A stretch of 62,025 nt of DNA from an uncultured virus (IMG/VR IMGVR_UViG_3300028840_007129) (lineage: Duplodnaviria; Heunggongvirae; Uroviricota; Caudoviricetes): IMG/VR virus record IMGVR_UViG_3300028840_007129; one strand, given 5' to 3'. The notes under the pieces were generated by a model that searched no databases, was not told where the DNA came from, and worked only from the letters and a program-made list of their open reading frames with translations. This document shows positions 1 to 62,025 of this stretch, one piece after another (the first letter of the stretch is position 1; each line of letters opens with the position of its first letter). The translations under genes and the position numbers were made by a program.

Positions 1-386
1 TAACTCCTTTTCCATAATCGGGAAGCACCCCGATGCATGAAACCACCCGGTTTCATCCGCTCTAAATCGCGGTACGGTACGTATACGGGTGGCATACGTA
101 CCGGGCACCCCGTACGTGGGGCTTATGGCGGGCATCGTACAGCCCACGACGGCCAACGACGGGATTGTCGTTGACTGCCGGTACTATTGTTTATGGTCCC
201 GGTACCGTTCGGGACCCACCCGATATTCGGACTACGCCGTTTCCCCTCGGGCGGGGGTCGGGGAATACCTTGGTGGCTATCTAGGTATTATCTACCACCA
301 AGGGTTAGGGTTCGGTCTAGTGAACAATAGGCCCTCCAAGGTTAGGCCGGGTGGCATGCCGGGGATACGTTCCCCGGCTAAACGAC

Positions 387-770
387 TTACTGCTTCTCGC
401 CGATGAGCGAGCAGAATCGCCTGTAATGATCGGGCCCGGCGTAGGCCCACCGGGCGGAGGTCTCAACCTCCTGCACCGCCTTGCCGCCCTTGCGGGCGAG
501 GGTGCGAAGGCGGGCCTGCACCGTCTTGTCGCGCCAGAGCGCGACATGGGCGGGTATCAGGTACCGCCGCTTGTCGGAGGGTACGTCCTGAAACAGGACG
601 GCCTTCACGACACCGTGAAGGCCGTCCAGCGTTCTGCAGTAGGACGCCCACCGGGCGTCCTGGTTCGCGGCCCGGCGGTCGGCCAATTTGACGACGGTCG
701 GAGCGACGGCCTCGAAGGCCGCCCGGAGAAGCTTATCAGTATGGGGCTGGGGCTGAGACTGGCGACGCAT
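387..770 (-). CDS. hypothetical protein
   Basis: 127-aa ORF with AGGAGG RBS upstream. Confidence 0.65.
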   Translation of the reverse strand: MRRQSQPQPHTDKLLRAAFEAVAPTVVKLADRRAANQDARWASYCRTLDGLHGVVKAVLFQDVPSDKRRYLIPAHVALWRDKTVQARLRTLARKGGKAVQEVETSARWAYAGPDHYRRFCSLIGEKQ

Positions 771-859
771 GAGCTACCTCCTGGTTGAATTGAAGTGTTA
801 ACAAAGTTATAAAGGCGGGTGGGCCGTGTTGCACCTGCGCTCACGGCCTAAATTTCCGG

Positions 860-881
860 GCGTCACGGATGGACACCCGCC
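860..881 (-). repeat. 22-bp motif upstream of small ORF, copy 1
   Basis: GCGTCACGGATGGACACCCGCC, identical at 1268-1289. Confidence 0.85.
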
Positions 882-997
882 ACTTCGCGTCAAGGACCCA
901 CACACCGTATGTGGTTAGAGCATACTAGCATTTCGCTCATGATCCCTTGGATGGCTTAACGTACCATCCATGAGTGGTTATACCACAACGTTAACGC

Positions 998-1210
998 CTA
1001 TATCCTGGGGATGTGGGTGACCCACCTCCCCTCACACCACATGCCGTTGACCCGCTCCTCCGCGTAGGTGGAGGGCTGCTCCGTTTCTACCGCGTAGAAG
1101 CGCCGCGCAGTGCTGCCAGGCTTCTTGTACATCACCGCGTACACCTCCCAGTCAGGCCCCAGCGTGTCGCGAGCGGCTGCTGCAGTTTCGAACGTGTTAT
1201 ACAGTTTCAT
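998..1210 (-). CDS. hypothetical protein
   Basis: 70-aa ORF with AGGAGG RBS upstream. Confidence 0.7.
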   Translation of the reverse strand: MKLYNTFETAAAARDTLGPDWEVYAVMYKKPGSTARRFYAVETEQPSTYAEERVNGMWCEGRWVTHIPRI

Positions 1211-1267
1211 AAATCCTCCTAAGAAATGGCATACAGCAACATGCTAACGCAGGTATGCCAGCTACGA

Positions 1268-1289
1268 GCGTCACGGATGGACACCCGCC
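1268..1289 (-). repeat. 22-bp motif upstream of small ORF, copy 2
   Basis: identical to 860-881. Confidence 0.85.
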
Positions 1290-1300
1290 CGTATCACCGC

Positions 1301-1640
1301 TTGACACCCTATAGTTGACTGCAAGGTGTCACATATTCACACCTTGCAATGCCGCCTCGTTGACGGGCACCCTATAGTTGATTGCAAGGTGTCACATATT
1401 CACACCTTGCAGTCAATGCCGCCTCGTTGACGGGCACCCTATAGTTGATTGCAAGGTGTCACATATTCACACCTTGCAATCAATGGTGCCGTCCCGTTGA
1501 CGGGCACCCTATAGTTGATTGCAAGGTGTCACATATTCACACCTTGCAATCAATGGGTGTCACATATTCACACCTTGCAATCAATGGTGCCGTCCCGTTG
1601 ACGGGCACCCTATAGTTGATTGCAAGGTGTCACATATTCG
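1301..1640. repeat. tandem array of 63-70 bp hairpin-containing units (about 5.5 copies)
   Basis: unit contains inverted repeat TTGATTGCAAGGTGT-cacatattc-ACACCTTGCAATCAA plus a weaker GGTGCC/GGCACC hairpin. Confidence 0.9.
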
Positions 1641-1879
1641 CAATTCCCCTATATTATAGGAATAGGGGAAAATTGTAAAAAAGCTATCTTTGGCATGATC
1701 CTTGCAGGCGAAAAATCGCCCGTTTAAGGTACACGATGTCCGGGCCCTGAATTTTGTTTCCCATCCCGGTCCTAGCTCTGTTCTATTTCTCCCCTATTTC
1801 TCCCCTACTTTTCCTCTACCATTTCTCTCACCCCACCGTATTTCTCCGGTCCTGGTCCTGGTCCTGGTTCCGTCTTCTC

Positions 1880-1986
1880 ACCCTTACCATTACCCTTACC
1901 ATTACCCTTACCATTACCCTTACCATTACCCTTACCATTACCCTTATCCTTACCATTACCCTTATCCTTACCATTACCCCTACCCT
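1880..1986. repeat. C-rich minisatellite (G-rich on minus strand)
   Basis: 5 x CCCTTACCATTA then 2 x CCCTTATCCTTACCATTA. Confidence 0.95.
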
Positions 1987-2156
1987 GGTCTTTGGATGCG
2001 AGTGGCGAGGGGGTATACCGTACCAGTATCTGGCGATGTTCTCTTAGGTAAGTAAGTCGGGCTGGGGTTAGGCAGTGATTCGAACAGAGGGGATTTGAAC
2101 TGAGGCGGTAATGTCATTTCGCGAGGTTGTCCCACGGCATGGACTTGAACCGGTCC

Positions 2157-2251
2157 GGGACCGGGGCTGGGACTGGGGCTGGGACTGGGACTGGGGCTGG
2201 GACCGGGACCGGGCTGGGACCGGGCTGGGACCGGGCTGGGACCGGGGCTGG
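2157..2251 (+). repeat. G-rich short repeat array with G-quadruplex potential
   Basis: 16 runs of G3-4 separated by CT/ACT/ACC. Confidence 0.9.
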
Positions 2252-2553
2252 AATAAAGGGCTGTGGGGGTTTTGCAAAAAATAAGATGGGGTCGATAGTT
2301 TTGTAAAAGGGGTATAAATTTTTTTGGAGGTCAGAAAATAGAAATGGGTTTTTCAAGGTGGATATTTTATTATTTCTGGGCATGATTCATACAAGATGCT
2401 ATATCAAACTGTAAATTTTTCGGTATATCATTCTGTTAATTATTCTTTGATATTGGTTAAGGGTGGGATAGGCATCATGGGACTGGCGTTCGCCCGTCGT
2501 GACCGACAGGCGAGGCGACCATCTAACAACAACGGGTGATTGGAGTTACGAAA

Positions 2554-3591
2554 ATGAGCTCTCATAAGCACACTCCCTTTTTGATGAATTTATCGATAAT
2601 GTTATTGGATGATGAGGAGTCGATACGTGATTATTTATCGGAGTATATACGGGTACATGATGGGGTATCAGCGGGTGTGAAGACGGTATCGGAGGCGGTG
2701 CGGTTGGTAGAGGGTCATCAGTTTGATGTTGCGTTGGTGGATATTTTTTTGAATGGAGATGGGAGTGGGTTTGATGCGATAGAGGAGTTGCGGGGGATAG
2801 ACCCGTCGTTGACGTTCATATTGATGACGGGTGATTCGAACATGGAGACGTGTTTCGAGCGTATAATCAAGGAGCAGGTGTACGCGGTAGTGACGAAGCC
2901 ATTCGACCCTAAGTTAATGGGGTTATTGTTGTTACAGGCCAGTCGTAACACACGGAATTTGAGACGGAATCAGTATGTGGAGTCGAATATGATACGGAAG
3001 ATAGAGAGTATACGAGATAACATGAACAGTATATTCGTAAACACGTTATCATCGTTATCGAATGCCTTGGAGCAGAAGGATGAGTACACGCGGAACCACA
3101 GTGAGATGGTGAGTGACATAGCGGGGAAGCTGGTTTTGGAACTATCTGGTAATGTTGAATTTATACATAATGTAAAAGTAGCGGGGAAGTTACATGATAT
3201 AGGGAAGATAGGGATACGGGACGAGATATTGTTTAAGAAGGGTCCCTTGGAGGGGGATGAGTATGAGCGGATAAAGGCACACAGTGAGATGTCGTATAAG
3301 ATAGTGAAGCCTGTGGATTATGGGGGTCAGGTGTCGTCGATGGTGTTGCATCATCATGAGCGTTGGAACGGGAATGGTTATCCGCATGGTTTGGTTGGTA
3401 AGACGATACCGATAGGGTCTCGGATATTGGCGGTGGCGGACACGTTTAATGCGTTGACGTCGAATCGGCCGTATCGTAAGGCACAGGACCGGGATTTTGC
3501 GTTGGGGGTGATAACGGATGGTAGTGGGGTGGATTTTGATGGTGAGGTGGTTGAGGTCTTGAATCGGTTGATACGGACTGGTCGGATGTGA
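2554..3591 (+). CDS. response regulator receiver + HD-GYP phosphodiesterase
   Basis: REC motifs (LLDDE, LVDI, MTG, KPF); HDIGK and HHERWNGNGYP; start moved to the ATG after GGAG. Confidence 0.92.
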   Translation: MSSHKHTPFLMNLSIMLLDDEESIRDYLSEYIRVHDGVSAGVKTVSEAVRLVEGHQFDVALVDIFLNGDGSGFDAIEELRGIDPSLTFILMTGDSNMETCFERIIKEQVYAVVTKPFDPKLMGLLLLQASRNTRNLRRNQYVESNMIRKIESIRDNMNSIFVNTLSSLSNALEQKDEYTRNHSEMVSDIAGKLVLELSGNVEFIHNVKVAGKLHDIGKIGIRDEILFKKGPLEGDEYERIKAHSEMSYKIVKPVDYGGQVSSMVLHHHERWNGNGYPHGLVGKTIPIGSRILAVADTFNALTSNRPYRKAQDRDFALGVITDGSGVDFDGEVVEVLNRLIRTGRM

Positions 3592-3644
3592 TATTCTCTT
3601 AATATGGAGTAGGGTTTTATACTTTATTATAGGAGTTTGGTTAT

Positions 3645-6600
3645 ATGCAGAATATAGTTGGGTATATGCGTCGGGTGGCATGGATGCTGATAGAGGGTAC
3701 GGCGGAGGATTATTTGAGGGGATATTTGCGTAAGCATATACGCAGGGAGTTTTTGGACGGGGTGAATTTTCGTGGTATGATGGCCCCGGTGTATTCTAAG
3801 GCGAATTCAGCGTTGGGTGGTGGGATACCGAGTGAGGAGTTTTTTGGAGATTTGGTGGATTCGTTTGTAGGGGAGCCTGGGGAGTCGGACTGGCATATTA
3901 AGAAGTTAGTGGCGACATTGGAGCACTGGTTACATCGTGACAAGGATTTGAGTGAGAAGGCGGCGGAGGAGTTGGTGGACCCGTCGATACCGTTGAAGTT
4001 GGTGGAGGGTATAGACCGGGATAAGTTGGAGAAGATAGTGGCGGAGTCTCATCCGGTGATAGCTCGGTTTTTGGGGTCATTTTTCAATAACAAGTCGATG
4101 GATTGGGTGAAGTATTGGAAGTCTCGTGGTCGTGGAGACGTGAAGCAGATGAGTGAGTTGGAGCCTTCGGAGAAGCCTGATTGGATAAAATATATGGAGG
4201 ACCATGAGGTAGAGCAATTGGATTTTGGGGATGAGGGGTTGGATGTAGATGAGATAGAGGATGTTGAGGATAAGATAGAGGAGAATGATTTATACGAGCG
4301 GGTGTTGGGGTATATTGGTCGTGAGAAGGATTCGTTGAAGAAGAGGATATATGAGGCGATATTGTTGAAGCGGTGGAAGTCGGATAGTCCGAAGACGCAG
4401 GCTGAGTTGGCGAAGGAGTTGGGGGTCACGCAGCCTATTGTATCGCAGGCGGAGAGTGGGTTAGCTGGGGAGTTGCGTGATTATTTGAAGGACAAGTTTC
4501 GTTCGATGAGGGCCCCTGATTACAAGAAGGTGTTGGAGGATGATAAGGACGACCAGGAGAGTTTCAAGGATTTCATCAAGCATAAGTATGAGGGTATGAA
4601 GGTTAAGAAGCCATCGACGTTGAAGGTGGTGATGGAGTTAGCTGAGGGGAAGGACAGTAAGGAGATAGCGAAGGAGTTGGAGATTAGTGATGTTTCGATT
4701 CGTAAGATGAAGGAGCGGTATTTCAAGCCGTGGTATGAGGAGTGGTATTCGGGCATTAAATGTGCGGGGAGTCTTATGACTACTATTTATGGTGCAGAGG
4801 TACGGGTACCGTACAAGAAGGTTACCGATCCGAAGGCTCCTGACAAGGATAAGGCTCCTGATGATGAGAAGAAGGGTAAACTGAACAATTTCCGGACGAT
4901 TATAGATAGTGTTATAGAGAAGCCGTTGGATTTCACGGTGACGATTACGTTCTCCTCTGATTATAGTGCTCAGGACGTATATGATGGCACGCATTCGTTG
5001 GAGGATGATTCTCATTTCAAGTATGAGTCGTACCGGGTGGATTTGTCGAAGATACGCAAGTTTGGGAAGACCGAGTATGAGGTAGAGTACTGGTATGAGG
5101 CTGCGTTGAATGATGACGGGACGTTTAAGGGTGCTGGTCGGTCTCAGCTCAAGCTCAACGATGATATAGTTCGTGCTGGGGACCCAGGGTCGGATTTGAA
5201 GAATCAGTTGGATGAGTATGTAGACAAGAACATGGTAGATAAGGGTGTATACCCGAAGACGGTTCCTTATAGCATACGGTATTACAACACGAAGACGAAG
5301 CAGTATGTGTATGGTTTGGAGGATTTTGCTTCACGGTATCCGAGTCCGATAGGTCATGGGGGTCCGAAGGCACGGGAGTATTTTGAAAAGTTTGTGGAGC
5401 GTCAGCGGAAGAAGCGTATAGGTCCGGTGATGAAGGATGTGACGGACAAGGTGACGGCGCTTATACTGACGTTGCAGGATGATCTTCGTCGTGAGAAGTC
5501 CCTTCGTACTAAGGACACTGGTCTCATCAAGCACATAGAGGATCAGATAAAGGATTTGCGGGATGCGTTGCAGGCGCAGAAGAAGAGGCGGGATGAGGAG
5601 GCTCAGGAGCGATTGGAGCGTCAGTTGGAGATAAAGCGTAAGGAGCGTTTGAAGTATTTGCGTGAGGAGTTGGATGAGGAGCAGAAGGTTGAGAACAAGG
5701 ATGATGCGGCTGTGAAGCGTATCAATGATTTGGAGAAGCAGATAAAGGAGTTAGAGGAAAAGATGGATCGTCAGGGGTATTGGAAGAGTATATATAGTGG
5801 GGACAGGGAGTATGATTCGTTGCATTGGTATTTGAGGCGTGCGGCGGACGTAGTTGCTCAGCAGTTGCCGGATCCGATGGATGCGGGTGCGAAGGAGTTT
5901 GTGGCGTTATTGAACAAGTTGGGTTTGACGTCCCGTCCGAACCCGAAGTTATGGATGACATCTGAGGACATACGGGTATTGTCCAGGACGGTTTTGAAGT
6001 TGTTGCAGGATAGGCTCAAAAAGGATTTGGAAAAGGCGAGTAAGGAGTCTGCGTCTACGAAGGAGGAGAAGGCTCGTCGGGCGGATAAGGTGCAGGCGAT
6101 ACAGAAGGAGTATGACGAGACCATCAAGAAGCTTCCGAAGCTCATAGATGCTTTCATAGATGATTTGAAGGACCGTCGGGACAAGTTACAGTCCCAGAAC
6201 CCCAAGGAATATGAGGCGTTGAGTGGTCGGAGGGATTTGGGGTGGGTGGATGATAAGGGTAAGGTGGAGAAGCTCAAGGATGATGTTCGGATAAACTTAT
6301 CTAAGGAGCCTCCGAAGGTATTGACGAAGGACCCATCGGTGAAGCCGATGCGTCATGACCGGTATGAGTTCATTTTGAATGATGCGATGGGGATGAAGAA
6401 CTCCTTGGCTGGGATAGCTGACCGGTTTCAGGAGGCATCGGTAGAGCCTTTGGGGAGCAAGAAGGTTCGGGATGAGATCAAGGATAGTCTGGATAAGATG
6501 CGTTCAGATGTACGGGAGATGAGTAAGGAGATTAACTCTATAGTTGAGAAGAGAGAGAAGAGAGAGGAAGGACTGAAGGCTGACCCTGAATTTAAAGCTC

Positions 6601-8990
6601 TCAGTAATCAGGCGGAGGATGCTCTTAGTACTTTTACGGCTCTTCAGGATCTTAAGAATGTTGATGTTGCGGACCTGCCTGTGAAGTTGAAAAAATTCAT
6701 GGGTAAGATAGACCCTCTTATAAAGAATATGGAGCAGGAGATTTCAGAGGTAGAGCTCACGCAACAGGATAAGGATAAGATAAAGAGGCTTGAGGACGAG
6801 ATAGCTGAGATTGATAAGAAGCTTCAGAACGCGGGTCCTGAAGAGAAGAAGGAGCTTGAGAACAGGAAGAAGCGTTTGAGAAAGGTTATAGATAATATAG
6901 AGGAATCTGGAAGTGATCGTAAGAAGATTAAGTTATTGAAGCCTCTCCTAGATAGTCTTAAGAAGAAGCGTGATATTCTGAATGAAATCTTTACCCCTGG
7001 TGCTCTCTTTTCCGATCGGCATTTCAAAGATGCGCCTATAGGTGAGAGTAAGGGTCGTGACAGACAGATTCTTCAGTCTTTGATAAGGACTTTTGAGGAT
7101 AAGCATAAGGAGCTTCTCTCTGGTATTGAAAACCTGAGAAAGTCTCCTATGGATAAAGAGGAAGAGACACATCTTAGAAGTCTTTATGATTCCATTAAGG
7201 AGTTGAGGGACCCTATTTCTAAAGCGAAAGAGGATCTGGGCAAGTTGAGTTTTGTTCCGGCTTTGAAGCATGCTGAGATACTTCAGAGCTTATTCAAGTA
7301 TTTCTCTGGTCTCTACAATTTCATTTCCTCTGCTATCTGGTTCAAGGAGATGTCTGCTCCTGATTACAAGAAGGCTGATGAGGTTGTGGCTGGGGTGATA
7401 ACGGCCGACGTTGATTTGGAGCGTATGAGGGATGAGATAGCGAGCCAGATGCGTCGTATTCAGGGGTATGGTATTAAGGCGAAGGATTCTATTAAGGAGT
7501 CGGTGAAGAAGGTTCGGGACATGTTGAAGAAGTTTATAGATTCGTTTGAGGATGTATATAAAAACGTAGAGAGGAAAGCTCCTGAGTATCAGGCTCCTGG
7601 TCGGAAGGGTCCTCGTGAGATGAAGCCTTTTGAGAGGACGAAGCTGGAGCCGTATAAGCGTAAGTTTGCTGATAGGGAAGAGGACATAGCGAAGTTTGTT
7701 ATTCCTGGGGACATGCTTAAGAGGGCTGAGAAGCTCATAGATGATTTACCCAGAGAGTTTGCTGTGAAAGCCAGGGAAGAGCTCAAGGGCATCAAAGGAG
7801 CTCTTACCCAGGCTTTCAAGGAGGGGTTGTCTCAGGATTATCTTGAGAAGATGAGTAAGAAGTTCAAGATGAACATCAACAAGACCCGCAGCACCATTAA
7901 GGACATGGAAGATGGTTTGGTGCGTGAGTTGATGAATGAGTTCATCAACAACTGGATGGACATCAAGGATACCATAGGTGTGGACCTAGAGAAGCAGAAG
8001 AAGAAGGATGAGAAGCATACATTTAGTCCTTTGGGTAATAAGGACCCGAAGGTCTATAAGCGTATGCGTGATTTTGTTCGGGACCACGTAAAGGGTGATT
8101 TGAATGAAAGTGCAGCGATAGAGCCTAAGGACATTAAACCGGCACAGCTGACTCCTGATGAGATACTGGATTTCATTGAGGAGGCGTATGAAAGGGGTCC
8201 GGCTCGTATAAAAGAGTACGTTAAGAATCTATATCGTAACTATTCGGAATGGGATGATGAGGGTGGCGGTGGTGGTGGCAAGGGCCGTACCCGTGAGAAG
8301 CCCAAGAAGCTGAATCCTCCAGCTATTACATCTGAGATAAATAAGTTGGAGCTGATTCGATTATTGAAGAATGGGGATGCTCTGGATGTTATTCTGGAGC
8401 CCATGGGAGACCTTATCACGAAAATTGAGCGTGAGTACAAGGGCAGCATGAATGTTGATGACATTACTGATGGTCTGGTGAAGCTGCTCAAGGATATTTC
8501 CTCGACCATTATCAGCCTGAATGTTCGAAAGGCTGGTCAAGGTCCTGCGGACATATCTATTAAGAGTTATGAGGATGGTATAGAATTCTTTAATACCATA
8601 GTGGATGTTTATAAGGCTATGAACAAGTATCTGGACCCGGACCATGTCGGGATACCTCCCAAGAACTTATCGAAGATTAGCCCAAAGAATCCTTACACGC
8701 ATGCTATTGAGCAGATGCTTCCTAAGTTCCTTCCGAAGGGTCTTACGACTGCTCTTGAGGAGTTGGGGAAGGCTGAGGGTAAGTTCGAGCATATAGACCG
8801 GGAAAGGGCTGAGGAAGAGTCTAAGAAGATGCAGGAGGAGTCTAAGCAGCCTGGTTTGCAGACGTTCCATGACATGCCGAACTGGCAAAAACTGAGGAGC
8901 AGGAAGGCTGCATTGGATGTGGTAGGTGCTTTTGTGGAGTCTCGGGAGTATGATCCTGAGACTATAGATGATTCTATGATGCTTCAGTGA
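3645..8990 (+). CDS. very large charged coiled-coil protein with two HTH-like motifs
   Basis: 1781 aa; TQAELAKELGVTQPIVSQAE and SKEIAKELEISDVSIRKMK; K/E-rich heptads. Confidence 0.85.
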   Translation: MQNIVGYMRRVAWMLIEGTAEDYLRGYLRKHIRREFLDGVNFRGMMAPVYSKANSALGGGIPSEEFFGDLVDSFVGEPGESDWHIKKLVATLEHWLHRDKDLSEKAAEELVDPSIPLKLVEGIDRDKLEKIVAESHPVIARFLGSFFNNKSMDWVKYWKSRGRGDVKQMSELEPSEKPDWIKYMEDHEVEQLDFGDEGLDVDEIEDVEDKIEENDLYERVLGYIGREKDSLKKRIYEAILLKRWKSDSPKTQAELAKELGVTQPIVSQAESGLAGELRDYLKDKFRSMRAPDYKKVLEDDKDDQESFKDFIKHKYEGMKVKKPSTLKVVMELAEGKDSKEIAKELEISDVSIRKMKERYFKPWYEEWYSGIKCAGSLMTTIYGAEVRVPYKKVTDPKAPDKDKAPDDEKKGKLNNFRTIIDSVIEKPLDFTVTITFSSDYSAQDVYDGTHSLEDDSHFKYESYRVDLSKIRKFGKTEYEVEYWYEAALNDDGTFKGAGRSQLKLNDDIVRAGDPGSDLKNQLDEYVDKNMVDKGVYPKTVPYSIRYYNTKTKQYVYGLEDFASRYPSPIGHGGPKAREYFEKFVERQRKKRIGPVMKDVTDKVTALILTLQDDLRREKSLRTKDTGLIKHIEDQIKDLRDALQAQKKRRDEEAQERLERQLEIKRKERLKYLREELDEEQKVENKDDAAVKRINDLEKQIKELEEKMDRQGYWKSIYSGDREYDSLHWYLRRAADVVAQQLPDPMDAGAKEFVALLNKLGLTSRPNPKLWMTSEDIRVLSRTVLKLLQDRLKKDLEKASKESASTKEEKARRADKVQAIQKEYDETIKKLPKLIDAFIDDLKDRRDKLQSQNPKEYEALSGRRDLGWVDDKGKVEKLKDDVRINLSKEPPKVLTKDPSVKPMRHDRYEFILNDAMGMKNSLAGIADRFQEASVEPLGSKKVRDEIKDSLDKMRSDVREMSKEINSIVEKREKREEGLKADPEFKALSNQAEDALSTFTALQDLKNVDVADLPVKLKKFMGKIDPLIKNMEQEISEVELTQQDKDKIKRLEDEIAEIDKKLQNAGPEEKKELENRKKRLRKVIDNIEESGSDRKKIKLLKPLLDSLKKKRDILNEIFTPGALFSDRHFKDAPIGESKGRDRQILQSLIRTFEDKHKELLSGIENLRKSPMDKEEETHLRSLYDSIKELRDPISKAKEDLGKLSFVPALKHAEILQSLFKYFSGLYNFISSAIWFKEMSAPDYKKADEVVAGVITADVDLERMRDEIASQMRRIQGYGIKAKDSIKESVKKVRDMLKKFIDSFEDVYKNVERKAPEYQAPGRKGPREMKPFERTKLEPYKRKFADREEDIAKFVIPGDMLKRAEKLIDDLPREFAVKAREELKGIKGALTQAFKEGLSQDYLEKMSKKFKMNINKTRSTIKDMEDGLVRELMNEFINNWMDIKDTIGVDLEKQKKKDEKHTFSPLGNKDPKVYKRMRDFVRDHVKGDLNESAAIEPKDIKPAQLTPDEILDFIEEAYERGPARIKEYVKNLYRNYSEWDDEGGGGGGKGRTREKPKKLNPPAITSEINKLELIRLLKNGDALDVILEPMGDLITKIEREYKGSMNVDDITDGLVKLLKDISSTIISLNVRKAGQGPADISIKSYEDGIEFFNTIVDVYKAMNKYLDPDHVGIPPKNLSKISPKNPYTHAIEQMLPKFLPKGLTTALEELGKAEGKFEHIDRERAEEESKKMQEESKQPGLQTFHDMPNWQKLRSRKAALDVVGAFVESREYDPETIDDSMMLQ

Positions 8991-9003
8991 AAGGAATAGA
9001 TGT

Positions 9004-9966
9004 ATGTCTGGTCAGACTGCTCCTGGTTATAAAGTATTAGATAAAGATCCTTATCATGTTCCTGAACATCTTCAGGGTAAACATCCTGGTCGTATTTCAT
9101 GGACATTGATCAAGATACCTGTTGGATTTAAGATAGAGGATGTAGAGAAGATAGTACGTCCTTTAGACCCTAAATCTGATAACATCCTTGTTCTTAAGAA
9201 AGAAGATGCAAAAGATTACAATAAGGATGCTCAGGGGCCGTCAATAGTTGTGAGAATGGGCTATCCAGTTAGGAAGCTTTTTGACCTTTTGAAGGAGCAT
9301 GACTTTTTTATGGGATCTAAAAAGAGTTCCGTTTTTGGTATCCTGAGAAATATCAGCTCTGCATTGAAAGACGAAGTAGATGATAGATTAAAGATAGAAC
9401 CGGAGATAAAGAGAGCTCTACCATTACAACATCAGATTTCTTCAGTAAGGACGGGTGAAAAGGGTGTCATACAGGAAGTGGCTTATTTTAAGACAGATGG
9501 CTACTATGTTGAGGTAAGCAGGGAAGTTAAAGGTCTGACGACGGGTAAACCGAGTGGTTATAGAGTCCGCGTAGATGAAAAAAAGAGTTTCTCTAGGGCG
9601 GGTGAAGGTAGAGTCATGTCTAAGAAATTTGTTATGGACTTACTTGAGGCTGCTAAAAAAAGGGAGGCTGCAGAATTTCTCAAGGATAATAATTTTATAA
9701 AAGATCGTACCGCTAACAAGGTAGGTGGATCAGGTTTTTCAAACATGTTGGATAAATGTATTGAACGGATAAAGTCAGAGTTTATAGATAAAAGCGGTTT
9801 AGTGAAGATAGTTATGGATATCGCCACTGATATAAATGATCATCCCGGTCTGGATAAGCAAATTAAACAATTTTTGATTGGGTTATCTATGGATTACAAG
9901 AACAAGGGTAACCTGTCAAAAGATGATGTTCTTACTTTTATAGACTACGTTAAAAAATTTGCGTGA
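9004..9966 (+). CDS. hypothetical protein
   Basis: 320-aa ORF with RBS, contiguous with upstream gene. Confidence 0.8.
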   Translation: MSGQTAPGYKVLDKDPYHVPEHLQGKHPGRISWTLIKIPVGFKIEDVEKIVRPLDPKSDNILVLKKEDAKDYNKDAQGPSIVVRMGYPVRKLFDLLKEHDFFMGSKKSSVFGILRNISSALKDEVDDRLKIEPEIKRALPLQHQISSVRTGEKGVIQEVAYFKTDGYYVEVSREVKGLTTGKPSGYRVRVDEKKSFSRAGEGRVMSKKFVMDLLEAAKKREAAEFLKDNNFIKDRTANKVGGSGFSNMLDKCIERIKSEFIDKSGLVKIVMDIATDINDHPGLDKQIKQFLIGLSMDYKNKGNLSKDDVLTFIDYVKKFA

Positions 9967-10196
9967 TGCTACGAATGAAAAAGTTATCATTCAATAAAGA
10001 GAACGAAGTAGACCTGTTCAGTCAGCTTGTGAAGGTCCTTGAGCGTAAGGGTCTGCACGAGTTGGCTGAACGGGTCCGTAGTTTGAGTAAGGATGTGTTT
10101 TCGAAAGAGGGCTCTGTGTCCTGGGAGGAGTATCGCACGTCCTTACGTGTAGCCAGTCAGGATATCCTATCTTATTATAAGAGATACCCGCTGTAG
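9963..10196 (+). CDS. hypothetical protein
   Basis: 77-aa ORF overlapping previous stop. Confidence 0.65.
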   Translation: MMLRMKKLSFNKENEVDLFSQLVKVLERKGLHELAERVRSLSKDVFSKEGSVSWEEYRTSLRVASQDILSYYKRYPL

Positions 10197-10199
10197 GAG

Positions 10200-10457
10200 T
10201 TATTTCTCAATTTTTTGCTGAGCCCTTAACTGCTCCTGTTCGTGATCAGCCTGACTAAGAAAATCCTTGATTGCATCAAGGCACTCTCCCGTATAGACTC
10301 CCTGTACCGTTGGCTCATAGGCATAGCGCCGCCATGGGCCATACCATTTTATGATACCGAGTTCATTGCGGCTGCGTTTATTAAGGCAACGCCATACCTT
10401 GGTCTTTGGTTTTGGCGGTGCTGGAACGAAAACGATGTATTGATATTCTGTTTTCAC
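10200..10457 (-). CDS. hypothetical phage protein
   Basis: probable GTG start; LGIIKWYGPWRRY motif. Confidence 0.7.
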   Translation of the reverse strand: MKTEYQYIVFVPAPPKPKTKVWRCLNKRSRNELGIIKWYGPWRRYAYEPTVQGVYTGECLDAIKDFLSQADHEQEQLRAQQKIEK

Positions 10458-10486
10458 GGGACACTTTCTGCGATTTATCCATAAGA

Positions 10487-10813
10487 TTAAATGCAAACAT
10501 CTTTCCAGATACGCCACTGAGTTTCTACGAGGTGTTTTGAATCAGCGAGGCTCATACCGGTGTTTTGCCGGATGAGCTTGATGAGGATGATTTTGGATCG
10601 GAGGTCCAGTTCTTTGCTACCTTTTAAGATTATCTGCCTCATCGTTACTTTTTCACCATTGAAATCAGTATACCAGTTGAAATTTATCTTTGACGATGGG
10701 TCTTCCATGATGGTTGGATCGGAGATGTATACATAATCCCGAGTGATCCTATCGATTATGATGCCTTTATTCCTCAAATACTCGATAAATTCCTGGTGCC
10801 TCATTCTTCTCAT
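10487..10813 (-). CDS. protein with ribosomal L7/L12 CTD-like motif
   Basis: KIILIKLIRQNTGMSLADSKHLVE resembles the L7/L12 C-terminal motif. Confidence 0.6.
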   Translation of the reverse strand: MRRMRHQEFIEYLRNKGIIIDRITRDYVYISDPTIMEDPSSKINFNWYTDFNGEKVTMRQIILKGSKELDLRSKIILIKLIRQNTGMSLADSKHLVETQWRIWKDVCI

Positions 10814-10901
10814 GGTTTAGTCCTGGTTTAGAAAATCTGTTGAAATCGTTTTCACTCAGATTTTCAAGGGAGCCTTTCCTCTCCCTGAATATGAGCGTTT
10901 C

Positions 10902-11026
10902 GGCCAACGCCCGCGCTATCGGTGCCGTGCAATCATACATGGGGTAGCATCACATAGTCTATTACACAGCACACACCCTTTGTCAGGATTATGTTTCTCA
11001 CATGGCACCATAGGGGGCTGTTATGC
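10902..11026 (-). other. attC-like imperfect palindrome (125 bp)
   Basis: minus strand GCATAAC...GTTGGCC ends; inner arms CTATGGTGCCATG / CACGGCACCGATAG with extra bases. Confidence 0.5.
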
Positions 11027-11297
11027 TTAGTGCCCAACTCCTTAGTGTAAGCGGCGATGTCTTTGTCCATTTGATGGCATCTCAGTGCTTTGAGTGCGGC
11101 ATTGAGGCTTTTTTTTGTTACCGCAACCCACTCTCCAATAAACGAAACAGACGTTTGGGTCGAAACGCATAGAGAGCCGCCACATAATCGCTTTTGGTCG
11201 CTGTGTCGGCCCCTTCCGCTGGCTGTTGTGGTTGCAGGGCTTCGAGTGCGGCAAGGCGCTTTTCGTGGTCCTCCAGAATGGCTAGAATTTTATCCAT
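10933..11297 (-). pseudogene. probably frameshifted small gene
   Basis: MDKILAIL...YVAALYAF continues in the -1 frame as STQTSVSFIGEWV...; one extra T in GCGTTTCG would join them. Confidence 0.35.
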
Positions 11298-11327
11298 TTT
11301 GTACCTCTGAGGCAAATCGAAACTGTT

Positions 11328-11516
11328 TCAAACCCCCTCGTTTTCATCTTCTGAATTAACATAATATTTGTGGTGTTCATAATATTTGTAGTGATATATA
11401 CTATCACTGTCTATCCCAAATAACTTATCAATGATAGTGAATATAGCTCCAAGAGAAGCCATAGTAGAAATGGTCAGAAGAATACCGATTCCGAGATAAT
11501 AGAAGAAGGTATACAT
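11328..11516 (-). CDS. small membrane protein
   Basis: N-terminal hydrophobic segment. Confidence 0.55.
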   Translation of the reverse strand: MYTFFYYLGIGILLTISTMASLGAIFTIIDKLFGIDSDSIYHYKYYEHHKYYVNSEDENEGV

Positions 11517-11547
11517 ATTTTTATGCGTTTTGTTTTACATAACCGCT

Positions 11548-11955
11548 TCATGCGTTGATGAGGGCCGTTTCAAGTATAGGGGTAATCCAGTCTATCCCCA
11601 TACAGATATAGAGCTCTTGCGGGTTGGCAAAGGCCTGGATAACGCACTTGAACTCTTCAGCCTTACGGAAATCGAATTTTACATGACAGCGAGTTTCGTT
11701 TTTGGGGGTTAGATATACGAATATGAAATCGGGTCGTTTCATTTCCACGATTTTTATGCCAATGACATAGGGGCCTTTTCTGAACCAGTGATACTGGGGT
11801 ATAAGAGAGGTCACCTTAGAGAAAAAAGAACTATCATCACCCCAATTAGAGGGATAAACCGTTTCAAAGAGGGAGCCAAGATAGTTGAACCAGAATTCCT
11901 TCTGTAGATAAACGATCCTGTCTTTATATGTTGGCGACTCGTTATTCATAATCAT
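11548..11955 (-). CDS. hypothetical protein
   Basis: 135 aa, GAGGAGG RBS. Confidence 0.75.
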   Translation of the reverse strand: MIMNNESPTYKDRIVYLQKEFWFNYLGSLFETVYPSNWGDDSSFFSKVTSLIPQYHWFRKGPYVIGIKIVEMKRPDFIFVYLTPKNETRCHVKFDFRKAEEFKCVIQAFANPQELYICMGIDWITPILETALINA

Positions 11956-12032
11956 AATTGGTGCCTCCTCTGTAATTATTATACAGGAAAAACGGCAAAA
12001 AATAACATTTAAAGTGTAACTGACTGAATTTA

Positions 12033-12743
12033 CTACTGATGCAGGAACATATCGATAAGCTCAGTATTGGTCTGTATTCGAGCTTCCAGGGGGTCAGACA
12101 TGGGGGTTTCGGTGCAAAGGGTTAGGGGCACCCCAAGATGATAGAGCAGGTCTTCGAAGGTACCATCGTGTGTGTTAAGTACCAGGCCGTTATTGATGGG
12201 TATGTTCTTGTAGATTCCTTTTTCCAATATACCGTGTCTTTTGGTTCCTACGGAAATCATCTCATGAACCACGGGCGGGACCGGGTCTGGGGACATGCAA
12301 TATAGGTAGAAATTACTGTTGGTCGGGTCCTCATGTAGTGTGAGGAACCCATCTATAGATAGGATTCTGAGCAGGTCGAGATTATTCTGCAGGATTTGAG
12401 ATTCCAGGCAAAGTTCATGGATTTCGTGTATCCATCCTGAGTTCGGAGACTGCTTGAGATAATTAAACCGGGAATCAAGAAGATATCCCGTCGGATTTAC
12501 CAGGGGAAGGTAGGAAGTGTTAGGGTGGGGGTCATGAGTCTCAAGGTATTCCATGAGCCCTAAGGGGCCTGCTATTTCGTTGCCATGGAATCCCGCTGCA
12601 ATAAGATATCGAGGTTTTTTTGGAACGAATAATTTAGGTGTAAGCAAGTAGATAGGATAGTATGTCGAGTATGCGTAATCGAGGATATTCAGTTGGTAGT
12701 TAAGACATCGGACTCTCTTAAAGAAGTCCTTAAGTGAGCTCAT
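12033..12743 (-). CDS. M14-type metallopeptidase / succinylglutamate desuccinylase-like
   Basis: GFHGNE, PLVNP.GY, LTLHED, ETP motifs. Confidence 0.8.
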   Translation of the reverse strand: MSSLKDFFKRVRCLNYQLNILDYAYSTYYPIYLLTPKLFVPKKPRYLIAAGFHGNEIAGPLGLMEYLETHDPHPNTSYLPLVNPTGYLLDSRFNYLKQSPNSGWIHEIHELCLESQILQNNLDLLRILSIDGFLTLHEDPTNSNFYLYCMSPDPVPPVVHEMISVGTKRHGILEKGIYKNIPINNGLVLNTHDGTFEDLLYHLGVPLTLCTETPMSDPLEARIQTNTELIDMFLHQ

Positions 12744-13369
12744 TTAATGGGCTTAGCCTTACTCAGGTCGAATTTAGGTTCTTTTCCAGATACTATTATA
12801 CCAAGATGATGGTAGCGTTTATTATCATCACCCACATCATGCCATCTCTTCATAAGGTCTTTATTCTGGAGATAGCTGTAGCCTATTTGGGAGGGGTCCA
12901 TAAAGAATAACCCCTCAGAATCGTACCCACAAGCTACAACATAATGCCCGTCTTTCCATTCTTCTGAGTAATCCGGATTATCTTCTTCATCATTCCAGGC
13001 CTGGATGTCCAGGATTACCGGGGTCTTTTTATCGATAGATTTCCGGACACTGTCCATGGTCATATCTGTGCTGAGATGGGCATCGAAATTGAATTTCCTG
13101 GCGGCTTTCAGGAAGTCTTCGGGAGATGTTCCGCCCAGGGTGGTGTCGAGTGTCTTCATGGCGTCTTTCTCGGGGATATTATGGCCGTAGTATCCCAGGA
13201 TAGCCAGGAAGGAGGCAGACCCACAGGAGTAGGTGGTGCTCTGACGTATAAGGGGGACTTCTAGGAAGGTGTCGGCTTCTTTGATGTCTCTTACGGGCTT
13301 GGTTCTATCTACGTAGGTGTCGATGGACTTCTTGAGATAACTGGATACGACTGTTTTGGGACTGGGCAT
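12740..13369 (-). CDS. C39-like cysteine peptidase
   Basis: QSTTYSCG, GHYVV, MDP; start set at MPSPK after GAGG. Confidence 0.85.
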   Translation of the reverse strand: MPSPKTVVSSYLKKSIDTYVDRTKPVRDIKEADTFLEVPLIRQSTTYSCGSASFLAILGYYGHNIPEKDAMKTLDTTLGGTSPEDFLKAARKFNFDAHLSTDMTMDSVRKSIDKKTPVILDIQAWNDEEDNPDYSEEWKDGHYVVACGYDSEGLFFMDPSQIGYSYLQNKDLMKRWHDVGDDNKRYHHLGIIVSGKEPKFDLSKAKPIK

Positions 13370-13401
13370 GGCTATACCTCTTTTTATCCAGATTCTGGGT
13401 A

Positions 13402-13608
13402 TTAAGAGCTTATCGGAGGTTTCCATGCTTTTCCTTCTGCCAGGCCTCTCTCAGACGCTTCCTTCTGAGACCTGACGGCTATCAGACGCTTCCTTTTGTC
13501 CTGGCGGCGTTCATACAGCAAAAACAAAAGCTGAAGAAGAGGCCCACCACAAACAAAGAAAAACAAAAACACACCACACACCCACAGTTCCCACGATTCA
13601 ACGTACAT
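13402..13608 (-). CDS. small membrane protein
   Basis: GGAG RBS, MYVESWELWV followed by a hydrophobic stretch. Confidence 0.45.
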   Translation of the reverse strand: MYVESWELWVCGVFLFFFVCGGPLLQLLFLLYERRQDKRKRLIAVRSQKEASERGLAEGKAWKPPISS

Positions 13609-13627
13609 ATTTAACTCCAGTTTAGCG

Positions 13628-13683
13628 CGATAACAGTACCGCAATGTTTTTCTTTTTTCGTGGCGTTCCTTTGCGAGTTGTAT
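13628..13683 (-). other. degenerate attC-like site
   Basis: minus strand ATACAAC-TCGCAA...TTGCGG-TACT-GTTATCG. Confidence 0.3.
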
Positions 13684-13805
13684 GACGTTTGGCCGCTTCC
13701 ATTGCATTCAGGGCGGCACAGACTTCGTTGGCATACGTCAAAGATTCCTTCTCAATATCACTATCAGTTTCTTGAACGCCAGTCGGACACCTACGAAGTG
13801 CTTCT

Positions 13806-14552
13806 TCATTTCTGACCTATGAAATAGAAGCAGGTCTTATTGATATCATCCCCTATCATGGGGGTTTCCGTGATGTAGACCGTCCTGAACTGGCTCATAA
13901 ACTCCCTCAGGTAGGATTCTGAGAGCCGTATCGGGTGGCCCGCATCATAGAAGTTCGGGATGTTCTCTATTCGGGAGGAGCATTCATGAAAGACGATGTA
14001 ACCGCCCTTCCTCACCGCATTGTAAGTCACTTCCAGGGCCTTGTTAGCATCCATGCAATGCGATAAGACATTGATGATGATTACCAGGTCGTAGGGCTCC
14101 TCAACCCTAAAAGATTCGACGGGCATCTCATGTAGGGTTACCGGTTTATTAAAGAGGGCTTTATTGGCATAGGTGCAGTTTCTGTGAGACAGATATGTGT
14201 TTATGAGTGGATCGAGCAGGTCGATTTTGGTGAAGCCCAGGTCTGGAAAGACACGCAGGTTGGTAAAAGGTCCGCACCCTAGTTCTATGACTCGTGGTAG
14301 GTTCTCATTTTTTAGGCACTCATAGTCGTTGAATGCCCTCTTATGAGCCATGTTTCGGTCATCTTTGCTATTAGGGTTAAGGATCATCCATGTTTTGAAC
14401 TCGAAGTTCTGGGCCCTGTTCCATCGTTTCTCAGGTACTGCGGTGACGCCCTTATATGATAGATAGGGTGTATCATTATCAAAACTAAGGCGGCTTTCGG
14501 CCTCTTTCCCGGTGAAGATTTTGCAATCGTTATCGATATACGTCTTATCCAT
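13806..14552 (-). CDS. class I SAM-dependent methyltransferase
   Basis: VIELGCGP, YDLVIIINVLSH, GGYIVF. Confidence 0.85.
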   Translation of the reverse strand: MDKTYIDNDCKIFTGKEAESRLSFDNDTPYLSYKGVTAVPEKRWNRAQNFEFKTWMILNPNSKDDRNMAHKRAFNDYECLKNENLPRVIELGCGPFTNLRVFPDLGFTKIDLLDPLINTYLSHRNCTYANKALFNKPVTLHEMPVESFRVEEPYDLVIIINVLSHCMDANKALEVTYNAVRKGGYIVFHECSSRIENIPNFYDAGHPIRLSESYLREFMSQFRTVYITETPMIGDDINKTCFYFIGQK

Positions 14553-14970
14553 TAGAAGCCTCCGTCATAACCTTCTTTATTGTATCAGCAAGGGCTTTCA
14601 AGCCCTCAGGATTGTCTACGTGATATGAGCCGATGGCGAATCCTTTATTGTAGTTGGGGTTTATAGATCCGGCATGACCCTCAATTCTTGCGTCTTTACC
14701 ATGGGTGTTATAGAGGTCCCAGGCATAAGAGGGCGGAATGCCCGGACCCTGAGCCACCCAATAATACCAAGCTCTGGTGAACCCCCACGGCCCCACGCTG
14801 CCTATTATGCTAGTTTTCACTTCCCCTTTAAGCGTAAAGGGCATCTTATGAACTTCAATTCCGGCGTTCTCTAATTCTTTCGAGAGCAGGTCATCAACGT
14901 CATCTCTTCCGGCATAATTCGGAAAAACTTTTCCGTGTGCCATCGAGTTACTTGGGCATAGTGCCATCAA
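14545..14970 (-). CDS. hypothetical protein
   Basis: 141-aa ORF within a tight operon. Confidence 0.75.
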   Translation of the reverse strand: MMALCPSNSMAHGKVFPNYAGRDDVDDLLSKELENAGIEVHKMPFTLKGEVKTSIIGSVGPWGFTRAWYYWVAQGPGIPPSYAWDLYNTHGKDARIEGHAGSINPNYNKGFAIGSYHVDNPEGLKALADTIKKVMTEASNG

Positions 14971-14971
14971 C

Positions 14972-16792
14972 TTATTCCTTCGCTTTGAGTTTATTAGTAA
15001 TCATCCTGAAAGCGGTTGATTCTTCCTTCGTAAGGGCCCTTTTCCATTTGTTCTTGAGTTTCCACCAGGATACCGCTTTTCGGATTTTTTTCCTATTGGT
15101 CTCGTTGTAGTCCATCTTCAGAGTGCTGGCAATCATTTTGCAGAACTCTTCTTCTAAGGCTTCCTCATCTATCTTGAACTTTCTCAACCATGTAAGTGTC
15201 GGGATGAGATGCAGATAGTCTTTACGATCTAACCTGCTATGCAGATAGTAGTCGATGTCTTCGAGGGTGATTTCATCAACGTTGAGGACTTCATCACTAT
15301 AGAACAGCCAGGAGACCCGCCTTTTCCGCTTTCTACATTCCCAGGTACGTCTATCCCAGTAGTCCTCATTTTCCGGCATGTAGAGTACCTTAAACTCCGA
15401 TCCGTGGGATAAGTAGTTCCCTCTTGGATCTTCTTTGGAAGCTATGACGTTTAGGACATCTCCGAAACTGGGTGGATAGGCCGGTCTGAAGGGTTCGGCA
15501 CGCCAGCCATCATTGTCGTTACCATTAATTTTGAAAAAGCGCTTTGTGGTAGCTCTACAGATTCTAGACCCTACCGTTACGGTTTCTTGGTTCTTCTTAA
15601 GAAACTCTCTCCACCGGGGTCTACCATCCCCCAGCCAGAACTCCGGTTCATCATCACGAATGAACTTCACCAGATGATCTGGGGCACCATCTGGTTTTGT
15701 GAGGTTTACCTTACCTTTGAGGTTCGTTCCGAGTATATCGGTTCTTTCTATAATACCCTGGATGGCGATAAGGCCATATAGGTAGGATTCGTGTAGCTTT
15801 AAGAGGTCTTTTTTTCGCCAGTCATTTGGGGTATCTTTATCCAAAATGATGGATGAGTATTCAAGCTGCTTAGGGAAGAGTCTATCACTGATGTATACAT
15901 TGGACCAGATACGGTAGATATTTTCTCCATTTCTTATCAGAAAGTAGGTCTGTTTGTTCCATGTTGAGTATTGAGCGCTTGTTATCGCATCAGATCCTTC
16001 ATACGATTTTTTGCTTCTACGTACCTGCCAGGCAATGATGCTTTTCTGCTTATAGGCGAATTTATCGATGTTTTTAACTATCCAGGTATCAAACTCGTCT
16101 ATATTGGAGAAGTCTATACCATCATCATCGTAGATACCCACCTCTTCATCCATGTAGAGCTTTTGTTGGAAAAGGGTAAGGGGGGTATCAGGGTCGGAAG
16201 GTTTTCCGGATGCAATCTGGACGACTTCTTCCTGGAGTCCCAGATAGGTCTCAATTATATAGACTACTTTTTTCTTCTTATCGATCTCTTCATTCAGAGC
16301 AGCCATGGCTTTATTCATCTCACTCACCATGGCTTCTAGTTCTGCCTTTTTCTTTGCTATGGCATCATGCTTCTCTCTAAGCACGAGCTTACTATTGACC
16401 TGTACCAGAGCCTGAGCACTGGTCACTATGGGCAGTTTGGTAGTATCCTCTGTCTCTTCCTGGGTGAGTTCTTTAGGGGCTTCGAGAAGATTCGAGCTCG
16501 GAAGATAGTCCCGGAAATCTATATCGATACAGTCTTTTAATCTTACAGAGCCTACCTTTTTATCTCTTTTTTTGTCGGGACTTACTTCGAAGATGTAGAT
16601 AAGGGGGTCACCCTTGTATGTATTGATATAGCGACGCAGGTCATGGTCGTAGTCACTGGATTTGATGAATTTCTGGTCTACGTATTTCTCAGGAAAGAGT
16701 TCACTGACTTTAAATATACGAATAGCGTGGTCGAGGTTTTTAGCCTCGACCGTAACGCTATCAGAATAGCTGCTGCCGAACGAGAACTTCAT
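14972..16792 (-). CDS. hypothetical phage protein with coiled coil
   Basis: 606-aa ORF. Confidence 0.85.
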   Translation of the reverse strand: MKFSFGSSYSDSVTVEAKNLDHAIRIFKVSELFPEKYVDQKFIKSSDYDHDLRRYINTYKGDPLIYIFEVSPDKKRDKKVGSVRLKDCIDIDFRDYLPSSNLLEAPKELTQEETEDTTKLPIVTSAQALVQVNSKLVLREKHDAIAKKKAELEAMVSEMNKAMAALNEEIDKKKKVVYIIETYLGLQEEVVQIASGKPSDPDTPLTLFQQKLYMDEEVGIYDDDGIDFSNIDEFDTWIVKNIDKFAYKQKSIIAWQVRRSKKSYEGSDAITSAQYSTWNKQTYFLIRNGENIYRIWSNVYISDRLFPKQLEYSSIILDKDTPNDWRKKDLLKLHESYLYGLIAIQGIIERTDILGTNLKGKVNLTKPDGAPDHLVKFIRDDEPEFWLGDGRPRWREFLKKNQETVTVGSRICRATTKRFFKINGNDNDGWRAEPFRPAYPPSFGDVLNVIASKEDPRGNYLSHGSEFKVLYMPENEDYWDRRTWECRKRKRRVSWLFYSDEVLNVDEITLEDIDYYLHSRLDRKDYLHLIPTLTWLRKFKIDEEALEEEFCKMIASTLKMDYNETNRKKIRKAVSWWKLKNKWKRALTKEESTAFRMITNKLKAKE

Positions 16793-17208
16793 CAGGCTTC
16801 GAGCATCCGGTTCAGAGATTCTTTAATTTCAGGTATCATCTGTTTCAGGCCTGTTTTGAGAAGAAGGACTGTAGCTTCATCGAAGGTAGGGGCGAGATTG
16901 GCCTGTTGAACCAGCGCGATGCTGTTGTAGACATCCGTAGGTATGTTCACGGACAGCATCCGGTTACCGTTGGTTTTCCGGCTGGTGAGTGTAACAAGTC
17001 TTTCTCGGTCGACCTTAGTGAAAACGAGGGGGCCATCCGGTTTGGTCCGGATGAACTTTTCGATGGTCTGGGCTACGCTGTAGACGGGGTCCAGAGCTGA
17101 GGAACTTACCAGTTTCCTTTTCAGGATTTCTTTTGCCAAGTCCCTGGAGGACATGGGCTTGGTGCAGTCTCCGAGAACCTGTACGGCCGCTTCGTGGCTG
17201 GACATCAT
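16792..17208 (-). CDS. winged HTH (HARE-HTH-like) DNA-binding protein
   Basis: AAVQVL...PMSSRDLAKEILKRKL pattern; GAGG RBS. Confidence 0.65.
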   Translation of the reverse strand: MMSSHEAAVQVLGDCTKPMSSRDLAKEILKRKLVSSSALDPVYSVAQTIEKFIRTKPDGPLVFTKVDRERLVTLTSRKTNGNRMLSVNIPTDVYNSIALVQQANLAPTFDEATVLLLKTGLKQMIPEIKESLNRMLEA

Positions 17209-17252
17209 GGGTCACCTCTCTTTTTTGGATTTTATTTTCCCGTGACCCTTTA

Positions 17253-17281
17253 AATATACATCAACCAGAAAAGTAAGTCAA
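17253..17281 (-). promoter_or_regulatory. sigma70-type promoter
   Basis: TTGACT-17-TATATT upstream of 17208. Confidence 0.7.
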
Positions 17282-17297
17282 GGCTTTTTTGTATTTT

Positions 17298-17522
17298 TTA
17301 CTTTTTTGTTGGTTTTGAGCACCTAGGGCACTCATGGGGCATTCTAGAGGGTTTTTCGAAAACCATTCGATACCCGCATCTTTCACAGAAATGTACATCC
17401 AGGTCGAGGTCAGAGGGAGATATACCCAGGACATCTAAGAAGAACTTGTTCGTAGCCCTTTTTACCGGAGCAGACTGACTCAGAATTACGCCGATAGCAG
17501 ACCCCAGTATAATCTCCCACAC
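17298..17522 (-). CDS. small Zn-ribbon protein with hydrophobic N-terminus
   Basis: CERCG...CPRC. Confidence 0.65.
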   Translation of the reverse strand: MWEIILGSAIGVILSQSAPVKRATNKFFLDVLGISPSDLDLDVHFCERCGYRMVFEKPSRMPHECPRCSKPTKK

Positions 17523-17528
17523 AGTACG

Positions 17529-17714
17529 TTACTCCTCTACTACGGAGTTTTGGGGCTCTTCACCTTGTCCTGCACCATGGCCTTTTTTTACTGATCCGGT
17601 GTAATTGTATTGGAAGTAATTTCCTACTTTCCGTCGGGCTACAGCACCTTTCTTAGAAGCGCCCTTTTTGGTAGCCCCCTTCTTATTCTTCATCATTCGT
17701 TCGTACTGGTTCAT
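17529..17714 (-). CDS. small basic protein
   Basis: KKGA x3; start at MNQYE. Confidence 0.5.
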   Translation of the reverse strand: MNQYERMMKNKKGATKKGASKKGAVARRKVGNYFQYNYTGSVKKGHGAGQGEEPQNSVVEE

Positions 17715-18480
17715 CCCCACTCCTTTGGATAATTCGTGCATTGTCCTTATTCGCGTAACAGTAAGCGCATCCGTGGTTACATCGACCAAGATAGATTTGT
17801 CGTTTTTTTATCACACATTTACATCCGGGCCTCTGGAAACCCGGTTCTATAGCAACGAATTCTTCTACACTGAGTGCTCTAAGAAGATTTTCATTAACGC
17901 ACCCGTCATGTATAGCGCCTTCCACTTCATAGGGCATCCCACAGAGAGTTATGTCTAAATCCGGCCTTGTTTTCTTAACGCAATCAATCCACATCTCGGC
18001 TACTATTTTTTTAGGGAAAAGGGCCCTACCATGTTTCTCCTTATAAGTAATCATTCTCGAAATACCGAGTTTGTGGAATATCTTCTCATGGCCGGAATAA
18101 TACTGGATTATGGAGCTTATGACTCGTGGCTTTCCTACAATCCCCTTAATGACTCTGAGAGCTCTTAGAAAACCCTCTGTCGTTGGAATTACGGGGTCTA
18201 CTCTTAACAACACCCTTTCAATAGGGATTTCTTTGATGAGCTTATTGAAGTAGTCTATCATTACATTCGGGGCGAAAACATTCGGTTCTAACCATGTTCC
18301 GCCCCATCCGGATATAGTTATCCCTATGGCTACGTTACTTTTATCTTTCAGATAGTCTATAGGTAGTGTCGCTTTTGAATAGAGTATAACCGGGTGCCCC
18401 TCATTTATAACGCGGTCGACAGCGGGCCAGTTCATCACTGGGTCGCTCATCTCTGTGGCATAGACGTATTCTGTCTTCAT
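17683..18480 (-). CDS. DUF1848-like Fe-S / radical-SAM-related protein
   Basis: LRVDPVIP; C-terminal RPGCKC...CNHGCAYCYAN. Confidence 0.7.
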   Translation of the reverse strand: MKTEYVYATEMSDPVMNWPAVDRVINEGHPVILYSKATLPIDYLKDKSNVAIGITISGWGGTWLEPNVFAPNVMIDYFNKLIKEIPIERVLLRVDPVIPTTEGFLRALRVIKGIVGKPRVISSIIQYYSGHEKIFHKLGISRMITYKEKHGRALFPKKIVAEMWIDCVKKTRPDLDITLCGMPYEVEGAIHDGCVNENLLRALSVEEFVAIEPGFQRPGCKCVIKKRQIYLGRCNHGCAYCYANKDNARIIQRSGDEPVRTNDEE

Positions 18481-19265
18481 TATCTTCCGAATTCAAAGCT
18501 CACACAGACGCCATGCTTGTACATACGGTAAGGGGGAGGGTCATTCCACGGCCAATTATGATAATCGTAATCAAGAGCCCAGTAACCGGCCATTAAACCT
18601 ATAGATGCTGCTCTTATTATGAGGGGCGTGTATTTGAAACCCCTCTCTTCAAGTACCTCTGCTATCTGGTCACAAATTTCGAAGCTGGCTGCAGCTATCA
18701 ACGTGCTTACCAAATCATGCCAGAACATCCATGCGTGTTCTGCTGATATGATTCTGAATTCATAATCCAGGGACCATCTATCGATAAAAGAGGGTTTAAA
18801 GAATCTCTGTAGAGGAAGAGCTACCCCAAACAGCATATAGTTAGAGTATTTCAGCTTATTATTCTTATGCAGGAGCTCTGTCATCGTGCTGTTCCCGAAG
18901 TCTCTGTAGATATCGCTGGGAAGGTCAAAATACAGAGCCCCGAAACCCGTCCCGAACTTTAAGAAGTATACCCAACCCTCATACCCGAGGTAAGAGCTGT
19001 AAATTTTAGTTTTTTCTGCATACTGGTCTATCCCCATTCTATCCATATCAAAGGACCAGTAAATGTTCATTCCATGAAAACCCCGATACAGCTTTTCCTT
19101 TATGCCGATTCTAGCCCCGAAGCCGAAATCCCTTGTGTAGGTTTCCTTAGATACCCGAGAAGGGACAGCCAGATTACCTGTAATACCACAGAAGAAGGCT
19201 TCTGTTTTCTCTTGGGCAAACAGTGCTGTTACTGCAAGGCAGATAATAAAGACTGTTTTTGACAT
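18480..19265 (-). CDS. secreted / outer-membrane protein
   Basis: signal peptide ending ALFA-QEK; aromatic-rich strands. Confidence 0.6.
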   Translation of the reverse strand: MSKTVFIICLAVTALFAQEKTEAFFCGITGNLAVPSRVSKETYTRDFGFGARIGIKEKLYRGFHGMNIYWSFDMDRMGIDQYAEKTKIYSSYLGYEGWVYFLKFGTGFGALYFDLPSDIYRDFGNSTMTELLHKNNKLKYSNYMLFGVALPLQRFFKPSFIDRWSLDYEFRIISAEHAWMFWHDLVSTLIAAASFEICDQIAEVLEERGFKYTPLIIRAASIGLMAGYWALDYDYHNWPWNDPPPYRMYKHGVCVSFEFGR

Positions 19266-19522
19266 AGTTTCCCTCAGCTATTTACGTTACATGCCCCATT
19301 GGTACAGGTACAACAATCCCCCGCGCAAGACCATTATAAAATGATAGCGGATTATCTTATAAATTTAAAGTACCCATATATAACTAAAGACTTTTCAATC
19401 GGTTAGACAATAAGACCTTTATTTATGACTTATAATTAACTATTGTTATTTAAAGAGGTATTGAATGAAGAAGTGCATATTATTCTGTGCCATTATACGC
19501 AGCTTTGAATTAGTATGATATT

Positions 19523-19648
19523 ATGCCACTGAGGCCAACAAGACCGACTAAGACAGCGAAACCGGCTCGGGCTAAAAAACCGACGCTGAAACCGACAAAG
19601 CTCGCAAAGACGAATAAGCCTGCTAAGCCTGCAAGAACAGTTCGATAA
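19523..19648 (+). CDS. 41-aa Lys/Pro/Thr/Ala-rich basic peptide (not in ORF track)
   Basis: MPLRPTRPTKTAKPARAKKPTLKPTKLAKTNKPAKPARTVR. Confidence 0.55.
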   Translation: MPLRPTRPTKTAKPARAKKPTLKPTKLAKTNKPAKPARTVR

Positions 19649-19672
19649 AGCCCTCCCGAGAGGGAGTCCTGA

Positions 19673-20002
19673 ATGGATGAAGAACAGCTAAATCAAGTAT
19701 TACAAGTGTTAATGCAGCGGGTACGCTCTTGTATGGAGAGCTATCTGGATAGTGATGGAGAGCCACACGATGCCCTTATAGCTATCGAGGCACTCTTCGA
19801 GAGGGAAGCGAATAGTCTTTGTGATGAGGGGTATGAAGTATCTGCTGATGAGCTCATGAGACTAACGTTCGAGAAGTTCTCGGAGGCTGTATTTAGTAGT
19901 CTCCAATTTTTGAAATTCATGTCATGTACACACAAGGACATCTATCCAAAATGTTCAGAATGCCCATCGAAAAAGGCGAATCCACCTATAATCGCTATGT
20001 AA
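19673..20002 (+). CDS. hypothetical protein
   Basis: GGAG RBS, 109 aa. Confidence 0.7.
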   Translation: MDEEQLNQVLQVLMQRVRSCMESYLDSDGEPHDALIAIEALFEREANSLCDEGYEVSADELMRLTFEKFSEAVFSSLQFLKFMSCTHKDIYPKCSECPSKKANPPIIAM

Positions 20003-20174
20003 TCTTGCTGGTTCTTCTGTTGATGGTTTCATGCAGCAGGTATACCATTACGAAGAGGCAGTTTGGTCTGAATGAGGTTCACACAATCAATAAGAACGAT
20101 ATTCTTTCAATCGATACAGTATATTTTGAAGGAGGTGGCTCACTCAAAGTAATCGAGTACAGGGAGCGTGTACC

Positions 20175-20807
20175 ATGGAAGCACAGATAGACACCTTTGT
20201 TGAGTACTCAAGGCTCGCTGCTCAAAAGGGTCTGGTTCAGTGCAGCAGCGGTAACCTATCTAGCCGTCTTGATTCTGAAATCCTTTACCCATACATCTTC
20301 ATAAAAAGATCCGGTGCCTGGATGGAAAGGATGACCAAGAAGGATGTCAGTGTCTTTAACCTTAATACTATGGAGGACTTAAATGATGTGAAGCCTTCAT
20401 CTGAGGTTAAACTCCATCAACAGATTTATGCATGCCGACCGGATGTTAATGTCATTTTGCATTCACAGCCGCCTTTCGCCACAGCTCTATCATGTATGGG
20501 TATCCCAGATAACTTCGACTTTGGGCTTATTCCTGAGATCCCCTATTATTGTGGGGAGATATGCACAGTTCCGTATCTGGACCCCGGTTCCCAAGAGCTT
20601 GCAGACGCTGTCTCTAATGCAGTGGCCCAGTTGTTCAATGTCGTGATTATGTGCAACCACGGAATTGTGGTTATCGGTGCCAGTTATGACGAGGTGATTC
20701 AAAGGACCGTCTTTTTCGAGCTGGCTTCATCCATAATGCTCAGAGCAATCACCATCCCCTCACTCAGCCTCATACCAAAAACTTCTAAAATATATAATTC
20801 CAAATAA
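20175..20807 (+). CDS. class II aldolase/adducin family protein
   Basis: SGNLS, PSSE, ILHSQ, NHG. Confidence 0.88.
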   Translation: MEAQIDTFVEYSRLAAQKGLVQCSSGNLSSRLDSEILYPYIFIKRSGAWMERMTKKDVSVFNLNTMEDLNDVKPSSEVKLHQQIYACRPDVNVILHSQPPFATALSCMGIPDNFDFGLIPEIPYYCGEICTVPYLDPGSQELADAVSNAVAQLFNVVIMCNHGIVVIGASYDEVIQRTVFFELASSIMLRAITIPSLSLIPKTSKIYNSK

Positions 20808-21087
20808 ATCAGTTAGTTATATCACATAGTCCTGGCCGCAGCAGCTCTCTGAGCACGGCGGCCTTTATATTTTTATTCAGTTTTCCTGTATAATGTTCTT
20901 AGGGGCTCCCCTAAGACAAACACTAGGTGGGTTATCCCTATGACCGATGAATGGGCAAAACAACAGGTAGATGAGTATTTGGCCTGGATAAGGTCACTAT
21001 CCGAGAAGGAGCTCAGGGAGATATGCGGAGACCTCTCTGAGCAGAAACACCCTCAGGAAGGCCTCCAGGGGCCTAAGAAAAGGGGTT

Positions 21088-21447
21088 ATGTTGGTAGAAG
21101 GACACGCCGCACACGTTCTGGTTTTGGACGACGAAGAGGTCCGATTAAAGGCGTTTAGAAGAAAGCTTATCGGAAATATCGTTCTAACGGTAAAAACGGC
21201 AGATGAGTGCATCAAGGCCCTTGAGAATTCTACCTGGGATTATGTGTTTCTGGACCACGACCTGGGTGGAAATATTCTTGTGGAATCTGGTAGGGGTACA
21301 GGTTATGAGGTTGCTGAGTGGCTCAGTAACCATCCGGAGAAAAAGCCCAAGGATATTATAATACACTCGTTCAATGCGGCTGGGGCTAAAAACATGCTGA
21401 GTCTTCTTCCCGAAGCTAAGTATATTCCTGGGATCTGGACCCTATGA
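21088..21447 (+). CDS. cyclic-phosphate-processing receiver-like domain protein
   Basis: VLDD, FLDHDLGG, TGYEVAEWL, IIIHSFN. Confidence 0.75.
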   Translation: MLVEGHAAHVLVLDDEEVRLKAFRRKLIGNIVLTVKTADECIKALENSTWDYVFLDHDLGGNILVESGRGTGYEVAEWLSNHPEKKPKDIIIHSFNAAGAKNMLSLLPEAKYIPGIWTL

Positions 21448-22280
21448 ACTACCGTAACCTCCAGAATAATAACCTGACGGACGTGTCTACCTACAACACG
21501 CGGATGCGTCGGGCGTTTCTTGATAAGGTTTTCTTTCTGGATAAAATACCGGGCGCTACCTGTATAGCCGACTTTGGCTGTGCTGATGGGGCTATCATCG
21601 AGTTCGCTCACACAGTATGCCCCGATTTAGGATTCCTCGGTTATGATAAGAGTCCTGAAATGGTTAAACTGGCTATAAATAATTGCCCCTTTGCTGCTTT
21701 TACAGAAACTCTGGATGAGTTTGAGAAAGCTGTAAAATTCAAAAAAACTCACGGTTCTTCTATCTGCCTGTCTCTTCTCAGCATTATTCACGAGGTTTAT
21801 CACTATGGCCCTTCTTCCGTGAATGATTTCTGGAAATTTGTTTTTAAGGAGGACCTTTTTGACTACATTGCCATCAGAGACATGATGGTCTCAAGGAGCA
21901 CCAGTCGGCCCAGTGACCCCATTAGTGTGGCGAAGATTAAGCTCAGCTATGATAAGGAGCGGGTGTCCCAGTGGGAGTCCCGGTGGGGGTCTCTACATGA
22001 GAACTGGTCTCTCGTACACTTTCTTCTTACCTACCAATACGTGAATAGTTGGGAAAGGGAGTGTTACGAGAATTATCTTCCACTAAGCCTTGAAGATTTT
22101 CTGAATATTATTCCTGAAGGCTGGGAGCCCTTTTATATTGATCACTACACGTTACCCTACCTGAGGCAATGCGTTCAGAATGATTTCAGGATAGACCTTC
22201 AAGACAGGACCCATCTTAAGCTGATTCTAAAACGAGTTCCCAGCACAAATATTTCTAAAGAGCCCAGAAATGCTCATTAA
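21444..22280 (+). CDS. SAM-dependent methyltransferase-like protein
   Basis: ADFGCADG, GYD. Confidence 0.7.
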   Translation: MNYRNLQNNNLTDVSTYNTRMRRAFLDKVFFLDKIPGATCIADFGCADGAIIEFAHTVCPDLGFLGYDKSPEMVKLAINNCPFAAFTETLDEFEKAVKFKKTHGSSICLSLLSIIHEVYHYGPSSVNDFWKFVFKEDLFDYIAIRDMMVSRSTSRPSDPISVAKIKLSYDKERVSQWESRWGSLHENWSLVHFLLTYQYVNSWERECYENYLPLSLEDFLNIIPEGWEPFYIDHYTLPYLRQCVQNDFRIDLQDRTHLKLILKRVPSTNISKEPRNAH

Positions 22281-23019
22281 GCTTACCACACACTGTACCA
22301 TGGGATGTTTGCATTGTATGGAAGACGCCACTCCTGATGGCGTCCACATGAGGGACCAGACCTTTGAGCAAGTTTTGGATTTCCTCGGTCGAGTATCTTC
22401 TCCGTTCGTCATGCTCTCCGGTGGTGAACCCACTGACCACCCGCACATTCTTTCGTATATAAAAGAGCTCCAAGACAGAAACATCAAGATACTTTTGATG
22501 TCTAATGGCCTCTTCATGTATGATGAGGCCCTCTGTAGGACCCTCTTAAACAGTGACATCCTTATCCAGATAATAAATGATCTCCGATACTATCCCCGGA
22601 GGGTGCCAAAGCCCCCGGATCATGTTGTTTTTGATACCAAAATCAACGCTCCTTTAGCGCCCTTTGGCAGGGCTTTGGTAAATAACATACCCGTCGAGAG
22701 ACTGAGCCCCACCTGCTTCAACTTCCGATCGCTCATGCGTTCAGGAAGGGATTTTCGAGCGTGCCTGAACTACTTGTGGATGATGGGCCGGTTCTGCACC
22801 CCATCTATCACCCATGAGGGGTATATAGTTGCAGGAGAATCGCGCTTCTGCAGTTCTATAGGGCATGTTACCAGCACTGATGAAGAACTTACAGAAGCGG
22901 CCTGTAGTCTTACCTGTTCTAACTGTGGTCTTGTTAATAATCTCAATTCTGACCAGAAGAGAGCCATAGGGGAATCAGAAGATTTGAAAGAGGAAGAAGT
23001 CCTTAAGAGAGCAATATGA
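22270..23019 (+). CDS. radical SAM protein
   Basis: CTMGCLHC, SGGEPT, SNG. Confidence 0.88.
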   Translation: MLIKLTTHCTMGCLHCMEDATPDGVHMRDQTFEQVLDFLGRVSSPFVMLSGGEPTDHPHILSYIKELQDRNIKILLMSNGLFMYDEALCRTLLNSDILIQIINDLRYYPRRVPKPPDHVVFDTKINAPLAPFGRALVNNIPVERLSPTCFNFRSLMRSGRDFRACLNYLWMMGRFCTPSITHEGYIVAGESRFCSSIGHVTSTDEELTEAACSLTCSNCGLVNNLNSDQKRAIGESEDLKEEEVLKRAI

Positions 23020-24959
23020 AGCTTGCTACCGCTCCCAGTGAAATAAGTGCCATAAGCGCTTCCAATGAATTCCGTGAGATGGAATTCGGAATACGATCCA
23101 TCGATATGGGCCTTATTCTGGATATCTTAAGGTCCAAGATGTATTCGGACCCAATAAAGATAATATGCCAGGAAATAGCTGCGAACGCCCGTGATGCGAA
23201 TCGAGAGGTTGGTAGTAAAAAGAAGCCCATACGTATTTCGTTTCAGGAGAACCTTAATAATCGAAACCAGATAGATTTTGTCATATCTGATGACGGTCCA
23301 GGTATTTCTCCCGAGAACATGGAGAACATTTTTATAAATTATGGGGCCTCAACCAAAAGGAATACCAATGCACTCACGGGTGGTTTTGGTTTAGGGTGCA
23401 AAACACCCTTTGCTTATACGGACAGCTTCAGTATAAGAACGATTTTTGATCATGTCGAATATCTTTATCAGGCCGTTATTGAAAAGGGGAGAAGCGGTAA
23501 GCTCCTCTTAATTGCTAAGAGTGAAACGAACCAGCGCAACGGCACGGATATAATAATACCCATTAATCGTACGGACAGGGACCGATTCGCTGAAGAGAGC
23601 CATCGAGCGACCTATTTGTGGGATGTAAGGCCTGAATTCATAAACATGCCTGAGGTACAAGAGGGGACGAAAATAGAGACCCCTTTCTGGGTCAGAGTGA
23701 GGTCGCCCCTTTTTAGCGAGAACTATTATGCTCTGGTAGATGGTATTGCATACCCTCTTGATAGTGAGTTGCTGTCTCTTGAGGACCTCAAATTTGAGTC
23801 CCTCATGATAAAATTCAAAAATGGGTCTATTCCCATAGCGGCAAATCGGGAATCTATCCATTACGATAACAATACCATCCCTTTTATTAAAAAGAACATT
23901 AAAGAGTGTTTTATCCGGGCTCATGAAAGTATTCAGAACAGGATCTCTGGTTTTGATACAAAAGTAGAGGCGCTTATATATTATGGATCAATGCTGAAGG
24001 GGCTCAGTAAAATTTTTGACAGCTATATCCTAAAATTCAAGTATGGCGATGATGTCATTAAAAATGCTGTCTTTGACCATTTGAGTATCCAAAAAATAGG
24101 CGCTTTTAAGATAGCTGGTTTAAACCAACACATCCCGGAAGATATCACTATTAGAGACGTTTATTACATGGATATGCAGAGAAGGAGCAAGTCCAGAAAC
24201 ACCAAAATCTTCAGTAAAAATGAATTCTTTTATCTCATTCATTGTGACTTAGATAATCCTAAGCACAAAGAAGAGTATGATGCCCTCTGCAAATACATAA
24301 CGGTTAGTCCCTATTCGAAGGTACCCTTTGAAAGATCTCCACGAGGAAGCAGGAAACAGCAGAAAAAGGTCCTCGGGTTAAAAGTCTTGAATACTAAAGA
24401 GAGGGATCTCGTTATAGAGGACACTAGGACTTTATATCCAGATAAAGTCTTCTATTTTCCCTATAACTACGTTTCCGATTATAGAAGAAAAATACAGGAC
24501 TTAATCAGTCTTGAGTTGACCCTCAAAATTCAAATTATCCTGGTCAAGACTAAAGACCTACACCTCATTAATCATATTAAACACGTGAATGAAATCTACA
24601 AAATCTTTTTCTCAAGACTATCAAGAGAGGCTGCGAGAGTTCATTTGCTGCAGTACAAACATAAGGCTCTGTATTATGAGCGACTAACGTCTCTCCCAGA
24701 ACGGTATAAAAAGGCTATGAAAATAGTGACGAAGTTTGGATCAAACCTTAATGGCCTCACCCGGATGTTGAATAATACGATACCTGTACCAAAACGAGTG
24801 AGAGCAGTTACAGCTATAATTGATGAGATAGAGATAAAGTTCCCCCTGGTAGATATTATAGGTAATCGATTTACTGATACTGATACTGTGAATGAACTCA
24901 ATAAATACATAAGATTGGTTATTGATGAGGAGGTAAGGAATGGACATCGGGTGGGTTAA
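23016..24959 (+). CDS. rIIA: rIIA-like protein (GHKL ATPase N-terminus)
   Basis: EIAANARDA, DDGPGI, GGFGLGCKTPFAY; adjacent to rIIB. Confidence 0.85.
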   Translation: MKLATAPSEISAISASNEFREMEFGIRSIDMGLILDILRSKMYSDPIKIICQEIAANARDANREVGSKKKPIRISFQENLNNRNQIDFVISDDGPGISPENMENIFINYGASTKRNTNALTGGFGLGCKTPFAYTDSFSIRTIFDHVEYLYQAVIEKGRSGKLLLIAKSETNQRNGTDIIIPINRTDRDRFAEESHRATYLWDVRPEFINMPEVQEGTKIETPFWVRVRSPLFSENYYALVDGIAYPLDSELLSLEDLKFESLMIKFKNGSIPIAANRESIHYDNNTIPFIKKNIKECFIRAHESIQNRISGFDTKVEALIYYGSMLKGLSKIFDSYILKFKYGDDVIKNAVFDHLSIQKIGAFKIAGLNQHIPEDITIRDVYYMDMQRRSKSRNTKIFSKNEFFYLIHCDLDNPKHKEEYDALCKYITVSPYSKVPFERSPRGSRKQQKKVLGLKVLNTKERDLVIEDTRTLYPDKVFYFPYNYVSDYRRKIQDLISLELTLKIQIILVKTKDLHLINHIKHVNEIYKIFFSRLSREAARVHLLQYKHKALYYERLTSLPERYKKAMKIVTKFGSNLNGLTRMLNNTIPVPKRVRAVTAIIDEIEIKFPLVDIIGNRFTDTDTVNELNKYIRLVIDEEVRNGHRVG

Positions 24960-25998
24960 GACAGAGAAGCATCTGACTGTCGTCTACAATGGAGTTCCGA
25001 CTGCCTTATCCATCGGGACTGGAAAATATGCTGCGGCCATGCGTCTTATAAAGAAGGGCGATAAGGAGGGGCTTATTCGTCTTGTCACGGAAAATCCAAT
25101 TAAAAGTAATAAGATAAAGGTCGTAAAGGGAAAGGTGGTCGATAAAAAGGGTCAGGAAGTACCCCCCGTATTGATTGGCAAACTTCTGACTTTCATCGAT
25201 AAGAAACTCCCGGTCGGTCCGTATGTGAAGTTCCTTGAGAACATAAAACTCAATCCCGACCAGAGGTCCAGAGAACAGCTGTTCGATTATCTGAAGACGA
25301 ACAACTACCCCATAACGAAAGACGGCTGTTTCATTGCCTATAAATACGTGAAGAAGGACGAGAACGGGAAACTCGTAGATAACTATTCTGGGACCTATGA
25401 TAACAGTGTTGGTAAAGTCGTTGCGATGGATAGAAGTAATTGTAATCCTGACCCATATCAGACGTGCAGCCGTGGACTCCATGTGGCAGCTTTTGAATAT
25501 GCCAGTGGGGGTGGTGATGTACTTCTTGAGGTGAAGGTTAATCCAAAGGATGTCGTATCGGTTCCCATCGACTACAACCGGCAAAAGATCCGGGTTTGTA
25601 GGTACGAGGTTCTCAGGGCGGGGGCCTCGGAAATTAAGGAACACTACATGAAGATTAAGGATAGCAGCCCTGAGATAAAGGTATCAGAAGATATCAATTT
25701 TGAGACTATGTCCGGTAAGGAAATCATTGACCACGTTTTGGAAAAGACTGGTATCAGAATTCTTGTATCCCCGAAGAGTAAGAAATCGGTTATCCGGCAT
25801 GCGATGAAAGCTCTTGAAGCTAATCAAAAGGTAGTCACCATGGATGATGTGGACCTGTCAGTCATGAGCGGAGCACAGATTATTGAATACGTTCGCAGTC
25901 AGACGGGCGTTCAAATAGAGTTCTCGCCTAAGAGTAAGAAATCAGTTATCAAGAAGGCCTGGGAAATACTCACAAGTCATGGGATCAAAGTAAAATGA
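24940..25998 (+). CDS. rIIB: rIIB-like protein with duplicated C-terminal domain
   Basis: DGCFIAYK, TCSRGLHV, VKVNPKDVVSVPIDY...RVCRYEV. Confidence 0.88.
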   Translation: MDIGWVKTEKHLTVVYNGVPTALSIGTGKYAAAMRLIKKGDKEGLIRLVTENPIKSNKIKVVKGKVVDKKGQEVPPVLIGKLLTFIDKKLPVGPYVKFLENIKLNPDQRSREQLFDYLKTNNYPITKDGCFIAYKYVKKDENGKLVDNYSGTYDNSVGKVVAMDRSNCNPDPYQTCSRGLHVAAFEYASGGGDVLLEVKVNPKDVVSVPIDYNRQKIRVCRYEVLRAGASEIKEHYMKIKDSSPEIKVSEDINFETMSGKEIIDHVLEKTGIRILVSPKSKKSVIRHAMKALEANQKVVTMDDVDLSVMSGAQIIEYVRSQTGVQIEFSPKSKKSVIKKAWEILTSHGIKVK

Positions 25999-26789
25999 AC
26001 TCAGACCTTGAGAGACAGATGCGTCCAGGTGCCCTCTCTGAAGCGGGCTTTTTGGGCTTAAACGAACGTCTTAATGACGTTATATCTGTTGATCTGAGGA
26101 CCCTTCAGAGACTGGGGCTTACTTTTCAACAGTTTGCGGACCGGCTAGAGACTCTAAGTCAGAAAGCCCACGGGCTCATGCATGGTCATCGTGGCGATAA
26201 TTATTGGAAAATAGTCGAAAAGGGCCTTTTGGTTGAGAAGAAGTATCGGATATCTTGGAATACATACATGGGTTATCAAAAATGTCCCTTTGGATGTGCC
26301 GAGAACGCTGATACCGATTATACAATAGTGAACGTAGAGACTGGAGAATCCGTTTTCTTCTCCGGACTTCATATTCACCTTATCAGAGAGCATCAGTTTT
26401 TCGAGGGCCATACTAAGTATAGGTTAGACCCTGAAACCTGTGCCAGAGTCTTGGACATCAAAGCGGGGGTGGAATATACCCCAGTGTACACTCATAAAGA
26501 ATACTGGGTTGGTAACGGTGGCTGTTGCATAAGTTCTTACAGGACTGTAGATGATTACTTGAGCAGCCATTGGGTTGGTCAAGACGAGAAGATGATGAAG
26601 ACCATACAGACCGGGGTGCCCGTAGATGTCGGTGACGGTCTGTACGCGCTATCTAATGGCGAGGAGTTGCTTATCATTTCTTTAACTTCCCATAAGCGGG
26701 GGGTTGTTATAGACGGTGTCCCCATATGGGACCTGTCGGAGGGCATGTACATGTATAAAAAGCATACTTTCAAATGGGTGGAATCTTGA
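25995..26789 (+). CDS. hypothetical protein
   Basis: 264 aa, coupled to rIIB stop. Confidence 0.75.
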   Translation: MNSDLERQMRPGALSEAGFLGLNERLNDVISVDLRTLQRLGLTFQQFADRLETLSQKAHGLMHGHRGDNYWKIVEKGLLVEKKYRISWNTYMGYQKCPFGCAENADTDYTIVNVETGESVFFSGLHIHLIREHQFFEGHTKYRLDPETCARVLDIKAGVEYTPVYTHKEYWVGNGGCCISSYRTVDDYLSSHWVGQDEKMMKTIQTGVPVDVGDGLYALSNGEELLIISLTSHKRGVVIDGVPIWDLSEGMYMYKKHTFKWVES

Positions 26790-26886
26790 TCGGTTACGGT
26801 TTTTAAAAGTCCTTTCCCTATCCGGTGATTTTATAATATTAGCAATGTGGGATCATCGGACGGAAATGATATAATTTAAAGGATTT

Positions 26887-27141
26887 ATGCAATACTTCTA
26901 CCTAGATAAAAGCGGGAAACGTAAGCGGTACCATTATTGTTCGGACTGCCGAATCCGCTTTACTGAGGACCAGTTGAAATCCCAGGAAGGTGTTCAGAAC
27001 TACGGAACTATTCGTAATCCTATTATTTTGTGCGATGCCTGCAGTATCATAAAACTGGGGCCTAAAAAGGCAAAATCAGCCCTCGATGAAGAACCTGATG
27101 AAGACCGGGTTGATGACCCTATGGAAGGGTCCCCGGATTAG
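26887..27141 (+). CDS. small Zn-finger protein
   Basis: CSDC...CDAC. Confidence 0.65.
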   Translation: MQYFYLDKSGKRKRYHYCSDCRIRFTEDQLKSQEGVQNYGTIRNPIILCDACSIIKLGPKKAKSALDEEPDEDRVDDPMEGSPD

Positions 27142-28254
27142 GTGCATCTTTCGATAGATACTGAATATTCAAAAAGTATTCTGTGCCACATCAAAAAGAG
27201 CACAGGGGACAGTATGAAAAAAGAAGAGCTGGCTAAGTCACATTATGAGTATTTCTCAGAGTATCTTAAGAATACAAAAGTAACTGAGATTCTTCAGAAG
27301 AGCGGTTTGGATTCTGACCCAACGTATGAGGAATTTTTCAGAACTCTATATCCTACGGGTCTTCCTGATGAGGTTCGAGCCCCGGCGGTATATGAGGCTA
27401 ACATACTGTTTCATGCATATCATATGCGTTCAAGTGGCGAACGCCTCTACTATATAACAGAGAATCTCGCTTCTAGGTTAGCTAATACGAGTATTAATGT
27501 TGATACCTACTTTCTCAAAAGCCCCTTTCGAGAAATATTTGTTCAGATTGACCCTGGTCTTTTCAGTGTAATTGACCTGGATGGTACTAAAAACCCAGTT
27601 GTCGGTTTTTATGTGTATCTCCGTGAAATTTCAGGAGTTAAACAACTTAGGATCATAGCGTGCGCCATATTAAAACCAACCCCTGATATACCCTTCAATG
27701 ACTCAGTGTTTTATTATCGCCTTAATTTAGGGCCTGGAAAGATACATGATGAGGTCGATAACTATTTCAAGAACCAGATACAGTTCAATAGGGATGATCT
27801 TGAAAGATATAAGGGTAAGATGAATGTTGATTATCTTCAGGACTTCACATCTTTTGTCATAAATGTCCTTCTTTACCTTACTAGTAAAAATCCTGATATA
27901 ATCAAACAATTACCTGTATATTATAATAGGATGCTTGAGAATATCAAGAATCCGGTTAAAAGGCGTAAATTGGTTAAAAGGATGGATAAGGCCCCAAAAC
28001 TGCCAATTTTCGTAGCTGGGTCTAGTATTAAGGACGACAGGAATACTCAGGCTATAAGCAGATATGGGAGTGTCGGTAAATGGAAACTTTCACATCAACA
28101 AAAAGTCTCTGGTCATTGGAGAGAACAGTGGTACGGTAGTGCAAAGGACAGTACCAGGCATCAGGAGGTTATCTGGATAGAGGATTATATTAGGGGGCCT
28201 GATGCTGGCGATGTCATTTCAAAAACAATACAGGTAGGTAAAAACTCCCTTTGA
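27142..28254 (+). CDS. hypothetical phage protein
   Basis: 370 aa; C-terminal VSGHWREQWYG...WIEDYIRG; true start may be MKKEE. Confidence 0.8.
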   Translation: MHLSIDTEYSKSILCHIKKSTGDSMKKEELAKSHYEYFSEYLKNTKVTEILQKSGLDSDPTYEEFFRTLYPTGLPDEVRAPAVYEANILFHAYHMRSSGERLYYITENLASRLANTSINVDTYFLKSPFREIFVQIDPGLFSVIDLDGTKNPVVGFYVYLREISGVKQLRIIACAILKPTPDIPFNDSVFYYRLNLGPGKIHDEVDNYFKNQIQFNRDDLERYKGKMNVDYLQDFTSFVINVLLYLTSKNPDIIKQLPVYYNRMLENIKNPVKRRKLVKRMDKAPKLPIFVAGSSIKDDRNTQAISRYGSVGKWKLSHQQKVSGHWREQWYGSAKDSTRHQEVIWIEDYIRGPDAGDVISKTIQVGKNSL

Positions 28255-28946
28255 AGGAGTATAGTATGAAATCCCAGTTCAAAAGAATATCAAATATGTT
28301 TGAGCGTGCCCAAGAGTCCTATAGAGAGCAATTGTACCCGGATACAATAGAATCGATAGACTTGATGCTTAAAGCCGTTGATGATCATCTCGATATAATT
28401 TCTATGATTCTTCCTGAAAATCTTCGAAATAGAAGAGAAATGTTTTTTTCATTCCTAGACACGGTCTCTCTGTACGGCGGATGTTGGTCTGAGACAATAT
28501 GTGAGAATAAAGAGGATGTAGATTTTTCTATGGATAGTATCAAGGAGATTATGGCTTATGTAAGTAAAAGTTCTCCACGTAGATATGGGACTGTAAATGT
28601 CCTTGAAAGCACCGGTGCTTTTAAGGTTAAAGATATTATTCCTATAATCGGAACTATCGTTGAAATCGATGGTACACCTATAGACTTGACAAAAGACCGT
28701 TTTATCTGTTTCAGGGAGAGTGGAATCACTTGTAAGAAATGCGGTACAGCGGGCTCTTATTTCCGTTTTGAGAAGGTTATGAGTAAGAATTTTTCAGGTT
28801 GGACTTTGAATTTGTATGATAAGAACCTTATGTATTTCACAAAGGACCACGTAATACCCAAATCTCTAGGTGGCCCTGACCTTCTCAGTAATTACCAAAC
28901 GTACTGTTGGAAGTGCAATCTTGAAAAAGGATCTACCTCAATTTAG
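28251..28946 (+). CDS. HNH endonuclease domain protein
   Basis: CKKCG; TKDHVIPKSLGG...NYQTYCWKCN. Confidence 0.8.
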   Translation: MKEYSMKSQFKRISNMFERAQESYREQLYPDTIESIDLMLKAVDDHLDIISMILPENLRNRREMFFSFLDTVSLYGGCWSETICENKEDVDFSMDSIKEIMAYVSKSSPRRYGTVNVLESTGAFKVKDIIPIIGTIVEIDGTPIDLTKDRFICFRESGITCKKCGTAGSYFRFEKVMSKNFSGWTLNLYDKNLMYFTKDHVIPKSLGGPDLLSNYQTYCWKCNLEKGSTSI

Positions 28947-30579
28947 CAATAAGATACGGACCAAAGTTAGTATCGCCCTTCCTGACTTTATAGCCATGGG
29001 ATTCAAGGTATTTTCTTCTTAATTCATTTATTTCATCAACTGCTTTCTTTGCTTCCTCGGGGTGGTTTTTATCCTGAGACTTTTTTGTTAGACTCTTATA
29101 TTCCTCAAAGGTCATATGAGGCGCAATAATCTTGTGGCTTATTCCTACATATCTATGGGCGCAACAACTCGCGATAAAGATGTAGGGTATCTTTTTCTCT
29201 ATCGCTTTTTTCATTATACCATCAGTCATGCCGCCACATGCATGTTTTAGATATATAGCTTCCGGCATCTCACCGTGTTTATTGCCGATCAAGTCATCAT
29301 TAAGCTTCTCTTCCCAGCCAGGGCCCATTTCAGTCATGGTTTCTTCTATATTTTTCAAATCTTTTAGAAAATTCCATTCATAATTTTTAGCTCTTAATCC
29401 GAGGAGCTCTTTTTGTTTATTAGCTAGGTCCACTCTATTAGGGTCGAATTCAAGACCGGTCCACACATATTCTGGCGCTAAAATCTGTTCATGACCTAGT
29501 CCTGCACCAGGAGCAACGATTCTTGTACCCGGTTTTATCTCTTTTCTCATCTCCTCTAGAAAACCCTTATGACCCATAGCGGCTTTTGTGGCCTGTTTAA
29601 CGGCCTCTGCAAGGGCTTTTGAACCATCAGGGTCCTTGGTGTTTTTATCTCTATATTTCTTTTTTATATCCCTAAGATATAGTGGAATCATCTGCTTGAG
29701 ATATTCCTCGGGATTTCCAATAACTCTTTCGTCCATATCCCCCTTATTTATAGTAGTGGTTCGTACGGGATTTGTTACAATGACCTTATTTATAGTCTTT
29801 TTTTCTTCTTCTGCCGTTCTTATTATTTCCAAGGGAGTTATATGGGAATCCCAATAGGCATCAAACTCTTCCTGCTGGGGCTCTAGAATGATAGTTATAG
29901 GTATGATTTCCCTAAGATGATTTTGAGCTACTCGTAGTGCCCTTTTTCTCGAAGACATACGAATCCTTCCCATGAGGGCCTCTAATTCATTCTCGTTTTC
30001 GGCATTATTGATCAAGGCGCTGATTTCTTTCTTATCATTCAATGATAGAGCCTTAGATTTAAAAAGGGTCTTATTTAGCTCTGATTTTTTCTCTTCAAGA
30101 GGGCTTTTAACTTTTTTTTCCATTGGTTCAACGTTCTTCTTTTTACCCTTTGGTCCCTCAATTTTTCCTGACAGAGACAGCTTTAAATCGTGGATCTCTG
30201 TGGGTTTTTCAGTGCCGTTTATTAAGTTTTTTGACCGCATTGGCTTGGCACCCGGAGCAAGCGCAACTGTTATGTGGGGTATACCACTTACGACTTTCAA
30301 AGAGGGATCAATCTTACGGATGCTTAGAACTGCGTAATTTTCACTTATATATAGTTTTTCAGTCTCTATTTTTATTGTTTTATCTCTCAATGAATCCAGG
30401 TCTGGGTTTATCTCCACAGCGCCTAAATACCCCGGTCCAATAGTCATGTGAAATTCATTTTTGACTTCAAGGCCATCCTTAATGTAGGGCTCGATTTCCT
30501 TTTTGATATTCGTATTTATTACGACCGTCGTCATTCCGTATTCATCGGCTATCTTGTAGCGGGCATTGTGTATTTTCAT
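28933..30579 (-). CDS. 2H-phosphoesterase-like domain fused to methyltransferase-like domain
   Basis: FHMTI and PHITV; PGAGLGH, GLEFD, KHACGGMTD, IASCCAH. Confidence 0.65.
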   Translation of the reverse strand: MKIHNARYKIADEYGMTTVVINTNIKKEIEPYIKDGLEVKNEFHMTIGPGYLGAVEINPDLDSLRDKTIKIETEKLYISENYAVLSIRKIDPSLKVVSGIPHITVALAPGAKPMRSKNLINGTEKPTEIHDLKLSLSGKIEGPKGKKKNVEPMEKKVKSPLEEKKSELNKTLFKSKALSLNDKKEISALINNAENENELEALMGRIRMSSRKRALRVAQNHLREIIPITIILEPQQEEFDAYWDSHITPLEIIRTAEEEKKTINKVIVTNPVRTTTINKGDMDERVIGNPEEYLKQMIPLYLRDIKKKYRDKNTKDPDGSKALAEAVKQATKAAMGHKGFLEEMRKEIKPGTRIVAPGAGLGHEQILAPEYVWTGLEFDPNRVDLANKQKELLGLRAKNYEWNFLKDLKNIEETMTEMGPGWEEKLNDDLIGNKHGEMPEAIYLKHACGGMTDGIMKKAIEKKIPYIFIASCCAHRYVGISHKIIAPHMTFEEYKSLTKKSQDKNHPEEAKKAVDEINELRRKYLESHGYKVRKGDTNFGPYLIAKLR

Positions 30580-30628
30580 TTTTAACCTCCAAAAAAATAT
30601 ATCAATATTAGAAGAATATTAGGTATTT

Positions 30629-31060
30629 ATGGGTGTAACCTGTTTAGTCTCATGGTGTAAGAACGAGGCAGTCCCTAGAGGAAAGTACTGCCCCATACAT
30701 GGATATGGAAAGCAATGTCAGATTAATGGGTGTACAAAGAAAGCCTCAAGGAACTATTCTCTATGTTACTATCATTATGAAACTTTGAAAAAATATTTCT
30801 ATACAAAGCTCTCTAAAGATGATAGGTTCTGGAGTCATGTTAAAAAAGGGACTCCTCATGAATGCTGGGAGTGGGTTTCAGGCCTCAATTCCGGCGGGTA
30901 TGGTTTCTTTTGGGATGGGGATAGTGCCATTCTGGCCCATAAATACGTTTATGAATCCATCCACGGCCTTACCAATTCTAGGATATACCACACATGTACA
31001 AACAGGAAATGTTGCAATCCGAATCATTTAACTCTTGAAAATCCCCGTAAAAAGAAATAG
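30629..31060 (+). CDS. HNH endonuclease
   Basis: CWEW, GYG, AHK, HTCTNRKCCNPNHL. Confidence 0.85.
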   Translation: MGVTCLVSWCKNEAVPRGKYCPIHGYGKQCQINGCTKKASRNYSLCYYHYETLKKYFYTKLSKDDRFWSHVKKGTPHECWEWVSGLNSGGYGFFWDGDSAILAHKYVYESIHGLTNSRIYHTCTNRKCCNPNHLTLENPRKKK

Positions 31061-31095
31061 ATTTGTATTTGATAATCTTTTAAGAGGAGGTTCAT

Positions 31096-31659
31096 GTGAA
31101 GAAAAAACTGTCTGCGAATTTCTGGCTTGAAGAGTTTACGAGTCTGGACTGGTCTGAGCTGGATTTACAGGCTCAGTACATGTTGAGTAATCTCGCATCC
31201 AATATCCTGCAACCAATACGAGACGTATTAGGACCTATAAAAGTGACTTCCGGTGTCCGTACGGTTAAGGACTATCATAATCTTGTTGCAAAGGGTTACA
31301 ACCCCTCTGAGACCTCTGACCATTTCTTTGGGGCCCCTGTAATTCTGAGATCCCCGAAGAAGATCAAAAAGTACGGAAAACGATACACTTATAGCGTCGG
31401 GGCCTCAGATATAGTCCCCGTTGAAGTAGCGACTTATGACGCTTTCAAGAAGGTGCTGAGTTCGTGGAAGACAAAAAAACTCAAGATATCCTATGGACAG
31501 ATTATTTATGAAAAACAGGGGTCGAAGGAGTGGATTCATATCTCGAATCCTACATCCCTTATTTATTCAACGGAATTTATTGATAAATTCTTGAAGAAGA
31601 CCCCAATATTACAAAGTCTTGATGGAGGTAAAACCTACACTATCCCAAAAGATATTTAA
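31096..31659 (+). CDS. peptidase M15 family (endolysin-like)
   Basis: LSANFWLEEF, VTSGVR, SDH...ASDI, WIHIS. Confidence 0.8.
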   Translation: MKKKLSANFWLEEFTSLDWSELDLQAQYMLSNLASNILQPIRDVLGPIKVTSGVRTVKDYHNLVAKGYNPSETSDHFFGAPVILRSPKKIKKYGKRYTYSVGASDIVPVEVATYDAFKKVLSSWKTKKLKISYGQIIYEKQGSKEWIHISNPTSLIYSTEFIDKFLKKTPILQSLDGGKTYTIPKDI

Positions 31660-32380
31660 TAGCTTCAGCCTTTAAATTGAAGACAGGGAATAGATTAGTT
31701 AAGTTACACAGTTTTAATTGCTTTTCAATGTTATCCTTACCTGTGTAGTTCCAAAAAGTTATCTTTCCCTTACGCCTATTGAAGAATTTATAGAAGTAAA
31801 TAAGAAGGTTTAAATACATGCTCGGTATGCAATCAGCATTAGGAAAGTAAAATGCTGCTTTCTTGAATCCTCTCTCTTCTAATTCTTTCTCTAAAGCGGA
31901 CCTTCTTGCATCAGAAAGAAGGTCCGTAATTTTTATCAGAGCAATATCGTTTCCAGCATCCTCAATTTTGAAGCCGTTTGGAGGAATAATCTCCTTGAAT
32001 TTGTTACTTTCTTCTTCAATAATCCTGTTGATTCTAAGTTTCACGTCGATATATTTGAGATGGTCTATAATATTGTTTGGGTCATCTTTATCGATTAGAC
32101 CCTTTATACGGTCATTGTCGACGTCCTCTTCAAGAAACGATTCGTGGCTACTCATAAGGAGTAGCTGAGCCTCAGTTTTGGGAGCTATGCTCTTTATTAG
32201 ATCTCTCCCGTTTATGGTCGGAAGAGAATAGTCTGATATGATGACATCAAAATCATCTAAGTCGGCTTTACCAAGCTCGGATGGACTGGTGAAGTGCTCG
32301 ACTTCCCACCCCAGTTCTGACCCCCGTTTTTTCACATATTCATGCTGATTGCTCTGATTCTCTATAATCGCGATCTTCAT
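31640..32380 (-). CDS. receiver domain + STAS-like domain protein
   Basis: IISDYSLPTINGRDL; C-terminal IPSMYLNLL...LKLCNLTNLFPVF. Confidence 0.7.
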   Translation of the reverse strand: MKIAIIENQSNQHEYVKKRGSELGWEVEHFTSPSELGKADLDDFDVIISDYSLPTINGRDLIKSIAPKTEAQLLLMSSHESFLEEDVDNDRIKGLIDKDDPNNIIDHLKYIDVKLRINRIIEEESNKFKEIIPPNGFKIEDAGNDIALIKITDLLSDARRSALEKELEERGFKKAAFYFPNADCIPSMYLNLLIYFYKFFNRRKGKITFWNYTGKDNIEKQLKLCNLTNLFPVFNLKAEAIKYLLG

Positions 32381-32384
32381 TAGG

Positions 32385-32837
32385 TCAGGCTCCTTTGAGA
32401 ACCTGAATAAAAGCGGCATATCCTGCTAGGATTGTCGCTAGACCTGTGAGTATACCAAAAAACCATTTGGCAGTTCGAACAGTAGCCAGGATGTTCTGCT
32501 CAAAGCGTTGTCTTTCTAAGCGTTCCATGCTTATAAGTTCAACGCGGGACTCCTTCTCTTTATTTAAATCCCTGGTGGTGGTTTCATTGAATATTTCTAT
32601 ATCGTGTATTCTGACCTCTATATTATCTAATTTTTTTCCCAGTTCAGACCATCTAAAACTTGAATTATCTACATGACCCTTCAAATCACTTAAAACGGTG
32701 GTCGTTATTTTCGACTCTTTTTCAATCCTCTGGAAGATTTCTTTCAGGTCATGATGTATAAGTGCCTGATTTTGAACGGAATCCTTAAGCTGCTGCTCCA
32801 TTCGTATCAGGGTGTCACGGTCGTTGGTATCCGGCAT
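32385..32837 (-). CDS. coiled-coil protein with C-terminal TM helix (holin-like candidate)
   Basis: WFFGILTGLATILAGYAAFI; close to M15 peptidase. Confidence 0.6.
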   Translation of the reverse strand: MPDTNDRDTLIRMEQQLKDSVQNQALIHHDLKEIFQRIEKESKITTTVLSDLKGHVDNSSFRWSELGKKLDNIEVRIHDIEIFNETTTRDLNKEKESRVELISMERLERQRFEQNILATVRTAKWFFGILTGLATILAGYAAFIQVLKGA

Positions 32838-33054
32838 CTATAAACCCTGGTGTTGAGTGTACCGTGGCATTATGGAATAAATTTACACAGCTTATTAAAA
32901 GAATATTTTAGAATATAACAGAGGGTCAGACCATATGATAGTCTGACCCTCCTGTAAGGTGAATTTAATTTACGGAGATCCTTATATAGTATGTAACCCG
33001 TTTCAGTTGTTCGACTTGATAACAGAGTTACTTCTTTATAGGGTCCTGACCTAA

Positions 33055-33510
33055 TCATTCACTGCAATAGAAATACCGGCCTTCTACGTTATAATCCTCT
33101 TCTGCTTTGATGCACTTTCTCTCTTCGTACCAATTTCCGTAGGAATTCATCTTGTAGAAATAGAGTCTGTGAACTCTCGATTTTATTACATTATCTTTTT
33201 CTATATAACTTTTCACAGCTACTAGGGCTCTACTTCTATCGCCCTTAGGATGACGTATTATGACGCCATAACTTTCGACATATATATCGACATCCTCTTC
33301 TGTATTTTCTAGGTCATAATTTGAGCAATGATAGGGAAATTCATCTATAGGAACAATTTCCCACCTGTATCTGTTGGCCTTAGCCATACTATCATAGTCT
33401 TGCTGTAGTTTGATATAATGCCTCTCAACTGTGGTTAAAAGCCTCGTATACGCGTCGGATGAGTCTACATAAACGATGCTAATAACAAGAGCAGCTAGTA
33501 GTGAAAGCAT
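33055..33510 (-). CDS. secreted hypothetical protein
   Basis: hydrophobic N-terminus, GGAGG RBS. Confidence 0.7.
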   Translation of the reverse strand: MLSLLAALVISIVYVDSSDAYTRLLTTVERHYIKLQQDYDSMAKANRYRWEIVPIDEFPYHCSNYDLENTEEDVDIYVESYGVIIRHPKGDRSRALVAVKSYIEKDNVIKSRVHRLYFYKMNSYGNWYEERKCIKAEEDYNVEGRYFYCSE

Positions 33511-33602
33511 GATGCCCTCCTCTTGTTAATAAGACCACAAGTATGTAGATCTGGATTTAATAGGCAGGATATTTATCTACTTAGATTATATCTATTAAAT
33601 CA

Positions 33603-34229
33603 TTAATTTTCAAGGGATTTAACTGCTTCAACGTAAACACTTGGTGTCCTGAAACCGTCGTACTGCTTCATATCCTTTATCTCGAACTTAAGTACAGGCA
33701 TGAGAACTGAGAAGTATCTCATGCTGAAGCCACATGTGTGAAATTGTCCCAAATCCACCGGGGCGCTTTCTGATAACATATCTGTACCAGGCTGAATTTG
33801 ATAACCGTAGAGAGTCCTAAGATACCAATGATATCCAAAGTCTTTTGGATCTGTCTCAAGTAGCATGTGAGCTATGAGGTCCACGTCGGGACATAATAAA
33901 AGAAGAGTTCCACCGGGCACCAAAACCCTGTGCCACTCCTTTAGAGCGGCTAGAGCTTTCTGGAAACTTAGGTGCTCTATCGAATGGGCGGAATAAATGG
34001 CTCTTACAGAAGAGTCCAGATAAGAGGAAAGATTGCAGATATCAGCTTTTATTACACGAGGACTAGTTGAGTAGAGGTCTAGATTATCCCAGGAATCAAA
34101 TGTTTTCTGACCACATCCAAGATTCAGATATAGACCGGGTTCTTTCTTTGCCAGTTCAATGAGCTCATTCTCTTTAGCAATCAGTATATCCCTGTTTAAT
34201 ATGAGCTCTCCATCTGATATCCGATTCAT
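33603..34229 (-). CDS. SAM-dependent methyltransferase (type 11-like)
   Basis: LNLGCG, HSIEH, EWHRVLVPGG. Confidence 0.85.
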   Translation of the reverse strand: MNRISDGELILNRDILIAKENELIELAKKEPGLYLNLGCGQKTFDSWDNLDLYSTSPRVIKADICNLSSYLDSSVRAIYSAHSIEHLSFQKALAALKEWHRVLVPGGTLLLLCPDVDLIAHMLLETDPKDFGYHWYLRTLYGYQIQPGTDMLSESAPVDLGQFHTCGFSMRYFSVLMPVLKFEIKDMKQYDGFRTPSVYVEAVKSLEN

Positions 34230-34253
34230 ATAGACCTCCTGCGATAGCCTTGC

Positions 34254-34297
34254 TTCCGAAAAAGGAGCCCCTCTCATAAATGAGGGATTCCTCAGAT
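34254..34297 (+). mobile_element. orphan copy of tnpB-associated right-end-like sequence
   Basis: near-identical to minus-strand 49847-49892 downstream of the tnpB remnant. Confidence 0.55.
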
Positions 34298-34323
34298 TTG
34301 GATCATTTTATCTTTCTTTTAAA

Positions 34324-34398
34324 TGGGCCCTACAGGATTCGAACCTGTGACCCCCTGCTTGTAAGGCAGGTGCTCTGTACCAGCTGAGCTAAGAGCCC
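34324..34398 (-). tRNA. trnV: tRNA-Val(TAC)
   Basis: CCTGC-CT TAC AA-GCAGG; no encoded CCA. Confidence 0.95.
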
Positions 34399-34406
34399 GA
34401 CGAACT

Positions 34407-34483
34407 TGGTGGGTCGTGAGGGACTTGAACCCCCGACTAACGGATTATGAGTCCGACACTCTAACCAACTGAGTTAACGACCC
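34407..34483 (-). tRNA. trnI: tRNA-Ile2(CAT) (elongator Met not excluded)
   Basis: TCGGA-CT CAT AA-TCCGT; other CAT tRNAs are in cluster 2 and the cluster-1 leader uses ATA twice. Confidence 0.85.
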
Positions 34484-34502
34484 GCATACTATCAAAAGTG
34501 AA

Positions 34503-34574
34503 CAGGCGGGGAGAGACTCGAACTCTCGGGATCGGTTTTGGAGACCGACCGTTTAGCCGCTAACGAACCCGCCT
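34503..34574 (-). tRNA. trnW: tRNA-Trp(CCA)
   Basis: TCGGT-CT CCA AA-ACCGA. Confidence 0.9.
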
Positions 34575-34580
34575 AAAAAT

Positions 34581-34657
34581 TGGCGGACCGGACGAGACTT
34601 GAACTCGCGACCTCTGGCTTGACAGGCCAGCGTTCTAACCAACTGAACTACCGGTCC
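34581..34657 (-). tRNA. trnD: tRNA-Asp(GTC)
   Basis: CTGGC-CT GTC AA-GCCAG; CCA encoded. Confidence 0.95.
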
Positions 34658-34827
34658 CCGTTTGCTATCAATTTTACTATATCCAGCACCCTGGATTCAA
34701 TCTCTTCCATTTCTATCTTCACTTCTTCCTGAACCATTTCCTCGGTCCAGCAAGTGTGAATTTTTTTGAAAGACTCCCTGACTCTTTCAGTCAGTAACTG
34801 TTCTAGATAATCTCTCAAGGATTCCAT
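34648..34827 (-). CDS. 59-aa hypothetical protein (not in ORF track)
   Basis: GAGGAGG RBS; MESLRDYLEQLL... Confidence 0.55.
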   Translation of the reverse strand: MESLRDYLEQLLTERVRESFKKIHTCWTEEMVQEEVKIEMEEIESRVLDIVKLIANGDR

Positions 34828-34880
34828 GGAACCTCCTCTAGGGGCTGAATGGAATCCTTATATCAGTAGATTATCTAAAG

Positions 34881-34954
34881 TGTCCCTGGATGGGCTCGAA
34901 CCATCAACCTTCGGCTCCGGAGGCCGACGTTCTATCCAATTGAACTACAGGGAC
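34881..34954 (-). tRNA. trnR: tRNA-Arg(CCG)
   Basis: TCGGC-CT CCG GA-GCCGA. Confidence 0.95.
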
Positions 34955-35015
34955 GCAAGTGACGCCCTTTAAAGACGGCACTCATACTCTTTCTACACGT
35001 GGCAGATGAGCTATA

Positions 35016-35089
35016 TGGGACCGGCCTGATTCGAACAGGCGACCCCTACCATGTCAAGGTAGTGCTCTAACCATCTGAGCTACGATCCC
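35016..35089 (-). tRNA. trnV: tRNA-Val(GAC)
   Basis: CTACC-TT GAC AT-GGTAG. Confidence 0.95.
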
Positions 35090-35303
35090 GGTCATTTTCT
35101 CTTTTTTCCTGAACGGTAATCTCCTTCAATTTCTTTCTGGGATTCCCACACATGGTACAGGAGCACATTTTGGTCGTATTCCTGTGCAGCCTAATCCATC
35201 GAGGAATCTCCTCCTTTGATAAAAGGGGATCACCAAAAGCACGCTTTCTCCCCTTGTACTCGCTTTTGAGAAAACGATCCCTTTTGTCCTTCGGATGAGA
35301 CAT
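35067..35303 (-). CDS. small basic Cys-motif protein
   Basis: CSCTMCGNPRKK; start MSHPK. Confidence 0.7.
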   Translation of the reverse strand: MSHPKDKRDRFLKSEYKGRKRAFGDPLLSKEEIPRWIRLHRNTTKMCSCTMCGNPRKKLKEITVQEKRENDRDRSSDG

Positions 35304-35319
35304 GAGTAACACCCCCTGT

Positions 35320-35337
35320 TTAGAGTATTGTACTCAT
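35320..35337 (-). promoter_or_regulatory. uORF MSTIL* within a start-occluding hairpin
   Basis: AAAGGAGGGAGG RBS; GACATGAGTA/TACTCATGTC 10-bp stem. Confidence 0.6.
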
Positions 35338-35360
35338 GTCCTCCCTCCTTTCGGATTTGG

Positions 35361-35437
35361 TGGCACCCCTGCCAGGACTTGAACCCGGACTCTCCTGGTC
35401 CGTAGCCAGACGCTTTATCCAGTTAAGCTACAGGGGC
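35361..35437 (-). tRNA. trnR: tRNA-Arg(ACG)
   Basis: TCTGG-CT ACG GA-CCAGG. Confidence 0.95.
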
Positions 35438-35473
35438 GTATAACTCATAGGAGGCCATCAAGCCCCTCAAAAA

Positions 35474-35548
35474 TGGTACACCCAGAAGGACTCGAACCTT
35501 CAACCCATCGGTTAAGAGCCGATTGCTCTACCATTGAGCCATGGGTGC
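35474..35548 (-). tRNA. trnK: tRNA-Lys(CTT)
   Basis: ATCGG-CT CTT AA-CCGAT. Confidence 0.95.
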
Positions 35549-35553
35549 ATATC

Positions 35554-35628
35554 TGGTACCCCCGCCAGGATTTGAACCTGGGACCCACGGTTTAAAAGAC
35601 CGCTGCGCTACCACTGCGCTACGAGGGC
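35554..35628 (-). tRNA. trnK: tRNA-Lys(TTT)
   Basis: GCGGT-CT TTT AA-ACCGT. Confidence 0.95.
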
Positions 35629-35630
35629 AT

Positions 35631-35667
35631 AAATAAAAAGACCCGCCTGATTTCTCGGGCGGGTCTT
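35631..35667 (-). terminator. attenuator 1 intrinsic terminator
   Basis: AGACCCGCC-C-GA-GAAA-TC-A-GGCGGGTCT followed by TTTTATTT. Confidence 0.9.
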
Positions 35668-35691
35668 CTGTTTCAGAATTTAAACTCTAAT

Positions 35692-35778
35692 TCAGACAGA
35701 CCCCGCCCGGTCACGCTTAACCCAGCGATCTATACGGTCACGTTTGACCCGGCGTACTATCTGAATTACAGTGCTCAT
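35692..35778 (-). CDS. leader peptide 1 (28 aa, leaderless mRNA)
   Basis: MSTVIQIVRRVKRDRIDRWVKRDRAGSV; ATG 7 nt after the -10 box; codons match cluster-1 tRNAs. Confidence 0.85.
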   Translation of the reverse strand: MSTVIQIVRRVKRDRIDRWVKRDRAGSV

Positions 35779-35785
35779 ACTGACA

Positions 35786-35814
35786 ATAATACCTTATTCT
35801 GGGCTTAAAGTCAA
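35786..35814 (-). promoter_or_regulatory. sigma70 promoter of tRNA cluster 1
   Basis: TTGACT-17-TATTAT. Confidence 0.85.
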
Positions 35815-35849
35815 TACCTAAAATGAAAAATTTTTCTGAAACTTTAAAG

Positions 35850-37043
35850 TCAGGTAATCGATATGATATTCGGGTTTGACCCGGATATGCTTAGTGTTTT
35901 CGTGGACTCAGATGAAGCTAATGGAGTTTCTCTTGGACAACTGTAGAATCCACATACATACGTAATAGGATGTTTGCTGGCAGAAACATAGGAAACTGCG
36001 TCCGGTACCTCGTCAGAGAAGGCCAATATAGTATCCGAGTTCCAATCAGCCTGACTGAAGATATCCTTGCTCCATGACGTTCTCAGATTCGCAATGACAA
36101 CGGAAGTAATGATACCAGCATCCACAAGATCCTTATAAGATTGTGCCTGCTGGACATCTCCTACCATCATCATCACATCAACTCCTGTGCCACACTTCTC
36201 CCGATACTTTTTTATAAGCTCCCTCATAAAGGTTGTCTTGCCGATGTTTCTGAGATTACCGCAGTCAATGTTCAAAATACCGTTTGACCGGCTATTATCC
36301 CATTGGGACTTTAATAGCTCAAGACCCATGGCGTTTTTGAAACTCTTGAAATCTAGGTCACTCGGCTTGATGCACGTGATATCGAAAGCACTAATACAAG
36401 GACCCATGACACCCTCTCCCATTCTTCTGGGTTTGAAGGCATCTCTTTCGAATGCGGCAATGTCGTTAAGAAATGTGCGACAGGTGAAAGAGATGCTGTC
36501 ATCGTTATTAGCTGGGTCCTTTGAGACAAGGGGCTCTAATTTATTGAAAGCTGAATGTTCCCTTATAAGGCCATCACCAGTTTGAAAGGTCCAAAATTTG
36601 TAGAGCATTGCATATGGGGCCACTTTCTTATCAGGATTGCGATAGAAGTAATTAGTCTCTTTGTCATAGAGACAGTCAGCTAGTAACTTGAAGGCCACCT
36701 GAATATGGGTTATTGCCGGTGATAGACATATCTCGCGTATCATGGTATCGAAACGAAGTTCTGCGTTCCATTCGAAGACAGCCTGCCTTACAGAATAACG
36801 TATCTGGTCCAGATACATTGTAGGGATGGCGAAAAGGAAGTCCTTTACCCATTCATTGTACGTTTTTGGAAGCGTACCGGGGAATTCTCCAAAAGTGTAG
36901 GATTTCATTTTCCTATCATCTACAGAGCTCCAGTCGAGCTTGTAGATAGATGTAGACCCAGACTCTTCAGATCCAGGCTTGAAGCTAACGTCTTCGAGAT
37001 GAATGAGTTGGGGGAAGAATAGGGGACGAGAGAAGCGTAACAT
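35850..37043 (-). CDS. hypothetical protein with degenerate P-loop
   Basis: GNLRNIGKTT ... FSDE; AGGAGG RBS. Confidence 0.7.
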   Translation of the reverse strand: MLRFSRPLFFPQLIHLEDVSFKPGSEESGSTSIYKLDWSSVDDRKMKSYTFGEFPGTLPKTYNEWVKDFLFAIPTMYLDQIRYSVRQAVFEWNAELRFDTMIREICLSPAITHIQVAFKLLADCLYDKETNYFYRNPDKKVAPYAMLYKFWTFQTGDGLIREHSAFNKLEPLVSKDPANNDDSISFTCRTFLNDIAAFERDAFKPRRMGEGVMGPCISAFDITCIKPSDLDFKSFKNAMGLELLKSQWDNSRSNGILNIDCGNLRNIGKTTFMRELIKKYREKCGTGVDVMMMVGDVQQAQSYKDLVDAGIITSVVIANLRTSWSKDIFSQADWNSDTILAFSDEVPDAVSYVSASKHPITYVCGFYSCPRETPLASSESTKTLSISGSNPNIISIT

Positions 37044-37165
37044 GGCACACCTCCTGTGCTTGTACCGGGTAAGACAAAATACCGCAGACCTTCTGCGGTT
37101 ACCACAAGCGCAGGAATTATTAATAAATTATTGATATTTTCGTAAGAGTAACAAAGGAGGCCGCC

Positions 37166-37315
37166 ATGGCTGCAACAACAACCGATGCTCAGATGGGTCA
37201 GACTAAGGGTTCTATATCTCCTACGATAGGAGTATATAAGGAGACGTATACGTGGGTTCTTGATACGAAAACGAATGTCCCCGTGGCCGTGAGGAAGTCG
37301 GTCACTATAGGGTAA
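37166..37315 (+). CDS. 49-aa hypothetical protein (not in ORF track)
   Basis: AAGGAGG RBS; MAATTTDAQMGQ... Confidence 0.6.
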   Translation: MAATTTDAQMGQTKGSISPTIGVYKETYTWVLDTKTNVPVAVRKSVTIG

Positions 37316-37466
37316 CACCGTTTTCTAGGGCTCTTCTATACGTGTTTATGGCCCTTCTGTAGTCTTCTGAAGAGACCCTTCTCTTCTTAGAATCCTTTAA
37401 TCTGTCTCTGAACCGTTCTGCGTCTTTTCCACGTAGTATAGGCGTGTCTTTTATTGGAAGGGCCAT
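37305..37466 (-). CDS. 53-aa basic protein (not in ORF track)
   Basis: GGAG RBS; MALPIKDTPILRGKDAERFR... Confidence 0.6.
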   Translation of the reverse strand: MALPIKDTPILRGKDAERFRDRLKDSKKRRVSSEDYRRAINTYRRALENGVTL

Positions 37467-37495
37467 AGGTCATCTCCAAATAAAAAAGGGGCCAA

Positions 37496-38074
37496 TCAGG
37501 CCCCTGCTACGTATGGCTTCAGGATTTTATCGACGTAGAAACGGTGAGATATCTTATTCGGGTTGTAGGCGAACCTGAATACAGCGTAATCACCCTTCCT
37601 TACGGTCGGTACTGCTGGCTTCCGAATGAGTTCAAGACCAACCTCCTCCGGTAGCTTGTTACGCTTGACCACGACATTGTGATGCCTGCAACAGCATACG
37701 CAGTTCTCATAAGATGTTGCACCACCCTTCTCTCTGGGGGTGACGTGGTCAATCGTCCTTTCGTTCTCCGTACAAGTATAGGCGAACCTTTTACCGTCTT
37801 TGGTATAGTGCCAGTACTGACACTGGTTCTTGTCCCTGTTGTAGACCCCGTGGTCACTGTAAGGGACCCTGTCAGACTTGATACGATATGAAACGAAGTG
37901 GACAAGCCTTACGACGAGAGGAATCTTGAATCTTACTTCGAAGCTGCGGACCTCTTCGTCGTCCTTGGATACGAGTACCTCAATCTTATCCTTCACAAGC
38001 CACTTGATGGCTTTCTTGAGGTCTACTTCGGTCCAGTACTCGTAATTGCGGTTAAGAACGACTACAGAATACAT
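37496..38074 (-). CDS. HNH endonuclease (McrA-like)
   Basis: VVVLN, RDKNQCQY, TIDHVTPREKGG, NCVCCC. Confidence 0.88.
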   Translation of the reverse strand: MYSVVVLNRNYEYWTEVDLKKAIKWLVKDKIEVLVSKDDEEVRSFEVRFKIPLVVRLVHFVSYRIKSDRVPYSDHGVYNRDKNQCQYWHYTKDGKRFAYTCTENERTIDHVTPREKGGATSYENCVCCCRHHNVVVKRNKLPEEVGLELIRKPAVPTVRKGDYAVFRFAYNPNKISHRFYVDKILKPYVAGA

Positions 38075-38105
38075 AGCGGGGACTAATCCTTTCTGCGAAT
38101 AAGTG

Positions 38106-38147
38106 TTAACAGAGCGTATCGTATTCTTCGTAATATTTTATTGTCAT
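38106..38147 (-). promoter_or_regulatory. uORF MTIKYYEEYDTLC* pairing with the HNH start region
   Basis: AAAGGAG RBS; ATTAC..AGAATAC complementary to GTATTCT-GTAGT at the HNH start. Confidence 0.55.
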
Positions 38148-38178
38148 TACGACTCCTTTCTTCTGCTGATAGTTCATA

Positions 38179-38251
38179 TGCCCCTAGCACGATTCGAACG
38201 TGCGACACCCGGTTTAGGAAACCAGTACTCTATCCCCTGAGCTATAGGGGC
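38179..38251 (-). tRNA. trnR: tRNA-Arg(CCT)
   Basis: CTGGT-TT CCT AA-ACCGG. Confidence 0.93.
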
Positions 38252-38258
38252 AAAAATA

Positions 38259-38335
38259 TGGCACGCCCGGCAGGATTCGAACCTGCGACCTACTGCTTAG
38301 AAGGCAGTTGCTCTATCCAGCTGAGCTACGGGCGC
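38259..38335 (-). tRNA. trnR: tRNA-Arg(TCT)
   Basis: ACTGC-CT TCT AA-GCAGT. Confidence 0.95.
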
Positions 38336-38344
38336 ACATCTCTA

Positions 38345-38431
38345 TGGCGGAGAGACCGAGATTCGAACTCGGGGTGCTTTTGGCACACACGCTCTCCAGG
38401 CGTGCTCCTTAGACCACTCGGACACCTCTCC
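38345..38431 (-). tRNA. trnS: tRNA-Ser(GGA)
   Basis: CACGC-CT GGA GA-GCGTG; long variable arm. Confidence 0.95.
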
Positions 38432-38833
38432 TTAGTCTCTCTCGTCGACACCAAGGTTGTACAAGACGTTCAAAAGTCTCCTCTTGATAATTTCTTCCGG
38501 AGTAATTGAGTTCCTCCGATAGAACAACATTATGATCGTATTATCGTTCAGAACGACTTTCCAATCGACGGTAATGGGAGAGCAAAGCTGCTTTCCGTTC
38601 CAGACGAAATCGAACTTGTAGTTCTTTTCAACATATTTGATTTTACCGGATCTGGCGTCGTCCACAAGCTCCCGGAAGATCTCGATCTTCCTGTTGATGT
38701 AATCATCCCGACGGTTGTAATCGTCTTCTCTGTGATTGAAATCCTCGTCACCCCTTCTTTCTTCATCATAGTCTTCAGGGTGGTTGATTCTCTGATTTAG
38801 TTCTCTGAGCGAAGGGTCTCCATTACCGTTCAT
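38432..38833 (-). CDS. hypothetical protein
   Basis: 133 aa, coupled to upstream ORF. Confidence 0.7.
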   Translation of the reverse strand: MNGNGDPSLRELNQRINHPEDYDEERRGDEDFNHREDDYNRRDDYINRKIEIFRELVDDARSGKIKYVEKNYKFDFVWNGKQLCSPITVDWKVVLNDNTIIMLFYRRNSITPEEIIKRRLLNVLYNLGVDERD

Positions 38834-39021
38834 ACACCTACCTGCTTGGATGTTAATGTTAACGCAATACCTATGGGCTGACTTTTAGGTTCAAGCCGCT
38901 GGAGTTTGACTGTTTTGTTCTCTAGGAATTTCAATTCCCCTACAATCTCCTGAGCCTTTTCCCTCGCAGCGATATCGTCCATAGCCTTCATTGGTATCCG
39001 AACGATAAGCTGATAGTCCAT
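38830..39021 (-). CDS. hypothetical protein
   Basis: AGGAG RBS, 63 aa. Confidence 0.65.
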   Translation of the reverse strand: MDYQLIVRIPMKAMDDIAAREKAQEIVGELKFLENKTVKLQRLEPKSQPIGIALTLTSKQVGV

Positions 39022-39063
39022 AGGGTAACTCCTGACCTAGAATATAATGTTTTATGCTGTAAG

Positions 39064-39146
39064 CGGAGAAGAGAGGACTCGAACCTCTGAGGCCTAGGGC
39101 CCTGCCGAATTTCGAATTCGGTTCCTCGACCTTCCGGACCTTCTCC
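39064..39146 (-). tRNA. trnS: tRNA-Ser(CGA)
   Basis: CCGAA-TT CGA AA-TTCGG; long variable arm. Confidence 0.88.
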
Positions 39147-39155
39147 TCTAGAAAA

Positions 39156-39233
39156 TGGTGGGCGTACCTGGACTTGAACCAGGGAACCTCCTCCTTATCA
39201 GAGAGGCGTTCTAACCAGCTGAACTATACGCCC
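39156..39233 (-). tRNA. trnI: tRNA-Ile(GAT)
   Basis: CCTCT-CT GAT AA-GGAGG. Confidence 0.93.
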
Positions 39234-39240
39234 AGAATAA

Positions 39241-39324
39241 TGGGAGTGTAAGGATTCGAACCTTCCTAGTCGTAAGACAACGGATTTACAGTCCGCCCCA
39301 GCTCACCGCCTCTGGCGCACTCCC
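39241..39324 (-). tRNA. trnY: tRNA-Tyr(GTA)
   Basis: GCGGA-CT GTA AA-TCCGT; long variable arm (bacterial type). Confidence 0.92.
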
Positions 39325-39332
39325 TTAATGAC

Positions 39333-39410
39333 TGGTACCGGAGGGCGGCCTTGAACCGCCGACTGACATACCTTATGAGGGTACCGCACTACCAACTGTG
39401 CTACTCCGGT
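39333..39410 (-). tRNA. trnM: tRNA-Met(CAT), probably elongator
   Basis: GTACC-CT CAT AA-GGTAT. Confidence 0.85.
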
Positions 39411-39415
39411 AGAAA

Positions 39416-39490
39416 TGGTTGCGGGGGCCGGACTCGAACCGGCGACCTTCGGGTTATGAGCCCGAAAAGCTACCACTGCTACACCCCGCT
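39416..39490 (-). tRNA. trnfM: initiator tRNA-fMet(CAT)
   Basis: three consecutive G-C pairs in anticodon stem; 1:72 mismatch. Confidence 0.9.
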
Positions 39491-39505
39491 ATAACTTCTG
39501 ATTAA

Positions 39506-39589
39506 TGCTCAGGACTGGATTTGAACCAGCATGGAGTTGCCCCCACGAGCTCCTGAAACTCGCGTGTCTACCACTTCCACCACCTGAGC
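39506..39589 (-). tRNA. trnL: tRNA-Leu(CAG)
   Basis: CGAGT-TT CAG GA-GCTCG. Confidence 0.92.
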
Positions 39590-39596
39590 GAAATCT

Positions 39597-39674
39597 TGGG
39601 GTGATCGAGGGGTTTCGAACCCCCAACCTCTGGAGCCACAGTCCAGTGCTCTAACCTATTGAGCTACAATCACC
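39597..39674 (-). tRNA. trnH: tRNA-His(GTG)
   Basis: CTGGA-CT GTG GC-TCCAG; G-1:C73. Confidence 0.95.
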
Positions 39675-39698
39675 ATGTATGTTCTTGTACAACCCAGA

Positions 39699-39710
39699 AT
39701 GTCAAAGAAC
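39699..39710 (-). promoter_or_regulatory. boxA-like antitermination site
   Basis: GTTCTTTGACAT. Confidence 0.55.
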
Positions 39711-39711
39711 T

Positions 39712-39796
39712 TGGCGGAGAGACGGGGACTCGAACCCCGAAGGCCAATGGCCGGTAGTTTTCAAGACTACTGGATTACCGATTATCCTATCTCTCC
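39712..39796 (-). tRNA. trnS: tRNA-Ser(TGA)
   Basis: GTAGT-CT TGA AA-ACTAC. Confidence 0.92.
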
Positions 39797-39803
39797 ATAA
39801 AAG

Positions 39804-39888
39804 AGACGTGGACTGGATTTGAACCAGCGCGTGACTCCCGTCAAATGGTTTTGCAGACCACTGCCTTCGACCACTCGGCCACCACGTC
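39804..39888 (-). tRNA. trnC: tRNA-Cys(GCA) with atypical long variable arm
   Basis: GTGGT-CT GCA AA-ACCAT; U73; variable stem TGAC-GGGA-GTCA. Confidence 0.88.
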
Positions 39889-39893
39889 ATAAC

Positions 39894-39980
39894 TGGCAGA
39901 GGAGACAGGATTCGAACCTGTGGTGGTTTTGCCACATCGGTTTAGCAAACCGACGCCTTAAGCCTCTCGGCCACTCCTCC
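39894..39980 (-). tRNA. trnS: tRNA-Ser(GCT)
   Basis: TCGGT-TT GCT AA-ACCGA. Confidence 0.95.
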
Positions 39981-39989
39981 ATACTTTCA

Positions 39990-40072
39990 TGGCTGGGACA
40001 GGCATCGAACCTGCACGAGTTTTCCTCACCAGATCCTAGGTCTGGCGCGTATACCAATTCCGCCACCCAGCC
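39990..40072 (-). tRNA. trnL: tRNA-Leu(TAG)
   Basis: CCAGA-CC TAG GA-TCTGG (C33). Confidence 0.88.
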
Positions 40073-40077
40073 TTACT

Positions 40078-40162
40078 TGGTGCCCAGGGCCCGACTTGAA
40101 CGGGCACGAGTATTCTCAGCAGGGTTTGAGGCTGCCGCGTATACCAATTCCGCCACCTGGGC
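40078..40162 (-). tRNA. trnL: tRNA-Leu(CAA)
   Basis: GCAGC-CT CAA AC-CCTGC (C31:C39 mismatch). Confidence 0.85.
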
Positions 40163-40420
40163 TTATTTTCTTCTCGCTCGCCACTCTGGCATAGGCTCGT
40201 TTACAATTTGTTCTCCGCCATAGTACCATATAAGTGGTTTAGAGTCCCAATGATACTTCCAGTCCCTTATATTCCAAGGGTCATAGTATTTACGATAAGA
40301 CTTTCCATTTGGTACATTGTCAGAATTTCTGACCCTACGATTAGCCTCACGCTTCTTAAACTTGGTAGACTTTTTTCCGTAACCGTCTAAGAACCAGGGC
40401 TCTCTGTAAGACCTTGACAT
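40163..40420 (-). CDS. small basic protein
   Basis: MSRSYR...KREANRRVR...NGKSYRKYYDPWNIRDW; AAGGAG RBS. Confidence 0.75.
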   Translation of the reverse strand: MSRSYREPWFLDGYGKKSTKFKKREANRRVRNSDNVPNGKSYRKYYDPWNIRDWKYHWDSKPLIWYYGGEQIVNEPMPEWRARRK

Positions 40421-40441
40421 GCTGTAGCTCCTTATTGAGTG

Positions 40442-40450
40442 TTACAACAT
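40442..40450 (-). promoter_or_regulatory. uORF ML* within a start-occluding hairpin
   Basis: AAAGGAGG RBS; CATGTTGTA/TACAGCATG stem covers the next ATG. Confidence 0.6.
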
Positions 40451-40474
40451 GCGGTCCTCCTTTCTTATGTAAAA

Positions 40475-40821
40475 TGGTAGCCGGGACGGGACTCGAACCC
40501 GTACGGACACAAGGTCCATTGGATTTTCTTACCACTACAGTTTTCACTGCCAGAAAACTTCTGTTTGTGGTCTGGACTGTCTCTTTACCATGTCTTACGA
40601 TTTAGGTAGGGGGTGTACAGTCTCTACACTCGGTTTTTTAACCTAGCACGGGATTGCCATCAACATTACTTGGAAGGTTTCCCCGTTTTAGCCCCCTGCA
40701 TTAATACCGTTTCCGGCATTAAGCTCAATACGGTGTTTTTAGACCTATATCTTGCAACCGGAATAGGTCAGAAAAAACTCCTTTCAAAGTCCAAAGTGTC
40801 TACCAGTTCCACCACCCGGCC
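40475..40821 (-). tRNA. trnL: tRNA-Leu(TAA) interrupted by a group I intron (exons 40787-40821 and 40475-40527)
   Basis: TTGGA-CT T^AA AA-TCCAA after removing the intron. Confidence 0.9.
40528..40786 (-). ncRNA. group I intron (259 nt, no ORF)
   Basis: 5' exon ends in U with P1 GGACUU/GAGUUU; intron ends in G; P7-type GAGACUG...AAGAGACAGUCC. Confidence 0.88.
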
Positions 40822-40829
40822 ATCAAAAA

Positions 40830-40916
40830 TGGTGCGGTCGACTGGACTTGAACCAGCATGGAGTAGCCTCCACTAGGCCCTCAACCTAGCGCGTATACCA
40901 ATTCCACCACGACCGC
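40830..40916 (-). tRNA. trnL: tRNA-Leu(GAG)
   Basis: CTAGG-TT GAG GG-CCTAG. Confidence 0.95.
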
Positions 40917-40926
40917 AAAGTTAAAA

Positions 40927-41074
40927 GAGTCACACTCTAGTCATCGAGCACAATTTTTCACAGTTCTTGAGACTGTTGCCTGTACCAATTCGGCTATCCC
41001 CCCATAAAAATGGTGGGGGGAGAAGGAATTGAACCTTCATGAATGTACGCCCGCATAGTTAGGGAGTGTGACCC
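40927..41074 (-). ncRNA. circularly permuted tRNA-Leu(CAA)-like RNA
   Basis: T arm + TCCCCCC-A-CCA (41038-41011) precedes GGGGGGA + D arm + anticodon arm (41003-40960); flanks pair over 11 bp. Confidence 0.8.
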
Positions 41075-41079
41075 TAATA

Positions 41080-41090
41080 TTTCAAAGAAC
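41080..41090 (-). promoter_or_regulatory. boxA-like antitermination site
   Basis: GTTCTTTGAAA. Confidence 0.55.
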
Positions 41091-41092
41091 GA

Positions 41093-41168
<76 letters not shown>

Positions 41169-41210
41169 ACTAAAATCATCCTCCATGTATTACCCCAGTA
41201 CAACTCCTTA

Positions 41211-41247
41211 AAAACAAAAACCCCCGCCTGATTTCTCTGGCGGGGGT
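41211..41247 (-). terminator. attenuator 2 intrinsic terminator
   Basis: ACCCCCGCC-A-GA-GAAA-TC-A-GGCGGGGGT followed by TTTTGTTTT. Confidence 0.9.
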
Positions 41248-41274
41248 CCTCTGATTCCTTATTTTTGGTATCAG

Positions 41275-41385
41275 TTAGCTTGGATCCCCCGCCGTGCTTA
41301 GCATAATAAAATAGGAGCACAACGACAGACTAAGGTCCGCGTGTGAACTCCTTAAATGCATGCTTCTGGGGGTAACTGAACGCAT
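41275..41385 (-). CDS. leader peptide 2 (36 aa)
   Basis: AGGAG RBS; MRSVTPRSMHLRSSHADLSLSLCSYFIMLSTAGDPS; codons match cluster-2 tRNAs. Confidence 0.85.
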   Translation of the reverse strand: MRSVTPRSMHLRSSHADLSLSLCSYFIMLSTAGDPS

Positions 41386-41413
41386 AACTCCTACTTTGTT
41401 CAAATTCTCTGTA

Positions 41414-41442
41414 AGTATACATCAAATTCCGGGCCATGTCAA
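41414..41442 (-). promoter_or_regulatory. sigma70 promoter of tRNA cluster 2
   Basis: TTGACA-17-TATACT. Confidence 0.9.
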
Positions 41443-41583
41443 TAGAAAAAATGTTCTGACTAAAAAAAGGGGTCTTTGGCATCTACAGCCCTGATTGTCT
41501 TTCCATCTATTCTCAAGAATCTAAGTGGCTTGATAGCTGGATTAGGATTCTTCGGTTGTTCCTTCTGGCCCTCTCCGCCCCCT

Positions 41584-41988
41584 TTAGAAAGGTTTATATC
41601 GATATTTCCTCAGCACATATTTGAAGATGATGCTATTCAGTTCTCTAGTTGTCTTTGAACTTTGGACCCAGTCTTTGATATCGTCAGGATGGTCAGGCGG
41701 GTATATTCCGAGCTCTCTAATAATATCAAGGCCTTCTTCAGAATTGTAGTATTCAACGAGTTTCCAGAGTACCCGTTCGGTTCTCTTATTTAATGATATA
41801 ACCTCTCCGTTTCGATGTCTATTGCAAATGCCCAGTATATATTTCCATTGCTGGACACCACCAGATTTTCTCGTTATCTCACTAAATAAGTAGGAACGTA
41901 CACCAGTATAGAATGAGAGACGTTTGAGGCGAACTTCCTGTTCCATCTCTTCGTAATACTCTTCAAGAGTTTCCAAGGTCTTTTCCAT
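41584..41988 (-). CDS. hypothetical protein
   Basis: 134-aa ORF. Confidence 0.6.
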   Translation of the reverse strand: MEKTLETLEEYYEEMEQEVRLKRLSFYTGVRSYLFSEITRKSGGVQQWKYILGICNRHRNGEVISLNKRTERVLWKLVEYYNSEEGLDIIRELGIYPPDHPDDIKDWVQSSKTTRELNSIIFKYVLRKYRYKPF

Positions 41989-42037
41989 ATGTTCAGTTTT
42001 ACCTGAATAATGGTAGTAAAAGATTATTGAAAAATAA

Positions 42038-42109
42038 AGCCGGTATCCGGATTTGAACCGAAAACCTGCTGTTTACGAAACAGCTGCTCTACCTTTGAGC
42101 TATACCGGC
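42038..42109 (-). tRNA. trnT: tRNA-Thr(CGT)
   Basis: GCTGT-TT CGT AA-ACAGC. Confidence 0.92.
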
Positions 42110-42115
42110 AGAATA

Positions 42116-42193
42116 TGGAGCCGACAGCAGGAGTCGAACCCGCAACAACTTGAGTACAAATCAAGTGCTCTGAGCCATTTGAGCTATGTCGGC
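42116..42193 (-). tRNA. trnT: tRNA-Thr(TGT)
   Basis: CTTGA-TT TGT AC-TCAAG. Confidence 0.92.
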
Positions 42194-42210
42194 ACTGATA
42201 ATCTATTTAT

Positions 42211-42543
42211 ATGAACGACTTAGGTATGAAAACCGCTACAAAAGCCCCCGGAGAAAAGCTCATCAGCGGTGATGGCTACTATATGATAAAGCCCCCTAAG
42301 GGCTATAAGGGCAAGACTTACATAGATGGCCGGTACATTTATGAGCACCGGTATATTATGGAGAAAAAGCTTGGAAGGCCCCTAAAATATAATGAGAACA
42401 TAGATCACATAAATGGTAATAAATTGGACAACAGACCCTCGAATCTAAGGCTCCTCTCAAGGGCCAAGCACACTCAACATACAAAGCCCGCCAAAAAGGC
42501 CAGAAGTATCGTAGAGGCCTACCTCAAACTACAAGCCTCTTAG
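42211..42543 (+). CDS. HNH endonuclease
   Basis: YEHRYIME...HINGNKLDNRPSNL. Confidence 0.88.
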   Translation: MNDLGMKTATKAPGEKLISGDGYYMIKPPKGYKGKTYIDGRYIYEHRYIMEKKLGRPLKYNENIDHINGNKLDNRPSNLRLLSRAKHTQHTKPAKKARSIVEAYLKLQAS

Positions 42544-43844
42544 CCTCTACCCTTTTACCGATTTTTATATCTACAAAGACCGTCCCAGGGTTATCCTGGC
42601 CTGGCTGAATAATAGTGGTATTACCGAGTTTGGCCTTCCATGTATTACTCACCCACGGAGACTCGTGTATATGGCCGCAGAGGACGAGTAGCGGCTGTTC
42701 TCTTTCTATCCATTTTCTGACGGAATCTGACCCGACTCTCCTATAACCCAGACACACATCAAGGTTCAGGCCTGATGGGGGGCAATGAATCGCAGCTATT
42801 ACTTTCGGCCCTCCAGGAAATGTCTTGAGATCATCTTCAATGGTGCCCTTGTTCTTGAAATATTCATGGGGGTCTTCAACCACAACGAAGCCCCCATCGG
42901 TGACATCGACGGGCTTACCGGTATAGGGTTCCTCAAGAAACCATCCCTGATGGTCTATTTTGCATGCTGTTTTTAACCCGAAGCGATAATCAGGGACATA
43001 CCCATAAGCAGTAAAAAAGTAGCCGCCGAACCCCATTTACCGTCGTGCTTTCCGGCGCACAATCTCATCCATCACCGTCTGCGCATCCATCGAGGTATCC
43101 AGGCCAAGCCACTCCCCGAATTTGCGGACCGAGCACTCCGGCACCTGCGTTTCAAGCAGCCACATGAAATTGGGCGACAGACGTGCCAGGTGAATGGACG
43201 GTTATTCACCCCCTCCCCAGCAGGAACCCGTCATCCGCAAGCGCACCAATTACCCCTATGAGGAGGCAGTTGCCGGGGATCAACATTTAACATTGAGCAC
43301 CGAGACAATTTCTGCATTCATTCGTAAGCCATTATTATTTAATGAGTTGTCTTGGTTGTTGCCGGGAAATTATTTGCTGCTTGCCGATGCAACATTTAAC
43401 ATGCGGGTCTACGGGATTTAACACCATTGGCCTTCCTGAAGGCAAAAAACCTGCCGCCGATCGGGTTTGCTACCGGGAAACTCGGCGGGTACTTCCGGCG
43501 GGTTTTTGGGCTCGCGAACGTGCCCACAAGTGGCGGATTTTGAAGGACCCTACCGGGGTTTCATCGAGAAGAGACGCATATTCGAGGAGGTATCTCTTTC
43601 GGGTATAGATATCATCATTTCCGAAGAAAGCCAGGACCTTTATACCCGATTCGGAGCATTTTAGATAGAATTCCTTGAGGTAATTTCTTATGAATGCTTT
43701 TTGTTCTTTTAATATCTCAGGACCTTTTGGTAGAATATCTGCCCCAATATGAATAAGGTCTATACCGTTATCATAAGCATACTGATAGACATCATCGTAT
43801 TTTCTTTGATTGCCGTGAAGATCCGTAGCGTATAGAAATCTCAT
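42524..43844 (-). pseudogene. calcineurin-like metallophosphoesterase split by a 517-bp insertion
   Basis: N-half TDLHG, GAD, GNDD; C-half HCPP, LCGHIHE; removing the insert restores the frame (ETPVGFGGYFF). Confidence 0.85.
43030..43550 (-). mobile_element. foreign insertion flanked by GGGT direct repeat, with cos- or att-arm-like motifs
   Basis: GC-richer; GGGTCCT-17 bp-dyad TGGGC..GCCCA; ATGTTAAATGTTG x2; IHF-like AT-rich site. Confidence 0.6.
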
Positions 43845-43859
43845 GTAAAATCCTTTGAG

Positions 43860-43931
43860 AGCGACAGGCCGGGATTGAACCGGCGACATCTACCTTGGCA
43901 AGGTAGCATTCTACCACTGAATTACTGTCGC
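43860..43931 (-). tRNA. trnG: tRNA-Gly(GCC)
   Basis: CTACC-TT GCC AA-GGTAG. Confidence 0.95.
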
Positions 43932-43941
43932 AAAGGGTTAA

Positions 43942-44016
43942 TGGAGCGGGATGTCGGGTTCGAACCGACGGCGTCAACCTTGGAAGGGTTGCATTCTACC
44001 ACTGAATTAATCCCGC
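43942..44016 (-). tRNA. trnG: tRNA-Gly(TCC)
   Basis: CAACC-CT TCC AA-GGTTG. Confidence 0.95.
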
Positions 44017-44026
44017 TAGATTACAA

Positions 44027-44102
44027 TGGAGCGGAAGACGGGGTTCGAACCCGCGACAACCTGCTTGGGAAGCAGGAACTCTACCACCTGAGCTACTTCC
44101 GC
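44027..44102 (-). tRNA. trnG: tRNA-Gly(CCC)
   Basis: CCTGC-TT CCC AA-GCAGG. Confidence 0.95.
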
Positions 44103-44103
44103 A

Positions 44104-44256
44104 TCAGTCCCAAATATCATCCTCCTCATTATCCTCTAATGAAAACGTATCCATCTCAATACTCTGGTCTTCGTCGTCTTCGTCTACCTCATCATCAAAT
44201 CCGCTGAAGCAGCTCATCATTTCAAGATGGTGGCTCTCATAATCATCGTCATACAT
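44104..44256 (-). CDS. 50-aa extremely acidic peptide (not in ORF track)
   Basis: MYDDDYESHHLEMMSCFSGFDDEVDEDDEDQSIEMDTFSLEDNEEDDIWD. Confidence 0.55.
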   Translation of the reverse strand: MYDDDYESHHLEMMSCFSGFDDEVDEDDEDQSIEMDTFSLEDNEEDDIWD

Positions 44257-44421
44257 TTTATCTTTTCCCGGATGAAGGTTGCAGCTTACTTTTCAGCTGG
44301 ATCATACAATCGGGAAAAACCCTACGGCAAGATGAATTTTTCGCTTACAAGCAACTCTAATGTTCCCAACGGGTTACATTCATAATAATCTATCGATAAT
44401 GGGTATTATTTACAAAAAGTA

Positions 44422-44494
44422 TGGAACCAGTCGGGATCGAACCGACGACCTCCTGCTTGCAAAGCAGGCGCTCTCCCAATTGAGCTATGGCCCC
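44422..44494 (-). tRNA. trnA: tRNA-Ala(TGC)
   Basis: CCTGC-TT TGC AA-GCAGG; G3.U70. Confidence 0.95.
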
Positions 44495-44503
44495 ATAGAA
44501 AAA

Positions 44504-44560
44504 TGGAATCGGCCGGGATCGAACCGGCGACCTCAACGCTGCCAGCGTTGCTACGACCCC
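44504..44560 (-). tRNA. trnA: D-armless tRNA-Ala(GGC) (possibly pseudo)
   Basis: GGGGTCG-TAG-CAACG CT GGC AG CGTTG-AGGTC-T arm-CGATTCC-A; 57 nt. Confidence 0.75.
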
Positions 44561-44604
44561 AGGCGCTATTGATATGAGATCCTTCCATACTTTATTTTTC
44601 CGGT

Positions 44605-45015
44605 ATGGCAGACACACTTCTTCTTATCTCAGAATCTGGCGGCGGAGTCTTCAGGATTTCTACTGGCACTCTCAAAAATCCCGGTGATTTTCAGAGAGAT
44701 AAAACTATAGAAATCTCTGACCAGAATCCTTTTATGCTTTGGAATCTCCTCTATGAGATGGCATCCCTACCTATTCCTCGTCATCCCATCGAAACTAAGC
44801 CTGAAAAGGCTACAAGGGACGATGGCGAGTTCATGGGAATGACAGGAAAACAGGTCATAGATGAGGTGTACAAGCGCACGGGCATTCTCATAACTATAAG
44901 CCCTAAGAGCAAAGAACGAATTGTAAAAAAGGCTAAAGAGCTCATCGATCTTTCTCAGCTCCCCAAAAATGAGAATATAGCCTCGCCCGGAATTGAACCG
45001 GGGTGTACGGCTTGA
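44605..45015 (+). CDS. hypothetical protein sharing the rIIB C-terminal repeat domain
   Basis: MTGKQVIDEVYKRTGILITISPKSKERIVKKA. Confidence 0.7.
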   Translation: MADTLLLISESGGGVFRISTGTLKNPGDFQRDKTIEISDQNPFMLWNLLYEMASLPIPRHPIETKPEKATRDDGEFMGMTGKQVIDEVYKRTGILITISPKSKERIVKKAKELIDLSQLPKNENIASPGIEPGCTA

Positions 45016-45050
45016 AGGGCCGTTGGACTAGACCACTATCCTACGAGGCC
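44978..45050 (-). tRNA. trnE: tRNA-Glu(TTC)
   Basis: ACGGC-CC TTC AA-GCCGT (C33). Confidence 0.88.
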
Positions 45051-45376
45051 TTTTTTTCCACTGATGCCTTAAGAAGAGGGACAGCAATAGTCTTTATGAT
45101 TATTTCGAGGGCTTTTATGAAATAGGCCCTCTTGAATCTTCTTATTTTTAGGCCCCTCGTCGCTATAACACCATTTACCATAGCTGCAAGGTGCATCAAA
45201 TTAATCTGATGCTTTTCGGGATGGTCAGAGGTAATGGATAAAACCTTTTCTCTGGCTACATCAAGAGATAGTTGTTTTAGAAACTCCTGGTCTTCTTCAA
45301 ACCACAGGTCACTCACGCTTTCACGCATGAGCCCAAAAATCTCTTGCTGCAACTTCTCAATAGTTTCATTATTCAC
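45041..45376 (-). CDS. hypothetical protein
   Basis: 111 aa. Confidence 0.7.
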   Translation of the reverse strand: MNNETIEKLQQEIFGLMRESVSDLWFEEDQEFLKQLSLDVAREKVLSITSDHPEKHQINLMHLAAMVNGVIATRGLKIRRFKRAYFIKALEIIIKTIAVPLLKASVEKKAS

Positions 45377-45379
45377 TTT

Positions 45380-45610
45380 TCAGTCTCCTGCTGCCGTGGA
45401 ATCTGCTTGATTCACGAGTTTTTGGAACTGTTCAGCAGTCTGGATTCTTATTCTTTTTGAATCGCTATCCAGATTTTGGTCATTTTTAACATAGTTCCTG
45501 TACTCGGGCAGGATAACTCGTGTATAACTGTCTACAGCTTTGATGAAGGACCTATTCGAGGAGCAGCTAACAAGGGATAGAATCGAAACAACAACGATTA
45601 TACGCTTCAT
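45380..45610 (-). CDS. lipoprotein
   Basis: signal peptide with lipobox LVS-C. Confidence 0.75.
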   Translation of the reverse strand: MKRIIVVVSILSLVSCSSNRSFIKAVDSYTRVILPEYRNYVKNDQNLDSDSKRIRIQTAEQFQKLVNQADSTAAGD

Positions 45611-45628
45611 GTTTACCCCTTATTGTAA

Positions 45629-45705
45629 TGGAGCCCACGATCGGGCTTGAACCGATGAACCTCATCCTTACCAAGGATGTGCTCTACCAACTGAGCTACA
45701 TGGGC
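45629..45705 (-). tRNA. trnT: tRNA-Thr(GGT)
   Basis: CATCC-TT GGT AA-GGATG. Confidence 0.95.
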
Positions 45706-45726
45706 TTTATCGAGTATCGATACAAT

Positions 45727-46500
45727 CTAAAATTCGAACTTCTGACCTTTACTAACAAAGCCAGAAAAACCGTCAGCTCTTGCATCGGGAAGGTCTTTGA
45801 GGGTGTTGTAATGATAGAGCCATATTTTCTTTTTCAACTCTGGTGCCAGGGTCTTTAAGTCCTCATAATGCGCGTGGACCCCGCTCTGATGTTGTGATGT
45901 CTCACAGTCATGGAAAACGACATCAGCCCCTTTTATGAAGTCTTTCAGCTGAGTCGGGGCAAATTGGGTATCTGAAGTTATAAAGATTGATGTCCCACTG
46001 ATAGGATCCTTAAATTTCAATCCGAAAGATTTCACAAAAGTAGCATCAGCAATAACGTGTATAGTTTGAACAGGTTTGAATACGCACCCATCAAATTCGA
46101 ATGAAGCATTGTTGGGAACCCCGACCGTATCAAAGAAGGTCTCCAGAGTGGCATCCTTAAGCTGAATGGAATCCAAGCCACCCCGCAAGGATTGATTCCA
46201 AAGGTCTTTGATTAACATGGAATTTGCAAACAACTTTGGCCTGAATCCCGTGTTTACGGTCTTGCAGAAGTAATTCAGAAAGGCCATGTATTCCAGGCCG
46301 CCGATGTGGTCCGCATGAAGATGAGAGACATAGATAGCATCTATGTCTAAAGCTGAAAGGCCCTGCTCTTTCAAGGACCATCTAATATCTCCCCCACAAT
46401 CAAAGAGCATTTTCTTTCCGGAAGGGGTCTGAATAAGAGCGTTCGATTGGAAATTGTCCATACAGAATGCGGATCCGCTACCAAGAAAAGTTAAAATCAT
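45727..46500 (-). CDS. metallo-beta-lactamase-fold hydrolase (RNase Z/BN-like)
   Basis: FLGSGSAF, DCG, SHLHADHIGG, TSDT, HDCE, LYHY. Confidence 0.85.
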   Translation of the reverse strand: MILTFLGSGSAFCMDNFQSNALIQTPSGKKMLFDCGGDIRWSLKEQGLSALDIDAIYVSHLHADHIGGLEYMAFLNYFCKTVNTGFRPKLFANSMLIKDLWNQSLRGGLDSIQLKDATLETFFDTVGVPNNASFEFDGCVFKPVQTIHVIADATFVKSFGLKFKDPISGTSIFITSDTQFAPTQLKDFIKGADVVFHDCETSQHQSGVHAHYEDLKTLAPELKKKIWLYHYNTLKDLPDARADGFSGFVSKGQKFEF

Positions 46501-47009
46501 TCTTCTTCTCCTATCAATAGGTCGATAGCTTTTTTAACGTCTTCCTTACGTATACCCTTCCTGCTATCCGTTTTAACAAGTCTATCCATATGCGGGGGTA
46601 TATCGTAAGAGTCATCATCGAGAACAATATAGCTATCGATCTCGAATCCATTCTTCTTGGCGTTATCTAACCAGAAGTCTATCTCTGAGCCTCGACCGAA
46701 AGGCTTACCATCTTTTTTATCCTCTTCCTTCTCATTTATTGAAAAAGATGGCGTTTTGCCTATGATGCTGGATCCATCAAATGGTTCCGGATTAGCCACA
46801 TAACAACCCCAACGGTCGCCCCCACTGCAGAAAAGCTCTTTGAGATTGTTAACCGTCAGGCCCTTCCTCCAGGTGCTCGTTACTACGATTTTAGCACCTG
46901 TACGTTCCAGGATGGTGTTAAGACGTCTCATACAGATAGGGTCAAAATAGCAGAATCTTGTCCTGTCCGTACAGACGACACCATCGATATCAAGGAAGAT
47001 AATTTTCAT
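46497..47009 (-). CDS. HAD-family phosphatase (RNA-repair-associated type)
   Basis: IFLDIDGV, VTSTWR, RGSEI, YIVLDD. Confidence 0.82.
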   Translation of the reverse strand: MKIIFLDIDGVVCTDRTRFCYFDPICMRRLNTILERTGAKIVVTSTWRKGLTVNNLKELFCSGGDRWGCYVANPEPFDGSSIIGKTPSFSINEKEEDKKDGKPFGRGSEIDFWLDNAKKNGFEIDSYIVLDDDSYDIPPHMDRLVKTDSRKGIRKEDVKKAIDLLIGEEE

Positions 47010-47209
47010 GGTACCAGTTCTGTTGATATTCTTAATCTTGCACTTATAGGTAGCGCTTCGTTAAGGTGCTTTATTATTAATGAGCACCCCATTGGGGCAT
47101 GTGATGATATCGTAGCTGTCCCTGAGAAGTTTTTCTGTCATAAGATACTTCTCTATGTCGATTAGGGATACGATACCCAACACGTTATCCAAAAAGAGCT
47201 CCTTATTTT

Positions 47210-47282
47210 TAGCCCCGACGGGAATTGAACCCATGTCTGATGGTTGAGAACCATCTATCCTAGACCACTAGACGACGAGGCC
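47210..47282 (-). tRNA. trnE: tRNA-Glu(CTC)
   Basis: GATGG-TT CTC AA-CCATC. Confidence 0.93.
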
Positions 47283-47296
47283 TAATTTCAAAAATT

Positions 47297-47373
47297 TGGC
47301 TGGGAGGGTGGGGGTCGAACCCACGACCGCGTGATTAACAGTCACGAGCTACTGCCAACTGAGCTACCTCCCA
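47297..47373 (-). tRNA. trnN: tRNA-Asn(GTT)
   Basis: CGTGA-CT GTT AA-TCACG. Confidence 0.93.
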
Positions 47374-47410
47374 GTATCAAATGATAGGTACTTTATCAGC
47401 AGAAATAAAG

Positions 47411-47423
47411 ATGTCAAAGAACA
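47411..47423 (-). promoter_or_regulatory. boxA-like site directly after attenuator 3
   Basis: TGTTCTTTGACAT. Confidence 0.6.
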
Positions 47424-47457
47424 AAATAAAAAAGGCTCCCCGGTTCAGGGAGCCTTT
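47423..47457 (-). terminator. attenuator 3 intrinsic terminator
   Basis: AAAGGCTCCC-TGAACCG-GGGAGCCTTT followed by TTTATTTT. Confidence 0.9.
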
Positions 47458-47484
47458 GGATCTTCGGATGGAAACAAAGACTCC

Positions 47485-47565
47485 CTATAGGTACAGTCCT
47501 TCCGTACCATTGGCCTCGGTGGCCGCGTTATTAAGGACTGATGTCAGGGAGTTCTTTGTCTTCAT
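47485..47565 (-). CDS. leader peptide 3 (26 aa)
   Basis: GAGG RBS; MKTKNSLTSVLNNAATEANGTEGLYL; codons match cluster-3 tRNAs. Confidence 0.85.
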   Translation of the reverse strand: MKTKNSLTSVLNNAATEANGTEGLYL

Positions 47566-47588
47566 AATGACCTCTATGGTTCGCTATT

Positions 47589-47617
47589 AGTATACACCTT
47601 TTCAGAACTAAAATCAA
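47589..47617 (-). promoter_or_regulatory. sigma70 promoter of tRNA cluster 3
   Basis: TTGATT-17-TATACT. Confidence 0.8.
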
Positions 47618-49209
47618 GGGGTATTATCAATTAAGTTATAAGCTATTATCCTCAAATTAGATGCAAGAGTCTTTTTACCGCCAAATTGCTTGAGTAATTC
47701 TTTCTTTGCCCTTGATTTCGTTAATCTTTTACCTTTCTCAGCATAGTCGTCTGCAATATCAGTCAGAAGTTTTTTTGCTTTCCCTACATCCGGTCCTGAC
47801 TTCAGGCCTAAAAGTTTCATTATTTCTTTTCCATCGAGTACGGGCTCAGCTTTGATTGGTAATTTTCTGGCTTCCTCTATTTTTTTTCGGAGATCCGGGA
47901 TATTTTCTGAACTAGGTATCCTACCTAATTCATCTGCACGGGAGAGGTCTAAGACGGCATCTATTGTCTCCTCGCCGACATCCCGGACGAACTTTCTTAG
48001 AGTTTTCACTGAAGGCTTATCCCCAATACGGTGAGCCCTCATATGATATTTAACCATCTTTTTTACTTTATCGATGGTTTTGTTATCGAATTTGAGCCTC
48101 TTCAGAATAGCTGCAGCAATTTCAGAACCAACGTCGTCATGCCCATAGAAAGTAATCTTATCCTCTAAGAGATCTTGAGTTTTAGGTTTTCCAATATCAT
48201 GGAGTAGCGCGGCTAACTGAGACTCTATGCCCGGTTTCGTGTTATCGAGGACCATCAGGGTGTGCCTATAAACATCCCCCTCTGAATGGTGTTTCTCTGG
48301 TTGTTTTACCCCCTTGAGGGCTTCAACCTCAGGAAGCACATGTTTGAGGAGACCCGTAGCGCTCATGATTTTGACAGCTTTTTTCAGCTTACCCAATTTC
48401 ATTATTTTTTCGAGTTCTTCTTTTATTCTCTCAGAAGATATGATCTCTATTCGGTCAGCGTTCCTTTTAACCGTTTTGAGAACAGAGCGTGGTATATCCC
48501 AGCCATACTTGGCCTGAAACCTGATGAGGCGCAGCATCCGAAGGGGGTCATCATTAAATATTTTATCCAGGGATACGCCAGGATGACCCCTGAGAATACC
48601 TTTAGCGATGTCTTCCTTACTTACACCGGTAGCATCTTCGATTTCTCCCGTGGTCATATCCTTCAAAAGCATATTTACTGTGAAGTCCCTACGTTCTATA
48701 TCCTCCTTGAGGTCCGCTGGTAAGGTCTGTCTCTGTCTTGAAGATGGGTCAGGAAATACCTCTTTCATTGTATCAGCAAACTCGATGACAGCGCCACGCG
48801 TATGGTACTTTTCACTCTTGTAGGTAATGTCCTTTTTGAAGGTTATCTGCCAAATGGGGTATCCTTTTCCAAGCTGTCTGGGCTTAGATACCGGGTTATT
48901 CGAGGTTCCAGAGAAGAGCTCTTTTACCTTATCCCATAGAGTTTTTTTATTAAAAGTATCATAGATAAAATTAGTGACCTTCTCGGCCCCGTCTCTCATA
49001 TTCACTACTATGTCCAAATCTTTGGACTCAATAGATGGATCATTCTTAATAAGGCTGAGGTACTCATCTCTTACATACCCGCCTACAGCCTTTAGTTTAC
49101 CGGCAAACTCTGTTCCTGGCAGGAAAGATTTTAGGAATCTCTCTACTTCTTTTTCAGCACTTGTAGATATCAGATGCAAGTATGCCTCTACTATTCTTTG
49201 GGCTCTCAT
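47614..49209 (-). CDS. cca: CCA-adding tRNA nucleotidyltransferase with HD domain
   Basis: VGGYVRD, KDLDI, RRDFTVN, DDPLRMLR, ERIKEEL, LLHDIGK; adjacent to tRNA array. Confidence 0.9.
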   Translation of the reverse strand: MRAQRIVEAYLHLISTSAEKEVERFLKSFLPGTEFAGKLKAVGGYVRDEYLSLIKNDPSIESKDLDIVVNMRDGAEKVTNFIYDTFNKKTLWDKVKELFSGTSNNPVSKPRQLGKGYPIWQITFKKDITYKSEKYHTRGAVIEFADTMKEVFPDPSSRQRQTLPADLKEDIERRDFTVNMLLKDMTTGEIEDATGVSKEDIAKGILRGHPGVSLDKIFNDDPLRMLRLIRFQAKYGWDIPRSVLKTVKRNADRIEIISSERIKEELEKIMKLGKLKKAVKIMSATGLLKHVLPEVEALKGVKQPEKHHSEGDVYRHTLMVLDNTKPGIESQLAALLHDIGKPKTQDLLEDKITFYGHDDVGSEIAAAILKRLKFDNKTIDKVKKMVKYHMRAHRIGDKPSVKTLRKFVRDVGEETIDAVLDLSRADELGRIPSSENIPDLRKKIEEARKLPIKAEPVLDGKEIMKLLGLKSGPDVGKAKKLLTDIADDYAEKGKRLTKSRAKKELLKQFGGKKTLASNLRIIAYNLIDNTP

Positions 49210-49324
49210 GATAATCTCCTTTGCAGAGCCGCAATTATAAAAAGATAATTTCTTTATTAACTCATTGGCAATATTAGAGTTATTATCTATTAATCTCCCC
49301 TATATATAAAAAGGGGGGATAATA

Positions 49325-49852
49325 ATGCTTGATAATCTATGGTCGGCTATAAAAAAGATAGCTACTCTTTCAACTTATTCAGTAGAGGACCTGGTTGAGG
49401 TTCTCAGTAAATTGGAGGACTTTTTAAAAGAGGAACCCGCTGAAAGTTTCATAAAGGAGTCTTCACAATGCCTCTCTTTTAAATTTGAGAATATACCCCT
49501 TTATATAAACCCTCAGTCTATTTTAAGGCTTAAGGATACCCTCTCTGAATATCCCGGTGTCTTCAGGTCGGGGGTTGATGTTGTTCCTAATATTAAACCC
49601 AGTTTTCTTCATTTACTTGGCCAATTTCTTGTAGTAATAGATTCAAAGCTCAGTTGTATGGGTTTTAATAAGAACAGTAACGACCCTATCAATAAAGCTC
49701 TAAAAGAATTACATAAAATATGGGGTTCGGGAAAAAGTATGAGAGCTGATTCTTTAATATTTAGATTTAAGGGTAAGAGTAATTCAGAGGCTAGAACCGA
49801 CCTTTTAAAAAGAATAAATGAGTCAAAAAAAGTTCTTTTGAACATCATCTGA
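49325..49852 (+). CDS. hypothetical protein
   Basis: 175 aa with G-rich RBS. Confidence 0.7.
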   Translation: MLDNLWSAIKKIATLSTYSVEDLVEVLSKLEDFLKEEPAESFIKESSQCLSFKFENIPLYINPQSILRLKDTLSEYPGVFRSGVDVVPNIKPSFLHLLGQFLVVIDSKLSCMGFNKNSNDPINKALKELHKIWGSGKSMRADSLIFRFKGKSNSEARTDLLKRINESKKVLLNII

Positions 49853-50052
49853 GGAATCCTCTCGTTTATGAGAGGAGCATCTTTTTTCGGAAAGAGGGCA
49901 GATAGCAGTCATGACTATGAACCATGACCTCTCCTCTTCGCAGTACGTTAATCGCGCCTACTACGTCAGCGTGATTCCCGTAACCGCAGTCCAGGCACCG
50001 GAAAATCTCCCCGTGGCGGTTCTCCTTATGTCTGGCTCCGCAAGCAGGTTCT
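49847..50052 (-). pseudogene. tnpB: tnpB C-terminal remnant with right-end-like sequence
   Basis: CGARHKENRHGEIFRCLDCGYGNHADVVGAINVLRRG (Zn ribbon + RuvC-III), then hairpin and TTCCTCAG. Confidence 0.75.
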
Positions 50053-50063
50053 CCATAAGAGCT

Positions 50064-50136
50064 CCCTTTTAATTATACGGTTCTGGTCACCTAGGTCTGC
50101 CCATAAGCACGCCCTTTTAATTATACGGTTCTGGTC
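50064..50136 (-). repeat. 25-bp direct repeat (48-bp period) containing TATAAT on the minus strand
   Basis: CCCTTTTAATTATACGGTTCTGGTC at 50064 and 50112. Confidence 0.85.
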
Positions 50137-50241
50137 CTATAGATTTTCCTAGTTTCTTATCATTTTTAGTATATTACAAGACAGGCCTTTAAATTTAAAG
50201 GAGTTACTTTATATTTTCCTTGAAATTAGTTATAATTATAT

Positions 50242-50499
50242 ATGAATGGTATCAATGACCTAAGATTATCCCCTGAGAGACAAGATCTTAAGGTAAACAG
50301 ACGGAGCGCGTTTCAGAAAGAGTATCTTGGCGAATGGGTTGAATCTACTGTCTTAAAAACAGGAAGTGTTAATCGATTAGGAGATATGTACTCTGAAGAG
50401 GCTATTAACCGCATGTATAGTGAATGGAGGGATAAAGTCAGCAAACGCATCTTTTCTAAAGGCACGAATATCAGTGCGTGTCTGATGGGGGACTTATGA
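50242..50499 (+). CDS. hypothetical protein
   Basis: 85 aa; TATAAT just upstream. Confidence 0.55.
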   Translation: MNGINDLRLSPERQDLKVNRRSAFQKEYLGEWVESTVLKTGSVNRLGDMYSEEAINRMYSEWRDKVSKRIFSKGTNISACLMGDL

Positions 50500-51155
50500 G
50501 AGACGTTACCAGAATCATAGACAGGATAATCAAAGCGGACCCGTCTTCCGAGACCGATCTCGTCTCTCTGCGTAGGAAGTTCAGAAGATACCCTCATAAG
50601 AAAGAGGCCTATTGGAAAGAGCTCGTTGACTACCTCGGTTCCAAGTATGCACAGGGTCATCCGAAAAGGGATGAGATCAGAAAGATTCTTATAGGAACTC
50701 CAAAAAAGGTAATCAAGAAAAACTATACCTTTGAAGAAGTGTCCCCGAAAGACTGCATAGTCGGGCTTATTCCTGAGAATATTTCCGATAAAATAAAGGC
50801 ATATGACCGAAAGAGTATCGAACTAGCTAAGAAGCAGGTAGAAGCTAACCTCACTCGGAATACTGAGTTAATAATAGAGGTATCCAGAAAAGGATATCTC
50901 CTTGAGATATATCTTAAAAAAATATGGGTAGAGGTTAAGGATCACTTTGGTCTCTGGGATAAACCGGAGGGCTTTGTAATAAAAAAGAAGGATTCATTAT
51001 TATACCTGGCAGTGCTCCCTCAGGAAGTTGTTCAGAGAAAACCTATGAGCTTCATAGGTGGGGACCCCAGGGCTATAATGGATTTCCTGAAGAAATTAGG
51101 CTTTTCTGGAGGAAATGATGAAGAAGATGCTCAGGAAGGTGATAGCGACCTTTAG
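50496..51155 (+). CDS. hypothetical protein
   Basis: start MRDVTR overlapping the upstream stop. Confidence 0.75.
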   Translation: MRDVTRIIDRIIKADPSSETDLVSLRRKFRRYPHKKEAYWKELVDYLGSKYAQGHPKRDEIRKILIGTPKKVIKKNYTFEEVSPKDCIVGLIPENISDKIKAYDRKSIELAKKQVEANLTRNTELIIEVSRKGYLLEIYLKKIWVEVKDHFGLWDKPEGFVIKKKDSLLYLAVLPQEVVQRKPMSFIGGDPRAIMDFLKKLGFSGGNDEEDAQEGDSDL

Positions 51156-51705
51156 AGAAAAAACAGCTCACGACTTCAGTTGCTTGATGTGTGACCTTCC
51201 TCTAGACATCGCGTTTGAGGTCATCAGCTGGGGTAAGCACATCATCCCAGAAAAAGATCTGGCTTCAAACGGCCGGGAGACCCAAATACACGTTACTGTG
51301 AAATATGGGATACACATCTCAGACTTTACGGAAATTCGGAATTACTTCTATAACTGCAAGCCATTTTATATTATCCTAGGAAGTACACAATTCTTTTCAA
51401 ATGACGAGCATGATGTTATTTATCTGCCCGTCTCTTCTCCTGAACTCCATCAGTTGAATGGTATAGTTTCATCATCCTTCAAGAATACTGATACCCACCC
51501 GGAATATATTCCCCATATTACTATAGCCTATGTTAAAGCTGGTCTTGGGCCTCGGTATAATAATCTCTCAAGATTTGATGGAAAAAAGGTCCTGATCAGT
51601 TCTGCAATATTTTCAGGAAGGGATAACCGAGAGACAACCTTCAACTTTTTCGATTATGATACTCTTCATAAAGCCTTCGAGATAGGCAATAAGGTGTCAC
51701 AATGA
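51115..51705 (+). CDS. 2H phosphoesterase (2'-5' RNA ligase superfamily; Acb1-like candidate)
   Basis: HVTVKYG and YIPHITIAY. Confidence 0.8.
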   Translation: MMKKMLRKVIATFREKTAHDFSCLMCDLPLDIAFEVISWGKHIIPEKDLASNGRETQIHVTVKYGIHISDFTEIRNYFYNCKPFYIILGSTQFFSNDEHDVIYLPVSSPELHQLNGIVSSSFKNTDTHPEYIPHITIAYVKAGLGPRYNNLSRFDGKKVLISSAIFSGRDNRETTFNFFDYDTLHKAFEIGNKVSQ

Positions 51706-52007
51706 TAGAAGCTAAGAACGTTGATGCTTTCCTTGAGTGCGTGAGTGAGTTTAATAGTGAGGCTCTATATCCGACAGATCTTAAAGAAGCTATTATTGGA
51801 ATAGTAGAACGTTTCGGTATGGAGCCCATTGTGCTCTTAGATAAGGACAAGTGCCTTGAAATCTATATGAAGCGCGATGGAATGACCTATGATGAGGCAT
51901 TGGAGTTCTTCGATTTTAACGTAATCGGATCCTGGATGGGTGAGGGCACTCCTGCCTTTGCTACTCTGATTAAAACTGACGAATCCCATCAAACTTCAGA
52001 AGAATAG
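51702..52007 (+). CDS. hypothetical phage protein
   Basis: MTYDEALEFFDFNVIGSWMGEGTP. Confidence 0.75.
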   Translation: MIEAKNVDAFLECVSEFNSEALYPTDLKEAIIGIVERFGMEPIVLLDKDKCLEIYMKRDGMTYDEALEFFDFNVIGSWMGEGTPAFATLIKTDESHQTSEE

Positions 52008-52683
52008 GCGGTCTTCCCAGTCTCGTTTTTCTTTCCTTTTTTGGCCCCTTTGTTATCTGCCTGATTTTATATGATGCCATTATTTTTCTCCTGAAGTTTG
52101 CCGTTATCATCTTCTTTCCGAGTACCGACTCGTATACTGATTGTAACCGACTCCAGGTGAACCTTTCCGGAACAAGGGCAAAGGCGATCGGGGAATATAA
52201 AATTTTTCCTCTTAATCTTGATAACAGGTCGGATAGGATCTCCTTATGGTCGAATGCAAGCTCAGGGAGTTCCCTGAATGAGAACCATTGAGCTTCTTTT
52301 GCATCACTATCGGCTGTGATCTTCTGTTCCTGGAAGGCTTCCCAAGGTATTAAAGCAAAATAGGCTACCGTTATTACTCTCGTTCTTGGATCTCTTTCGG
52401 GGTCACCATATGTTTTCAGTTGTTCTAAATAGATATCATGTAGATTAGTCTCTTCTCTTAGCTCCCTCATGGCTGTCTCTTCAAGAGTTTCCTTCTTATC
52501 TACTTCCAAGAAGCCCCCCGGAATAGCCCAGCAATCCCTGTAGGGAGGGTACTTTCTTTTTATAAGAAGGACCTTAAGGATGCCACCAATTATAGTACAG
52601 ATAGCTATATCAACTGTAACTGAAGGCTTCTTATATCTGTTCTCGTCATAATTAGAGAGGTCATCTTTGAGGTCTTCAGGCAT
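51970..52683 (-). CDS. nrtR: Nudix + wHTH regulator (NrtR-like)
   Basis: WAIPGGF...AMRELREET, RDPR, LAFDH, NFRRK, GRPP. Confidence 0.85.
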   Translation of the reverse strand: MPEDLKDDLSNYDENRYKKPSVTVDIAICTIIGGILKVLLIKRKYPPYRDCWAIPGGFLEVDKKETLEETAMRELREETNLHDIYLEQLKTYGDPERDPRTRVITVAYFALIPWEAFQEQKITADSDAKEAQWFSFRELPELAFDHKEILSDLLSRLRGKILYSPIAFALVPERFTWSRLQSVYESVLGKKMITANFRRKIMASYKIRQITKGPKKERKTRLGRPPILLKFDGIRQF

Positions 52684-53584
52684 TTTTCTCTCCGAGTGCG
52701 TCATATATGATTTCTTCGAGATGGTCTACTCGATGTATTGCTGCGTGTCCGTTATGAACGGTTCTCAAACCTCTAATAGCTATTCTTTCTCTTTCTCGGT
52801 CATTCTTAAGATAATACCTAATTTTGTCTACAGCCTCTTCTAAGCTATCATAATAGACTATATCTTTATCCTCGGTGAAAATAGACCCAATACCAGTGTC
52901 TATCTGAAGTCTATCTGTAATTACCAATTTTCCACATGCCGCTCCCTCGAATATTCTCCTGGTTATCTCTTTGTATTGAGAACATTGAAAAACCATCTTA
53001 CTGCTGCACATAAAGTCTACGTATTCTTTTCCCCTGAGATATCGTGTATTAGTAAAAGAAAGACCCAGTCTATTCTTAATTCCCTCTGTCAGACCATTCC
53101 CTCTCGGACCACAGGTGGTAACACAATCGTAAACAATAGGGCATTCCCTATTAACCCTGAAAAGGCCCGTATCTGCATGTTGGGGCCACCAGAAAGATGG
53201 TTTCCCATATTCTTTATAACGAAGACTGCACTGATAATCGGGGGTAAGAACAATATCGAACTTATCTATTTTATTTGCATTAGCGACGAACCTCTGTGGG
53301 TCATCACCGGCTTCAAGTACAAAAAGGGATGAAGGACTGAGTTCTCTAGTGAATAGGGGACTATCGAACTGACCAAAGTCCATCTGAAAGACTACGTCAT
53401 ATTTGATAGATCCACTTTTTATTAGGAAATCTACTACGCATTCTGTTGAATAATTAACTGAGTTTCTCTGGAAAAGATTATAATGATGAACTAAATGACC
53501 CCTGTTTTCAAGCTCCCTATGAATCCCAATAGGGGTAGACCATATATCCTCTGGTCCCTTAGCATAGAACATCGCAATGTTCAT
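52676..53584 (-). CDS. glycosyltransferase (GT-B, CgeB-like)
   Basis: RRIFEGAACG...YYLKNDRERERIA. Confidence 0.82.
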   Translation of the reverse strand: MNIAMFYAKGPEDIWSTPIGIHRELENRGHLVHHYNLFQRNSVNYSTECVVDFLIKSGSIKYDVVFQMDFGQFDSPLFTRELSPSSLFVLEAGDDPQRFVANANKIDKFDIVLTPDYQCSLRYKEYGKPSFWWPQHADTGLFRVNRECPIVYDCVTTCGPRGNGLTEGIKNRLGLSFTNTRYLRGKEYVDFMCSSKMVFQCSQYKEITRRIFEGAACGKLVITDRLQIDTGIGSIFTEDKDIVYYDSLEEAVDKIRYYLKNDRERERIAIRGLRTVHNGHAAIHRVDHLEEIIYDALGEKNA

Positions 53585-53585
53585 G

Positions 53586-53939
53586 TTAGTCTCTTTTAGT
53601 GGAAAATATAATAAGCTTGAGTAAGTCCCGGAATTTATTTCTTTTCTTTTTCTCCTCTTCCTCTCGGATTTTCCACGCTAACATATCGAAATCTATTTTA
53701 TATTCACCACCTTCCCAGAGAAGATTTCTATCTATAAGGTTAGTAAAACGGGCCTTATGTCCGTTGAACTGTATTGTAGGTCTAAAATTACCGTCACCGT
53801 CTGCATAGAATGCGGTCCATCGGCTGCTGCCCATATTACCGAGGTTCACCCAGGTCGCAAGCATATCCTCAATTGCGATAAGTTGAGGCTTTGTAAGGCC
53901 CCCTATTTTTATTCTTGCCGTGAATAACCTTTTTCTCAT
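53586..53939 (-). CDS. hypothetical protein
   Basis: GSSRWTAFYADGDGNFRP. Confidence 0.7.
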   Translation of the reverse strand: MRKRLFTARIKIGGLTKPQLIAIEDMLATWVNLGNMGSSRWTAFYADGDGNFRPTIQFNGHKARFTNLIDRNLLWEGGEYKIDFDMLAWKIREEEEKKKRNKFRDLLKLIIFSTKRD

Positions 53940-55627
53940 TTTTTCCCCTTTAGGGAAACAGAATGAATTTTAGTCCTGTTTATAAACATGACATTGGGCC
54001 CCTCGTGGTAAAGTCTCATGCTGGAGTCAAAAGGTGGGTCTTGAATGACCTTAATTTTATTGAAGTCAGAAAAGACCTCTACTCTTATATCTTCAATGAC
54101 AGATACACAGATACCGTTAGGTAGAAGGGTAAAGTTAATTTTATCGAGTGATGAATCATCAATTTTTAGGGAATAGATACCCGGATTATTGAGATCTAAT
54201 CTTATGAAGAATCTCTTGTATGAACCTCTAAGCTCACCAATGAATGAGCAGTAACCTATAGCATGATTAGCATCAAATTTTGCATCTATAATTCTGAATC
54301 CATCAGCCTCTTTTATATGAAGATTGAGACAATATCCCTCTTTATATGGTATGGCCAGCCAGCACGTTCCCAGAATGTTTTGTACCACTACCCCATCAAA
54401 GACATCATAGGCAGTGAAGACGTTACCTACGATTTTAGTATGATGGACCAGCTTTTGAAACATTGAACATGAGTGCTCAACTAAATTACCATAGCTTATT
54501 GAGTATACTCGATTATCAAAGCTAAAGAGCGCCTCAGCATTCGTGGAAGCTATTTCACCTCCATTAATGTCACAGAAGCGTGCTTTATTACCATTGAAAA
54601 ATACCAGAAAAGGAGTGCTTCCGATAACACGGCCTATAGCGGCTTTTTGAGTCACGGGAAATTTGTGCAGGGGCTTGCTATCTGCATATATTTCCCCTGC
54701 ACCTATAGCATATCTAATACCCTCAAGATAATGAGCGGATCTAATGTTGCTGGCGTAGGATTGAGCTAGACTGATTTCAAAATCTTCATTACTGGGTATG
54801 AGTACCGGTTGAGGAGCACCTACAGGTCCTGGAGCGTCTGCAAAAGGCGGTATAGACCTTTCTCTATCTTCGAAGACTCTTTTAAACCAGTCGTTATGCC
54901 TCCTAGGGATTACAGCCCAGTCCTGGCATCCTGCGGGGAGCCGTACGCCCTGATGATAGACACTGACATTGTCGTCCATCATCTTGGTCCACTCTTTGGG
55001 CTTATAATCAGGATGCCTGCCCTTATAGGGATGTATGCCCATGTAGAGTTGGAAGGCGATTACGGCAAACGAGAACCAGTCTGAGGTCTCTGTGAACTTC
55101 CCATTGGAAACAAGCCGGTCACGGACAGATTCCATCAAGGCATTAGGTGGATAAGATGGAGTCTTATAGGAATCAACATCGATGTAATAGGGGGTCTTAT
55201 AATCGAACCCGACGAGGAAGTTGAGCTCGTTGTAATCCACAACAAGACACTTACGCCGGTGTATCTCTATAAGGGTCTCCTGCATGTTTTTCACAAGCTC
55301 AGCGATCTTCTGAGGAGATATGCCGTTATCATCCCTATAAGTCTTAGTAAACAATCGACATAGGTATTCAACACCATCTACATAGGGCATTGTGAACCCT
55401 ACAGGTGTGCTGCCATCGAGCAGAAGGTCCATGGGGGCTAATACGTTTGGTATTTTGGATAGCTCTCTCAGCTCATCAATTTTTCCCGGTGGAATCATTT
55501 TAGAGGGGTCATGATAGACCTTATACCCAGTCTTTCCCTTACGATAAACGGTACCCTGCCCCCCTGAGCCTTTAAAATCGTTCTTGCTAAGGGTAATGCT
55601 GCCTTTACCTTTTATTGTGAGATTCAT
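53936..55627 (-). CDS. Ser/Thr kinase-like protein (YegI-like)
   Basis: GSGGQGTVY, YK, VVDYNELNFL, IDVDS, DWFSFA, HPYKG. Confidence 0.85.
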   Translation of the reverse strand: MNLTIKGKGSITLSKNDFKGSGGQGTVYRKGKTGYKVYHDPSKMIPPGKIDELRELSKIPNVLAPMDLLLDGSTPVGFTMPYVDGVEYLCRLFTKTYRDDNGISPQKIAELVKNMQETLIEIHRRKCLVVDYNELNFLVGFDYKTPYYIDVDSYKTPSYPPNALMESVRDRLVSNGKFTETSDWFSFAVIAFQLYMGIHPYKGRHPDYKPKEWTKMMDDNVSVYHQGVRLPAGCQDWAVIPRRHNDWFKRVFEDRERSIPPFADAPGPVGAPQPVLIPSNEDFEISLAQSYASNIRSAHYLEGIRYAIGAGEIYADSKPLHKFPVTQKAAIGRVIGSTPFLVFFNGNKARFCDINGGEIASTNAEALFSFDNRVYSISYGNLVEHSCSMFQKLVHHTKIVGNVFTAYDVFDGVVVQNILGTCWLAIPYKEGYCLNLHIKEADGFRIIDAKFDANHAIGYCSFIGELRGSYKRFFIRLDLNNPGIYSLKIDDSSLDKINFTLLPNGICVSVIEDIRVEVFSDFNKIKVIQDPPFDSSMRLYHEGPNVMFINRTKIHSVSLKGKK

Positions 55628-56451
55628 AGGTCACCAAAATAGATGGAGGCACAGAACAGGTCATCGAAATGTACGATATCTTCTTTTATGCTGTCCTTGA
55701 GAAAACGTTGCATGCGCCTTTTCACGAATTCACCAGTGAAACTCTTATAGGTGGTCAGCTGTCGTAAAATGGTAACCTCTGATATTTTGGTGTTGGAAAA
55801 GGACCTCTTGAAGGTGTCAGCACCATCAGAAAACAGAGAGACCCATTCAACTTTTTCTCTTTTTACGAAGAATACACGGGGGCTCTTGAGCACACCCTCC
55901 TGTTCAGTTGCAGGATTATCAGATATCCACATTCTTTCTATTTTCTGACCCTGAAACTCAAGGTTGTACCTCTGATCCCTTATGCGGTCAAGGCCGTAGG
56001 AGATATAATAGGGAGCTCCGGACGTATAGGATACTTTCTCGAAATGCGGAGAGTCATCGTTTCGGTATTTGATAACTATGTAGCCGTCGCCCCATCCAAA
56101 AACATAGAGACCCTTTTCGTTAGCAACGGCTGCCCACAAGGTGGCATCGAAGACATCTTTTTTCAGATGAAGCATCGACGATAGCGAAAGGAGTTTTCCT
56201 AGAACACACTTTTCCATGTGATAGGCGAATAGCTCGTAATCTCCATTCAGGGGTGTCGCAGTAATAAGCGTTTTAATAGCGTGAACCAGGAGCCGTGCTC
56301 CTATATCCGTGTCCTTCGATGAGGAACAGCCATCGGCTCCAATGATGATAGACATGCCTGGGCTATTCAAAGCTATGGCATAATCCTGACAGACCTCTTT
56401 ACCGTCCCCTTTGACGTAAAAGCAGTCAGCATTCATGGAATTGGGCTCCAA
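55624..56451 (-). CDS. PP2C-family phosphatase (YegK-like)
   Basis: CQD, ADGCSS, GDG, FSDG, FDD. Confidence 0.85.
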   Translation of the reverse strand: MEPNSMNADCFYVKGDGKEVCQDYAIALNSPGMSIIIGADGCSSSKDTDIGARLLVHAIKTLITATPLNGDYELFAYHMEKCVLGKLLSLSSMLHLKKDVFDATLWAAVANEKGLYVFGWGDGYIVIKYRNDDSPHFEKVSYTSGAPYYISYGLDRIRDQRYNLEFQGQKIERMWISDNPATEQEGVLKSPRVFFVKREKVEWVSLFSDGADTFKRSFSNTKISEVTILRQLTTYKSFTGEFVKRRMQRFLKDSIKEDIVHFDDLFCASIYFGDL

Positions 56452-56493
56452 GTATGTGCGGAGGGATCAGGAAGAGAATCCCCCCGCACAGAT

Positions 56494-57237
56494 TTAGAAT
56501 GTCAGGTCTTGAGAGGTCCCCCCGGTACCAAGGGCCTGCGAAGTGGAAGAAATGCTCTGGCTTACAAAGGAGGCCAGTTTTGCCAGCTTACCGGAAGTGG
56601 CTTCTCCGACCCAGACGAACTGATCGAGTCCGGCGTCATTCTTGAAGTTTTCGAGATAGGACCTGACCTCATCTTCTTCACCGACACCGATGAGGACAAC
56701 CTTCAGAGACTCTAACTTCTCCTCCTTCAGGATATCCTTCTGGATCTTTGCAATCTTTATGGGGGATCCCACCCTGGAACTGATATCCATTCCGTCCGTG
56801 ATGACGAACACGATAGCGTTGCAGAGATAGTCCATATTGAACAAGGACTCCCCATACTTCTTGCAGGCTTCAATGGCCTCCAGAGTGGCATCATACAGGT
56901 TTGTGCAGGACCCAATGTTGATGTACTGGTCATAGTCATTGGTCTTGATGTCCTTCAGGGGAACAAACCCGTGAACCTCCTGAATGCTCTCACAGAAAGT
57001 ACTGGCCCTTACGAGCATGTTTTCGGACCGGGGGCTCTTTTCACAGGCCTGAACAGCGTTTTTCAACGATTTTATAAGGTCTGTTTTGAAAGGAGAGACC
57101 GATGGCGATACATCGACAGCGATACAGGCTACCGTATACTCAGAAGCCCCGAGTTTGTTCAGAACCTTCCCGCTGAACTCGAAGTTACTCAGGGTCTTTT
57201 GAGCATCGACATCTGTTACACCCATAAGATTTGGCAT
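56494..57237 (-). CDS. vWA domain protein (TerY/YegL-like)
   Basis: MIDAS DVSPS, TNLYDA, ITDG. Confidence 0.85.
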   Translation of the reverse strand: MPNLMGVTDVDAQKTLSNFEFSGKVLNKLGASEYTVACIAVDVSPSVSPFKTDLIKSLKNAVQACEKSPRSENMLVRASTFCESIQEVHGFVPLKDIKTNDYDQYINIGSCTNLYDATLEAIEACKKYGESLFNMDYLCNAIVFVITDGMDISSRVGSPIKIAKIQKDILKEEKLESLKVVLIGVGEEDEVRSYLENFKNDAGLDQFVWVGEATSGKLAKLASFVSQSISSTSQALGTGGTSQDLTF

Positions 57238-57250
57238 GGTTTTACCCCTA

Positions 57251-58042
57251 TTACAGGTCAGTTGTTTTGCATACGTTCATACCACGGCCATTCATCTCCT
57301 TGATGAAGTCCTCCGCGAGGTTCTCGAAGCCACTTACCGGACTACAGGTGTCTTCAAGAAGGGTGAATTTCCTGACCTGGTCAGGACCAAACTCATCGGC
57401 GACGTCCCTGACGGTGTTGGCCACGCAGTGACTCAAGGCTTCTCCGCTAATGTAGATGACATCAGCAGCCTGAAGCCTCTGAATGAGCGGTGTATTGATC
57501 TGGGTGGTCATGTCCGATGGGTCCATGACGTCTGCCTTTACGGCCGAGTAGTGCTCCGTGAACATGTTTGAGCCTTTGGTCACGTAATCAATCGTTGCGA
57601 ACTGGGCCTCCCAGGCGGTCAGGGCTTTGAAGAGCTCAGGATAAATGGAATGACCCTGACTCCCAATCAGGCAGTGAGGGGGCCAGATGACCAGGGCATA
57701 CCGTTTGTTGTCCTGAAGGTTCTTCACGTAATCAATGGACCGCTGCCTGAAACCAGGGTTCCTTGCGGTCCATTTGGGATTCTGGCCGATGACATCATCA
57801 TAGTTGATGAGCGTGAACGGGGCAGGGCTATCGCCCTTGCTGTTCGTCCACCAAATGGGATGGGCGATGTGAAGGTATCTGTGAGAATCCAGGGTGACCC
57901 TGATGTCACTGATCTTCTTCAACGAGCGCATCAAGAATCTGGCTAGACGTTCCATGTCCTTTTCGGCCCCACCAACGTAGAGGGCCCCCTTAGGATCACA
58001 GAAGTCTACTTGAGGATCAATAACCAGGAGCTGTGCATTCAT
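57251..58042 (-). CDS. pncA: nicotinamidase (isochorismatase family)
   Basis: VIDPQVDF, DSH, WPPHC, KG, GEALSHCV. Confidence 0.82.
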   Translation of the reverse strand: MNAQLLVIDPQVDFCDPKGALYVGGAEKDMERLARFLMRSLKKISDIRVTLDSHRYLHIAHPIWWTNSKGDSPAPFTLINYDDVIGQNPKWTARNPGFRQRSIDYVKNLQDNKRYALVIWPPHCLIGSQGHSIYPELFKALTAWEAQFATIDYVTKGSNMFTEHYSAVKADVMDPSDMTTQINTPLIQRLQAADVIYISGEALSHCVANTVRDVADEFGPDQVRKFTLLEDTCSPVSGFENLAEDFIKEMNGRGMNVCKTTDL

Positions 58043-58126
58043 TGGTTTTCTCCTTTGGGGTTTTATTTTATTCGAGGATTTCCAAGTAATCTTTCTCATT
58101 AATTGATAACGACTCATAGAAAATCC

Positions 58127-58930
58127 TCACAAGATGTCTTCTGGAATGTCACATATCGGAATAGGCTCCATCTTGTGCAATGATAAGTTGTGAAGCATGG
58201 TATATTTAGAAAGAGTAGACCTTTTTCTTTCTGTGAGTCCTGTATATATGGGGCATTGCTCGTCTATTTCGGTTATATCATACTTCTCGCACAGTTTCAT
58301 TGCCCACTCGAATTCTTCGTATGAGTCTCCAAGCTGGCTCTCGTCAGTGCGGTTATCATCCCATAGCCCATCGCTGGGAGAAGCCTTAAGTATTTCCTCG
58401 TTTATATCGAGATAAGAGCTCAATTCTCTGACCTGAGTTTTCGTGAGTTTTCCTATAGGAGAGATATCTACACCGCCGTCGCCGTATTTCGTGAAGAAGC
58501 CTAAGCCAAAATCTTCAACTTTATTGCCCGTACCTATTACAAGGCCCTTTATGTGCGTTGCGTAATAGTAAAGAGTATTCATTCTCATGCGAGATCTCAA
58601 ATTAGCACGAGCTAGGTCATTATTGGGGAAGCCCTCACAGAAAACGTCAAATTTATGGGTTAGATCCAATTCATGCAGGATAATTTTGAAAGATTTCTTT
58701 TCCATGAGCCAGTCTATATGGTTTTTGGCCCTGGTTACATGGTCGGGGGATTGATGAATACTCATGATAAAAAGGTCTGTTTTTACTCCCGCTATACAGC
58801 AGAGTGTCGAGACGAGAGCGGAATCTATTCCACCGGATACTCCGACAACAGCACAATCACGATTTCTTTTCAGAATCTCTTTTTTTATCCAAGAAGCGAT
58901 GTGGTCAACAACGGCAAGGCAGTCCATCAA
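58127..58930 (-). CDS. nadE: NH3-dependent NAD+ synthetase
   Basis: GVSGGIDSA, NLRSRMR, GTGN, TKYGDGG. Confidence 0.93.
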   Translation of the reverse strand: MMDCLAVVDHIASWIKKEILKRNRDCAVVGVSGGIDSALVSTLCCIAGVKTDLFIMSIHQSPDHVTRAKNHIDWLMEKKSFKIILHELDLTHKFDVFCEGFPNNDLARANLRSRMRMNTLYYYATHIKGLVIGTGNKVEDFGLGFFTKYGDGGVDISPIGKLTKTQVRELSSYLDINEEILKASPSDGLWDDNRTDESQLGDSYEEFEWAMKLCEKYDITEIDEQCPIYTGLTERKRSTLSKYTMLHNLSLHKMEPIPICDIPEDIL

Positions 58931-58939
58931 AATCTCCTT

Positions 58940-60103
58940 TTAAGCGGGTATATGAAGGATTTTTTTACAAAGGCTTATTGTTTCGGGACATCCCGTATGT
59001 TTTCCTGGATTATCGGAGTACTTCACGACGGGAACCCAACCGGATCCATTCCACCAGCCCGTCATTTTTATGACGATGTTCAGCGGTTTCAATCCGACAT
59101 CATTGGTCAGAAAAGTTCCTATTCCGTATGACCGACTTATCTCATCTCTTCGATAGTTCTGAATGGCCTCAACCATATTGAGGTCTAGACCGTCGGAATA
59201 GATGATGGTTTTGTGTTGAGGATTTATTCTTAGCTTTTTGTAGTGCTCTATAACCTTATCTGTGAACACATAGGGGTCACCACTATCCTGCCGTACCCCA
59301 TCAAAAAGCTTGGCATAAAGACTGTTGAAGGACCTTAAAAAGACCTCGGTGGTATAGGTATCAGGTAGAGCTATCCCGAGGTCCCCCTGATAAACTTCCA
59401 CCCATTTTTTCAGAGCCATCTCGTTAGCCATTGGGAAACCATAACGTGCTGCATGAAACTGGGTCCACTCATGGGCTTGAGTGCCCTTAGGAGCCATATC
59501 AAGAAGCATGGAGATGTAGACGTTACTGCTTCCTACAAAATAGGGCTTACCATGGGTAGCTAAAGTTTCAGCAACTCGGAGATGATTCTTAAAAGAATAT
59601 CTACGACGTGTTCCGAAATCGGCATAATTGGCCTTGAGTTCCAGGAGACGGGCAGCTTTTTTCATAGCCACATCGACGGAATTCGTTATCTGAGTCTGTC
59701 CCGTCAGCTTGAAATAGAGCTCAGACACCAGAGCCATTATAGGCACTTCCCAGTAGATCACTCTATGCCAGAACCCAGAGATAATAATCGAAAGGTCACC
59801 CCCATTCTGGGTAATGGTTATCTCGTTCTCAGGCTCGTATCGATATCCTTTAAGAAAGTTGATGTAGACAGGAGTGAGATAGGGACATTTTTTTTCAAGA
59901 AACTCTGCCTCTTCATCTTTTAGGGATAGAAGTTTCATCATCCTGAGTTCAGTTCTCAGAGCCTGTTCGAATCCTTGAGGGAATTGAGTCTTACCCCTGT
60001 TGAAGAACTCGAATCGGACGACTTCTCCGGGATAGAGAACGTTCACGGCCTGACCCATGCTGAATTTATAGAGGTCGTTGTCCAGTATGCTTGTGATGTA
60101 CAT
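58940..60103 (-). CDS. pncB: nicotinate phosphoribosyltransferase
   Basis: DNDLYKFSM, DFGTRRR, GTQAHE, RQDSGD, YSDGL, GIGT. Confidence 0.93.
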   Translation of the reverse strand: MYITSILDNDLYKFSMGQAVNVLYPGEVVRFEFFNRGKTQFPQGFEQALRTELRMMKLLSLKDEEAEFLEKKCPYLTPVYINFLKGYRYEPENEITITQNGGDLSIIISGFWHRVIYWEVPIMALVSELYFKLTGQTQITNSVDVAMKKAARLLELKANYADFGTRRRYSFKNHLRVAETLATHGKPYFVGSSNVYISMLLDMAPKGTQAHEWTQFHAARYGFPMANEMALKKWVEVYQGDLGIALPDTYTTEVFLRSFNSLYAKLFDGVRQDSGDPYVFTDKVIEHYKKLRINPQHKTIIYSDGLDLNMVEAIQNYRRDEISRSYGIGTFLTNDVGLKPLNIVIKMTGWWNGSGWVPVVKYSDNPGKHTGCPETISLCKKILHIPA

Positions 60104-60141
60104 AGGGCCCCCGCTACTTTTTATTTTTATCATTTTAATAA

Positions 60142-60170
60142 ATAATACATCTCTCCAGAATTCTTGTCAA
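60142..60170 (-). promoter_or_regulatory. sigma70 promoter of the NAD operon
   Basis: TTGACA-17-TATTAT. Confidence 0.8.
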
Positions 60171-60303
60171 TACCCCAATACTGTATGATACCTGATAAAA
60201 AGTCCTACATAAAGTCTTCATACCATAACTAATTGTAATTCAAAGGGTTAATGTTTCTAGAATACTCTACTAATACCGATGCCTTTTTATGCAGTTACCT
60301 TAT

Positions 60304-60591
60304 ATGAAGATTGCCAGCATCACCGAGTCCCTCGATATTATTGCTGAGGAGCTTCAAAGAGAGGACCCCGTTCTGGCCCTACGGGTAGACCAGATAAGCG
60401 ACAGGATAGAGAAGAAAGCTTTTCATCCTGGGGGATGGTTACCGGGTAGAAAGTATAGAAAAGAATACTACGGTAATAGTTATTGTTCCCAAAATAGGGA
60501 CAGCTTTTATTCTTGCCCTAATTGTGGTTTCAATGATCGACACGCTAAAAAATGTCCCCACTGCGGATCAACAATGTTGAGAAAAGGATAA
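60304..60591 (+). CDS. small Zn-ribbon protein
   Basis: CPNCG...CPHCG. Confidence 0.65.
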   Translation: MKIASITESLDIIAEELQREDPVLALRVDQISDRIEKKAFHPGGWLPGRKYRKEYYGNSYCSQNRDSFYSCPNCGFNDRHAKKCPHCGSTMLRKG

Positions 60592-60594
60592 GAT

Positions 60595-62025
60595 GTGGCT
60601 CAGAGTATAATAGGAAAAGCAAACCTTACTAATCTCATCTTCGGGGCATTACCTGAGTGCTTGAAGAACGGGACCAATCCACCTCAGTTTACTAATGATG
60701 TTTTTCCTATATTTGAAGGAAATGGGTATTCTAATTATGGAGGAACAAGGGTTTTTGTACCAACATTGGCTAATGGTGGTACTTACAATAATGGTAAGAT
60801 AGAACTGACAGAAGCCAACTGTTTAAATTGTGGTTGGGGTTTCAATATTAACATTCCTGAAACCACTATTATCATCTGGGTTAAACTTAATGAATCCTTA
60901 ACGTCCAACAAAGGCCTTATGTGGTGTGCCCCGCTGTGGGATCTTACTACCCCTAATAATCCTGGTAACTTTGCTTCTTTCAAATTAAGTGTAAATAGAT
61001 ATTCTAGTCCCCCACTCCCTTATCTCTTTGTTAATGTTCATACCGATGGGGCCTTTAGCAACCCAAAAGTATCCTCTAGCCAATATGAAGATGACTATGC
61101 TGGCGTTGAAAAAATGTATGTATGGAGGTTTAATAGAAGTGCCTTTGATTTCTACAGTGGTCAGGGGAGTACCCTTCTTCATCTTCCCCAGATAGCTTCC
61201 AATGTGTCACAGCAATACCTGTACGGTGCTAGTCAGCCCATACTTATAGGTAGTAATATCTTAGCTAATTTAGATGGAGAGCTGCTGTATTCTGAAAATG
61301 GGTATGACATGACAATTTCTAATGTCATGATGTTTGACAAGGAACTAAACGAGAATGAAATTACTGATTTATTTTCTTTAGGGCCAGATCTTGGCGGACT
61401 AGCCGGATATGATAATGGTGACGGAACTCTGGACCTGGTGGACGTCACGGCACCGGCTTGGGCTACTGGATATCCTTTTATCAATACATCTACTGGTTCA
61501 ACAGCAAATTTCAAAGTAAAGACAGATGAAGATGCGACAGCTTATTTTGTCGTGCTTCAGGACGGTGCAATCGCTCCTTCATCTCTGCAGGTTTCTCAAG
61601 GAAAAGATTCAGAGGGTAACACGGTCCCGACGGGACTTTACGGCTCCACTGTTTTATCAGCGAATGTCGAAGGTGACCTCACATCGACAAATCTTACGCA
61701 CAGTCTCTTTTACGATGCTTATTTTACGGCTCAAGATGACTCAACAAATCTTCAGGCCACTCCCGTTAAAGTAGACTTCACAACACAGGACTTATCGGCC
61801 CCCGGATGGTTTCCGGGGTCTCCCTTTCTATACGGATCTACTTCTTCAAGTGCTCAATTTAAGGCGGCTATTAATGAGGCTGGTACTGTTTATTTTGAGG
61901 CGGTACTAGTTTCGGCACCTAATCCAGACTCAACGCAGGTCAAACTAGGCTTAGACGGAGCTGATAGCTCGGCTCTAGTCTCCGCGTCATCCTCAGTGAT
62001 TTCAGGACAGTTGGCTACTTTTAGT
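60595..62025 (+). CDS. LamG-like + Ig/FN3-like repeat protein, truncated by window end (not in ORF track)
   Basis: frame from GTG 60595 reads on to the window end; ISNVMMFDKELNENEI (LamG-like), DVTAPAW/DLSAPGW repeats. Confidence 0.75.
   Translation, partial: MAQSIIGKANLTNLIFGALPECLKNGTNPPQFTNDVFPIFEGNGYSNYGGTRVFVPTLANGGTYNNGKIELTEANCLNCGWGFNINIPETTIIIWVKLNESLTSNKGLMWCAPLWDLTTPNNPGNFASFKLSVNRYSSPPLPYLFVNVHTDGAFSNPKVSSSQYEDDYAGVEKMYVWRFNRSAFDFYSGQGSTLLHLPQIASNVSQQYLYGASQPILIGSNILANLDGELLYSENGYDMTISNVMMFDKELNENEITDLFSLGPDLGGLAGYDNGDGTLDLVDVTAPAWATGYPFINTSTGSTANFKVKTDEDATAYFVVLQDGAIAPSSLQVSQGKDSEGNTVPTGLYGSTVLSANVEGDLTSTNLTHSLFYDAYFTAQDDSTNLQATPVKVDFTTQDLSAPGWFPGSPFLYGSTSSSAQFKAAINEAGTVYFEAVLVSAPNPDSTQVKLGLDGADSSALVSASSSVISGQLATFS

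Follow-up and report, generated by a model that had tools for sequence, protein, structure and literature searches.

The element at positions 41442-41211 of the window, on the minus strand, is probably a ribosome-mediated leader-peptide attenuator that would gate a block of tRNA genes upon slow decoding of the block's own codons. By the window we mean the whole stretch analysed, 62,025 nucleotides of an uncultured virus (IMGVR_UViG_3300028840_007129). The element, A2, consists in the direction of transcription of a promoter, an open reading frame (ORF) of 36 codons, a complement of a terminator arm, and the terminator itself, behind which tRNA-Phe follows. We base the proposal on this sequence anatomy, on the match between the leader codons and the tRNA cluster behind them, on the recurrence of the design with co-varying content in other phages, and on alternative RNA pairings obtained in silico. 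Read in this way, A2 is an attenuator whose mechanism is of a known kind and whose target, tRNA genes, and logic are new.

All 36 tRNA genes of the window (ARAGORN; Rfam agrees) are encoded on the minus strand. They span 34324-47373, which gives 2.8 tRNA genes per kb over 13,050 nt. In the available text of Tran et al. (PMC4758250) a tRNA array unit needs no fewer than 20 tRNA genes and a density of 2 per kb or more, and the array of the window falls within this definition. Among its neighbours are genes for a CCA-adding enzyme, a HAD_SAK_2 RNA-repair-type domain, an Apyc1-like metallo-hydrolase, NAPRTase and an HNH endonuclease, surroundings that look like those of a huge phage. The closest phage relative of the CCA enzyme, at 37% identity, is encoded by the 735-kb uncultured phage LR756501. 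Protein searches with the CCA enzyme gave four loci, none with a tRNA nearby, and those with the Apyc1-like protein gave two; the ORFs at 41584-41988 and 35850-37043 returned no relatives in such searches.

The cluster behind A2 comprises 17 ARAGORN tRNA genes with 16 distinct anticodons: Phe, Leu-GAG, Leu-CAA, Leu-UAG, Ser-GCU, Cys, Ser-UGA, His, Leu-CAG and two CAT genes, one of them initiator-like in appearance, followed by Tyr, Ile-GAU, Ser-CGA, Ser-GGA, Arg-UCU and Arg-CCU, with small ORFs in between. A circularly permuted tRNA-Leu(CAA)-like gene lies within the cluster (Table 1). Apart from the 17 tRNA genes, the genes downstream of A2 are the permuted tRNA and small ORFs; genes for amino-acid biosynthesis, amino-acid transport or aminoacyl-tRNA synthetases are not among them. 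The terminator 3' of the HNH ORF is likely the end of the A2 transcription unit.

Table 1. Coordinates of A2, the tRNA cluster behind it and the two sister units (window numbering).
Feature	Position	Strand	Basis or remark
A2 -35 hexamer TTGACA	41437..41442	-	sequence
A2 -10 hexamer TATACT	41414..41419	-	sequence
A2 Shine-Dalgarno-like AGGAG	41388..41392	-	sequence
A2 leader ORF, 36 codons + TAA, MRSVTPRSMHLRSSHADLSLSLCSYFIMLSTAGDPS	41275..41385	-	ATG at 41385, TAA at 41277-41275
A2 putative sensor stretch, codons 7-30	41296..41367	-	21/24 codons read by tRNAs of the downstream cluster
A2 region 1, candidate anti-antiterminator, TCAGTTACCCCC	41368..41379	-	CCCCC pairs with GGGGG in the full-length MFE
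A2 region 2, predicted antiterminator, CGGCGGGGGAUCCA, core GGCGGGGG at 41293-41286	41281..41294	-	within codons 31-35
A2 intrinsic terminator	41210..41249	-	stem-loop 41249-41218 (regions 3 and 4) plus T-run
tRNA cluster behind A2, 17 genes	38178..41168	-	ARAGORN + Rfam
Circularly permuted tRNA-Leu(CAA)-like gene within the cluster	40917..41092	-	3' half, CCA, 7-nt linker, 5' half
Terminator 3' of the HNH ORF	37485..37507	-	sequence
Sister unit A1	35637..35814	-	promoter TTGACT-17-TATTAT, ORF 35778-35692 (MSTVIQIVRRVKRDRIDRWVKRDRAGSV), terminator 35668-35637
Sister unit A3	47431..47617	-	promoter TTGATT-17-TATACT, ORF 47565-47485 (MKTKNSLTSVLNNAATEANGTEGLYL), terminator 47457-47431

The A2 promoter (TTGACA-17-TATACT) agrees with the sigma-70 consensus at 11 of 12 positions and is the joint top-scoring site across 33000-49000, a region in which promoter-like sites as a group are not in excess (30, against 25.0 in shuffles, sd 5.4). 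Its -10 hexamer ends 28 nt upstream of the ATG. Transcription would start near 41407, leaving a 5' leader of about 22 nt. The Shine-Dalgarno-like AGGAG lies just 2 nt from the ATG, which is poor spacing. The encoded peptide contains 17 different amino acids, and the stop codon ends 25 nt 5' of the terminator stem. Folded alone, the terminator hairpin reaches -23.1 kcal/mol; it is located 42 nt upstream of tRNA-Phe (start 41168), the first gene of the cluster. The A2 leader as a whole folds more stably than 200 of 200 shuffles (z=-3.97). Across 41172-41700 there are no differing letters in two DNA datasets that carry this phage, a comparison made on contigs only.

We asked how closely the leader codons correspond to the tRNAs encoded downstream. 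Read on the minus strand from the ATG at 41385, codons 7-30 are precisely those listed in the first-pass annotation. The annotation matched 22 of these 24 codons to the cluster; we found 21, because no tRNA-Leu(UAA) is present for codon 11 (TTA), which joins GCG and GAC as the codons of the stretch without a cluster tRNA. It had also paired five different Leu codons with five Leu anticodons. The five codons are there, and ARAGORN and Rfam give four anticodons for them (GAG, CAA, UAG and CAG), a second CAA anticodon sitting in the permuted gene. The proposal that all 17 elongator anticodons are sampled has to be corrected to 16 of 16 distinct anticodons, as the 17 genes include two with CAT, one of which is initiator-like. 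Cognate codons and downstream tRNAs are both present, as had been claimed, for the four Ser anticodons, both AGR Arg, Met, His, Cys, Tyr, Phe and Ile(GAT).

Codons were assigned to clusters by simple wobble rules with the start codon excluded, and the codon usage of the phage's long ORFs served as the background for binomial tests. By this measure the cluster reads 23 of the 35 sense codons of A2, where the background share is 0.35 (binomial P=2e-4), and the longest matching run extends over 13 codons (P about 1e-5). The five remaining reading frames give 5-16 matches. We then held the peptide fixed and redrew its codons from phage usage, which tests synonymous choice separately. Under these redraws the coverage of 16/16 anticodons (P=0.062) and the use of five different Leu codons (P=0.075) are not significant in A2, and the number of matched codons is close to expectation (23 vs 22.6). 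With eight units pooled, 54 anticodons are covered by Watson-Crick pairing where 43.4 are expected (P=0.0004). The sampling of one codon per isoacceptor that the annotation had read from A2 is thus not significant in A2 alone and becomes significant in the pooled set. Since fixed-peptide redraws leave A2 non-significant and the pooled set significant, most of the codon-match signal is at the amino-acid level, and a weaker isoacceptor layer is visible in aggregate only.

The window holds two sister units, each ahead of a tRNA block of its own. A1 would gate Lys x2, Arg-ACG, Val x2, Arg-CCG, Asp, Trp and an Ile2-like CAT tRNA (34324-35628); its ORF is of the leaderless type, the -10 hexamer ending 7 nt ahead of the ATG. 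A3 would gate Asn, Glu x2, Thr x3, Ala and Gly x3 (42038-47373) together with embedded protein genes. The latter include RNA-repair-like and anti-defence-like genes (HAD_SAK_2, the Apyc1-like metallo-hydrolase and a phosphoesterase). Each leader matches its own block better than the other two: 18 of 27 codons against 3 and 3 for A1 (binomial P=5e-5), 23 of 35 against 6 and 5 for A2, and 13 of 25 against 3 and 7 for A3 (P=2e-3). A3 is weak under a rule-based 4-kb definition of the cluster (10/25, P=0.029). A1 and A2 share a 22-nt terminator core, CCCGCC-N-GAGAAATCAGGCGGG (35642-35663 and 41223-41244, respectively), as the annotation had noticed; exactly two copies occur in the window and none is expected from 100 shuffles. 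The suggestion that A2 is a paralogue of A1 is backed by their alignment, in which the -35 region and promoter, the surroundings of the antiterminator and the terminator are alike, and the ORFs differ in length and content. This fits a duplication followed by retuning, of which two sequences alone are no proof.

We located the arrays of relatives by tRNA search of whole records and identified eight further units in three other huge-phage records (G001, G002 and LR756501), which brings the total to 11 units in four records. All 11 share the order short ORF, antiterminator, terminator, tRNA. G001 (466,729 bp) contributes four units and G002 (180,758 bp) one, and in each of these a short ORF follows a TTGACA-17-TATATT/TAATCT promoter, with a strong terminator directly ahead of the first tRNA. 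The tRNAs of G001 and G002 are grouped differently from those of the window, and the leaders track each phage's own grouping. In G001, a leader rich in I, S(AGC), F, D and M codons (16/22) precedes Phe-Asp-Met-Met-Ile-Ser(GCU); one with E, G, R(AGR) and I(ATA) codons (GAA, GAG, GGT, GGA, AGA, AGG and ATA) precedes Glu-Glu-CAT-Arg(UCU)-Gly x3-Arg(CCU); one with K, R(CGN) and V codons precedes Lys-Val-Lys-Val-Arg-Arg; and one with Q, N and P codons (CAG, AAC, CCA, AAC, CCC, AAT, CAG, CAA, CCG) precedes Asn-Pro-Gln-Pro-Gln-Pro. In G002, a Trp tRNA belongs to the Ser/Leu/aromatic block, and the leader has TGG inside a matching run of 14 codons. LR756501 has three units, and the leader ahead of its Leu-only cluster carries all six Leu codons. 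The leader peptides of different units are unrelated in sequence.

Over the eight units of the window, G001 and G002 the binomial P ranges from 9e-3 to 6e-8, with a summed log10 P of -32.4, and the true frame outscores the other five in 8/8 units. The upper end of this range is unit G1-b (P=9e-3), whose -10 hexamer ends 9 nt ahead of its ATG. We also scanned by rule, considering ATG ORFs of 12-45 codons that lie at most 250 nt upstream of a tRNA and counting the tRNAs of the following 4 kb as the cluster. On the sense strand 10 of 180 ORFs reached P<1e-3, corresponding to eight distinct units as two were counted twice through nested ORFs; on the antisense strand, our control, none of 134 ORFs did so. 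The scan missed this threshold for G1-b (9.5e-3), A3 and the Trp/His unit of LR756501.

The CAT tRNAs allow a finer comparison. Leaders that use ATA codons and have no internal ATG are those of A1 (two ATA) and G1-b (three ATA). The CAT tRNAs of these two blocks have D-arms that resemble each other and those of Ile-GAU tRNAs, and the CAT tRNAs in blocks with ATG-using leaders resemble elongator Met and initiator tRNAs. The prediction that ATA-using leaders precede exactly the Ile-like CAT tRNAs is thus borne out, and judged by their D-arms the CAT tRNAs of the A1 and G1-b blocks are probably tRNA-Ile2.

The design does not accompany every array. A codon-matched leader was not found for about 20 of the 47 tRNAs of G001, the second array of G002, three clusters of LR756501 (L014, L015 and L019) or another record, G006 (five loci), nor was one found in the cultured Cronobacter phage CR3, whose top candidate reaches P=0.034. 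Matches to the terminator core at two loci in a viral contig collection were rejected as chance matches because they lack tRNA genes and have unrelated flanks. A metagenome scan with the tRNA-Phe core returned 15 loci. Two of them are the same phage, 99.96-99.98% identical to the window; the other 13 were rejected as A2 orthologues, having a bacterial-type tRNA-Phe and unrelated upstream DNA. Among these 15 loci there is therefore no diverged orthologue of the A2 leader, the two nearly identical contigs being the sole orthologous copies.

We next considered whether the RNA could act as a switch. The segments that the annotation had proposed to pair were located at 41379-41368 (region 1), 41293-41286 (core of region 2) and 41277-41271 (TAACTGA). 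The terminator arms were located as well: CCCCCGCC occupies 41246-41239, and GGCGGGGG, its partner, lies at 41228-41221 ahead of the T-run. A complement of the terminator 5' arm is present within -35 to +12 nt of the stop codon in 11/11 units, and its duplex energy is reached by 0-9 of 500 shuffles, which were mononucleotide and not dinucleotide-preserving. The gap between stop codon and terminator stem is 23-28 nt in 8/8 units measured. In A2, the predicted duplex of region 2 (41294-41281) and the terminator 5' arm has an energy of -25.5 kcal/mol (z=-6.2; 1/500 shuffles as low).

In full-length A2 RNA at equilibrium the terminator folds at any ribosome position (P=0.46-0.98), and the switch must therefore be kinetic, as in classical attenuators. 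Because full-length equilibrium folding never lost the terminator, we modelled an A2 transcript truncated before the terminator 3' arm and masked a ribosome footprint of 28 nt. With the A site at codons 2-27 the 5' arm is sequestered with P=0.84, at codon 28 with P=0.66, and at codons 29-37 or the stop with P=0.23-0.46. Most other units give similar behaviour when truncated. The antiterminator of truncated A2 also forms without any ribosome (0.84), so that the off state requires a ribosome to arrive at the ORF end. There, in this model, the ribosome masks the A2 antiterminator, which otherwise competes with the terminator. The hairpin between regions 1 and 2 that the annotation had postulated fares less uniformly: CCCCC:GGGGG pairing is part of the full-length MFE, whereas in truncated RNA region 2 prefers region 3, even when ribosome-free.

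Taken together, the architecture, the statistics and the comparison with other phages support the core of the original claim, an attenuator with cluster-matched sensor codons, with anticodon counts that were wrong. We propose that host RNA polymerase initiates at the near-consensus sigma-70 promoter and that a ribosome translates the 36-codon leader. When the Phe, Leu, Ser, Cys, His, Met, Tyr, Ile and AGR-Arg tRNAs are plentiful, the ribosome would reach the last codons or the stop and cover the antiterminator; the terminator would fold, and transcription would end 42 nt ahead of tRNA-Phe. When any one of the cluster tRNAs is scarce, the ribosome would stall within codons 7-27, the antiterminator would pair with the terminator 5' arm and polymerase would enter the 17 tRNA genes. 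The outcome would be negative feedback on tRNA supply, with each of the three blocks regulated on its own. That the leader is translated, that ribosomes stall and that the switch operates are steps that we infer from sequence, and the signal is presumably tRNA abundance, not amino-acid charging.

Does A2 respond to particular tRNAs, or would any slowing of ribosomes suffice? In the latter case it would be a general translation-stress sensor, opened by antibiotics, starvation or host shut-off, and the codon match would be secondary. A modelled stall anywhere in codons 2-27 indeed leads to the same antiterminated state, the leader includes 17 different amino acids, and anticodon tuning in A2 alone is not significant; moreover, the available text of PMC8421152 describes a long tRNA array of Anabaena that is induced by impaired translation. 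We nevertheless regard such a sensor as unlikely, as it needs no three or four different block-biased leaders per genome, which in the window match their own blocks at 18, 23 and 13 codons and foreign ones at 3-7. The co-variation of leader content in G001, G002 and LR756501 and the pooled synonymous-codon signal (P=0.0004) stand against it as well. Another idea is a classical amino-acid sensor, in which the leader reports tRNA charging and the tRNA genes are a further output of the starvation response. The anatomy is that of the ilv, thr and his leaders and the signal lies mostly at the amino-acid level (23 matches vs 22.6 expected with the peptide fixed), but extra tRNA brings no relief from amino-acid starvation, so the loop would have no pay-off. 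Furthermore, ATA codons go with Ile2-like CAT tRNAs and not with Ile-GAU, and AGR and CGN Arg codons occur in different units, each together with the matching tRNAs; both patterns are isoacceptor-level features. We consider this sensor quite improbable.

It could also be argued that A2 regulates nothing, the hairpin being an ordinary terminator or insulator and the ORF untranslated noise or a small protein. The poor Shine-Dalgarno spacing and the lack of enrichment of promoter-like sites (30 vs 25.0, sd 5.4) would agree with chance. However, with promoter, ORF and terminator ahead of the tRNAs in that order, these would stay silent if termination were not conditional, and the design recurs in 11 units of four records, with an antiterminator in all 11 and a spacing of 23-28 nt in the eight measured. 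As none of 134 antisense control ORFs reached P<1e-3 and the unrelated peptides argue against a conserved micro-protein, we judge a non-regulatory origin very improbable. We give hardly any credence to a T-box-like device, in which the leader RNA would bind tRNA directly and translation would have no role. Controlled genes and presumed signal would both be tRNAs, yet a search of 33000-49000 gave no match to the T-box or any other riboswitch family, even at E up to 1, and the codon match is frame-specific (23 vs 5-16), which indicates decoding rather than RNA-RNA pairing.

Ribosome-mediated attenuation gated by the block's own codons, our preferred reading, has well-known counterparts. Leader-peptide attenuators that respond to several amino acids include ilvGMEDA/ilvBN (Ile-Leu-Val) and thrL (Thr-Ile); trpL, hisL, leuL and pheL belong to the same kind. 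A2 resembles these enterobacterial leaders in its promoter-proximal ORF rich in regulatory codons, in the combination of several amino acids in one leader, in an antiterminator at or over the ORF end opposed to an intrinsic terminator, and in a proposed read-out by ribosome position. It differs from them in its phage context, in an output of tRNA genes instead of biosynthetic genes, in sampling up to 16 anticodons for 10 amino acids per leader and in the presence of several differently tuned copies per genome. None of the Rfam leader families Phe_leader, Trp_leader, His_leader, Leu_leader and Thr_leader matches A2; the top leader match in the window is Phe_leader on A3, at 28.8 bits against a gathering score of 55 (E=0.27). 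Rfam cis-regulatory families, T-box included, give nothing above threshold in 33000-49000. The pheM leader of E. coli pheST and T-box leaders control aminoacyl-tRNA synthetases and sense one tRNA species, and T-boxes bind uncharged tRNA directly, without translation. As in these systems, attenuation in A2 would report the state of a tRNA pool and control a component of the translation apparatus; unlike them, its output is the tRNA genes themselves, and there is no T-box match.

In Anabaena sp. PCC 7120 the trn operon is a supernumerary, horizontally moving array, normally silent and turned on by impaired translation, according to the available text of PMC8421152, and the long tRNA array is under the transcriptional repressor TrcR, according to that of PMC10272220. 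The terms attenuat-, leader and terminator do not occur in the former text, nor does it mention a codon-matched sensor ORF, whereas the units of the window carry proposed attenuators of their own. Leaderless polycysteine short ORFs act as Cys-responsive attenuators in mycobacteria, as stated in the accessible part of bioRxiv 10.1101/834739. A1 and G1-b are like them in that the sensor ORF would start at or beside the 5' end of the transcript; A2, with its 5' leader of about 22 nt, is unlike them, and the mycobacterial sensor, as that part of the preprint has it, reads one amino acid and controls Cys-related operons. Ribosomes also stall on the leader ORFs of antibiotic-resistance genes of the ermC, cat and mef/mel types (for example PMC4335068). 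There, as proposed here, a ribosome stalled in a short ORF remodels the downstream RNA and turns genes on, the difference being that stalling in resistance leaders is caused by a drug together with the nascent peptide and not by the supply of cognate tRNA. We found no description of a leader-peptide attenuator ahead of tRNA genes in the full-text literature searched, which covers few subscription journals and so may miss older phage work.

As to why phages carry tRNA genes, and when they express them, the DNA of A2 suggests a testable answer: phage tRNAs would be made on demand, block by block. Leader-peptide attenuation is the oldest known RNA switch logic, and here its loop would be closed on the supply of tRNA instead of amino acids. 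If this is true, A2 offers a small natural device that monitors single tRNA pools and could serve as a reporter. Leaders of this kind would also predict which tRNAs a phage expects to be missing in its host, and phage tRNA arrays would be linked to tRNA-cleaving defence systems. More tentatively, and with somewhat less confidence than doubt, we extend the idea to huge phages in general. Their tRNA arrays may be split into regulons with separate gates that respond to demand, each regulon having a codon-matched sensor ORF that reads isoacceptors (ATA vs ATT/ATC, AGR vs CGN) and switches on exactly the tRNAs that are lacking and, in the case of A3, the embedded genes too. Such arrays would amount to a phage-encoded translation homeostat that copes with varied host codon usage and with tRNA-cleaving immunity, and they would be the first case of tRNA genes controlled through translation of their own codons.

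Directly after tRNA-Phe, the first gene of the 17-tRNA cluster behind attenuator A2, lies a gene that resembles tRNA-Leu(CAA) in circularly permuted form. Its parts run from the T-arm and the acceptor 3' strand with CCA through a 7-nt linker to the acceptor 5' strand, the D-arm and the anticodon arm. The outer ends of the gene pair with each other, and the resulting variable-arm helix is very long (MFE -54.4, z=-3.35). When the halves were rearranged to the normal order, ARAGORN called Leu(caa). A pattern scan of 52 loci found no other permuted tRNA gene. To our knowledge, such genes are otherwise known only in algae and archaea. The same phage region was found in two more metagenome contigs (L034 and L037; 2 and 5 mismatches over ~12 kb) and in two DNA runs from different studies.

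The neighboring tRNA-Phe (41093-41168, minus strand) shares an identical 42-nt core with bacterial tRNA-Phe genes, which come from 13 metagenome contigs and from 11 species genomes (L025-L050). Among the latter, five carry the name Zixibacteria and one the name Acidobacteria. This identity is a weak hint of the host lineage or of the source of the tRNA.

Each of the other two tRNA blocks is preceded by a sister attenuator, A1 or A3. Because the A1 start codon (ATG) is located 7 nt downstream of the -10 hexamer and a Shine-Dalgarno sequence is absent, the A1 mRNA is probably leaderless. The unit G1-b of the relative phage G001 resembles A1, with 9 nt between hexamer and ATG. A3 is followed by a short box, GTTCTTTGACAT, which also occurs in G1-b, G1-d, G2-a (a unit of the relative G002) and three clusters of the 735-kb phage LR756501 and is absent from A1 and A2; the loci that carry it outside the window are L010, L011, L014, L016 and L018. 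It could act as an additional promoter or as a signal for processing.

Positions of the attenuators and associated genes
Feature	Record	Position	Strand	Remark
Attenuator A1	window	35637-35814	-	before a tRNA block
Attenuator A3	window	47431-47617	-	before a tRNA block
Box GTTCTTTGACAT (TCTTTGA[CA]A)	window	47411-47422	-	directly 3' of A3 terminator, 5' of first tRNA
Permuted tRNA-Leu(CAA)-like	window	40917-41092	-	between tRNA-Phe and tRNA-Leu(GAG)
HAD_SAK_2	window	46497-47009	-	inside A3-gated unit
Apyc1-like metallo-hydrolase	window	45727-46500	-	inside A3-gated unit
Metallophosphoesterase, apparently split	window	43470-43889; 42524-43036	-	two ORFs, ~430 nt between
CCA-adding enzyme	window	47614-49209		gene end at A3 promoter
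tRNA, anticodon CUA (ARAGORN 'Pyl')	G001, L010	2862-2938	-
tRNA, anticodon CUA (ARAGORN 'Pyl')	G002, L011	5701-5775	+
tmRNA, tag AETLEFPAMPIAA	G002, L012	7869-8272	+	end of second tRNA array

In the A3-gated unit (41584-47009, minus strand), protein genes are interspersed with the tRNAs, HAD_SAK_2 and the Apyc1-like metallo-hydrolase among them. Genes resembling tRNA-repair and anti-defence functions may be co-induced with the A3-gated tRNAs. Of the two metallophosphoesterase ORFs, ORF 1 matches the N-terminal part of a PHROG profile and ORF 2 the C-terminal part of Pfam Metallophos. The CUA-anticodon tRNAs of G001 and G002 suggest read-through of TAG. Since the leaders of A3 and of G1-c, another G001 unit, both end in TAG, suppression of this codon late in infection could alter the behavior of these two attenuators.

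Follow-up and report, generated by a model that had tools for sequence, protein, structure and literature searches.

The DNA ahead of a presumed ten-tRNA operon in this large uncultured phage contains all the parts of a classical attenuator, in the correct order and with the correct spacing. We predict that this element (att3) is a multivalent leader-peptide attenuator, and consider it likely that it gates the ten tRNA genes together with the accessory genes interspersed among them, providing a demand-driven supply of tRNA. Leader-peptide attenuation is the textbook mode of control for amino-acid biosynthesis; a full-text literature search returned no published case in which it controls tRNA genes. 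The attenuator reading draws on codon statistics, on the complementarity that underlies an antiterminator, on ribosome-footprint geometry and on the recurrence of the design with leader codons that follow tRNA content. The tRNAs and helper enzymes would probably be made mainly when ribosomes read leader-type codons slowly, and the signal is likely to be the decoding rate (that is, tRNA supply) rather than amino-acid starvation as such. The original prediction, an Asn/Ala/Thr/Glu/Gly leader-peptide attenuator before a tRNA operon, came through all the computational tests run, with every part and codon borne out, but several of its details, including the number of Ala tRNAs, had to be revised.

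All features of the element and the operon lie on the minus strand of the window, the 62,025-nucleotide stretch of viral DNA that was analysed. Upstream is cca (47614..49209), which encodes a tRNA nucleotidyltransferase with an HD domain, as indicated by the ORF call, by Pfam (PolyA_pol, PolyA_pol_RNAbd, HD and tRNA_NucTran2_2) and by PHROG (tRNA nucleotidyltransferase, 8.8e-59). A promoter-like sequence of the sigma-70 type, TTGATT-17-TATACT (47589..47617), agrees at 9 of 12 positions and reaches into this gene: its −35 hexamer overlaps the cca stop codon, as had been stated, with the TGA (47616..47614) inside the TTGATT that opens 47617..47589. There is no terminator between cca and att3, so cca transcripts would run into the attenuator. 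The Shine–Dalgarno sequence AGAGG (47571..47575) is located 5 nt upstream of the ATG (47565) of a called leader ORF of 26 codons plus a TAG stop (47485..47565; MKTKNSLTSVLNNAATEANGTEGLYL). A longer leader ORF created by TAG recoding was rejected, as TAG closes 6 of the 56 long frames and no suppressor tRNA is encoded in the window. In the fold, region 1 corresponds to codons 3–11 (47533..47559; ACAAAGAACTCCCTG and CAGTCCTT), and the control codons 12–23 (47497..47532), which encode N N A A T E A N G T E G, occupy the loop of hairpin 1:2. Region 2 (47474..47499; AAGGACTG and TAGGGAGTCTTTGT) has the stop codon (47487..47485) inside it and can pair either with region 1 or, through 47488..47475, with region 3. 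Terminator and pairing analyses place region 3, the 5′ arm of the terminator, at 47446..47457 (AAAGGCTCCCTG), and the terminator scan and fold place region 4, comprising the 3′ arm and the T-tract, at 47421..47442 (TTTTTTATTTTG).

Behind the terminator is the motif TCTTTGACA (47412..47420), which belongs to a block conserved in other records, and a second promoter-like sequence, TTGACA-16-TAAAGT with a TG (47390..47417; 10 of 12 positions), 17 nt before tRNA-Asn. This segment (47390..47420) may serve as a promoter that bypasses the switch, or else be a conserved element of the junction. The switch is followed first by tRNA-Asn(GTT) and tRNA-Glu(CTC) (47210..47373; ARAGORN and Rfam), then by a HAD_SAK_2 gene (46497-47009; Pfam, 1.8e-24), an Apyc1-like MBL hydrolase gene (45727-46500; Pfam, 1.2e-27, 97.4 bits where the cut-off is 50) and the remainder of the presumed operon (42038..45705), which carries tRNAs for Thr(GGT), Glu(TTC), Ala(TGC), Gly(CCC, TCC and GCC) and Thr(TGT and CGT). 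A T-run follows the last tRNA at 42038, and on the minus strand between 47431 and 41220 (47431-41220) we found no strong terminator besides those linked to tRNAs. Small ORFs and two metallophosphoesterase-like pieces are also present on this strand within 42038..45705. The same-strand HAD and MBL genes named in the original prediction are there, whereas its metallophosphoesterase genes are these two weak pieces, both under the Pfam cut-off. Its inclusion of the MBL protein among RNA-repair enzymes does not hold up, as Pfam assigns an Apyc1-type (anti-Pycsar) hydrolase, which is not evidently involved in RNA repair.

The ten tRNAs downstream of att3 comprise one Asn, two Glu, three Thr, one Ala and three Gly; the set read earlier from the sequence agrees except for a second Ala, where both ARAGORN and Rfam give a single tRNA-Ala (TGC). 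Rfam yielded 35 tRNA matches and one tRNA-Sec-model match on a Tyr gene, which fall in the same 36 places as the ARAGORN calls. Leader codons 12–23 are exactly those quoted at the outset, with ACA at codons 3 and 8, and each of the 12 specifies an amino acid carried by one of the ten tRNAs behind the leader. None of 701 small ORFs in the window has an amino-acid run this long, and among 50,000 random-codon ORFs one does. When small ORFs were scanned without bias for amino-acid agreement with the next 5, 8 or 10 tRNAs, the att3 leader ranked first each time (1/64, 1/64 and 1/52). The leaders of the two other attenuators of the window, att1 and att2, took the next two places in the 5- and 8-tRNA scans; att2 came second in the next-10 scan, from which att1 is absent because only nine tRNAs follow it. 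A leader-by-cluster matrix likewise pairs att3 with its own cluster, which reads 13 of its 25 codons, versus 7 and 3 for the other two clusters.

This match is at the level of amino acids, not of synonymous codons. The leader has a cognate codon for 9 of the 10 anticodons, GGG being the sole missing codon, just as had been predicted. At the strict codon level, 13 of 25 codons match and the longest run is 5, making att3 the weakest of the three window leaders; GCC accounts for two of its three Ala codons, and since tRNA-Ala(UGC) does not read these two codons under standard wobble, the match is weaker at this level. In a codon-level scan of 84 small ORFs the att3 leader fell outside the top 8, and its codon fraction is equalled by 2 of 701 window small ORFs and 120 of 50,000 random ORFs. 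Given the peptide, synonymous choice in att3 is that of chance (13 readable codons versus a mean of 13.06). For seven leaders pooled, 105 codons are read by tRNAs of the leader's own unit versus 93.9 ± 2.7, a value reached by 2 of 20,000 shuffles.

The minimum-energy fold of the element combines the 1:2 hairpin with the 3:4 terminator, both as originally drawn, at −64.5 kcal/mol (z = −5.66; 0 of 200 shuffles as stable), with the 1:2 segment at −36.9 kcal/mol. The alternative 2:3 pairing of ATAGGGAGTCTTTG with AAAGGCTCCCTG, also correctly foreseen, comprises 12 pairs (−18.0 kcal/mol, z = −3.7; reached by 2 of 1000 shuffles), and as a hairpin the antiterminator has an energy of −21.3 kcal/mol compared with −19.3 for the terminator. 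The terminator stem (47457..47431) has 12 pairs, 7 of them G–C, followed by T6AT4, and is the top of 29 terminator-like sites in 17 kb. Eleven units were examined for a stretch, overlapping or immediately preceding the stop codon, that is complementary to the terminator's 5′ arm: in 10 of them no more than 16 of 1000 shuffles do as well, and in the eleventh 56 of 1000 do. The plus strand folds about equally well (z = −4.5), but its stem is not followed by a T-tract, so polarity is set by minus-strand features; an opposite-strand ORF (47381-47590, 69 amino acids) has no Pfam match. None of the Rfam leader families reached threshold, the best being Phe_leader (28.8 bits versus 55, E = 0.29, 47426-47498), and the T-box covariance model gave no match with E up to 1 in 33000-50000.

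To relate ribosome position to these structures, we used a footprint model in which the ribosome covers −12 to +15 nt around the P site. In this model, stalls at codons 2–23 leave 11–12 of the 12 antiterminator pairs; codon 23 is the last stall site at which the antiterminator is nearly intact (11 of 12 pairs), and stalls at codons 24–26 leave 8, 4 and 2 pairs and a ribosome at the stop codon leaves 0. Codons 24–26 of the att3 leader have no match to the tRNAs, and the matched run stops short of region 2 in all 11 units. With no ribosome, the default state is 1:2 plus terminator. In a purely thermodynamic model that allows pairing around the stalled ribosome, 1:2 re-forms at codons 16, 18 and 23. 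Every case that includes region 4 has the terminator as its minimum-energy state, so the switch must be kinetic.

In the mechanism that we propose, transcription would begin at TTGATT-17-TATACT or enter from cca, and the 1:2 hairpin would, by analogy with trp, keep the polymerase paused until a ribosome has engaged the leader. With ample Asn-, Ala-, Thr-, Glu- and Gly-tRNAs, the ribosome translating the leader would reach the TAG and, as this codon is inside region 2, would cover that region; 3:4 would then pair, and transcription would terminate at the T-tract near 47425. If any of the five aminoacyl-tRNAs were scarce, the ribosome would stall within codons 12–23. Such a stall would block the inner 1:2 stem and free region 2, so that the 12-bp 2:3 pairing could form before region 4 is made, and in this kinetic competition the polymerase would continue into the tRNA genes. 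The newly made tRNAs would relieve the stall, a negative feedback by which supply could be matched to demand.

The footprint results are also consistent with a translation-coupled switch that is not specific for amino acids or tRNAs, but senses whether translation occurs at all (general capacity or infection timing), with the N/A/T/E/G content being secondary. The terminating default state in the absence of a ribosome fits such a switch, as does the release of the antiterminator, in the model, by stalls at any of codons 2–23, including the non-matching K, S, L and V codons among codons 2–11; the lack of synonymous-codon tuning in att3 points the same way. We nonetheless judge this explanation improbable: the matched run is far beyond chance, the clusters of the window and of other records are each preceded by a separate leader that has an amino-acid set of its own, and the pooled synonymous choice described above favours own-tRNA codons, three points that speak against a non-specific switch.

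The design is seen at two further places in the window, and also in three related contigs, a 466-kb viral record that has a related MBL gene and another five phage records. The codons matching the leader's own cluster number 20 of 27 in att1 and 23 of 35 in att2. One record, G001, has four units, with F/D/M/I/S, E/G/R, K/V/R and N/P/Q leaders, and three others (L014, L015 and L028) have N/P/Q leaders ahead of Asn-Gln-Pro clusters. AGA/AGG codons sit in the leader that precedes tRNA-Arg(TCT/CCT), namely leader 2 of the window and the E/G/R leader of G001, and Asp and Asn codons track tRNA position in the same way. In all six aligned attenuators the TTG of the −35 and the TATA.T of the −10 hexamer are invariant, and att3 has the post-terminator block TTG.TCTTTGACA in common with three units of other records (G001_EGR, G001_NPQ and L028). 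The sequence of att3 is indeed unlike those of att1 and att2, as first noted, but the accompanying suggestion that it may have arisen independently is unsupported, because promoter-hexamer positions are common to att3 and five attenuators of other records and the post-terminator block to three. Att3 is thus, judging from sequence, a member of a wider family of predicted attenuators.

Closer relatives provide a narrower view. L012 departs from the window at 5 positions overall and L013 at 2, with att3 the same in all three, and no diverged att3 orthologues were found among the relatives examined, whose tRNA sequences are too divergent for exact-pattern scans. In the phage GenBank collection, blastn with 601 bases returned tRNA-Asn-like matches only (76–81% identity) and no relative of the leader. 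The cca relatives in viral contigs L001-L004 have no tRNAs close by, L028 has no attenuator after its cca gene, and relatives of the HAD and MBL genes show no conserved context.

Several features of the junction invite a simpler explanation, in which the hairpin ends cca transcription, TTGACA-16-TAAAGT drives the tRNAs and the small ORF is non-regulatory, the whole being a terminator-plus-promoter cassette of the PeSL type. The promoter-like site (47417..47390), with its 10 of 12 positions, TG and distance of 17 nt from tRNA-Asn, could drive the tRNAs constitutively and so bypass the switch, and TTGACA after the T-tract is conserved in other phages. The window also contains rIIA and rIIB genes, and PeSL elements are described in T4-type phages (PMC2839356). 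Among motif-bearing loci before a tRNA, however, the tRNA starts 3–16 nt after TTGACA in 6 of 8, too close for the hexamer to be the −35 of that tRNA, and most such loci, read by eye, have no −10; TCTTTGACA was rejected as an ordinary promoter −35 in the relatives for this proximity. The att1 terminator ends 9 nt before the first tRNA, which leaves no room for another promoter, so the att1 tRNAs must be read through a terminator. A cassette would further leave unexplained the 12-codon run, the antiterminator complementarity, the agreement between the footprint boundary and where the run ends, and the way in which leader codons follow tRNA content in other units, and we regard it as distinctly improbable. 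That the small ORF is instead a functional micro-protein, or the terminated leader RNA a small RNA, with its position before the tRNAs being incidental, is highly improbable: the ORF does have a good Shine–Dalgarno sequence and a promoter-like site, and trans-acting roles exist for terminated leader RNAs of other bacteria (rnTrpL), but the leader peptides of different units are alike only in the amino-acid classes of their own clusters, and no Rfam family reaches threshold here.

If leader-peptide attenuation does operate at att3 and its relatives, large phages regulate big tRNA arrays by decoding-rate feedback for each cluster instead of expressing them constitutively, and the element is a compact natural sensor for the supply of specific tRNAs. 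Across phages, leader codons move in step with tRNA genes, and this constitutes a clean natural experiment in the co-evolution of sensor and output. We tentatively raise a broader possibility, in which phage tRNA supply is organized as demand-driven circuits with one codon-matched stalling sensor per cluster, and unit 3 additionally wires in the Apyc1-like anti-defence hydrolase, the HAD 'Swiss-army-knife' RNA-repair-type domain and the phosphoesterase pieces. Stalling caused by host tRNA-cleaving immunity, or by the decay of host tRNAs as infection proceeds, might then act as an alarm that calls up replacement tRNAs along with counter-defence and repair genes. As the gated operon holds Apyc1-like and RNA-repair-type genes, whether phage counter-measures are linked to tRNA-targeting host defence is directly testable.

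The predicted att3 switch can be compared with several known systems. PeSL elements of T4-type phages consist of a stem-loop terminator together with a strong promoter of the sigma-70 type; like att3 they join a stem-loop terminator directly to a TTGACA-type hexamer in a large rII-carrying phage, and unlike the proposed att3 switch they are described with no translated leader, antiterminator or tRNA link (PMC2839356). Most att3 relatives also differ from PeSLs in that their hexamer has no usable −10 or is too near the tRNA. T-box riboswitches bind uncharged tRNA directly and do not need translation; both they and att3 are terminator/antiterminator switches predicted or known to respond to a specific tRNA pool, but att3 has an ORF and no T-box match. 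The chromosomal pheST attenuator, with its pheM leader, controls phenylalanyl-tRNA synthetase in response to a single amino acid. It shares with the proposed att3 switch the leader-peptide control of a component of the translation apparatus by its own aminoacyl-tRNA supply, the gated genes in att3 being tRNAs rather than a synthetase. Also close in design are the multivalent leaders of enterobacteria, such as thr for Thr and Ile, and ilvGMEDA and ilvBN for Ile, Leu and Val. These leaders and att3 each have a promoter, a short amino-acid-rich leader, 1:2, 2:3 and 3:4 alternatives and an intrinsic terminator; in both, the position of the stop codon would bring a terminating ribosome over region 2, and a single leader would sense several amino acids. 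In contrast to the enterobacterial leaders, including trp, the control codons of att3 lie mostly in the 1:2 loop and not in region 1, and the predicted switch is phage-encoded, reads five amino acids and would gate tRNA genes and phage accessory enzymes in place of biosynthetic enzymes.

Read on the minus strand, att3, the unit under study, fills the interval between the cca gene (tRNA nucleotidyltransferase, 47614-49209, minus strand) and tRNA-Asn (47297-47373, minus strand). The window belongs to a large phage; rIIA, rIIB, a tape-measure-like gene, the tRNA nucleotidyltransferase and NAD-salvage genes all lie within it, and metagenome contigs L012 and L013 carry near-identical copies. The NAD-salvage set comprises a NUDIX hydrolase (51970-52704), an NAD synthetase (58127-58930) and a nicotinate phosphoribosyltransferase (58940-60133), all on the minus strand, and a member of the 2′-5′ RNA ligase superfamily (51115-51705, plus strand), whose Acb1-like match is weak, is encoded on the opposite strand immediately upstream of the cca region. 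The minus strand carries all 36 tRNA genes of the window, from 34.3 to 47.4 kb; Rfam matches fall at the identical 36 places and nowhere else.

Att3 begins with a promoter-like TTGATT-17-TATACT (47617..47589, minus strand), the first hexamer of which overlaps the cca stop codon, as originally predicted. AGAGG lies 5 nt 5′ of an ATG at 47565 that starts a 26-codon leader open reading frame (ORF), MKTKNSLTSVLNNAATEANGTEGLYL, ending at TAG 47487..47485. A 12-bp terminator hairpin with seven G-C pairs follows at 47457..47431 and runs into TTTTTTATTTTG. This terminator ranks first among the 29 terminator-like sites in the 17 kb scanned, against 15.7 ± 4.4 sites in shuffled sequence. A 166-nt stretch of att3 folds at −64.5 kcal/mol (z = −5.66; 0 of 200 shuffles equally stable), and its predicted fold contains exactly the 1:2 hairpin and 3:4 terminator that had been claimed. 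All three proposed pairings, including the 2:3 antiterminator, are as described.

Ten tRNA genes lie between att3 and the next promoter, namely Asn(GTT), Glu(CTC), Thr(GGT), Glu(TTC), Ala(TGC), Gly(CCC, TCC, GCC) and Thr(TGT, CGT); both the tRNA calls and Rfam give a single Ala tRNA where the original prediction had two. Its reading of leader codons 12–23, with two earlier ACA codons, is confirmed, as is GGG being the sole codon without a representative, so that a cognate leader codon exists for 9 of the 10 anticodons. At the amino-acid level the match clearly exceeds chance. None of the 701 ATG-started ORFs of 15–45 codons in the window reaches the 12-codon matched run, and only 1 of 50,000 ORFs drawn from its codon usage does so, with a background share of 0.27 for Asn, Ala, Thr, Glu and Gly. 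Each small minus-strand ORF was also scored for the amino acids carried by the 5, 8 or 10 tRNAs that follow it, and the att3 leader ranked first every time (of 64, 64 and 52, respectively). The leaders of att1 and att2, the other two attenuator units of the window, took ranks 2 and 3 with sets of 5 and 8 tRNAs; with sets of 10, the att2 leader ranked second and att1 was not listed because only nine tRNAs follow it. The strict codon-level signal of att3 is weaker: 13 of the 25 codons are matched, a fraction reached by 2 of the 701 small ORFs and 120 of 50,000 random ORFs; the matched run is at most 5 codons long, and a codon-level scan of 84 small ORFs left the leader outside the top 8. Synonymous codon choice equals what chance would give for this peptide (13 versus 13.06), and GCC, two of the three Ala codons of the leader, is not read by tRNA-Ala(UGC) under standard wobble.

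Region 2 of att3 (47488..47475), which includes the stop codon, pairs with the terminator 5′ arm through 12 base pairs at −18.0 kcal/mol, an energy reached by 2 of 1,000 shuffles. As hairpins, 2:3 and 3:4 are similarly stable (−21.3 and −19.3 kcal/mol, respectively), and 1:2 stands at −36.9. In our model the ribosome covers positions −12 to +15 relative to the first base in the P site, with no pairing allowed across it. Under this footprint, an A site at any of codons 2–23 leaves 11–12 of the 12 antiterminator pairs, one at codon 24, 25 or 26 leaves 8, 4 or 2, and a ribosome at the stop codon leaves none. Codons 24–26 (Leu, Tyr, Leu) match no tRNA of the att3 cluster, and the end of the matched run is therefore the exact limit of effective stalling. 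The ribosome-free state is predicted to form 1:2 plus the terminator. Allowing pairs to form around the stalled ribosome restores 1:2 when the stall is at codon 16, 18 or 23; whenever region 4 is included, the minimum-energy state is the terminator, so the decision must be kinetic, as in classical attenuators. A ribosome anywhere in the 1:2 loop would block the inner stem CAGTCCTT/AAGGACTG, which would otherwise nucleate 1:2, so that the short-range 2:3 hairpin would win.

The same arrangement recurs in the window. Att2 (41216-41442, minus strand) has a promoter at 41442, an ORF at 41385..41275 and a terminator near 41251..41216, and is followed by tRNAs for Phe, Leu (four), Ser (four), Cys, His, Met (two), Tyr, Ile and Arg(AGR) (two). 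Att1 (35636-35814, minus strand) has a promoter at 35814 and an ORF at 35778..35692, and its terminator ends 9 nt from tRNA-Lys; its ATG lies 7 nt past the −10, so a leaderless mRNA is predicted, as it is for contigs L014 and L015. Against its own cluster the att2 leader matches at 23 of 35 codons (16/16 anticodons covered) and the att1 leader at 20 of 27 (9/9, with a run of 18), and cross-matches of the window leaders to other clusters reach 3–7 codons only. Relatives of cca at 60–66% identity led to three further records (L028, L014 and L015), in each of which an Asn-Gln-Pro tRNA cluster is preceded by a promoter, an Asn/Gln/Pro-rich leader and a terminator. G001, reached through an MBL relative (67% identity), is a 466-kb viral record with 47 tRNAs and four attenuator units, whose leaders, rich in F/D/M/I/S, E/G/R, K/V/R and N/P/Q, each precede exactly those tRNAs (16/23, 11/19, 11/21 and 11/26 on the diagonal of the leader-by-cluster matrix versus 0–4 off it). 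In 10 of 11 units the terminator 5′ arm is complementary to a segment that lies at the stop codon or immediately 5′ of it, with at most 16 of 1,000 shuffles as good (56 of 1,000 for the eleventh), and in all 11 the matched run ends 5′ of this segment. Pooled over seven leaders, synonymous choice favours codons read by the unit's own tRNAs (105 versus 93.9 ± 2.7), a bias reached by 2 of 20,000 shuffles.

Leader codons track the tRNA genes where these occupy different clusters: tRNA-Arg(TCT/CCT) and AGA/AGG codons go together in att2 and in the E/G/R unit of G001, Asp belongs to att1 in the window versus the F/D/M/I/S unit in G001, and Asn to att3 versus the N/P/Q unit. Two side observations concern the tRNAs themselves. 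Genes called as tRNA-Met(CAT) at 34407-34483 (minus strand) in the window and at 16653-16727 in L034, another phage record, lie in clusters with ATA codons in the leader, two such codons in att1 and three in the E/G/R unit of G001; these genes may instead encode tRNA-Ile2 (lysidine). Three related or motif-bearing records, L034 (3361-3437), L154 and L158, have amber-suppressor-type tRNAs with the anticodon CTA; the window, where TAG is used as a stop, has none.

A single predicted transcript from 47.58 to 42.03 kb is possible, as we found no strong minus-strand terminator other than tRNA-linked hairpins between 47431 and the att2 terminator, and just one other promoter-like site on the same strand within the unit (a 9/12 match at 44330). 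The last tRNA, Thr(CGT) at 42038, is directly followed by a T-run, TTTATTTTT (42030-42038, minus strand), and its 3′ stems might serve as the operon terminator. The protein genes of the unit encode a HAD_SAK_2 domain protein, an Apyc1-type MBL-fold hydrolase, small ORFs without a family and two metallophosphoesterase-like pieces. The original prediction placed RNA-repair enzymes under att3; the HAD, MBL and metallophosphoesterase-like genes are indeed downstream, but the MBL hydrolase (45727-46500, minus strand; 1.2e-27, 97.4 bits against a cut-off of 50) is, judged by its anti-Pycsar Apyc1 match, likely an anti-defence gene and not an RNA-repair enzyme. The metallophosphoesterase-like pieces (42524-43036 and 43470-43889, minus strand), both under the Pfam cut-off, do not share a frame and are separated by about 430 nt that contain many stops, and the gene could be broken or could hold an intervening element.

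The best explanation of these sequence data is that att3 would act as a multivalent leader-peptide attenuator gating tRNA genes; because its tRNAs would decode its own control codons, it would exert negative feedback on decoding rate. A plain terminator-promoter cassette, or a sensor responding to translation non-specifically, leaves the matched run, the geometry or the leader/tRNA tracking unexplained. A micro-protein or small RNA fails in the same way. A full-text literature search, with most subscription journals outside its coverage, found no published description of leader-peptide attenuation of tRNA genes; one may still exist in print.

Att3 shows, as had been noted, no resemblance to att1 and att2, which themselves have a terminator loop and 3′ arm in common. 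The suggestion that it arose independently is nevertheless unsupported, because it has promoter positions (invariant TTG and TATA.T in an alignment with five units of other records) and a block, TTG.TCTTTGACA, in common with units elsewhere. The block directly follows the T-tract in att3, G001_EGR, G001_NPQ and L028, and att3 and G001_EGR have additional downstream bases in common. TCTTTGACA directly follows attenuator T-tracts in several unrelated phage records (those listed are L028, L034, L044, L064, L084, L110 and L111). In the window, its exact 9-mer form GTTCTTTGACAT occurs twice, both on the minus strand: after att3 (47412-47420) and between tRNA-Ser and tRNA-His (39700-39708). A scan of viral contigs with the block returned at least 119 stretches. 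Among the matches listed, a same-strand tRNA begins 3–52 nt after the block in 8 of 119, and a hairpin of −17 kcal/mol or stronger lies directly 5′ of it in 7 of these 8 loci (−9.2 in L082). Five tRNA-linked records among these matches have 21–39 tRNA matches each, and in their terminator-before-tRNA units the leaders are again matched: MTYFICKFEEYMTWEGSRD precedes Ile, Tyr, Phe, Glu, Lys, Lys, Met and Cys tRNAs, and MFNYIQNEYRKLPQG precedes Tyr, Gln, Ile, Met, Asn, Arg and Glu tRNAs. One of these units has a poor leader match (run of 5), and another precedes a 29-tRNA cluster, which makes it uninformative in this respect.

At 6 of the 8 loci among the matches listed, the distance from the motif to the next tRNA is too short for it to act as a −35 element for that tRNA; in att3, a −10-like TGATAAAGT lies 16 nt after the motif. 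Candidate explanations for the motif are a processing site, a recombination junction and a PeSL-like remnant. Among described elements, the PeSL terminator-promoter cassette known from T4-type phages (PMC2839356) comes nearest to it.
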